This document shows, piece after piece, positions 1 to 32,000 of a DNA stretch of 32,000 nt. Origin of the DNA: Coprobacillaceae bacterium (GTDB taxonomy: Bacteria; Bacillota_I; Bacilli_A; Erysipelotrichales; Coprobacillaceae); assembly GCA_963675915.1 (NCBI GenBank), contig OY780959.1, forward strand, positions 1,290,001-1,322,000. The letters run 5' to 3'. Under the pieces are notes generated by a model that did no database searches, had not been told where the DNA came from, and saw only the letters and a program-made list of their open reading frames with translations. How positions within the stretch are numbered: position 1 is the stretch's first letter; each line of letters opens with the position of its first letter. The position numbers were made by a program, and so were the translations under genes.

Positions 1-299
1 CTGTAATATGCGTTGTACATCTTGATGCCCAGCTCCTTGGCTGCCGCCACATCAAAGTGGTCATACCCGATGGTTCTGGTCGCCACGAGCATGATGTTGT
101 ACTCTTTCATCTTTTCGAGCAACTCCCGGTCGATTTTGGAATACCCCAGGACCGAAACCCCGTCATAACCTTTGGCTAAATCCAAAGTATCCAGACTCAG
201 ATGTTCCCTGGTCAGCGTGATTTCATCGTCACTGGTGGATTGAACTTCTTCCAGGATGTCTTTTTCAAAGTCAGTCATATCATAAACATAAATTTTCAT
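1..299 (-). CDS. D-isomer-specific 2-hydroxyacid dehydrogenase (D-lactate dehydrogenase-like), N-terminal part; 3' end lies outside the window
   Basis: Reverse-strand frame is open to the window edge. ATG at 299-297 is preceded by GGGGAGA (311-318). My translation, MKIYVYDMTDFEKDILEEV...TIGYDHFDVAAAKELGIKMYNAYYS, matches the N-terminal pattern of D-LDH/2-hydroxyacid dehydrogenases (GYDHID..AAKE.GI...N.P.YS). Confidence 0.75.
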   Translation of the reverse strand, partial: MKIYVYDMTDFEKDILEEVQSTSDDEITLTREHLSLDTLDLAKGYDGVSVLGYSKIDRELLEKMKEYNIMLVATRTIGYDHFDVAAAKELGIKMYNAYY

Positions 300-551
300 T
301 TGTTCCCATTCTCCCCTATGTATTTTTAAATAGTACAAATATTCGATATTTTTATTTAGTCTATATCAAAATATCAACTCTATAGTTGGATTTTATACGA
401 ATTATAGGCATTTTTCAATCATTATTTCGGCTTATTTTCATGGCCCTGTCAAATCAGAGGACTTAAGTTACAGATAATCTTCCAAATGGCAAATTCAAAA
501 GTTCAATTTTGGGCTCTAATCAGATTAGCTCGCAAAAAAAGAGCAACCAGG

Positions 552-1808
552 TTACTCTTTTGTCTTACTTTTGAGATCTTCAATCAGATAATCAAGGATA
601 TTTTCCTGATACCCCGCCAACTGAGTCGTTGCAATCACATTTTTTACTCCTTGAAGCCGAGGCTCTGTAATTGCATTCAACTTGGCCAACGATTGTGGAG
701 TGATCCTATTTTGGGATAATGATTTTTGATATAACTCTAGCGTATAACCCCAGGGAATGATATTGTGGTGCCGTGCCAGTAATCTAGCACAGATACCAAG
801 TCCTTCAGGATCAAAATCACCGGAATAATAGATGGTGGTTTCCGGCGAAAGCAAATCAAGCAGTTTCAAACCCGCTACCTTGAGTTGCCCTGAAGTGCAA
901 ACTAGTGCGATGTTACTTGGAATCTTGGCGGCAATCATTGAAAAGACCATCTGGTTTTCGACCACGAATACCGGCCCCTTGGCTTGGGCCTGATCGACAT
1001 CTGCAAGATTGGCCAGGGTGACCACACAGTGCTGGTTGAGCTGGTTGAATCCGGCTACCCCCGGATGAACCGTTCCCTTGCTATATAGATTAATGCCGCG
1101 AATAACGACGCTGCTGGAAATATCATCGGGAATGATTCCGATTTCATAATAGAGACTGAGAATCTCCTCACTGGAAAAAGGAGGCTTTTGCTTCATTTCA
1201 AAAGCCAAAAAATTAATTAATATTTTCCCGGCGAGATTGGCCCGGTCGAAATAATGAGGGTCACCGGTAACCAGCGCCCCGATCAAAGCCAGACGCATTT
1301 GGGTGGTCTCCAGTTGATTGATTGCCCGGTCGATGCTTGTAATAATCAGTTCACACCGCTTTTTGTCTTCCCGGTATTGTCCTACCATCAATTTATAACC
1401 AAATGATTTGGTTTCAATCATTTGACTACACCAGTTGGCGACCCGAGGGTTTTTAAGCTGACTTTGCAGGCGTCCGAAAAATTGCTCCCGGGCAGCCTTT
1501 TGATTGATTCTAGTTTGCTTGTTGGTGACCAGTTTCGAGTCGAAATAGCCCTCCAATAAATCTTGGAGACTGACCCCGGAGAAGATGGTATCCTTGAGAC
1601 TTTCTTCAAAATGGGCCATCTTGAACCGAATCTCATCGGTGAAGTTGCGGTGGAGAAAGGATCCTAGCACCTTGAGTTCACCAGGTGTTGGATCTTTGAG
1701 GACGATATACCCGGCAATGCGGCCGTATTTTTCCCATTGAATCTTCATTTTCATGAAGATCCGGTTGAATTCCTGGTTGTTTTTGAAATACTCAATAGAT
1801 TCTTTCAT
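552..1808 (-). CDS. jetD: Wadjet type II JetD-like subunit (TIGR02679/DUF2399-like, Toprim nuclease subunit, MksG analogue)
   Basis: 418-aa ORF and last gene of the operon. Its ATG overlaps the jetC stop (ATGA at 1805-1808). The C-terminal half carries Toprim-type acidic motifs VFVVENQ and YYSGDFDPEG (E ... DxD). Size and position fit TIGR02679. Confidence 0.8.
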   Translation of the reverse strand: MKESIEYFKNNQEFNRIFMKMKIQWEKYGRIAGYIVLKDPTPGELKVLGSFLHRNFTDEIRFKMAHFEESLKDTIFSGVSLQDLLEGYFDSKLVTNKQTRINQKAAREQFFGRLQSQLKNPRVANWCSQMIETKSFGYKLMVGQYREDKKRCELIITSIDRAINQLETTQMRLALIGALVTGDPHYFDRANLAGKILINFLAFEMKQKPPFSSEEILSLYYEIGIIPDDISSSVVIRGINLYSKGTVHPGVAGFNQLNQHCVVTLANLADVDQAQAKGPVFVVENQMVFSMIAAKIPSNIALVCTSGQLKVAGLKLLDLLSPETTIYYSGDFDPEGLGICARLLARHHNIIPWGYTLELYQKSLSQNRITPQSLAKLNAITEPRLQGVKNVIATTQLAGYQENILDYLIEDLKSKTKE

Positions 1809-4800
1809 GACCCGACAAAGACCTTCTCTTTCCCGTCCCAGCGGTAATTGAGGATTGAGACGATGTCAGAATCAAGCGGTCGGTATAATTCGGTGATTGC
1901 CAAGGATTTAACCGAGCCATGGGTCCCCCAGAGATTCTGGGAATTCATGATGCAATCAAGATCAAGAGTTTCAACCAGTTCGAACATTGAACCGATATTC
2001 TCGCTGTCGACTCCGGCAAAAGCCTCGTCCATTGCAATGATTCTTGGATGGGTCTTCTTAGCGGCTTTAAGATACTGCGCGTTGACAGCCGTGAAAAGTG
2101 GCACATACATCGCCATCGCCTTTTCCCCTCCCGAAAGGACGTTGAAGCGTGAATTGGTCAGTTCCCGCTTGTTCTCGTTCTTGCGATATGAATATAAGCG
2201 GAATTCGTACCATTCCCGGTAGTCAAGGGCCCGTTTAACCAGATCGGCATAACTGTAATCATAGTCCTCGTTGTCTAGGTATTCCTGTTTGGCCAAATTG
2301 ATTCGGTTCCTGAAATATCGTGAAAGTTGCTGTTGGCGCTCGTAAGAAATAATGCTTTGGTCGACTTCAAGCAGTTTGACGACTTCCCCGGTTCCCAGGT
2401 CATCATCACCAAGTGCCGGTTTTGGTTTCCAGTCGAGTGAAAATGAAATCGCCGAGGTTGTCTGTAGATTCGCCATCAGTTTTGACATATCATTGACCCA
2501 CTGTTTGGAATCATTGATTTTCTCGATCAGTTTGCGAGCCAAGGTATCACTGAAGAATTTTTCAAACAGTTCCTTGTCCTTTTCTTCAATCAGATATTGG
2601 GTCTCATTGATATTGTGTTTGATCTGGTCGCGAAAATCGTAGAAATACATCCGCTGAGTCGAATACATCAAGGTGATCCGCCGTCTTTTTTCCAAAATAC
2701 CGACCGGATTTTCTTCAAAAACATCGACGATATTGATTCCATAGCTAGTCAGCGAAGACGAGTTCGAATTGCATGAATTATGAAGATCCTGGAGCATGTC
2801 GGCAGCACTTTTGGCTTTTTCAGACTCGTTGATTAAGTCACTTGCCTCTTTGAGTCGGGCTTTTTGGTCACTAGCCTTGAGATTGACAAGTTCTAATTGT
2901 TCCTCAAGTTCATAGATTCGCTTGGCCTCGTTATACAAGTGCTTTTTCTCGCTGATTGCGGCCTGGTCGCGCTCTAAATCATTTTTGATTACAGCCATCT
3001 CTAAATCCAAACCGTTGATTTTGGTTTGGGCCGCTTTGATCTTAGTAGCGTTATCAGCTACAAGTTGATCAATCTTATTGGCTCTTAGAGCCGCGTTTTT
3101 AAAATCAGGCTGGTTAAGATAGGCAGCGATAGTTTCAATCTGGGTTTTCAACTGGGCTATTTCCTCTTCAATCTTGTCAAGGGCGACTTGATAGTTGTCA
3201 GCCTGATTGTTGAAGACAGCGATGATGTCTTCAAGTGCCTGAAGATTGTTTTTGGCAGTAATCAAGTTGTTGACTTTCATATTCATCTCACGGAGATACC
3301 CACCATAAAATTCGAGATGGTCATAAACTTCCTCGAAGATATCCACCCGGTGATTGTAAGGCAAACCTCTAGTCAAGGTCATAATCCGGTTTTTCAGGGC
3401 CACCTTACTATCGAACTTTTTATTAAGTTGTAACTGGGTTTTGTTTTGCAAATCAGCCGTTGCCTGATATGCTCCTTCCAATTTGCGAATTTCGTTAGTA
3501 ATTTGATCTAGCCGGTTGAAATCAAGAAGACCTTGGTACTCCCGCTCAAGAACACTCTGCTCATTGGCGCATTCAGATAGCTTCTGGTCATATCCAGCCA
3601 TGATCCTGTCAAGTTCGCGCAACTGTTCCTGGAGTTTGGCAATCTGGTTTTCGCGGTTGCGTTTCCGTTGATTCACCCCCACATAGATTGACTCTTGAGC
3701 ATCGCTGACATAACCTTCAACCAAACCGTAACGATAATACCCATCCAAATCAAAACGAATTGCCTCGCTGTCATTATTGATTGAAGCGATAAAGCTAGTG
3801 ATTTCATCCTGGAAATCATGGTTATCGTCGCATTTAAAATAAGCTCTTTGCGCCGGTGTTGCTGAAATATCCACCAAGGCGCCCTCATTGTTTTTAAGCA
3901 ATTGTTTGGCCCGGTCATAGTCGGTACGAGCAACCACCAAAGCATCGATCAGATTGGTGGCTATCAGTTGACTTTCAAGAACACTCTTTTGCCTGTCGCT
4001 AAGATCGTCCTGGAATTCCAAGGCTTGATAGAGCGGCAAATAGGCGATTTTGGCCTTGGTTAATAACTGGCGCGATTTTTCTATCAGTTCACTATGGGGA
4101 TAACTGATTTCCTCGCGATTGATCAGATCGACAAGTTGTTGATTCAGTTCATTCTTATCTTTGGCAATAACCGCCTTTTCATGGGTAATCCGGTTGATTT
4201 TTAGATCAATCCCCCTTTCCTGATCGCGTTTCAATTCGCTTAATCGAGCGTCAATTTTCTTGAAATGGTCATAGCCCTGATAGTTTCTAATTATTTGTTC
4301 AAGTTCCTTGATTGCTTCATCAATCCTAAATACTTGATAATTGTCTCGGGCGAGATAATACTGGGTGACAATCCGATCCTTCTCATCTTCTAGCGTAGCG
4401 ACTTGATCATCTAGCTTTATCGTCAACTCTTCAAGTTGATAATTTAATTTGGCCAATTCCTCCTGGAGTTGGGAAATCTCATTTTCCAGTTCAGAAGCTT
4501 CAACCAAGGCCTTGTATGCCTGGAAGACCTGTTCACTTAATAATTTGAGATTGGCTTCAATCCGTTCCTGGCACAAGATGAAGTCGGCATAGTCACTGAG
4601 GTTTTCAATCTCGAGATGGCCTTCGAACTGAATAATCCGGTTGGAATCTTTCAAGTTGCTCACAATCTTGGAAATCTGATAGTCGATCTGGTCGGATTCA
4701 TCGCGGACCTGGTTTTTTTCAAGATACTTGCGATCCCGGTTTTCAACCGTACTTTGGTAGCTATCTAGTTGCTCCTGGCGGTATGTCTCCCGCTGTTCGA

Positions 4801-5836
4801 GTCGCGCTTTGGCACTTTGATAATTTTCTAGATATCTTTCAATATCCTCAATTGGCAGATTCTCCCGTTCAATTTTCAAGAGCTCATTTTCCTTGTCATA
4901 GCCTTCAATGTCAGTTTCGAGAGCAGTTTTAGTGGCCTCTTTGGTTTTCAATCCTGATTCCAGGGTGCTGATTTTGTTATCGAGAACCTGGTATTCACCC
5001 TGGTATTTCAAAAAGTTGCCGGCTTTTTTGGCGATGAAGTAGCGGTTGTAGTTGCTATATACCCGAGCAATATTGTCTAACGCTCGCTTGGTTTCCTTGA
5101 GTCCTTCTAGTTTGGTCTGCATGTCTTCGATTCTTTCCATCGACTCGACCATCGGAAGAATATCTTCATCCGCAAGGACTTGCAAGGTCTCATTGTAGAT
5201 CTCGTAGATCTTGGTCGGTTTGAATTCCTTCGACAATTTGGGAGCTCTGATTTTGATTAATAGATTGACAAACTGTTCATATTGTTCGATCTTTTTGAAA
5301 CCAAAGAGCCTCTTGTTGACTTCATGTTTGTATTCGTTTGAAGATTCGGTAAAGAAGTTTTCACTCCCGAGATGATCCCGGATTTCTTTTTTGTCGAGAA
5401 TCTGATATTGAGCACCATTTTTCTTCTTGAAATTGAAGTCGATTCCGACTCTGCGGTTGTCAGCGATGATCATTCCCCAAAAATCGATTCCCTTATTCTT
5501 GCGGGCCCGCTGACCGATTGCAATTGTCAAATATTGGCTGGAATCCTGCTTTTTGAATTCAAGCCAGATATAGCCGGTCGAATCGTCTTTGGCCCCATCA
5601 AGGAGGAAGTAATATTCCATTTTCCGGTCCCTTGAACCAAACGGGTCCAAGCGATGGGGTGCTCGGTTTCCATCAAGGATGAAGGGAATGAACGACTGGG
5701 TCGTAATCGATTTGCCCGATCCATTTTGGCCTCTTATCAATAATTTTCCATTAGCGAAATTGAATTCCTGATCATCGAAATACCAGAAATTAACCAATCC
5801 CATCCGATGCATTTGCCATCTATTTTTCATCTTCAT
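1805..5836 (-). CDS. jetC: Wadjet type II JetC-like SMC/Rad50-family ABC ATPase (TIGR02680-like, MksB analogue)
   Basis: 1343-aa ORF. Walker A GQNGSGKS is at aa 36-43 (nt 5708-5731, checked on the sequence). The central region is hundreds of residues of charged, heptad-like sequence rich in E/K/L/Q (coiled-coil arms). The C-terminus has the LSGGEKAMAMYVPLF signature motif and RIIAMDEAFAGVD Walker B/D-loop. Confidence 0.88.
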   Translation of the reverse strand: MKMKNRWQMHRMGLVNFWYFDDQEFNFANGKLLIRGQNGSGKSITTQSFIPFILDGNRAPHRLDPFGSRDRKMEYYFLLDGAKDDSTGYIWLEFKKQDSSQYLTIAIGQRARKNKGIDFWGMIIADNRRVGIDFNFKKKNGAQYQILDKKEIRDHLGSENFFTESSNEYKHEVNKRLFGFKKIEQYEQFVNLLIKIRAPKLSKEFKPTKIYEIYNETLQVLADEDILPMVESMERIEDMQTKLEGLKETKRALDNIARVYSNYNRYFIAKKAGNFLKYQGEYQVLDNKISTLESGLKTKEATKTALETDIEGYDKENELLKIERENLPIEDIERYLENYQSAKARLEQRETYRQEQLDSYQSTVENRDRKYLEKNQVRDESDQIDYQISKIVSNLKDSNRIIQFEGHLEIENLSDYADFILCQERIEANLKLLSEQVFQAYKALVEASELENEISQLQEELAKLNYQLEELTIKLDDQVATLEDEKDRIVTQYYLARDNYQVFRIDEAIKELEQIIRNYQGYDHFKKIDARLSELKRDQERGIDLKINRITHEKAVIAKDKNELNQQLVDLINREEISYPHSELIEKSRQLLTKAKIAYLPLYQALEFQDDLSDRQKSVLESQLIATNLIDALVVARTDYDRAKQLLKNNEGALVDISATPAQRAYFKCDDNHDFQDEITSFIASINNDSEAIRFDLDGYYRYGLVEGYVSDAQESIYVGVNQRKRNRENQIAKLQEQLRELDRIMAGYDQKLSECANEQSVLEREYQGLLDFNRLDQITNEIRKLEGAYQATADLQNKTQLQLNKKFDSKVALKNRIMTLTRGLPYNHRVDIFEEVYDHLEFYGGYLREMNMKVNNLITAKNNLQALEDIIAVFNNQADNYQVALDKIEEEIAQLKTQIETIAAYLNQPDFKNAALRANKIDQLVADNATKIKAAQTKINGLDLEMAVIKNDLERDQAAISEKKHLYNEAKRIYELEEQLELVNLKASDQKARLKEASDLINESEKAKSAADMLQDLHNSCNSNSSSLTSYGINIVDVFEENPVGILEKRRRITLMYSTQRMYFYDFRDQIKHNINETQYLIEEKDKELFEKFFSDTLARKLIEKINDSKQWVNDMSKLMANLQTTSAISFSLDWKPKPALGDDDLGTGEVVKLLEVDQSIISYERQQQLSRYFRNRINLAKQEYLDNEDYDYSYADLVKRALDYREWYEFRLYSYRKNENKRELTNSRFNVLSGGEKAMAMYVPLFTAVNAQYLKAAKKTHPRIIAMDEAFAGVDSENIGSMFELVETLDLDCIMNSQNLWGTHGSVKSLAITELYRPLDSDIVSILNYRWDGKEKVFVGS

Positions 5837-6956
5837 ACTCCTTATAATCTTTTGGGAAAACCCCGCCGGTTAGCGCCATCGCTGCTTGAATCAAGACCAG
5901 CTCTCTTTCAATTTTCACCATACCCCACTCAATCAGGTATTCAAGCACTTTATCAATGACAATCTTAAGATCCATATTCCGGTATTCGCTAGAAAGACCC
6001 GAATAATGCTGCTGATAAGCGGCCGTGATAATTGCCTTGAAATTATCACGATCAGTGATGATCACATCATTGTTTTGCAGCGTTAGCTCACCTTGATGAT
6101 ACAAATCGACAACCTTCTTGGATACAAACAAAACCAGTGCTGAGATGGTCTTGCCCCCAGGATGAGTCGTCCCGAATCTGTCCTCATGATTGACCATCAA
6201 ATAGGCTGAATTCTTGTATACCTGAAGCTGACCGCCAAGATATTTGTCAAGGTTGCGTTGGATGTTGAAACGCTGATTCTTGATATATTTGGCATCGGCA
6301 TCATGAATATTATCCCAGGTGACCCCGGGACTGGTGACAAGTTCCTTGTAGACCCGATTGACCCGATTGCGGCCGATGTCATATTCCAGTCCTTCATCGA
6401 GGCGTTCGAAATCTTCAAGTGAGTTATAATCTTTGGCCTCACCATTGAGATTGACCGTGAAGTACTTCGACAACCCAGTATTTTCGTACAAGACCTCGTT
6501 GGTGATATCCTGCTTGATGGCATCGAGTGAACCATCAGTGATTTTGTACAACCGTTTGGCAACACAATATTCCATCACTCGCACCAGCGATCTTCGCTTG
6601 GCGTATTTGGTCCAATCCAATTCGCCATACGGTTCAAGAATCATTGTGATTGCCTCGACATATTGGGAAAAGAGGAATTGCTCATGGGTCTGCTTGTCTT
6701 CAAGATAGATCAGACTCGCCAACAAAATCAAATAATCGTCGACTTCAGTGAATTCATGGATCCCCATGAAACTTTTGGCCTTGGCCGGAGTTTTTTCAAT
6801 CTTGATAATCTCATCATTGGCAATCAACCGCCAGCCGATCTGATCAGTGATGAATTTTTGGTAATTCTTCAATTCCCGTTTCATCGCATTGAATTTCTTG
6901 ACATCGTCGCTTTTGACAACCCAGAAATTCTCCAATAGTTCTTTTGTAATCATCAT
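5820..6956 (-). CDS. jetB: Wadjet type II JetB-like subunit (TIGR02678/DUF2398-like, MksE analogue)
   Basis: The ORF track starts at 7010. An internal ATG at 6956-6954 shares one nucleotide with the jetA TGA stop (TGATG), giving MMITKELLENFWV... and 378 aa, so I prefer this coupled start. The 3' end overlaps the jetC start by 17 nt. There is no catalytic motif; the call rests on size and its position between the A and C subunits. Confidence 0.7.
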   Translation of the reverse strand: MMITKELLENFWVVKSDDVKKFNAMKRELKNYQKFITDQIGWRLIANDEIIKIEKTPAKAKSFMGIHEFTEVDDYLILLASLIYLEDKQTHEQFLFSQYVEAITMILEPYGELDWTKYAKRRSLVRVMEYCVAKRLYKITDGSLDAIKQDITNEVLYENTGLSKYFTVNLNGEAKDYNSLEDFERLDEGLEYDIGRNRVNRVYKELVTSPGVTWDNIHDADAKYIKNQRFNIQRNLDKYLGGQLQVYKNSAYLMVNHEDRFGTTHPGGKTISALVLFVSKKVVDLYHQGELTLQNNDVIITDRDNFKAIITAAYQQHYSGLSSEYRNMDLKIVIDKVLEYLIEWGMVKIERELVLIQAAMALTGGVFPKDYKEYEDEK

Positions 6957-8422
6957 CAATCCTCGAACTCCAAAATCATCCACGGCATTGTCAAATCGCC
7001 ATCGGTGCATCTAAGAGTTATCCTTTCATCTTTTCCGGTCAGTTTGAATCTTTTACCGTATTCGGTAACCCCGACCTTGTCACTAGTGCCATTGGCGCTA
7101 GCCACCCATGACAGCAGCAACATCCGAATATCCGGAGTTAGTACTTCATCGATTTCCTTGAAATCAATCCGCTTGCTTTTAATGAATTTGGCGGCAATCT
7201 TGAATTGATGGTCGATTTCTTCCTGGCGCTTTAGCTTTTGGATTTCCTTTTCCATCTGCCGATCGGCAATCAAACAGCGAGTCTTTTTGATCCGGTATTT
7301 CCGGGTTGTCGGTTTGATTTCGATTATCTGTTGTTGCTGTTCAAATGAAGAAAGACTGATACTCTCACTTTGTTTATCCTCGTAGGCCATAAGATGGTAA
7401 AGATTGTGGATTCCAAAAATATGGGCACCATAACAATGAGCCTGATTGATTTCACTAATTTCACTGAATAATTTGAGATAATGGCGGTAGTCATCCTTTT
7501 TGGAGATGATTCCCTCATGATAATCGACAATCATTCCGGCATTCTGGATGATTTTATGAATAATATGATTGGTCCGATCCATAATCACATCGACCTCGCG
7601 TTGACGGTTAGCGGCGGAAACAAACCATTTCTTCAACTCCTGAAACTTTCCTTGGACATCGTTAGCGATATCCTGTTCTAAGCTACTGGCAATTTCGTTT
7701 AGGGAAGAGGGATTATTCTTTTGGAGCGTGACGATTCGTTCAAGCAGGGCATCCACATAACTATCATCAAGTTTGGAAAAAACAATTTCAAATTCGATTG
7801 CATACTTTTGGAGTTGACCGACGAAGTCACGCAGCATTTTCAAGAAATACTCCTTGTACTTTAAAAACTCTAGCGACTGCATCAGTTTCTGGGTCCGGTC
7901 CGAATAGAAATCTCGGAGGTAGTCACTATAATCCATATTAAGGGCATGGAAATCTCCACAAATAAAATCCCACCACTCGAGGATGTGGGTTTCATCATGG
8001 TCAAGAACGGTATCAATTCGAGCGAATTCCTGGTAGAGCCGTTTGAGATACCCGATTGTAGAGGCATTTCTTTTGACCACCAAGTTTTCAAGTTTGACTG
8101 TCATCCGCTCGATTTCGACTGCCACATCGGTAATCGAATAGCGGAATTTTCGGGCCTTGAACTCCTCGATGGTATTGACCTGGCGGACATCCTGGACCGC
8201 AATCAAATTACCCCACTTGACCAGAGCATCCAAGGCATTTTTGATCCCATCCTCGTCAAAGTCGAGATCATCATAGTCGTCGAGCTTTTCAATTACGTCA
8301 TCCATATACAAATGATAATTGTACTTATTTGACTCCAGGTAGAAAACCCGCATAATCAGCCGATATATTTGATAGTTTTGCGCCGTCAGATACGCCGTCT
8401 CATTTATCATTTCAATTGCCAT
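6956..8422 (-). CDS. jetA: Wadjet type II JetA-like subunit (TIGR02677/DUF2397-like, MksF/kleisin analogue)
   Basis: 488-aa ORF and first gene of the operon. GGAGGT SD (8433-8428) lies 5 nt before ATG 8422. The N-terminus AYLTAQNYQIYRLIMRVFY resembles the conserved start of DUF2397 proteins as I recall it. The call rests mainly on operon architecture. Confidence 0.7.
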   Translation of the reverse strand: MAIEMINETAYLTAQNYQIYRLIMRVFYLESNKYNYHLYMDDVIEKLDDYDDLDFDEDGIKNALDALVKWGNLIAVQDVRQVNTIEEFKARKFRYSITDVAVEIERMTVKLENLVVKRNASTIGYLKRLYQEFARIDTVLDHDETHILEWWDFICGDFHALNMDYSDYLRDFYSDRTQKLMQSLEFLKYKEYFLKMLRDFVGQLQKYAIEFEIVFSKLDDSYVDALLERIVTLQKNNPSSLNEIASSLEQDIANDVQGKFQELKKWFVSAANRQREVDVIMDRTNHIIHKIIQNAGMIVDYHEGIISKKDDYRHYLKLFSEISEINQAHCYGAHIFGIHNLYHLMAYEDKQSESISLSSFEQQQQIIEIKPTTRKYRIKKTRCLIADRQMEKEIQKLKRQEEIDHQFKIAAKFIKSKRIDFKEIDEVLTPDIRMLLLSWVASANGTSDKVGVTEYGKRFKLTGKDERITLRCTDGDLTMPWMILEFED

Positions 8423-8448
8423 AAATTACCTCCAGATACTTAATATAA

Positions 8449-8477
8449 ATTTTATCATAGATTGTGGTCGATTTCAT
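8449..8477 (-). promoter_or_regulatory. Candidate sigma-A promoter of the jetABCD operon (ATGAAA-17 bp-TGaTAAAAT)
   Basis: On the minus strand: -35 ATGAAA (8477-8472), a 17-nt spacer, and an extended -10 TGATAAAAT (8457-8449). It lies about 27 nt upstream of the jetA ATG. Found by hexamer matching only. Confidence 0.4.
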
Positions 8478-8525
8478 CATCACGATAAAAAAACGTCAAA
8501 CGACGGTTGTAATTTTAAAATATCA

Positions 8526-9212
8526 TTACATGAACAGACATAATAACAGCGGCATGAACATCGCCGGCAGGTAATTCATCAATTTAAGTTTGGTTATCCC
8601 CAGCAGATTCAAACCGGTTCCAATCAAAATGATCGATCCGGCACAGGTCATTTCGTTGATGGTTCCCATCGCCAACAGCGGTGCAGCCAAAAACGCCATC
8701 AGAGTGATTCCGCCCTGGAAAACAGCCACGAAGATCACTGAAAACAGGACCCCGATTCCCAGAGTCGAAGCAAAGACAATCGAGGAAGTGAAATCCAAAG
8801 TCGACTTGGTCAGCAGCATCGACTGGTCATTGTAGACTCCCGCATTCAGTGCTCCCACCAGGGTCATCGAACCGATGCAAAACAGCAGACTGGCCGTGAT
8901 GAAGCCCTGCGCCAATGAGTGCCGCCCTTGGGCTTTGGAAAACCGATTTTCCACCCTGCTTAGCAGATTGGCAAAATGCCGGTCAATATCGATAGCTTCG
9001 CCGATCAAAACACCGATAACCAGGGAAAGGACCATGATCATCGGATTTTCCCCTTTGAAAGCCCCCTGGACTCCGATGAAAATCGTGCACAGTCCCAAGG
9101 CTTTCATCAATTGGTTGGTAATCCGCTTGGGGATGACCTTGTTGAAAGTCAGACCGATGGTGCTTCCCACCGCCACCGCAATGCAATTTATAATTGTCCC
9201 GATAAACATCAT
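8526..9212 (-). CDS. DUF554 family integral membrane protein (YqgA/YdfK-like)
   Basis: 228 aa and highly hydrophobic. The start MMFIGTIINCIAVAVGSTIGL...IPKR and its size are typical of DUF554. GGGGGA SD lies upstream of the ATG. Confidence 0.8.
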   Translation of the reverse strand: MMFIGTIINCIAVAVGSTIGLTFNKVIPKRITNQLMKALGLCTIFIGVQGAFKGENPMIMVLSLVIGVLIGEAIDIDRHFANLLSRVENRFSKAQGRHSLAQGFITASLLFCIGSMTLVGALNAGVYNDQSMLLTKSTLDFTSSIVFASTLGIGVLFSVIFVAVFQGGITLMAFLAAPLLAMGTINEMTCAGSIILIGTGLNLLGITKLKLMNYLPAMFMPLLLCLFM

Positions 9213-9319
9213 TCGAATTTCCCCCTGCTTGATCCGGTCTCACTAGTGTGAGGTCGATTTTTTCTCTATTTCCAATTATATTAGCTAAGCGAGATTTGTC
9301 AACAGCAACTCAAAAGACG

Positions 9320-9348
9320 TAAAAAAGGAAGCGAATTGTCGCTTCCTT
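9320..9348 (-). terminator. Rho-independent terminator downstream of the 6-phospho-beta-glucosidase gene
   Basis: Perfect 9-bp stem AGGAAGCGA / TCGCTTCCT (9326-9334 / 9339-9347) with a 4-nt loop, followed on the minus strand by a T6 run (9321-9326). Confidence 0.85.
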
Positions 9349-9361
9349 GGTGATTATGATC

Positions 9362-10819
<1,458 letters not shown>

Positions 10820-10924
10820 TCAAAAATTAACCAGCCGGATTGTTTTATCAGTTTTAATTTATCATTCAAACGAATCCTGTTCAATTCGAAAAGGCCAAAT
10901 AAACAAAGTCGAAATTTTATTTCA

Positions 10925-10947
10925 TCAAAAAGGGCTGATTCAGCCCC
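10925..10947 (-). terminator. Rho-independent terminator downstream of the RpiR-family gene
   Basis: Stem GGGCTG / CAGCCC (10932-10937 / 10941-10946) with a 3-nt loop, followed on the minus strand by TTTTT. Confidence 0.6.
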
Positions 10948-10967
10948 AAACGTGAAATATTGTGAAA

Positions 10968-11855
10968 CTATTCTTCGCTGATTTGGGTCAGCGGGGTACT
11001 TCTGGTACTTTCGAAGATTCGGGAATTGGTGGTTTTGTAGACCAGATTTTCATGGTAGTTCTTTTTGAAATAGCAGGCAAAAAGCACATTGAAGATCAGT
11101 AAGATCGACTGTTCAGTCGCAAATGAGGCAATCTTGGTATAGAGCCGCTCCCGTGATGAGATGGTGAAAACACAGTCGGCATTCTTAGAGATATAATTAT
11201 CGCCAACACTGGTGATTCCAATCATTTGGACGTTAGCTTTTTTGAGAATATCGATATACTTCATCGGTTCAAAAGCGGTATTGTTGCCCGAATAAGAAAT
11301 GATGATGGCGCAGTCATCCTTGGTCAGGATGGTTGAAAGCATGCCTAGTTCCCCCAGTTCGCCGACAATGATGTTGATTCCGATACTTAAAAACTTCCAC
11401 CGCAGCGTCTGGGCGTAGTAGGAGTTGGGCTTGATGCCAAACAGGACCACCCGGCGGGCTTTTTCAATCATGATCATCGCTTTTTCCAGGTTTTTTTCCT
11501 GAATGAGGTGCGAAGTGTCGAGGATGCTTTCGATCTGCATCCTGGCAAGCTTGTCAATCACTTCCCGGTAGCTGTCTTTTTTGGTAAAGGGAAAATTGAC
11601 GTCAACCGTGGCCTCGTTGGCTTCCTCATATTTAACCTCTTCGATGATCGCCCGGTTGAAATCCTTCCAGCCCTTGAAACCTAGGGTTTTGGCAAACCGG
11701 ACCAATGTCGATTTGGAGGTGAAAGTCAAATTGGCGATATCATCCATCGTATACTGGTATAAGTGGGCCCTTTCATTCAATAGGAACTCGGCAATGACCT
11801 GTCTGGCATCATGGTATTCCATCATCACCTCTTCGATTCTTTGAAACAAATACAT
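10968..11855 (-). CDS. MurR/RpiR family transcriptional regulator (N-terminal HTH_6, C-terminal SIS domain)
   Basis: The ORF track begins at a TTG (11897). I prefer ATG 11855 because MYLFQRIEEVMMEYHDARQVIAEFLLNE aligns residue-for-residue with the canonical MurR/RpiR N-terminus (MNLLEKIQ...S.SE.KVAEVIL). STLVRFAKTLGFKGWKDF is the HTH. The C-terminal half is SIS-like (VVLFGIKPNSYYAQ...IIISYSGN). Confidence 0.88.
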   Translation of the reverse strand: MYLFQRIEEVMMEYHDARQVIAEFLLNERAHLYQYTMDDIANLTFTSKSTLVRFAKTLGFKGWKDFNRAIIEEVKYEEANEATVDVNFPFTKKDSYREVIDKLARMQIESILDTSHLIQEKNLEKAMIMIEKARRVVLFGIKPNSYYAQTLRWKFLSIGINIIVGELGELGMLSTILTKDDCAIIISYSGNNTAFEPMKYIDILKKANVQMIGITSVGDNYISKNADCVFTISSRERLYTKIASFATEQSILLIFNVLFACYFKKNYHENLVYKTTNSRIFESTRSTPLTQISEE

Positions 11856-11941
11856 AGCGCACCAACTTTCTTGAAAATTTCTTTTGATATTTGTCAATAT
11901 TATATCATATCTCCACCAACCTGATAACCTTCACTTATATT

Positions 11942-11977
11942 AAAAAGTTCCTGGTCAGCTATAACCAAGAACTTTTT
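11942..11977 (-). terminator. Bidirectional-looking rho-independent terminator downstream of the DUF2892 gene
   Basis: 10-bp stem (11946-11955 / 11964-11973) with one mismatched position and an 8-nt loop. It is flanked by A5 on one side and T5 on the other. Confidence 0.7.
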
Positions 11978-12003
11978 AAATTATTATTTGTGACTGATCC
12001 CGG

Positions 12004-12195
12004 CTACTTTTTGCGGGTATCAATTTTAAAAGGAAGGTAAATCAGGCAGATTCCGGTTACTCCGGTTATCAAAACGATAACCCCAAGCAAAGAAATCCAG
12101 CGCCAATTGCCATCCAGGATGAAAAACAGTGACAAAAACGCCAAGCCTAAAACAACCCGGATAATCCGATCGGTTTTTCCTTCATTCTTTTTCAT
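12004..12195 (-). CDS. DUF2892 (YgaP-like) small membrane protein
   Basis: 63 aa with two TM helices. The DRIIRVVLGL...ITGVTGICLIY pattern matches the DUF2892 signature (DR..R...G ... TG..G.CP.Y). GGAGGTG SD lies upstream. Confidence 0.75.
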   Translation of the reverse strand: MKKNEGKTDRIIRVVLGLAFLSLFFILDGNWRWISLLGVIVLITGVTGICLIYLPFKIDTRKK

Positions 12196-12364
12196 AATAG
12201 CACCTCCAAGCCATTGAATATACTCCGTGAATTTAGAACCTATTGAATATTATTATGTATTTTCATACTCTTATTCTAATCTCATTGAGGTGTTTTTTCA
12301 AATCAGGTGCTCATTATTAACGCAACTTGGCTGATTCATCTAGAAATTGTTTTCCGCTCCTGGC

Positions 12365-14146
12365 TCAGGACTCCTGATTTGTCGCTTTGGCCATCAGCTC
12401 GGCCATTTCCTGGAGTGACTCTTCAATCAGCAAAGCCAATCGTTCCAGCTGATCCTTGATTTTGGTTCGCGCCACCATATTGAATGTGAACGACTCATTA
12501 TCTTTAAGATATCTAATCGCAAATCCGGCCTCGACCACTGGACCATAACCAACCAGATCGACCCCCTGGGCCGCCGTGGTGCTGGTACAGATTGTACTGT
12601 GGGTCAGTTTTTGATATCCCGCATCCTGGAAAAACTCCGGTATCCCGGTAATCCCCAGTTCTTCCCCATGGATGTTGGCCATTTTCAAAAGGGCGAAAAG
12701 GTGCGAGTCAATTCCCTGGCCTTCACGACATTGAGCCAGTCGGGAAACCTGTTTTCCTGCGGCTGTGCGCAGCAAATCAATTCGTTTGGCATCATCAACT
12801 GATTCATCCATCATGCTTTTGACAAATGCCAGCGACTCATTCGAGATACAATGGGATACTTCGATCCGGCCAAAGAGATACTTTCTGGCCATTACCGCTT
12901 CATACTGGCTGTGACAGTAGCCAAACAGCTTGTACTGGGCCAGCTGCATCGCCAACTGGACGAAGGCATCGGGACTAACCTTGAAAGTCTTGACCAGTCC
13001 ATTACCAAACTTTTCAAAGCGAACAACCTTGATTGAAAAATCCGCTGCGTATTGATCCAGTTCGCAATCACGCTTTTTGATTACTTCCCTGATTGAATCA
13101 GGCAAGACAAAATCATTACGCTCGCGTCGAGCCAAATCGCCATCCAGGATATCGCCTAGATATGACTGGATATTATTATATATATATTTGTTCATATTGG
13201 TGATTACCGATCCGTCAAATCCGGTATGTTCGAGATTAAGTCCGATTTTGTTGTTATTAGTCACGATAAACTGGAGCGCCTTGTCGAACCAGCGGTTGCG
13301 GCCGTTGGCATGCAAGAAATGCGCCAGGCATTCTTCCTTGGTCGTTGGAGCGAGGTTATCAAGACAAAGGACAAAGATAGCGCTGTCGATGGCATGAAGC
13401 AATTTGCGGTTGGACTCACTATAATTTTCCATTTCACCTCTGGCATCGGCCCACTGGTCCCGATCCATGGTCGTCAACAATCCGACTTTTTCATCAGATT
13501 CCAGTTCGGTCTCCTCAAGAATCTGGCGCAATGTCGCTTCAATCCGGTTAAACGGTTTGATTTCTCCGTCCGGGGTCAGGACATCAACCGAGAAGATATG
13601 ACCGCGGTTAAGTACGGCGATATGCCGGGAATTCTGCGTTTTGAAGAATTCATCTTTGCCCGGTTTGGGAATCCGGCTGGTCATAAACAGATTGGTATAT
13701 TGTTTCATGCACAACGGCTCTCCCCGCTGCGTTTCGACTGGCAGGGTTTCACTGTCAATCAACTCCTTAAAATTAAGAACCGTCAGTGTCAAGGCAGTCG
13801 CCGCAGCTGATTGGCTGGCTGCCACTATTTCCGGCATATCCTCAAGCAGGTAGAAAACATTGCTGTTGATGGGGAGTGGTACCCTTGAATCCAGATAGAT
13901 ATCATACCAGAGCGGTTCGGTCCAGTTGACCAGATTCTCGGTTTTAACCCAGTCAATCAAAGCTTGTTGCAGTTTGGGACCCCATCCCTCTGCGCTCAAA
14001 AAGCGCTCGGTAATTTTTTTGGTTTTTTCATATTCATCCGCGCTAAGTAGCGGCTCGACCCATTCCAGAAAACTGGTTCCGGTATCTTCAAGATCCGGGA
14101 TTGGTCTGATAATAAGTTCATTTTGGTATTTAAAAGTTTTTTCCAT
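12365..14146 (-). CDS. Choline/carnitine O-acyltransferase family protein (PF00755-like)
   Basis: 593 aa. The catalytic-His motif LNLEHTGFDGS matches EH(S/T)xxDG. The C-terminal TSTTAAQGVDLVGYGPVVEAGFAIRY matches the STS...GFGPVVPDGYGIGY block of carnitine/choline acyltransferases. AAGGAGA SD precedes the ATG. Confidence 0.85.
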   Translation of the reverse strand: MEKTFKYQNELIIRPIPDLEDTGTSFLEWVEPLLSADEYEKTKKITERFLSAEGWGPKLQQALIDWVKTENLVNWTEPLWYDIYLDSRVPLPINSNVFYLLEDMPEIVAASQSAAATALTLTVLNFKELIDSETLPVETQRGEPLCMKQYTNLFMTSRIPKPGKDEFFKTQNSRHIAVLNRGHIFSVDVLTPDGEIKPFNRIEATLRQILEETELESDEKVGLLTTMDRDQWADARGEMENYSESNRKLLHAIDSAIFVLCLDNLAPTTKEECLAHFLHANGRNRWFDKALQFIVTNNNKIGLNLEHTGFDGSVITNMNKYIYNNIQSYLGDILDGDLARRERNDFVLPDSIREVIKKRDCELDQYAADFSIKVVRFEKFGNGLVKTFKVSPDAFVQLAMQLAQYKLFGYCHSQYEAVMARKYLFGRIEVSHCISNESLAFVKSMMDESVDDAKRIDLLRTAAGKQVSRLAQCREGQGIDSHLFALLKMANIHGEELGITGIPEFFQDAGYQKLTHSTICTSTTAAQGVDLVGYGPVVEAGFAIRYLKDNESFTFNMVARTKIKDQLERLALLIEESLQEMAELMAKATNQES

Positions 14147-14352
14147 TCGATCTCCTTTACATTAAAATTGAATATTAATCCAGGATGACTTGAATCATAA
14201 ATGAATTACGCGGTTTATAATGTTCAAACGCCTATTTTCATCTTCGATTTTCGCCCCCCTGGGACAATGATATTTGCCTTTAAATCCCAGTCGCCTATAT
14301 GACTCAGGCCTAGATTAATGACCGTTGCGGTCCTTGTTTGGGCAAATATACT
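14147..14352 (-). promoter_or_regulatory. Long (about 205 nt) 5' leader of the acyltransferase gene with crossing helices; candidate cis-regulatory RNA of unknown class
   Basis: On the minus strand, AUAUUUGCC (14349-14341) pairs perfectly with GGCAAAUAU (14278-14270) and encloses 62 nt that include a GACCG-CAA-CGGUC hairpin (14320-14332). CUGGGA (14290-14285) can pair with UCCCAG (14264-14259), crossing the first helix. Confidence 0.3.
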
Positions 14353-14358
14353 TTTTCT

Positions 14359-14387
14359 ATTGTACCATATCTACAAAAACAACACAA
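14359..14387 (-). promoter_or_regulatory. Candidate sigma-A promoter of the acyltransferase gene (TTGTGT-17 bp-TGgTACAAT)
   Basis: On the minus strand: -35 TTGTGT (14387-14382), a 17-nt spacer, and an extended -10 TGGTACAAT (14367-14359). Confidence 0.5.
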
Positions 14388-14484
14388 TTTTGCCCGGTTT
14401 CCAACTGCTCCCTCGCTAATTGCCGCCCCTTTTTACCCGTTTCGCTTCGCCGATTTAAAGAGCAGCTGGTTTGAAAAGTTAAGT

Positions 14485-14514
14485 TAAAAAAAGACGAACC
14501 GGGAAGTTCGTCTC
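14485..14514 (-). terminator. Rho-independent terminator downstream of the MerR-family gene
   Basis: 8-bp stem AGACGAAC / GTTCGTCT (14492-14499 / 14506-14513) with a 6-nt loop, followed on the minus strand by T7. Confidence 0.85.
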
Positions 14515-14531
14515 ATGATGCTGCATCTATT

Positions 14532-14963
14532 TTAGTCGGATTGATCGCGGTTCTTTTGAGCCTCCATCGCCCGGGCTTTTTTCCGGAATTCTTTTTCCGA
14601 GTCGGTGGTCATCGCTTGTTCACTTAAAAATAAAATACGGTCAAGTTCCTCTATTGCCTGATCCAGCTCATGTCTTTTTCGCTCGAGATTCTCGCGCTGC
14701 TCAAGAAGCATCCCGTGCCTGACATTCATGGTGGATTCGCCTTCAATGAACAGATACATGAAGCGTTTGATGTCTTTGATTTGCATCCCGGATTTCTTGA
14801 AAACCTGGATCATCCTGATTATCTCCAAATCGATATCATAGAAAACCCGATAGCCCGACTCCTTCCTTTTGAGATTGGGCAACAGGCCTTCTTTGTCATA
14901 ATATCTAAGCGTATTGATTGATAATCCGGTGATCTTTGCCACTTCCTTGATTGAATAGCCCAT
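14532..14963 (-). CDS. MerR family transcriptional regulator
   Basis: 143 aa. The N-terminus YSIKEVAKITGLSINTLRYYDKEGLLP...SGYRVFYDIDLEIIRMIQVFKKSGMQIKDIK is the canonical MerR HTH plus wing, followed by a coiled-coil dimerisation helix. GGAGG SD lies upstream. Confidence 0.92.
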   Translation of the reverse strand: MGYSIKEVAKITGLSINTLRYYDKEGLLPNLKRKESGYRVFYDIDLEIIRMIQVFKKSGMQIKDIKRFMYLFIEGESTMNVRHGMLLEQRENLERKRHELDQAIEELDRILFLSEQAMTTDSEKEFRKKARAMEAQKNRDQSD

Positions 14964-15081
14964 TGGTTCCGGCCTCCTTTTGAAGATTAGTTAGTCGATA
15001 ACAACCCTTTACTTATTTAAATATATCATATTTGTCTCACTGAATAAACGAAATGCCAATCAAGGTCACTGCCGTCAAGTT

Positions 15082-15113
15082 CAAAAAAAGCCCGGCATCT
15101 TAGACGGCGGACT
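15082..15113 (-). terminator. Probable rho-independent terminator downstream of the bicupin gene
   Basis: On the minus strand, GUCCGCC...GCCGGGC forms an imperfect GC-rich stem (one G-U, one mismatch) followed by T7 (15083-15089). Confidence 0.45.
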
Positions 15114-15166
15114 TTTGATGGCAATGCAGTAAACTATAGTATCAAGATGCCAAACAGCTCTAGTTA

Positions 15167-16078
15167 TCAAAGACGATTATAGTCGCTTTGACTGACCGCT
15201 TCACACCATTCCAGTTTTCCGTTTTCTCCAGGAATTTCCACCGCAATGTGAGAGAACCAGCTGTCTTTTTTCGCTCCATGCCAGTGTTTGACTTCGGCTG
15301 GAATATAGACAACCGATCCGGCTTCCAGACTGATTGGCTCTTCGCCTTCGGCCTGGTACCATCCTTCACCGACAGTACAAACCAGAATTTGACCACCATT
15401 CTTGGTCGCGTGGTGGATATGCCAGTTATTCGAACAACCAGGCTCGAAATTGACATTGGCACAGAATAAAGGTACTTTCCCCGGTCTGGTCAACATTCTC
15501 AAGTATGAGCGGCCACTGAAATATTTACCCAGCGGTAGGTTGTAAATTCCGGTTCCAAACATATTGGCCGCCTTGAATTGTTTTTTATCGGTATATTTGC
15601 TTTCATTCCCCATTGGGATGAAGCTTTTTTTGTTTGGCTTGGCTTTAAGGGGGTTGTAGTGTTCATCCTCAACCGGTTCCAGCCATTCAGTTGAAGTTTC
15701 AACTCCCAAGGCTTCAACAGCAATGTGAGAAAACCAGCTGTCTTTTTTGGCACCGTGCCAATGTTTTACTCCCGCTGGAATGTAAATGAATGATCCCTCA
15801 GTCAGGCTGACTGGCTTTTTGCCTGCTTCTTGGTACCATCCTTCCCCAGCGGTACAAATCAGGATCTGTCCCCCTCCGCTTTTGGCATGATGGATATGCC
15901 AGTTGTTGCGACAGCCCGGTTCAAAAGTCACATTGGCCATAAAAACCGGTGACTCTTCCGGATTGGTCAGGGGTTTCAGGAATGAATCACCAGTAAAATA
16001 TTGGCCAAACATTTCATTGGGAAACCCAAAACCGAATTTGTTTACATGTTCGAATTGAATCTTGTTTAAGTATCTCAT
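15167..16078 (-). CDS. Tandem (bi)cupin domain protein
   Basis: 303 aa with two near-identical cupin units. One is FEPGCRNNWHIHHAKSGGGQILICTAGEGWYQ...IPAGVKHWHGAKKDSWFSHIAVE. The other is FEPGCSNNWHIHHATKNGGQILVCTVGEGWYQ...IPAEVKHWHGAKKDSWFSHIAVE. Both have the cupin metal-site pattern H.H...G ... H. Confidence 0.88.
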   Translation of the reverse strand: MRYLNKIQFEHVNKFGFGFPNEMFGQYFTGDSFLKPLTNPEESPVFMANVTFEPGCRNNWHIHHAKSGGGQILICTAGEGWYQEAGKKPVSLTEGSFIYIPAGVKHWHGAKKDSWFSHIAVEALGVETSTEWLEPVEDEHYNPLKAKPNKKSFIPMGNESKYTDKKQFKAANMFGTGIYNLPLGKYFSGRSYLRMLTRPGKVPLFCANVNFEPGCSNNWHIHHATKNGGQILVCTVGEGWYQAEGEEPISLEAGSVVYIPAEVKHWHGAKKDSWFSHIAVEIPGENGKLEWCEAVSQSDYNRL

Positions 16079-16152
16079 ATTTCGTCCTCACTTTTCATTG
16101 ATATATTCAAAGATTTTTGGCCTAAAGCCAGTTATTTCATATTTATGGCTTG

Positions 16153-16183
16153 ATTATAACCCTAGAGTCAACTCGAGAGTCAA
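16153..16183 (-). promoter_or_regulatory. MerR-type promoter/operator upstream of the bicupin gene (TTGACT-19 bp-TATAAT with dyad in the spacer)
   Basis: On the minus strand: -35 TTGACT (16183-16178), a 19-bp spacer, and -10 TATAAT (16158-16153). The region CCCTTGACTCTCGAGTTGACTCTAGGG contains an imperfect dyad (CCCT.GA.TC ... GA.TC.AGGG) and a TTGACTCT direct repeat. An over-long spacer with a dyad is the classic MerR-activated promoter geometry. Confidence 0.6.
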
Positions 16184-16264
16184 GGGTTTTATGAAAAAAT
16201 CATTATAATCGGAATGATCATTTCTATCACGGTTTGCTTTAATTGCATCAGCGTACTTTTTAAT

Positions 16265-16300
16265 GAAAAAAAACTGATTTTAAATTTTCTAAAATCAGTT
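16265..16300 (-). terminator. Rho-independent terminator downstream of the 155-aa membrane protein gene
   Basis: Perfect 10-bp stem ACTGATTTTA / TAAAATCAGT (16273-16282 / 16290-16299) with a 7-nt loop, followed on the minus strand by a T7-8 run. Confidence 0.8.
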
Positions 16301-16423
16301 TGTCTCAATTCAATTTTTTGATGGCTATATTATCTTGCCACCAGTCTTGTTTAGCTAAAAAGCTTGAAAATTCAGGTAAGGGAATAAAAATTAAAATCAT
16401 TTTCGACTCTAGCAGTTGTCTTA

Positions 16424-16891
16424 TCAGATAAAAAGCATCAACATCATCATGATTCCGCCAAATATCACAATCACACTCATTGCCCCGGCCCAGTAAATAC
16501 CGGGCAGTTTTTTGGCTCTAATATATAGCGGAGTGCCAATAATAATTGCTGCCAGGATAATATAAAATGGGATTCCAAAATTGAGGGACATCGTCACAAC
16601 CATTATCAGCATGATGTTGGCCATCATGAAAACGGCCAGGAATATTGCCTTGGCTCCATCGGATAATTTCGATTTGAATATCTTAAGTCCCGCCAACCAA
16701 ACAACCAGAAAGCTCACAGCCATCACAGCGAAAAAGAAACCATAGTTTCGATAGATAGTACCTTCATCATCAAATCCCAGAATCCCCCAATAAAGTGCCA
16801 CGCCGGCAATAAAGACAAAGAAAATTGCAAAACAGCTTAAGATAAAAACCGCGCTACGCGAAAGGCCCTTTTTTTCAGATTTTACTTTCAT
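16424..16891 (-). CDS. Hypothetical integral membrane protein (4-5 predicted TM helices)
   Basis: 155 aa and strongly hydrophobic, with a short basic N-terminus (MKVKSEKKGLSR). GGAGG SD lies upstream and the gene has its own terminator. I do not recognise the family. Confidence 0.6.
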   Translation of the reverse strand: MKVKSEKKGLSRSAVFILSCFAIFFVFIAGVALYWGILGFDDEGTIYRNYGFFFAVMAVSFLVVWLAGLKIFKSKLSDGAKAIFLAVFMMANIMLIMVVTMSLNFGIPFYIILAAIIIGTPLYIRAKKLPGIYWAGAMSVIVIFGGIMMMLMLFI

Positions 16892-17122
16892 TGTGTTTAC
16901 CTCCTTCCATAACGATGATGGCGTAAAATAGCTTCGAATGCTACCAATAAATGTAGATAAACATCGATTGTCAAGTCCGGTTAATCAAGATGATGCGATC
17001 TTAACCGCCTCTTTACAAGCGTTGTTCTGTCTTATCGTCAAATCATAAATAAAATTGTTCTTACCTAGCCTGTTTAAGGATATTTAAACCATTGCCTATT
17101 TGTCAGAGCGCTCCTCTAAATT

Positions 17123-17608
17123 TCAAAGATCAATGTCCTTGAGCCATGAATCCAGTTGTTGCCCGGGGAGAGAACTGTGAAACACTTTGGCCTTTTTCCA
17201 AGCTGTTGCTTCAGGACAGATGGATTTAAGATGTTGCTCGGTCTGACCCAAACCGCTGCTACCCGATGTCGCAAACGGAATAACTGTCTTCCCGGAAAAA
17301 TCATAGTTTTCCATAAAAGTGCTGATGATTCCCGGAGGGATATACCACCAAATCGGCGAACCGACAAAGACGGTGTCATATTTATCGAAATCATCCACCT
17401 GACCGCTTATCGAAGGACGGAAATCAGGATCTTTTTTTTCAACGGAACTTCGGGAATTGTTGTCGCGCCAATTAAGATCAGCCGCAGTATACAAGACTTC
17501 CGGAACTATTTCAAAAAGGTCTCCGCCAACCAGCTCAGCAATTCTTTGGGCAACCATTTTTGTCGTTCCGGTACAAGAAAAATAGGCAACCAAAATATTT
17601 TTACTCAT
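17123..17608 (-). CDS. Flavodoxin family protein (short FMN-binding, Flavodoxin_4-like)
   Basis: 161 aa. The N-terminal ILVAYFSCTGTTKMVAQ is the flavodoxin phosphate-binding loop (YfS.tG.T). A VFVGSPIWW... block follows. GGAGGAG SD lies upstream. Confidence 0.85.
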   Translation of the reverse strand: MSKNILVAYFSCTGTTKMVAQRIAELVGGDLFEIVPEVLYTAADLNWRDNNSRSSVEKKDPDFRPSISGQVDDFDKYDTVFVGSPIWWYIPPGIISTFMENYDFSGKTVIPFATSGSSGLGQTEQHLKSICPEATAWKKAKVFHSSLPGQQLDSWLKDIDL

Positions 17609-17779
17609 TCAATCTCCTCCATTCATGAGAAACTATTATTTCACTAGCGCCAATTAAATTAACTACTCAAATTATACCACCATCTTGATTTATTTACCAT
17701 TCTTTATGACAATGGTGAGTTTTTGCACTCGAATTTGAAATTGACAAAGCATAAATATAGTCATCCATCTAAATCCAAA

Positions 17780-17810
17780 TAAAAAAGTCGGAATAGAACT
17801 CCGACTTTTG
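17780..17810 (-). terminator. Rho-independent terminator downstream of the NmrA-like gene
   Basis: 7-bp stem AGTCGGA / TCCGACT (17786-17792 / 17800-17806) with a 7-nt loop, followed on the minus strand by T6. A T4 run on the plus side makes it possibly bidirectional. Confidence 0.8.
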
Positions 17811-17817
17811 ACTATTT

Positions 17818-18759
17818 TTAGGCGTCGAGACTGTGACGTTCTCCAACTTGGAAATCTTCACTGTTCTCGAACATGTATGATACTGTGATGGCTTTTTGTC
17901 CGGTCAACTCTTCAAAATCAGTTGTGAGGACATCCATTTTGCCTTCACGGATTGCTTGTCCGAACGTAACCATTCCGTCTGAAGAATATGGAGCTTCCGA
18001 ACCTTTCTTGAAGATGCCATCGGTAGTGCGAGGTACGCCCATGGCGTCAAATATTTTGTAGTTTTCTTCATCAGTGATTGCCTGATAAACCACGCTGTTG
18101 CCAGTTGCCTTATTACCATATTCCACGAATTCGCTCATGGTAAGCAATTCCGGACCGTTGATATTCAGGATTTTTTTAGTGTATTTGTCAGTCGCTAAGG
18201 CATATGCTACCGCTTTGGCACAATCTTTGCGGGAAATATAGGCCATTTTCCCTTCTCCTTGGGAATTTTGCATTACTCCTCCCATGGCTACGAAAGTGAA
18301 GTAATTGGTCACCATCGCTTCAGCATATTGAGAATTTCTCAAGAAGATGTAGTCAAGCCCGCTTTCTTCCAGATATTTTTCCGTATAGGCATGATCAATT
18401 TTTTCCACACTTGGATTTGTCTCATCTGCTGCATTTACCAGTGAAGTGTAGATAACCTGCTTCACTCCGGATTTTTTAGCTGCATCGATCACGTTCTTTT
18501 GGGCATTTTGGCGTTTGGCCCCGACAAAAGGCATTGAAATCAAAGCCAGTTTGTCTGCTCCGGCAAATGCTTCTTCAAGACCGTCAATTGCATTGAAGTT
18601 AGTGATATGGGTTTCGATTCCCATGTCCGCATATTCTTTCAATGATTCTGGATTGTAACCGCAAAAAATAACTTGATCTTTAGCAACCAACTCCAGCAGA
18701 TAATCGGCTGCCAATTTCCCAAGATTACCGTCAACTCCGGTTAATAATAGTTTTCCCAT
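17818..18759 (-). CDS. NmrA-like / atypical SDR NAD(P)H-binding oxidoreductase
   Basis: 313 aa. The N-terminal Rossmann motif LLLTGVDGNLGKLAADYL matches TGxxGxxG. Length and overall pattern resemble the NmrA/quinone-reductase-like family. Confidence 0.8.
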   Translation of the reverse strand: MGKLLLTGVDGNLGKLAADYLLELVAKDQVIFCGYNPESLKEYADMGIETHITNFNAIDGLEEAFAGADKLALISMPFVGAKRQNAQKNVIDAAKKSGVKQVIYTSLVNAADETNPSVEKIDHAYTEKYLEESGLDYIFLRNSQYAEAMVTNYFTFVAMGGVMQNSQGEGKMAYISRKDCAKAVAYALATDKYTKKILNINGPELLTMSEFVEYGNKATGNSVVYQAITDEENYKIFDAMGVPRTTDGIFKKGSEAPYSSDGMVTFGQAIREGKMDVLTTDFEELTGQKAITVSYMFENSEDFQVGERHSLDA

Positions 18760-18836
18760 TTTGTTTTCCTCTTTCTTTCATCTAGGTTATATGAAAATAA
18801 TAAATTAATTTTTTCACTAAGTCTAAGCTAAAAAAA

Positions 18837-19736
18837 CTATGACCGATTGGTTTTTCCAATCGTCATCGCTTCAACTAAAAGTTTTACTGCGGGATTATCG
18901 ACTTTTTTCAAAGTGGCGGCCACAATCTCAAAGCAATGATTCGAATTTTCAATCGGGATGATCTTGAGCCGGTCAGCCAGATTGCCCAGATCATAGTTGT
19001 CCGGAACAAACCCGATCAAACCTTCAGTCATAATGTAGAAAAATTCAGTCTCGACATCATCGGCGGTTCGGGCGATATCAGGCGTGTAGCCATCAATTTT
19101 AGCCCGGGCTTCCATCAAATCATAGGATGAACCGATAATATCCGGATCAAGCATGATCAGCGGATGGGCATACAGTTGCTCTAGGGTGATTGTTTGATGA
19201 TTGGCCAGGGGATGATTATTGGCTACCACCGCGCAGTAACAGCCCTGATAAAGGGGATAGGTGACAATCTCATCATTACCTGCAAAGACCGAATCGAATG
19301 AGATTGCAATATCGTGAATACCCTTGACCAGATAGTCCGAGATGTCGCTCATTTGAACCTTATGGAGCTCAATCCGAACATTTTCGTGTTCCTTGGAGAA
19401 ATTCGGGATTGATCTTAGCAGACTTGTTACATCCATGATTCCGCCATACTCGAGAAAAAGAACCTGTTCATTGTCATCGACAAAACTGTGCATCTTTTCT
19501 TTCATATGCGCATATTGTTGCCAAATCGCCAAGGCTTCTTTATGGAAAGTCCAGCCGGCCCGGGTCGGTTCGATTGGCGTCTTCTTGCGATCAATCAGAC
19601 TGATCTCGAATTCTTTTTCCAGTGAAGCTATCTGTTGGGAAATGGTAGTTTGGGACACATAGTTCCGCTTGGCGGTTTCGGTGAAATTGCGACATTCCAC
19701 CAAATCGAGAAAATATTTAACTTTTTCAATATTCAT
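18837..19736 (-). CDS. LysR family transcriptional regulator
   Basis: The ORF track starts at 19754, but ATG 19736 has an AGGGGA SD 6 nt upstream and yields the canonical LysR N-terminus MNIEKVKYFLDLVECRNFTETAKRNYVSQTTISQQIASLEKEF. The C-terminus is a LysR substrate-binding domain. Confidence 0.9.
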   Translation of the reverse strand: MNIEKVKYFLDLVECRNFTETAKRNYVSQTTISQQIASLEKEFEISLIDRKKTPIEPTRAGWTFHKEALAIWQQYAHMKEKMHSFVDDNEQVLFLEYGGIMDVTSLLRSIPNFSKEHENVRIELHKVQMSDISDYLVKGIHDIAISFDSVFAGNDEIVTYPLYQGCYCAVVANNHPLANHQTITLEQLYAHPLIMLDPDIIGSSYDLMEARAKIDGYTPDIARTADDVETEFFYIMTEGLIGFVPDNYDLGNLADRLKIIPIENSNHCFEIVAATLKKVDNPAVKLLVEAMTIGKTNRS

Positions 19737-19808
19737 AATAAATCCCCTTTTCATTGCTTATAAATTATAACAATAAAACCACAAATCGCAAAGCCAGGTT
19801 CAAAACAA

Positions 19809-19847
19809 GAAAAAAAGCCCGGTTTCCAGTGAGGGGAAACCGGGCTC
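19809..19847 (-). terminator. Strong rho-independent terminator downstream of the enoate-reductase-like gene
   Basis: 12-bp GC-rich stem AGCCCGGTTTCC / GGAAACCGGGCT (19816-19827 / 19835-19846), followed on the minus strand by T7. Confidence 0.9.
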
Positions 19848-19905
19848 GATAAGATAAGAAATTAAATATATAAGATAAGAAATTAATTAATGGGTAAAGA
19901 TATTA

Positions 19906-21855
19906 TTAGATGTCCATTCCGGCATGGTGACCTTGATAAATCGCTGTTGTGATTGTCGAAACTTTGGCACAGTCACCAATAGTCATGACAATTGGTGCCA
20001 CATCAACAAGTTGATCAACGACATTTCGTCTAGCTCTTTGTCCAAGAGCGCAGATTACTGTTTCACCATCAAGCATCACGTCATTTCCGTCTTGGTCTTG
20101 ACATAAAATTCCGGTTTCGCTTACTTGCATACCTTTATGGTTTTTGAATACTTCGATTCCTTTTTCAGCCACTTGTTCCAACAATAATGGACGGTGACGG
20201 ATATTGGCATCAGGAGCCAGTTCTCCGGCCATTTCAACCAATTTCACTTGTTTTCCTTCGTTAGCCAAATGAACAGCCAACTCAGTACCAGAGAGTCCCC
20301 CACCTAAAACGATGACAGAATCTTTGACATTTTCTTGATTATGATGATAAGCAGTTGCTTGGATCACGTTCGCTCCATCAAGTCCTGGGATTGGTGGTAC
20401 CAATGCTTCAGAACCAGCGGCAACAATTACCACATCCGCGTTTTCAGCTTCGGCATAAGCTTTGTCGACAGTAGTGTTCAAACGGATTTCAACTCCAGCT
20501 TCTTCAGCCAGTTTCCCTAAAGAAACTCCCAGTTGATACATGTTGTATTTGAATGGGATCGCTTTTTCACCGATCAGGATTCCTCCCACTTCGTCGTTTG
20601 AATCGCAAAGAACAACTTCATGACCACGACGAGCTGCTGTATAGGCAGCTTGAAGTCCTCCAGGACCTCCACCGACAACCAGAACTTTTTTCTTGTTTGC
20701 TGCCGGCAAGATTTCCATGCCATCCATTTCACGACCGATCAATGGATTGACTGTACATCTTCTAGTACCGGTAACCGCACGTTCAGCCATACATGTGAAA
20801 CAACGCATACATTTGACAATTTTGTCTTCGCGGTTAGTGGTAACTTTTTTAGGAAGTTCCGGATCTGCCAATAAGGCACGAGCCATTTCAACGATATCCG
20901 CTTTTCCAGAAGCGATGATTTCTTCCATTTTTTCCGGATCATTCAAAGCCCCGATAGTTGCAACCGGTACTTTGACATGTTTTTTTATTTCAGCTGCCAA
21001 ATATACATTAGGACCGTGTTCTAGGAACATTGATGGGTGAGTTACCCCGAAACCTTTTTGATAGGTTCCGGCTGAGACATGAAGAAGATCGATTTTATCT
21101 TCAATCAATTTGGCGATTTCAACCCCGTCTTCAAGCGTGTAACCACCCTCGAACAGTTCCGAACCACTCATTCTGAATTCAATTGGGAATCCTGGCCCGA
21201 CCGCTTTACGGATGCTTTCAAGCACTTCGACAGCGAAACGAACGCGGTTTTCCAATGGCCCACCGTACTCATCAGTTCTCTTGTTGAAGAAAGGTGAAAG
21301 GAATTGGTTGATCAGCCAACCATGACCACCGTGAACCATAACCATTTCAAATCCGGCTTTTTTGGCAAGAGCCGCTTTTTCCCCGTATGCTTCCACGATT
21401 TCAGCGATCAATTCTTTGGTAAGTTCTTTTACCGGACGACCATCAGGACGAACCCCTTCGCTTGGTCCCCATTGAGCCATTCCTTCTTTTTTATCCTTGT
21501 CAACCAGGTAAGTCCCGGCATATTGACCCGAGTGAGACAACTCAACGCTGGCAATCGCCCCATGACGACGGATTGCATCAGCAGTGTAAGTGAAACTAGC
21601 CAATGAATTGACAGTTTGCAGATCAAGGTGATACATATGTGAAGCTTCTGTTTTTGGATGAACAACCAGCTCACTGACAGTAACGTTGGCAACGCCACCT
21701 TTTGCTCTTAATTCGTAAAACGCTGTAGATTTAGGACCGATTGTACAATCAGCTGTAATATCAGTTCCACCCATAGGCGCTCCGAACATTCTGTTTCTGA
21801 AATATACATTACCAATTTGGATTGGTTTGCATAAATTTGGGAACTTTCTTTCCAT
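19906..21855 (-). CDS. OYE-family NADH:flavin oxidoreductase fused to 4Fe-4S and FAD/NAD(P) domains (2-enoate reductase / 2,4-dienoyl-CoA reductase family)
   Basis: 649 aa. The N-terminal TIM-barrel OYE pattern includes MVHGGHGWLINQFLSP..N.RTDEYGG. The Cys cluster CMRCFTCMAERAVTGTRRCTVNP has CxxCxxC...C spacing as in FadH/enoate reductases. Two Rossmann motifs follow: VLVVGGGPGGLQAA and IVLGGGLSGTELA. Confidence 0.9.
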   Translation of the reverse strand: MERKFPNLCKPIQIGNVYFRNRMFGAPMGGTDITADCTIGPKSTAFYELRAKGGVANVTVSELVVHPKTEASHMYHLDLQTVNSLASFTYTADAIRRHGAIASVELSHSGQYAGTYLVDKDKKEGMAQWGPSEGVRPDGRPVKELTKELIAEIVEAYGEKAALAKKAGFEMVMVHGGHGWLINQFLSPFFNKRTDEYGGPLENRVRFAVEVLESIRKAVGPGFPIEFRMSGSELFEGGYTLEDGVEIAKLIEDKIDLLHVSAGTYQKGFGVTHPSMFLEHGPNVYLAAEIKKHVKVPVATIGALNDPEKMEEIIASGKADIVEMARALLADPELPKKVTTNREDKIVKCMRCFTCMAERAVTGTRRCTVNPLIGREMDGMEILPAANKKKVLVVGGGPGGLQAAYTAARRGHEVVLCDSNDEVGGILIGEKAIPFKYNMYQLGVSLGKLAEEAGVEIRLNTTVDKAYAEAENADVVIVAAGSEALVPPIPGLDGANVIQATAYHHNQENVKDSVIVLGGGLSGTELAVHLANEGKQVKLVEMAGELAPDANIRHRPLLLEQVAEKGIEVFKNHKGMQVSETGILCQDQDGNDVMLDGETVICALGQRARRNVVDQLVDVAPIVMTIGDCAKVSTITTAIYQGHHAGMDI

Positions 21856-21880
21856 GTTTATCTCCTTTGTTTTTTTGAAT

Positions 21881-23107
21881 CTATTTCTTTTTTAATGCAC
21901 GATAACCAAATGACAACAATAATCCCGCAAATGAGAATCCCATTGCTACCAGGAATCCACCGTTGTAGCTTCCAGTGCTTCCGTTGATGTTGTTCAGGAT
22001 AGTTGGTCCGAAGTATCCGGCAACCGCAAACCCGATGAACATGATTCCGAAGTTAACACTGTTGTTTTTAGGTCCGAACTGATCGGCAGTGAATCCTGGG
22101 AAGACTCCCATGAACGCTCCAAAACAAATTCCGACAATTGAAATTCCAACGAAGAATAAAGCTGTATCTCCAGTGTTGGCGAAATATAACATTGCCAAAC
22201 CGATGATTGAAGCCACACAAGCCAATGCCAATGCGTTGACACGACCGATTTTGTCTGATAAGGTCCCGGCGAATACCCGACCGAATACGTTGAATAAAGC
22301 CAAAGTAGAAACTGCAGTAGTAGCTCCAGCAGCAGTCAAGCCAACCATTCTTTGAGCGATTGGTGAAATCATTGGAATGAACATCAATGCCGCGAAAGCA
22401 CCACATGTCAGCATAACGATCATTACATAGAAGATCGGGCTAGCCAACATCCCTTTCCAATCTTTGTTTACAACTGCGTTGTTTCCTCCAGCAGCTGGTG
22501 GTGTCCAACCTTCAGGTACGAAACCATCCGGACATTTTTGAATGAATAAAGAACTGATTGCGATGATGACAATGAATGCCCCACCGATGATTTTAAATGC
22601 ATTAGTAGGTCCCGCAGCTGCAATGATTGCCGCAGCGATTGGCGGAATGATTACTGAAGAAATTCCGAAAGTCGAAGTAGTCAGACCTCCGATAAGACCT
22701 CGACGGTCCGGGAAGAATTTGATACAGGTACTGATAGTAGCCCCGTAAACCATTCCTAAACCAAGTCCCAGCAAGATACTGTAAGTTACAATCAAGAAGT
22801 TGATGCTCGTAGCGAATCCAGATGCGAACATTCCGCCCCCGAACATCATCCCTCCAAGCAAGACAACTGCTTTAGGTCCCAAAGCATCGTTGATTTTCCC
22901 TCCGGAAATCATTGTGATTGGTCCAACTGAGTTAGCGATAATAAAGACAATTGATAAATCACGAGCTGTCATTTCAACCCCGTTCAACTCTCCCAAGTAT
23001 GCAGCCATCGGTCCGGCAAGTACGCTCCACGCATACAATGAACCAACGCAAAGATTGATGAAACAGCAGGCAGCAAGAATATACCACCTTTTTTTAGTTA
23101 AACTCAT
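21881..23107 (-). CDS. MFS transporter (oxalate/formate antiporter-like subfamily)
   Basis: The ORF track starts at 23182. ATG 23107 has GGAGGAG SD upstream and gives MSLTKKRWYILAACCFINLCVGSLYAWSV, a typical OFA-type MFS N-terminus. About 12 TM segments. Only 25 bp separate it from the downstream reductase gene, so they are probably co-transcribed. Confidence 0.85.
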   Translation of the reverse strand: MSLTKKRWYILAACCFINLCVGSLYAWSVLAGPMAAYLGELNGVEMTARDLSIVFIIANSVGPITMISGGKINDALGPKAVVLLGGMMFGGGMFASGFATSINFLIVTYSILLGLGLGMVYGATISTCIKFFPDRRGLIGGLTTSTFGISSVIIPPIAAAIIAAAGPTNAFKIIGGAFIVIIAISSLFIQKCPDGFVPEGWTPPAAGGNNAVVNKDWKGMLASPIFYVMIVMLTCGAFAALMFIPMISPIAQRMVGLTAAGATTAVSTLALFNVFGRVFAGTLSDKIGRVNALALACVASIIGLAMLYFANTGDTALFFVGISIVGICFGAFMGVFPGFTADQFGPKNNSVNFGIMFIGFAVAGYFGPTILNNINGSTGSYNGGFLVAMGFSFAGLLLSFGYRALKKK

Positions 23108-23143
23108 TTTTTCTCCTCCAAAGTTTGTTAAAAATATAACAAA

Positions 23144-23173
23144 GTTATACCATATAAAAACCATACATGTCAA
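23144..23173 (-). promoter_or_regulatory. Candidate promoter of the MFS/enoate-reductase operon (TTGACA-18 bp-TGgTATAAC)
   Basis: On the minus strand: -35 TTGACA (23173-23168), an 18-nt spacer, and -10 TATAAC (23149-23144) preceded by TGG. The -35 lies inside the PadR-type palindrome. Confidence 0.55.
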
Positions 23174-23184
23174 TATATACATGT
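23165..23184. promoter_or_regulatory. PadR-type operator, ACATGT-N8-ACATGT (contains ATGT-N8-ACAT)
   Basis: ACATGTCAATATATACATGT is read directly at 23165-23184. ATGT-N8-ACAT is the inverted-repeat core reported for PadR-family operators. It overlaps the -35 of the minus-strand promoter and abuts the -35 of the padR-like promoter. Confidence 0.65.
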
Positions 23185-23212
23185 TGATTTGTGAAAATTT
23201 TTACTTTATTAT
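23184..23212 (+). promoter_or_regulatory. Candidate promoter of the PadR-family gene (TTGATT-17 bp-TATTAT)
   Basis: -35 TTGATT (23184-23189), a 17-nt spacer, and -10 TATTAT (23207-23212). AAGGAGA SD lies at about 23233, ahead of ATG 23246. Confidence 0.55.
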
Positions 23213-23245
23213 GTAGGTAGATAAAGAAAACTAAGGAGAAATTCC

Positions 23246-23797
23246 ATGAGAGTACTAAAATATGCAATTCTCGGTTTGTTGATCAAAAGACCGATGACCG
23301 GATATGAACTGGCCAAAGAATTCAACTTCGAGTTGGCCGAATTCTGGCATGCCAGCCACAGCCAGATTTATCCGGAACTCAAAAAGCTTAATAATGAAGG
23401 TTTGGTAACTTTCGATGTCGAAATCAGTGGCGATATTCTCGAAGCGAAACGTTATCATATCACCGAGGAAGGTGAACAGGACTTCATCCAATGGCTCCAT
23501 AAGGATGACAAAATTCCCCGCACCCAAAAAGATGTCTTTAGATTACGGATGTATTTTTCTAATAATCTCGATCCGCAAACCCGGATCCACCTGCTTGAAA
23601 ATCAGCGCCAACAGCATCTTAAAAGAATGAACAACTTACTTAAGACCTCGGAACAGTACCCCGAAGTACCCGACCTTGATTCCGACCGTTTTGGGGATTT
23701 CATCGTCCTTAAAGGGGCAATTATGCGTCAGGAAAGCATAATCAACTGGATCGATCTTTGCATCAAATACATCCAGGAAGGTTCATCTTCAAAATAA
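23246..23797 (+). CDS. PadR family transcriptional regulator
   Basis: 183 aa. The N-terminal winged HTH LKYAILGLLIKRPMTGYELAKEF...FWHASHSQIYPELKKLNNEGLV is the canonical PadR signature. The C-terminal extension is typical of PadR subfamily 1. Confidence 0.92.
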   Translation: MRVLKYAILGLLIKRPMTGYELAKEFNFELAEFWHASHSQIYPELKKLNNEGLVTFDVEISGDILEAKRYHITEEGEQDFIQWLHKDDKIPRTQKDVFRLRMYFSNNLDPQTRIHLLENQRQQHLKRMNNLLKTSEQYPEVPDLDSDRFGDFIVLKGAIMRQESIINWIDLCIKYIQEGSSSK

Positions 23798-23814
23798 TAA
23801 TAATAATCAACTTA

Positions 23815-23848
23815 AGCCTGCTCGAAAAAGTTCAAGCGGGCTTTTTGG
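23815..23848 (+). terminator. Rho-independent terminator downstream of the PadR-family gene
   Basis: 8-bp stem AGCCTGCT / AGCGGGCT (one G-U pair) at 23815-23822 / 23835-23842, followed by TTTTTGGTTT. Confidence 0.7.
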
Positions 23849-24188
23849 TTTGAAAACCAAAAATAATCCTTTCATTAATAAATAGTTAATATTGGAAACT
23901 AGTTGGAATAGATCAAATCATATTATCGGAGGGATAAATTTGAATAATAACCACAACTTGATCCAAGCAGAGAGCTCGTGATAAAACCGGAGCCAATCAA
24001 TATGAGCGACCGCTGTCTTTATCACCTCAATTCATCTTGATGCTATCGACCAATCACAAAGCATACTGGATTTAGCCAGAAAAAAATTTGGTACCGATTA
24101 ACTCTCAACTGAATTCCTATGACTGTTTTGCAACTTTATCAACTACTAAAAGTTCATTTCAAAACAAGTTTCAACCCAACCTTATCAC

Positions 24189-24237
24189 AAAAAAAGAGTC
24201 CTAGCAGACAAAACAGTTGTACTGCAAAAGGACTCTT
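24189..24237 (-). terminator. Rho-independent terminator downstream of the SGNH hydrolase gene
   Basis: Long interrupted hairpin: outer 9-bp stem AAGAGTCCT / AGGACTCTT, with inner GCAG/CTGC and ACAA/TTGT pairs. It is followed on the minus strand by T7. Confidence 0.8.
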
Positions 24238-24285
24238 AATAAAATTTATATGAAATTGTAAAATATAATGTCAATTAATCTGATA

Positions 24286-25248
24286 TTAATTTAAACCAGC
24301 CGCGATTGCATCTGCAAACTCTCCAGCCACGACTTGATAACCTATTTCAGTCAAATGAATATCTGTCATAGGTAAAGTCGGAATAGACCAATCCAAATAC
24401 AAACTGCCACCGGCATATAGCGAGTATGGTAAATTATCGAAACTTGTTGGATAACCATAAGCAGACATAGGATTGTCTAAAACATAAATTCCAGTAAAAG
24501 GTATTTCACTGTAGGTACCATTTACACTGCCAAGCGTTTCCACATACACAACATTAGATAAGCCGATATTACTTACCGCGTTGAAAATTTTGCTATTAAG
24601 GAGTAATACCGAATTCGTCATACCGTATATCCCCATGGAGTCAAGAATTGGAAGAGGATTGTAATATCCCATTATATAAATTTTGGCATCATGATTTACA
24701 CTGAGGATATTGTTTACAATCATTTCCAACTTATTAGTCAATCCACTTGTCTCAATATTTGTGGTACTTTGTTGTATTGCAGCCGCTAATGCGACTTCCA
24801 AAGGTTGGGTCAAGGTACCTGCAAGATAACTGTTATACAGATCGTAGAACGGATCAAATACATCATTGGCACCGGTCGTGATAGTAATAATTTCTGCTCG
24901 GACCATTTGTGAAAATTCTTCTCCTTTTTGAGAAGTTGCTGCCAAAAGGTCGTCGGAAGTGCTCCCGATTACACTATAACCCTCATAGAAACCCCCCCGA
25001 AGGCCGAGTTCTCCAATATCATTACCATGAAGCCAGTCATCAATTATATCAGTATAGCCTTCATCAAGATTCGGATTTGTTCCTGGTGGATTGCTTGCCA
25101 GTAAACCAGCCGCAAGTGAATCACCCATAGCAACATAGTCAACAGTTACTTGAGCATGGGCATTGACGGCATAAACCGGAGCTGCTGTTGAGACAACCAT
25201 GGCCAGCGTCAATGCTGACGATGTAAAGAATTTAGAATTGATTTTCAT
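24286..25248 (-). CDS. Secreted SGNH/GDSL-family hydrolase (lipase/esterase)
   Basis: 320 aa. The Sec signal peptide is MKINSKFFTSSALTLAMVVSTAAPVYAVNA. Block I is VAMGDSLAAG (GDS) and block III is TTGANDVF (GxND). A C-terminal TDIH-type His block is present. AAGGAAA SD lies upstream. Confidence 0.88.
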   Translation of the reverse strand: MKINSKFFTSSALTLAMVVSTAAPVYAVNAHAQVTVDYVAMGDSLAAGLLASNPPGTNPNLDEGYTDIIDDWLHGNDIGELGLRGGFYEGYSVIGSTSDDLLAATSQKGEEFSQMVRAEIITITTGANDVFDPFYDLYNSYLAGTLTQPLEVALAAAIQQSTTNIETSGLTNKLEMIVNNILSVNHDAKIYIMGYYNPLPILDSMGIYGMTNSVLLLNSKIFNAVSNIGLSNVVYVETLGSVNGTYSEIPFTGIYVLDNPMSAYGYPTSFDNLPYSLYAGGSLYLDWSIPTLPMTDIHLTEIGYQVVAGEFADAIAAGLN

Positions 25249-25438
25249 AATAAAATTTCCTTTCTTACTCTCGATATTAGTTTGAAAACAAGATTCTAAA
25301 ACAATAGCTTTGTAATTAGGATAAGATTATTTGGTAACATCTTAGTAACAATCGCTTAAAAACACCTCTTTTAGAGCATATGCCCAAAACTGATTCTTTT
25401 AAGCGGCTGATTGTCATCATTCAAAATCAAACGCTGGC

Positions 25439-25477
25439 AAAAAAAGCTTCAAAGAAAATTTTATTCCTTTGAAGCTT
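25439..25477 (-). terminator. Rho-independent terminator downstream of the HD-GYP gene
   Basis: Perfect 10-bp stem AGCTTCAAAG / CTTTGAAGCT (25445-25454 / 25467-25476) with a 12-nt loop, followed on the minus strand by T7. Confidence 0.85.
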
Positions 25478-25534
25478 AGTTATATATTGATTATATCAAG
25501 TTAACCAGCACGATTATCCGGGTGCTTGAAAATA

Positions 25535-27442
25535 TTATCCTGCAAACGAATCGTAAATAACCTCAAATTTCTGTTCAGCTTTCACGAAAGCATTTACAAC
25601 ATCCGGATCAAAATGTTTACCGGCCTCTTCAATGATAACTTCCATCACATCACGGTGAGTCATGGTTGCTTTGTAGGGTCTTTTCGAACGCAGTGCATCA
25701 TAGACATCAACCAGAGCCATTATCCGGGCCGCAAGTGGAATATCAGTTCCTTGCAAACCTTGAAGATATCCAGAACCATCCCAGCGTTCATGATGATATT
25801 TGGCAATCCTTTGCGCCATGATGATTCTCCGTTGCGGGTTTTCCCTGACCATTTTGGCCAGGAAATCCGCACCGATATCCACATGGGTTTTGATTCTTTC
25901 ATATTCATCATTTTCCAGTTTGCCAGGTTTAAGCAGAATATTGTCCGGAATATTAATTTTTCCCAAGTCGTGGAGTGCCGATGCAAAAAAGATATCTTCG
26001 AGATATTCATCATCAATCACGTCATTATATTTTACCTGGTTCCGCAAACTTTTACCCAGAACCCGGCAAAGATACTGAACCCTTTCAACATGTTTCCCGG
26101 TTTCCACATCTCTGGCCTCAGTTAGTTTGGCCAAAGCAATAATTGACGATTTTTGTGCATCCTCGACTTCATTAGTCTTTTCCTGGATTTCTTTTTCCAA
26201 AGAAATCCGTCGTTGTTCAAGCGCTTCTTCCATCTGTTTAACTTTGGTGATGTCGCTTTTGATAGCGATATAATGACTTATTTCTTTATCCTCGTTTTGA
26301 ATTGGAGCGATCATTGACGACTCCCAGTACAACTCACCATCTTTGCGGCGGTTATGGAAAACCCCCTTCCAGTTTTCGCCTCGCGAGATTTTACCCCATA
26401 AATCATCATAAAAATCTTGATCATGATTTCCTGATTTGAGCATCCGGGGATTCTTTCCGACCACTTCTTCAAAAGAATATCCGGTAATCTTCGAAAACTC
26501 GGCATTGACAAATTCAATCTCCGCTTTTTCATTGGTCAAGACAACAGCAGCCGGAGAATATTTGACCGCCTTGTTGATTATTTCCAGCATTTTTTCCTGT
26601 TCCTTGGCTTTAGTGACATCAATCCGGAATCCGAAAATAGTTGTCGCTTTGCCGGTTTTGCGTTCATGGACACTTCCAGATGCCCGCATCCAGATCGGGT
26701 GCCCGTCCTTGTGGATATATTTGATCTCGAGTGAATCGTTATCCAGTTCGCCATCAATCAGAGCCTGAAGTCGGGAGCTGGCTCTTTCGACATATTTCTC
26801 GTCAATATATTTCTTCCACCCTACCATCGAATTGTCAATTTCTTCGGGATCATAACCTATCAGTTCGGCCCAGTTGCGGCTGTATTTCATTGTTCTAGCT
26901 TCAACATTCATCTCCCATAGGGCAATCTTATTGACCTCAGTGATGTTGGCAATGCGAAGTTGGCTTTCTTCCAGGTTATGCTGCAATTCGACTCTTTTGA
27001 TCGCCGACACCAACATATTCGCAAAAATTCGCAATACTTCCCGTTCCAAAGCTGTGAATTTCCGCTTGTTAATTACCGAATCAAATCCCAAAAATCCGTA
27101 AAGCCCCTCATCACTGAGCATCGGCAACGCAATCAAACTTTTGATTTCATGATGGTCAAGTCCTTCGCGAAGTTCACTGTCTTTTTCCAGTTTGGCGACA
27201 TCGGGAATATACATCTCCTTGCCGTCAAGATGGTTGCAGATCCATTGATCCATCCCATTCAAAGACACGTTTTGTAAGCTGTCAATCTGCGGGGCAATCG
27301 ATCGGCGACAATATTCAAAAGTATTCGAGCACTCATTCTTATCGAAATCATATTTGAAGATATAAACCCGATCAACCCGGAAAAACTCACCCAGGATGCG
27401 AAGCACTTCGTTGATTTTTTCTTCATAATTTTCGCTGGTCAT
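25535..27442 (-). CDS. GAF-PAS-PAS-HD-GYP signalling protein (putative cyclic-dinucleotide phosphodiesterase)
   Basis: The N-terminal GAF-like region includes ...SLIALPMLSDEGLYGFLGFDSV. Two PAS units each end in DVTKAKE / DITKVKQ; the second has GKNPRMLKSG...FYDDLW...NRRKDGELYW. The C-terminal HD domain carries ALHDLGK and HHERWDGSGYLQG (the HD-GYP motif with GYL in place of GYP). The ORF track starts at TTG 27454; I list the first ATG (27442). Neither has a good SD. Confidence 0.88.
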   Translation of the reverse strand: MTSENYEEKINEVLRILGEFFRVDRVYIFKYDFDKNECSNTFEYCRRSIAPQIDSLQNVSLNGMDQWICNHLDGKEMYIPDVAKLEKDSELREGLDHHEIKSLIALPMLSDEGLYGFLGFDSVINKRKFTALEREVLRIFANMLVSAIKRVELQHNLEESQLRIANITEVNKIALWEMNVEARTMKYSRNWAELIGYDPEEIDNSMVGWKKYIDEKYVERASSRLQALIDGELDNDSLEIKYIHKDGHPIWMRASGSVHERKTGKATTIFGFRIDVTKAKEQEKMLEIINKAVKYSPAAVVLTNEKAEIEFVNAEFSKITGYSFEEVVGKNPRMLKSGNHDQDFYDDLWGKISRGENWKGVFHNRRKDGELYWESSMIAPIQNEDKEISHYIAIKSDITKVKQMEEALEQRRISLEKEIQEKTNEVEDAQKSSIIALAKLTEARDVETGKHVERVQYLCRVLGKSLRNQVKYNDVIDDEYLEDIFFASALHDLGKINIPDNILLKPGKLENDEYERIKTHVDIGADFLAKMVRENPQRRIIMAQRIAKYHHERWDGSGYLQGLQGTDIPLAARIMALVDVYDALRSKRPYKATMTHRDVMEVIIEEAGKHFDPDVVNAFVKAEQKFEVIYDSFAG

Positions 27443-27987
27443 ATAAGGCAACAATTTTGCCGCGTATCCGATTCCATCGAAATTCTAAAACATTCTCCTA
27501 TTCAACAGGCTGTACGCCAAATTCAAAAATAACATTTACTATCTATCCTCTACCATATCAAATTTCAACACCTGCAGGAACGACTCAAACCTTTATTATC
27601 AGCGCCCTTATGACTGAGCCCCCATTTGTTGATCGACGCCATCATCCCCCAATCAGGCTGTCGCACTCGATATTAATATATTATCATTCCAAACTGATTC
27701 AAACATTTACGAATGTTAGGAATAATAGCCCTTATGTTACATAATGAATTTTATTTATCATAAGTTACAAATTTTGGGGATGGTCTATTTTTTCTGACCT
27801 TGATCCAGCCTGGTAATCTTGTCATCAAAACCGCGGAATCACTAAATCCAATTAACCCCAAAAAAGGTAGTATTGGCTCCATTTTAGGCTAATCTATGTT
27901 ATACTTTATCCTATAACCTGCCGATGATTCACCACCATCATCTGGATGCATCAGTGAAGATAATTGAAAAATGAGGGAGTAAAGATA

Positions 27988-28911
27988 ATGGAAGAAATTG
28001 AAAATGTAGTAATTGTGGGGATGGGCGCCCTGGGAATCATGTATGGTAATTTTCTAGTCAAAAAACTGGGTCCAGACAAGGTGACTTTCCTGGGGGATCA
28101 AACCCGAATTGATAAACTTGATCAAGAGGGCATCTCCTGCAATGGTAAGAAGTGTGATTTCACCATGAAAGATCCTACATCCGCAAATATCCAGGCCGAT
28201 CTGCTTATCTTCGCAGTCAAAGCAACGGCACTGGAAAATGCAGTTAACCTGGCTCGACCGGTAGTAGGTCCAAATACCATCATTCTTTCTTTGCTTAACG
28301 GGATTTCCAGTGAGGAATATCTTGAAGAAAAACTAGATCAAGGCACCGTGATCACCTGTGTGGGCCAAGGAATGGATGCGGTGAAAATTGGGAACGAAAT
28401 GACGTATGCCAACATGGGGAAAATCTGCCTGGGAATCACTCCGGATGAAAAGGAAAAACAAACATCGCTTGATCAGGTTCTGGAATTTTTTGAACGGACC
28501 AAGCTCCCGTACACCTTGGAAGAAGATATCAATTACCGCCTGTGGGGCAAATGGATGCTCAATGTCGGAGTCAACCAGGTGGTCATGGTTACAAAAGGGA
28601 CTTATGCAACGGTTCAAAAAGATGGCGAAGCTAGAGAAATGATGAAAGCCGCCATGAATGAAGTCATCTTGATCGCCCAAGCAGCCGGAGTCAATCTCAC
28701 TGCTAAAGATTTGAACGGTTATCTTGATTTGATTGGAACCCTCAATCCTCAGGGAATGCCGTCAATGCGCCAAGATGGTCTGACCAAACGCAAAAGCGAG
28801 GTTGAACTGTTTGCGGGAACCTTAATCAAGAAAGCCAACCAATACGGGATATCTGTTCCTATCAACGAGAAACTTTACCAAACCATCATCGAAATGGAAA
28901 AAGAATATTGA
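27988..28911 (+). CDS. panE: 2-dehydropantoate 2-reductase (ketopantoate reductase, ApbA/PanE family)
   Basis: The ORF track starts at TTG 27964. ATG 27988 has GGGAG SD 9 nt upstream and gives MEEIENVVIVGMGALGIMYG (GxGxxG). Length of about 307 aa and the C-terminal ...PSMRQD...KSEVELF...G...A...G motifs fit ApbA/PanE. The true substrate could be another 2-oxoacid. Confidence 0.8.
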   Translation: MEEIENVVIVGMGALGIMYGNFLVKKLGPDKVTFLGDQTRIDKLDQEGISCNGKKCDFTMKDPTSANIQADLLIFAVKATALENAVNLARPVVGPNTIILSLLNGISSEEYLEEKLDQGTVITCVGQGMDAVKIGNEMTYANMGKICLGITPDEKEKQTSLDQVLEFFERTKLPYTLEEDINYRLWGKWMLNVGVNQVVMVTKGTYATVQKDGEAREMMKAAMNEVILIAQAAGVNLTAKDLNGYLDLIGTLNPQGMPSMRQDGLTKRKSEVELFAGTLIKKANQYGISVPINEKLYQTIIEMEKEY

Positions 28912-28916
28912 ACCCA

Positions 28917-28955
28917 AAAGAGCTAGTCTTCTAAATGAATTCCAGCTCTTTTTTT
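28917..28955 (+). terminator. Rho-independent terminator between the convergent panE-like and radical SAM genes (probably bidirectional)
   Basis: 8-bp stem AAAGAGCT / AGCTCTTT (28917-28924 / 28944-28951), followed by a T run on the plus strand and preceded by an A run that serves the minus strand. Confidence 0.7.
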
Positions 28956-28973
28956 ATATTATGCATTTTCGCC

Positions 28974-30233
28974 CTACTCGATAATAAGTTCATCGGGAAA
29001 GGGATCATTTTTCATCAAAGACCACATCTGGTCGATGTATGACAGGGTATAGAAATTCTCAAAGTAATGATAGTAATACGAACCTTTGGTAGTCATGATG
29101 TAGCGGCCGTTTTCTTTTTTGGCAAATCCCAGCAATCGCGCTATTAAGATCTCCATACCATAATAACGATTGAGTTTCTTGTTGAAAAACTTGTTGAAAT
29201 CTTCAGGATCAAGCTGCATCGAATACAGGGTCCAGAACAGATAGTAGACCATCCGTTGGCGCATTGTGAACTTGATGGTCAATGAAGTAGCCAGATTGGA
29301 ACTGTTGATTCTTCCGAGGTATTCCTGAATATCAAAGGTGTTGATTTTGAACTGTTTTTTCAACAGTGTGGTTGCCGAACAACCGAATCCAAGGAAGTTT
29401 TCCCGAGTCATCGACGAATATTTGGCTGTACCGTTTTTCGAAAAGGTCCAGATCGAATCCCGGGCATAACCTTGGCTTTGACAATAACCGACAATCTCAT
29501 AAAGAAGTTCTCGTTTGTCTTTGTTTTTAACAAGTGGGAACTTATGATCGGTATAGGTGAAATCGATAAAAGGATAAACAGCCACATGATTGGCATGATT
29601 GGCAAAAGCCGTTTCAATATCCTTTCTGATGTGTTCGATAGTCTGCCCTGGCAAGGCGAAGATGAAATCCATCGAAACAGTTTCAAACTCAACTTGACCC
29701 AGGGCTTTGAACATCGCTTGATAATTGTTGTTTTTTCTTCCCAGCAACTCCAGAAACTCCGGTTGGAATGACTGAATCCCGATACTGATTTTGGTAACTC
29801 CGGCCGTCTTTAACTTGGTCAGTTTTTCAACTGTGACATCAAGAGGGTGCAATTCCAGACCGACGCCTTCAGTTACATTGAAATACTTGTCAACCTCTTT
29901 GAGGATTGAACTGATATCATCAATCAAAAGGGCCGGGGTTCCCCCACCAAAATAGACGCTGGTGATTTCCTTTTTGCCCGGTTTGCCCATCTTACCAACC
30001 ATTGCGATTTCTTTTAGCAGGGCTTCGATATAATCATGGGCCTCCTTCTCATTGTAGACCACCTTGCAGTAAGGACAAAATTGGCACAGGCTTCGACAAA
30101 AAGGAATATGAATATATAATCCCAGATTCTCAGTATCATCGTAATCAATGACTCGGTCATAGGTATTGGAAAAATAGAACGGCTTGAATGATCGGGTCAG
30201 CCATATTCTAGCCAATGATGTTATTTTGCTCAT
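28974..30233 (-). CDS. HemN-like (class C type) radical SAM enzyme, coproporphyrinogen-dehydrogenase family; true function unknown
   Basis: 419 aa. LYIHIPFCRSLCQFCPYC is the CxxxCxxC cluster in the HemN context (hiPFC...C.YC). VYFGGGTPALL is the HemN-family GGGTP motif. The C-terminus has a HemN_C-like helical region. The AGGAGG SD overlaps the upstream gene's TAG stop. Confidence 0.85.
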   Translation of the reverse strand: MSKITSLARIWLTRSFKPFYFSNTYDRVIDYDDTENLGLYIHIPFCRSLCQFCPYCKVVYNEKEAHDYIEALLKEIAMVGKMGKPGKKEITSVYFGGGTPALLIDDISSILKEVDKYFNVTEGVGLELHPLDVTVEKLTKLKTAGVTKISIGIQSFQPEFLELLGRKNNNYQAMFKALGQVEFETVSMDFIFALPGQTIEHIRKDIETAFANHANHVAVYPFIDFTYTDHKFPLVKNKDKRELLYEIVGYCQSQGYARDSIWTFSKNGTAKYSSMTRENFLGFGCSATTLLKKQFKINTFDIQEYLGRINSSNLATSLTIKFTMRQRMVYYLFWTLYSMQLDPEDFNKFFNKKLNRYYGMEILIARLLGFAKKENGRYIMTTKGSYYYHYFENFYTLSYIDQMWSLMKNDPFPDELIIE

Positions 30234-30245
30234 ACTGTTTTCCTC

Positions 30246-31148
30246 CTAGAGATATTTGAGATATGTTATCAACATATCAATAATTACTTTAACCTTGAAA
30301 TCAAAAACCAGGGCAAACTCAGCCGCAAAGAAGTAGCCGCACTGTTCACACAGACCTGGCTCATCAATGCATCGCCCACAGGTCCACAGCTTCCCGTTTT
30401 CCATCACCGCACACTGATGACAGGGTATTGGAAAGGTATTGTCGATCAGATAGGGAAAGGCGCTCTTGAGATTGAGAACTGGGATTCTAGCATCCATCAG
30501 CCCGACTATTTCAGCACAGCATTCCTGCTTATCTTCCTTGGTAAGGGACAACGCTTCTGAGCCGGGATATGGGGTATGGAAATTGAATGCCACCCCGATG
30601 ACGTTGTCATGCTCCTTGGTCATTTCACCTACATCCTTGATCAGATTCTTGTTAAGTTGGTTGATTGCCATATAAAAGATGATGTTTTTAGTTGGAGCCT
30701 CATCGACATTTATCATGACTGTATCAAAGATATTGCCCCTAATCAGGTTGTGCCTTCTGCGGTCACCATCAATACTGACCAGGATTACATCAGCTTCAGG
30801 AACATCGATCGGGCAAGTTCCATTGGTGACGATATTGACAATCGGGAAGCCGATTTCTTTGGCCAAAATGACCAGATCCCGAATCTGATAATCTTGGTCG
30901 CGCCAGATAAACGGCTCACCACCATACAAAAAAAGAATCAATGCTCCTTTATGATAAAGCATTTCCATATCACTTTTGATTTGTTTATAGGAATAATCCT
31001 TGGCCACAATATTGTTGACCGAACAATGGCGGCAATTGAGATTGCAGCGGTCGGTCACAATTACTGAACCGATAAGGGGCCGATGCTCTTTTAAAACAAG
31101 TTCCCGTAACCCCAAAGCCGATATCTTTACCAAAGCTGATAATTTCAT
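30246..31148 (-). CDS. Radical SAM enzyme with a C-terminal Cys-rich (SPASM/twitch-like) auxiliary-cluster region; function unknown
   Basis: 300 aa. VTDRCNLNCRHCSV is the CxxxCxxC cluster. The C-terminal CHQCAVMENGKLWTCGRCIDEPGLCEQCGYF has CxxC-x10-CxxC-x6-CxxC spacing, suggesting extra Fe-S cluster(s). The SD is weak. Only 12 bp separate it from the downstream HemN-like gene. Confidence 0.8.
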   Translation of the reverse strand: MKLSALVKISALGLRELVLKEHRPLIGSVIVTDRCNLNCRHCSVNNIVAKDYSYKQIKSDMEMLYHKGALILFLYGGEPFIWRDQDYQIRDLVILAKEIGFPIVNIVTNGTCPIDVPEADVILVSIDGDRRRHNLIRGNIFDTVMINVDEAPTKNIIFYMAINQLNKNLIKDVGEMTKEHDNVIGVAFNFHTPYPGSEALSLTKEDKQECCAEIVGLMDARIPVLNLKSAFPYLIDNTFPIPCHQCAVMENGKLWTCGRCIDEPGLCEQCGYFFAAEFALVFDFKVKVIIDMLITYLKYL

Positions 31149-31383
31149 TCCCGTTCGCCTGCCTTTTCAGTTTGTCTTTTCAATTGTCATGATGGATCAT
31201 CTAACTATTATTTATTGGATTGATTTTGGTTGTATTTTTGAATGAAACCGGCTGTAATTTCAATAAAATCCCTTTAGCGACAAGCTTTTAAGATTGATTA
31301 TCGCCAAAAACAATTTCCCAAATCCAGATGCTTCAAACTAAATATCGCAAAACCGCCCTTGTAATCACTTTGTGTCATATGTT

Positions 31384-31411
31384 ATTATATCAGTAAACAT
31401 CGTGTACTTAA
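31384..31411 (-). promoter_or_regulatory. Candidate promoter of the radical SAM operon (TTAAGT-16 bp-TGaTATAAT)
   Basis: On the minus strand there is an extended -10 TGATATAAT (31392-31384) and a weak -35 TTAAGT (31411-31406). It lies about 235 nt upstream of the first radical SAM ATG. Confidence 0.45.
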
Positions 31412-31506
31412 TTGGCGGTTTTGATAAGTATTTTCAGACTTTTCAATCAAATCAGTAATTAAGTATTATTATGTCGAATTATTGGCAGTCACACCAAAGG
31501 AGATCT

Positions 31507-32000
31507 ATGCAGATGAAAAAAACAATCTTGTCAGCCCTGGTAATATGCTTACTTTTTTCAATAACCGGCTGCGCCAGCACCAACAGCAGCACCGACAAAA
31601 ACCAAATTCAATGGGATGCTTCAAAATTCTATGGAAATATCTTGGAGGCAGGAATAAGCAACAATATCCAATCCCTAGCCATATATACAAAATCAAAGTA
31701 CATTGCCATTGACAATCAAAGTGATGATGGTCAAGCCGTCTTAACCCAAGTGAATGATATTTTGACCGATAAAAGTTCCTTTGATGGCGTGACTAATGGG
31801 GCATTTTTAATTCCTGATGTCGGCAAACCGTTGGATTATCTGACCTATGAAACTTCCTATTTGGTTATCTTTCTTAAAGCAAATCAGGAATATAATCTTA
31901 CCGTCAATGAACCAGACGGCCAACGTCACGTCATGACTTTGGATGTATACGCCATGTCATTCGATTTAAGTTCATCAGAGGTTTGCTTTCTGGACACTGA
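31507..32000 (+). CDS. Putative lipoprotein, 5' part (open to window end; absent from the ORF track because no stop codon is reached)
   Basis: AAGGAG SD (31496-31501) lies 5 nt before ATG 31507. My translation, MQMKKTILSALVICLLFSITGCASTNSSTDKNQ..., has a signal peptide plus an ITGC lipobox. The frame stays open to nt 32000. Confidence 0.75.
   Translation, partial: MQMKKTILSALVICLLFSITGCASTNSSTDKNQIQWDASKFYGNILEAGISNNIQSLAIYTKSKYIAIDNQSDDGQAVLTQVNDILTDKSSFDGVTNGAFLIPDVGKPLDYLTYETSYLVIFLKANQEYNLTVNEPDGQRHVMTLDVYAMSFDLSSSEVCFLDT

What the first reader, a model, noticed from the sequence alone, without database searches (positions are those of the whole stretch)
552..8477. Compact four-gene SMC-ATPase/Toprim operon matching type II Wadjet (JetABCD; TIGR02677-02680 architecture)
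Four co-oriented ORFs (488, 378, 1343 and 418 aa) are coupled by overlaps: TGATG at 6954-6958, a 17-nt overlap at 5820-5836 and ATGA at 1805-1808. The 1343-aa protein has Walker A GQNGSGKS, very long coiled-coil sequence, an LSGGE signature and IIAMDEAF Walker B, which marks an SMC/Rad50-like ATPase. The 418-aa protein has VVENQ and SGDFDPEG, the Toprim E...DxD. Gene order and sizes match the conserved TIGR02677/02678/02680/02679 cluster (DUF2397/2398/2399). That cluster was classified as Wadjet type II, an MksBEFG-like complex that recognises and cleaves small circular foreign DNA. The same cluster type has also been described as the pbeABCD partner of dnd phosphorothioation genes, but no dnd genes are present here, so this copy appears stand-alone. 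The operon lies between a lactate-dehydrogenase-like gene and ordinary membrane and sugar genes. There is no integrase, tRNA or flanking repeat, so how it was acquired is not evident. This is the most likely defence system in the window, although the family itself is already described.
Basis: partly seen in the sequence, partly recalled or inferred. Interest (0 to 1): 0.7.

Follow-up and report, generated by a model that had tools for sequence, protein, structure and literature searches.

The report
Type II Wadjet anti-plasmid operon
This is an intact four-gene type II Wadjet (JetABCD) system, a known bacterial defence that finds small circular foreign DNA such as plasmids and cuts it; it is a correct but ordinary annotation.

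Summary
Four tightly coupled genes lie on the minus strand: jetA 6956-8422, jetB 5820-6956, jetC 1805-5836 and jetD 552-1808.

All four proteins match the type II Wadjet families end to end:
- Pfam: DUF2397, DUF2398, SbcC_Walker_B plus AAA_29, and DUF3323 plus DUF2399.
- NCBIfam: TIGR02677/78/80/79.
- PADLOC: the best models are JetA2, JetB2, JetC2 and JetD2.
- Solved structures: JetA, JetB and JetC align over essentially their full length to the cryo-EM chains of Neobacillus vireti type II Wadjet (9QE0/9QE1).

JetD gives a confident model (pLDDT 93.5). Its only significant structural matches are Top6A, Spo11, MksG and JetD. Its Toprim residues E284, D331 and D333 are invariant in 32 homologues.

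The operon stands alone. I found no dnd genes, integrase, tRNA, flanking repeats or compositional anomaly.

Corrections:
- The claimed identity with pbeABCD is wrong, because that system has a different architecture.
- JetC probably starts at the second ATG (5830).
- JetB and JetD fall just under NCBI's strict TIGRFAM cut-offs.

The closest operons found share only 44-57% identity, so this is a divergent new member of a known, already reconstituted system. Interest is low.

The parts
8449..8477 (-). Candidate sigma-70 promoter of the operon (ATGAAA, 17 nt, TAAAAT, with TG before the -10). A GGAGG ribosome-binding site lies 6 nt before the jetA ATG.
   Evidence: Consensus scan and the sequence read. 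This is a consensus match only. Read-through from the co-directional DUF554 gene upstream is not excluded.
6956..8422 (-). jetA, 488 aa: the kleisin subunit (DUF2397 / TIGR02677).
   Evidence: PF09660 scores 340 bits over 9-480. TIGR02677 scores 239.8 against a cut-off of 165.85. PADLOC JetA2 scores 443.7 bits. The PDB match is 9qe0_E (N. vireti JetA), E 2e-58, over 4-487.
5820..6956 (-). jetB, 378 aa: the KITE subunit of the long type II form (DUF2398 / TIGR02678), homologous to the tandem four-winged-helix KITE of N. vireti.
   Evidence: PF09661 scores 242 bits. PADLOC JetB2 scores 364 bits. The PDB match is 9qe0_D (JetB, 389 aa), E 3e-47, covering 7-372. TIGR02678 scores 107.3, below its cut-off of 124.65. 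The start is the ATG in TGATG.
1805..5836 (-). jetC, 1343 aa (probably 1341 aa from the ATG at 5830): the SMC-like ABC ATPase. It has Walker A G36-S43 (K42), the signature LSGGE at 1234-1238, Walker B IIAMDE at 1266-1271, and a long coiled-coil and hinge region between the two head halves.
   Evidence: TIGR02680 scores 625.4 against a cut-off of 462.85, over 6-1338. PADLOC JetC2 scores 1180 bits, versus 67 bits for JetC1. PF13558 scores 85 bits. The PDB match is 9qe0_A (JetC), E 1e-150, over 4-765 and 1047-1341.
552..1808 (-). jetD, 418 aa: the nuclease, with an N-terminal DUF3323 (CAP-like arm) and a C-terminal DUF2399 Toprim domain. The catalytic residues are E284, D331 and D333.
   Evidence: PF11796 scores 135.9 bits and PF09664 scores 91.9 bits. 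PADLOC JetD2 scores 435 bits. TIGR02679 scores 192.9 against a cut-off of 196. E284, N285, D331 and D333 are invariant in 32 homologues. The AlphaFold2 model has pLDDT 93.5. The Foldseek top 10 are Top6A, MksG, P. aeruginosa JetD and Spo11.
531..561 (-). Probable intrinsic terminator: an 11-bp hairpin that includes the jetD stop codon, followed by seven U.
   Evidence: Sequence read. The RNA fold gives -11.4 kcal/mol. The energy z-score is only -1.28, so the call rests on the stem plus the U-run.

Best explanation
The region encodes a complete, apparently functional type II Wadjet system, jetA-jetB-jetC-jetD, transcribed as one unit on the minus strand.

Proposed mechanism, inferred by homology to the reconstituted N. 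vireti type II and E. coli/P. aeruginosa type I systems:
1. Two JetC ATPases, one JetA kleisin and one tandem-KITE JetB form a motor unit. Two motor units dimerise through the JetA N-terminus.
2. The complex loads on DNA and extrudes loops, using ATP binding and hydrolysis at the JetC heads (Walker A K42, Walker B D1270/E1271).
3. On a small closed circle, up to a few tens of kb, extrusion runs to completion and stalls. This switches the complex to a cleavage state that recruits and activates a JetD dimer.
4. The JetD Toprim site (E284, D331, D333) with divalent metal cuts both strands without sequence preference. The metal is Mn2+ in the N. vireti enzyme.
5. Host exonucleases then degrade the linearised plasmid.
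6. The chromosome and linear DNA escape because they cannot be fully extruded.

Shown here: gene organisation, family membership of all four subunits, intact catalytic motifs and the JetD fold. Inferred: complex assembly, loop extrusion, size and shape sensing, metal preference and the plasmid-restriction phenotype.
For: - Four intact, overlapping, co-directional genes.
- Full-length hits far above the Pfam gathering scores for DUF2397, DUF2398, SbcC_Walker_B, DUF3323 and DUF2399.
- TIGR02677 and TIGR02680 score above their curated cut-offs. TIGR02678 and TIGR02679 are the only NCBIfam hits for JetB and JetD.
- The best PADLOC models are the subtype 2 models of each subunit, with type I models far weaker.
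- JetA, JetB and JetC each hit only the N. vireti type II Wadjet chains in the PDB, with E 2e-58, 3e-47 and 1e-150.
- The JetD model has pLDDT 93.5 and matches Top6A (1d3y), MksG (8b7f), JetD (7til) and Spo11 (8urq) at E 1e-7 to 2e-4, with nothing else significant.
- The Toprim residues E284, D331 and D333 are invariant across 32 homologues of 34-48% identity.
- The nearest relatives (L020, L021) carry the same four genes in the same order between unrelated neighbours, so the four genes form a self-contained cassette.
- Homologues in PLSDB occur on only 6 plasmids, all 149 kb or larger. This is consistent with small replicons being incompatible with the system.
- The mechanism comes from bioRxiv 10.1101/2025.03.10.642339. 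Native-host effects of Wadjet come from PMC12287153.
Against: - Nothing here shows expression or activity.
- The promoter and terminator are consensus-level calls only.
- JetB and JetD fall slightly below NCBI's equivalog cut-offs: 107.3 against 124.65, and 192.9 against 196.
- The proteins are only 44-57% identical to the closest operons found, so properties such as the size limit and metal preference may differ from N. vireti.
- JetD has no detectable sequence match to any solved structure, so its link to JetD-I, MksG and Top6A rests on Pfam profiles and a predicted fold.
- The JetC hinge and coiled-coil geometry were not modelled.
Confidence: 0.9

Rival explanations
1. The operon is a chromosome-organising condensin of the MksBEF/MukBEF type rather than a defence system.
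For: JetABC is architecturally an SMC-kleisin-KITE complex. The type II resting state resembles MukBEF, and the authors discuss domestication of Wadjet into MukBEF/MksBEF. The operon sits among ordinary metabolic genes with no other defence genes nearby.
Against: A JetD nuclease gene with an intact, invariant Toprim triad is translationally coupled to jetC. Housekeeping MksBEF and MukBEF lack this subunit. All the best profile hits are Wadjet subtype 2 models.
Confidence: 0.03
2. The operon is a silent or decaying relic that no longer works.
For: No expression data exist. The promoter is weak by consensus, at 9 of 12. JetB and JetD score just under the strict equivalog cut-offs.
Against: All four reading frames are intact and full length relative to the profiles and to the solved homologues. 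The ATPase and nuclease motifs are present in JetC and JetD, and the JetD Toprim residues are invariant in its homologues. Translational coupling is preserved.
Confidence: 0.05
3. The operon is a PbeABCD-like restriction partner of DNA phosphorothioation, here orphaned from its dnd genes.
Against: PbeABCD consists of a helicase-type PbeA, a 66-aa PbeB, a CxC-hook ABC ATPase PbeC and a 152-aa DndE-like PbeD. None of the four proteins here has a helicase, HKD or DndE match. No dnd-type genes occur in the 32-kb window or beside the nearest homologous operons.
Confidence: 0.01
4. The system mainly targets phages or other circularising mobile elements rather than plasmids.
For: The mechanism senses DNA shape and size, not origin. 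Any small circular intermediate could therefore be a substrate, which is an inference.
Against: Characterised Wadjet systems, including type II from N. vireti, are reported as plasmid-restricting. The native-host evidence is a rise of about five orders of magnitude in transconjugation frequency when jetABCD is deleted in C. cellulovorans.
Confidence: 0.05

Closest known systems
Type II Wadjet of Neobacillus vireti LMG 21834 (nvJET-II; PDB 9QE0/9QE1; bioRxiv 10.1101/2025.03.10.642339)
   Same: It has the same gene order and the same four families. JetA, JetB and JetC align over essentially their whole length (E 2e-58, 3e-47, 1e-150). JetB is long (378 against 388-389 aa) and JetC is long (1343 against 1371 aa). 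JetD combines DUF3323 with a DUF2399 Toprim domain.
   Different: The sequences are clearly diverged. The central part of the JetC coiled coil (about 766-1046) is not aligned by phmmer. The host is a different lineage, since the neighbouring DUF554 gene is closest to Erysipelotrichaceae at 66%. Activity, Mn2+ dependence and the size limit are untested here.
Unnamed four-gene operons in ENA assembly ERZ21869602 (loci L020, L021), the closest relatives found
   Same: They share the jetA-B-C-D order and similar sizes (489/495, 369, 1336 and 426/427 aa). They stand alone, without dnd or other defence genes.
   Different: Identity is only 55-57% for JetA, 53-54% for JetB, 45-46% for JetC and 44-47% for JetD. 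The flanking genes are unrelated (Rce1-like and GyrI-like), and these operons lack the jetB/jetC overlap.
Type I Wadjet / MksBEFG (E. coli GF4-3, P. aeruginosa PA14, C. glutamicum)
   Same: It shares the SMC + kleisin + KITE + Toprim nuclease logic. The JetD model matches MksG (8b7f) and P. aeruginosa JetD (7til) structurally. The extrusion-cleavage principle is reported to be shared.
   Different: The Pfam families differ for JetA, JetB and JetD. KITE is a single short protein acting as a homodimer rather than a tandem fusion, and JetC is shorter. The PADLOC type I models score only 13-67 bits here. No sequence-level PDB hit links JetD to the type I structures.
PbeABCD (partner of DndCDEA phosphorothioation)
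   Same: It is a four-gene defence cassette that contains a long ABC-type ATPase.
   Different: The other three components are different proteins: an SF2 helicase/HKD nuclease, a 66-aa protein and a 152-aa DndE-like protein. Its ATPase has a CxC zinc hook instead of an SMC hinge. It is not the same cluster type.

Membership tests
Wadjet type II (JetABCD-II) | Four co-directional genes in the order jetA-jetB-jetC-jetD forming one operon | tested here: met
   ORF map and junctions: a 1-nt overlap, a 17-nt (or 11-nt) overlap and a 4-nt overlap.
Wadjet type II (JetABCD-II) | JetA kleisin of family DUF2397 / TIGR02677 | tested here: met
   PF09660 scores 340 bits (cut-off 28.5). TIGR02677 scores 239.8 (cut-off 165.85). 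PADLOC JetA2 scores 443.7 bits. The PDB match is 9qe0_E, E 2e-58.
Wadjet type II (JetABCD-II) | Long JetB of family DUF2398 / TIGR02678, homologous to the tandem KITE (about 380-390 aa against about 240 aa in type I) | tested here: met
   PF09661 scores 242 bits. PADLOC JetB2 scores 364 bits. The PDB match 9qe0_D, E 3e-47, spans both lobes (7-372 against 20-383). Caveats: TIGR02678 scores 107.3, below its cut-off of 124.65. The two halves show no detectable similarity to each other, as also reported for nvJetB.
Wadjet type II (JetABCD-II) | JetC SMC-like ATPase of family TIGR02680 with Walker A, ABC signature and Walker B | tested here: met
   TIGR02680 scores 625.4 (cut-off 462.85). PADLOC JetC2 scores 1180 bits. 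The motifs lie at 36-43, 1234-1238 and 1266-1271. The PDB match is 9qe0_A, E 1e-150.
Wadjet type II (JetABCD-II) | JetD with DUF3323 plus a DUF2399 Toprim domain and a conserved E...DxD | tested here: met
   PF11796 scores 135.9 bits and PF09664 scores 91.9 bits. PADLOC JetD2 scores 435 bits. E284, D331 and D333 are invariant in 32 homologues. Caveat: TIGR02679 scores 192.9, narrowly below its cut-off of 196.
Wadjet type II (JetABCD-II) | JetD fold related to Top6A/Spo11 (CAP-like arm plus Toprim) | tested here: met
   The AlphaFold2 model has pLDDT 93.5. All 10 Foldseek PDB hits with E <= 2.3e-4 are Top6A, MksG, JetD or Spo11.
Wadjet type II (JetABCD-II) | Channel-less MukB-like hinge and long elbow-distal coiled coil in JetC | not tested
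   JetC (1343 aa) exceeds the 1200-aa limit of the structure predictor. The only evidence is sequence homology to nvJetC across the hinge region.
Wadjet type II (JetABCD-II) | ATP-dependent, JetABCD-dependent cleavage of circular but not linear DNA, and restriction of small plasmids in vivo | not testable with these tools
   This needs biochemistry or genetics.
Wadjet type I | Type I subunit families and a short single-KITE JetB | tested here: not met
   The PADLOC type I models are weak (JetC1 67.5 bits, JetD1 up to 23.4 bits) or absent (no JetA1 or JetB1 hits). JetB has 378 aa.
PbeABCD | PbeA helicase/HKD nuclease, 66-aa PbeB, CxC-hook ABC ATPase PbeC and 152-aa DndE-like PbeD, often next to dndCDEA | tested here: not met
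   No helicase, HKD or DndE domain occurs in any of the four proteins. The sizes do not match. No dnd genes occur in the window. I did not check whether PADLOC holds Pbe models.
MksBEF / MukBEF condensin | A three-subunit SMC complex without a nuclease gene | tested here: not met
   A fourth gene, jetD, is translationally coupled to jetC and has an intact Toprim site.

The most novel reading that the evidence does not exclude
This operon and its few close relatives (L020, L021, P0002-P0006) form a small, deeply branching type II sub-clade. It may differ functionally from the N. vireti prototype, for example in how JetD docks and is activated.

The DUF3323 domain of type II JetD carries invariant residues of unknown role: Y88, the motif P184-H185-x-x-D188, and H248. 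These could form a second metal- or DNA-binding site and might relate to the Mn2+ requirement reported for type II. This is a family-level speculation from alignment A1. It is not supported by any structure-based test here.
Probability: 0.1. Interest if true: 0.4.

Novelty: new member of a known kind. Interest (0 to 1): 0.15.

Why it matters
In practice, a strain carrying an active Wadjet system should be very hard to transform or conjugate with small plasmids. [quoted passage not shown] The annotation therefore predicts poor genetic tractability and the absence of small plasmids in this host, and it identifies a gene set to delete for strain engineering.

Scientifically, it adds one divergent sequence (44-57% identity to its nearest relatives) to the type II family. 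That is useful for conservation analysis of the tandem KITE and of the type II JetD arm. It does not open a new question.

Tried and rejected
- **Empty site in related genomes.** I scanned the GTDB species representatives with the neighbouring DUF554 protein. The 19 loci found are at most 66% identical (Thomasclavelia and Erysipelotrichaceae). None shares synteny or carries jet genes. The acquisition history could not be reconstructed, and the source genome itself is not among the representatives.
- **Exact look-up of JetD.** The sequence is in the protein collection as a singleton from a 2.63-Mb NCBI/ENA contig, without a name. The contig index returned nothing, so the organism was not identified.
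- **Solved structures for JetD.** Neither a single-sequence search nor a profile search of the PDB gave a meaningful hit. Only the fold comparison worked.
- **Internal duplication in JetB.** BLASTP of the two halves gave nothing.
- **Mobile-element signatures.** I found no tRNA, no Rfam family, only short chance-level repeats, and GC and GC3 within the range of neighbouring genes.
- **Near-identical DNA on plasmids.** None was found.
- **AFDB fold search.** The library was not available.
- **A second defence system in the window.** The 300-aa radical SAM protein matches viperin models only over the generic radical-SAM core (35 bits; NCBIfam 29.7 against a cut-off of 180). The HD-GYP protein matches Cas3 only through its HD domain. 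The MerR protein matches mad1 only through its HTH. All three were rejected.


Full report
**Observation**

The ORF map shows four large co-directional reading frames on the minus strand:
- 6956-8422, 488 aa
- 5820-7010, 396 aa as the maximal ORF
- 1805-5836, 1343 aa
- 552-1808, 418 aa

- The jetA stop TGA and an ATG share TGATG at 6958-6954. A GAGGA ribosome-binding site lies just upstream. This gives the 378-aa JetB.
- The jetB stop TAG at 5822-5820 lies 17 nt inside the jetC frame that starts at 5836.
- The jetC stop and jetD start share ATGA at 1808-1805.

I make two refinements.
- JetC more probably starts at the second ATG (5830, 1341 aa). AAGGAG lies 7 nt upstream of that codon but only 1 nt upstream of the first ATG. 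Alignments to the PADLOC profile and to the nearest homologous operons also begin at residue 3.
- The interval 8423-8477 is an untranslated leader. It has a GGAGG ribosome-binding site and a promoter-like site (ATGAAA, 17 nt, TAAAAT, preceded by TG).

Downstream of jetD, an 11-bp hairpin that includes the stop codon is followed by seven U (531-561). It is a plausible intrinsic terminator, although its folding energy alone is unremarkable.

The quoted motifs are all present:
- JetC: GQNGSGKS at 36-43, LSGGE at 1234-1238, IIAMDE at 1266-1271.
- JetD: VVENQ at 282-286, GDFDPEG at 330-336.

**What it is**

Pfam:
- JetA: DUF2397, 340 bits, end to end.
- JetB: DUF2398, 242 bits.
- JetC: SbcC_Walker_B, 85 bits. 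AAA_29 also matches at 23.2 bits, below its gathering score of 27.
- JetD: DUF3323, 136 bits, plus DUF2399, 92 bits, with a weaker JetD_C match.

NCBIfam returns TIGR02677, TIGR02678, TIGR02680 and TIGR02679 as the best or only families.
- JetA (239.8 against a cut-off of 165.85) and JetC (625.4 against 462.85) pass the curated equivalog cut-offs.
- JetB (107.3 against 124.65) and JetD (192.9 against 196) fall slightly short. This reflects sequence divergence rather than a different family.

PADLOC's best models are JetA2 (444 bits), JetB2 (364), JetC2 (1180) and JetD2 (435). Type I and type III models are weak or absent.

Against the PDB, JetA, JetB and JetC each hit exactly one set of chains, the cryo-EM structure of the Neobacillus vireti type II Wadjet complex (9QE0/9QE1).
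- The E-values are 2e-58, 3e-47 and 1e-150.
- The alignments cover 4-487 of JetA, 7-372 of JetB, and 4-765 plus 1047-1341 of JetC.
- The JetB alignment spans both lobes of the N. vireti tandem KITE. The two halves of JetB are not detectably similar to each other. The same was reported for nvJetB.

**JetD**

JetD has no solved relative detectable by sequence, either as a single sequence or as a 32-sequence profile. This is expected, because nvJetD was not in the cryo-EM preparations.

I built an alignment of 32 homologues at 34-48% identity.
- E284, N285, G330, D331, D333, P334 and G336 are invariant. These make up the Toprim E...DxD.
- Y400, Q401 and E402 are also invariant.

AlphaFold2 on this alignment gave a confident model, with mean pLDDT 93.5 and pTM 0.73. 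In a Foldseek search of the PDB, the ten hits with E between 1e-7 and 2e-4 are:
- topoisomerase VI subunit A (1d3y, 9o0g and others);
- the C. glutamicum MksG nuclease (8b7f);
- P. aeruginosa JetD (7til);
- Spo11 (8urq).

The next hit has E 0.57. JetD is therefore a Top6A-like Toprim nuclease, as in other Wadjet systems.

**Context**

- Downstream, on the same strand, lies the start of a D-isomer 2-hydroxyacid dehydrogenase gene (ATG at 299).
- Upstream lie a DUF554 membrane protein, a 6-phospho-beta-glucosidase, an RpiR regulator, and then assorted metabolic and regulatory genes.

The window shows no sign of a mobile element or other defence system.
- It has no tRNA and no Rfam family.
- It has no integrase or dnd-type gene.
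- No repeats flank the operon beyond short chance matches.
- GC (0.42-0.45) and GC3 (0.50-0.53) of the jet genes lie within the range of their neighbours.
- No other convincing defence system is present.

I could not reconstruct how the operon was acquired. A scan of species-representative genomes with the DUF554 protein found only relatives at 66% identity or less, mostly Erysipelotrichaceae and Clostridia, with no shared synteny.

The JetD sequence is present in public data as an unnamed singleton from a 2.63-Mb contig.

The closest operons found are two loci of one ENA assembly.
- They have the same four genes in the same order, between unrelated neighbours.
- They share only 55-57% (JetA), 53-54% (JetB), 45-46% (JetC) and 44-47% (JetD) identity.
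- The four genes therefore behave as a self-contained cassette.

The JetD family is large. It has 1615 clusters at 50% identity with E <= 1e-3, and 405 with E <= 1e-30.

In PLSDB, homologues occur on only six plasmids, all 149 kb or larger. This fits a system that is incompatible with small replicons.

**Mechanism**

The mechanism is inferred by homology. The N. vireti type II system has been reconstituted (bioRxiv 10.1101/2025.03.10.642339), with these properties:
- The JetA1B1C2 motor units dimerise through the JetA N-terminal winged helix.
- JetB is a tandem KITE.
- Cleavage needs JetABC, JetD, ATP and Mn2+.
- Cleavage acts on circular or artificially circularised DNA but not on linear DNA.
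- Cuts fall at random positions and leave 1-4-nt 5' overhangs.
- Restriction in vivo wanes for circles of about 50 kb and beyond.

I therefore propose the following for this operon. ATP-driven loop extrusion by JetABC runs to completion and stalls on small circles. This activates the JetD dimer, whose E284/D331/D333 metal site makes a double-strand break. Host exonucleases then degrade the linear product.

Shown here: gene organisation, family membership, motif integrity and the JetD fold. Everything functional is inferred.

This is not supported.

In the original description (PMC6459918):
- PbeA is a large helicase-type protein.
- PbeB has 66 aa.
- PbeC is an SMC-like ATPase.
- PbeD has 152 aa.

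A later reanalysis (PMC10853773) refined this:
- PbeA is an HKD nuclease fused to an SF2 helicase.
- PbeC is a CxC zinc-hook ABC ATPase, which had been misidentified as SMC-type.
- PbeD is a DndE cognate.

None of this matches the DUF2397 / DUF2398 / TIGR02680 / DUF2399 architecture found here.

**Verdict**

The finding is real and the main interpretation is correct. The system is a divergent but canonical member of type II Wadjet, a family that was defined in 2018 (my knowledge of Doron et al.; cited) and has since been solved and reconstituted. Standard defence-finder tools would annotate it automatically.

- Novelty: new member of a known kind.
- Interest: low (0.15).

The residual novelty is modest. 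The operon belongs to a small, deep sub-clade. The type II JetD N-terminal domain has invariant residues of unknown role (Y88, P184-H185-x-x-D188, H248).

Noticed in passing
window 12365-14146 (-): A 593-aa protein matches the choline/carnitine O-acyltransferase family end to end (PF00755, 545 bits). It has no NCBIfam model. This mainly eukaryotic enzyme family is unusual in a bacterial genome.
   Followed up: no
window 16424-16891 (-): A 155-aa ORF has no match in Pfam, NCBIfam or PADLOC. It lies in the lowest-GC stretch of the window (0.363 for 16001-17000).
   Followed up: partly
window 28974-31148 (-): Two adjacent radical SAM genes. One is a 419-aa HemN/HutW-like protein, with all NCBIfam hits below cut-off. 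The other is a 300-aa protein whose weak viperin (pVip) similarity covers only the radical-SAM core (35 bits; NCBIfam viperin 29.7 against a cut-off of 180). It is not a viperin, and its function is unclear.
   Followed up: partly
window 18837-23797: A 649-aa OYE plus pyridine-nucleotide-disulphide flavoenzyme resembles BaiCD, long bilirubin reductase and FadH (about 410-423 bits, below cut-offs of 750-825). It sits next to an MFS transporter and LysR and PadR regulators. This hints at a gut-anaerobe lifestyle.
   Followed up: no
window 25535-27454 (-): A 639-aa GAF-PAS-PAS-HD(-GYP type) signalling protein. Its weak Cas3 hits in PADLOC are due only to the HD domain.
   Followed up: partly
JetD, window 552-1808 (-); alignment A1: Outside the Toprim triad, type II JetD homologues have further invariant residues: Y88, P184, H185 and D188 (motif NPHYFDR), H248, and Y400-Q401-E402. 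Their role is unknown.
   Followed up: partly
PLSDB hits H1-H6: Type II JetD homologues occur on only 6 of 72,556 plasmids. All are 149 kb to 1.08 Mb (Bacillus, Priestia, Alicyclobacillus). This is consistent with the size limit of Wadjet restriction.
   Followed up: no
window 8526-9212 (-) and loci L001-L019: The source genome is not among the GTDB species representatives retrieved with the DUF554 neighbour. The best matches are 60-66% identical: Thomasclavelia saccharogumia, Clostridiales bacterium VE202-01 and Erysipelotrichaceae MAGs. No synteny is shared. The host is probably a poorly sampled Bacillota lineage, possibly Erysipelotrichales-like.
   Followed up: partly
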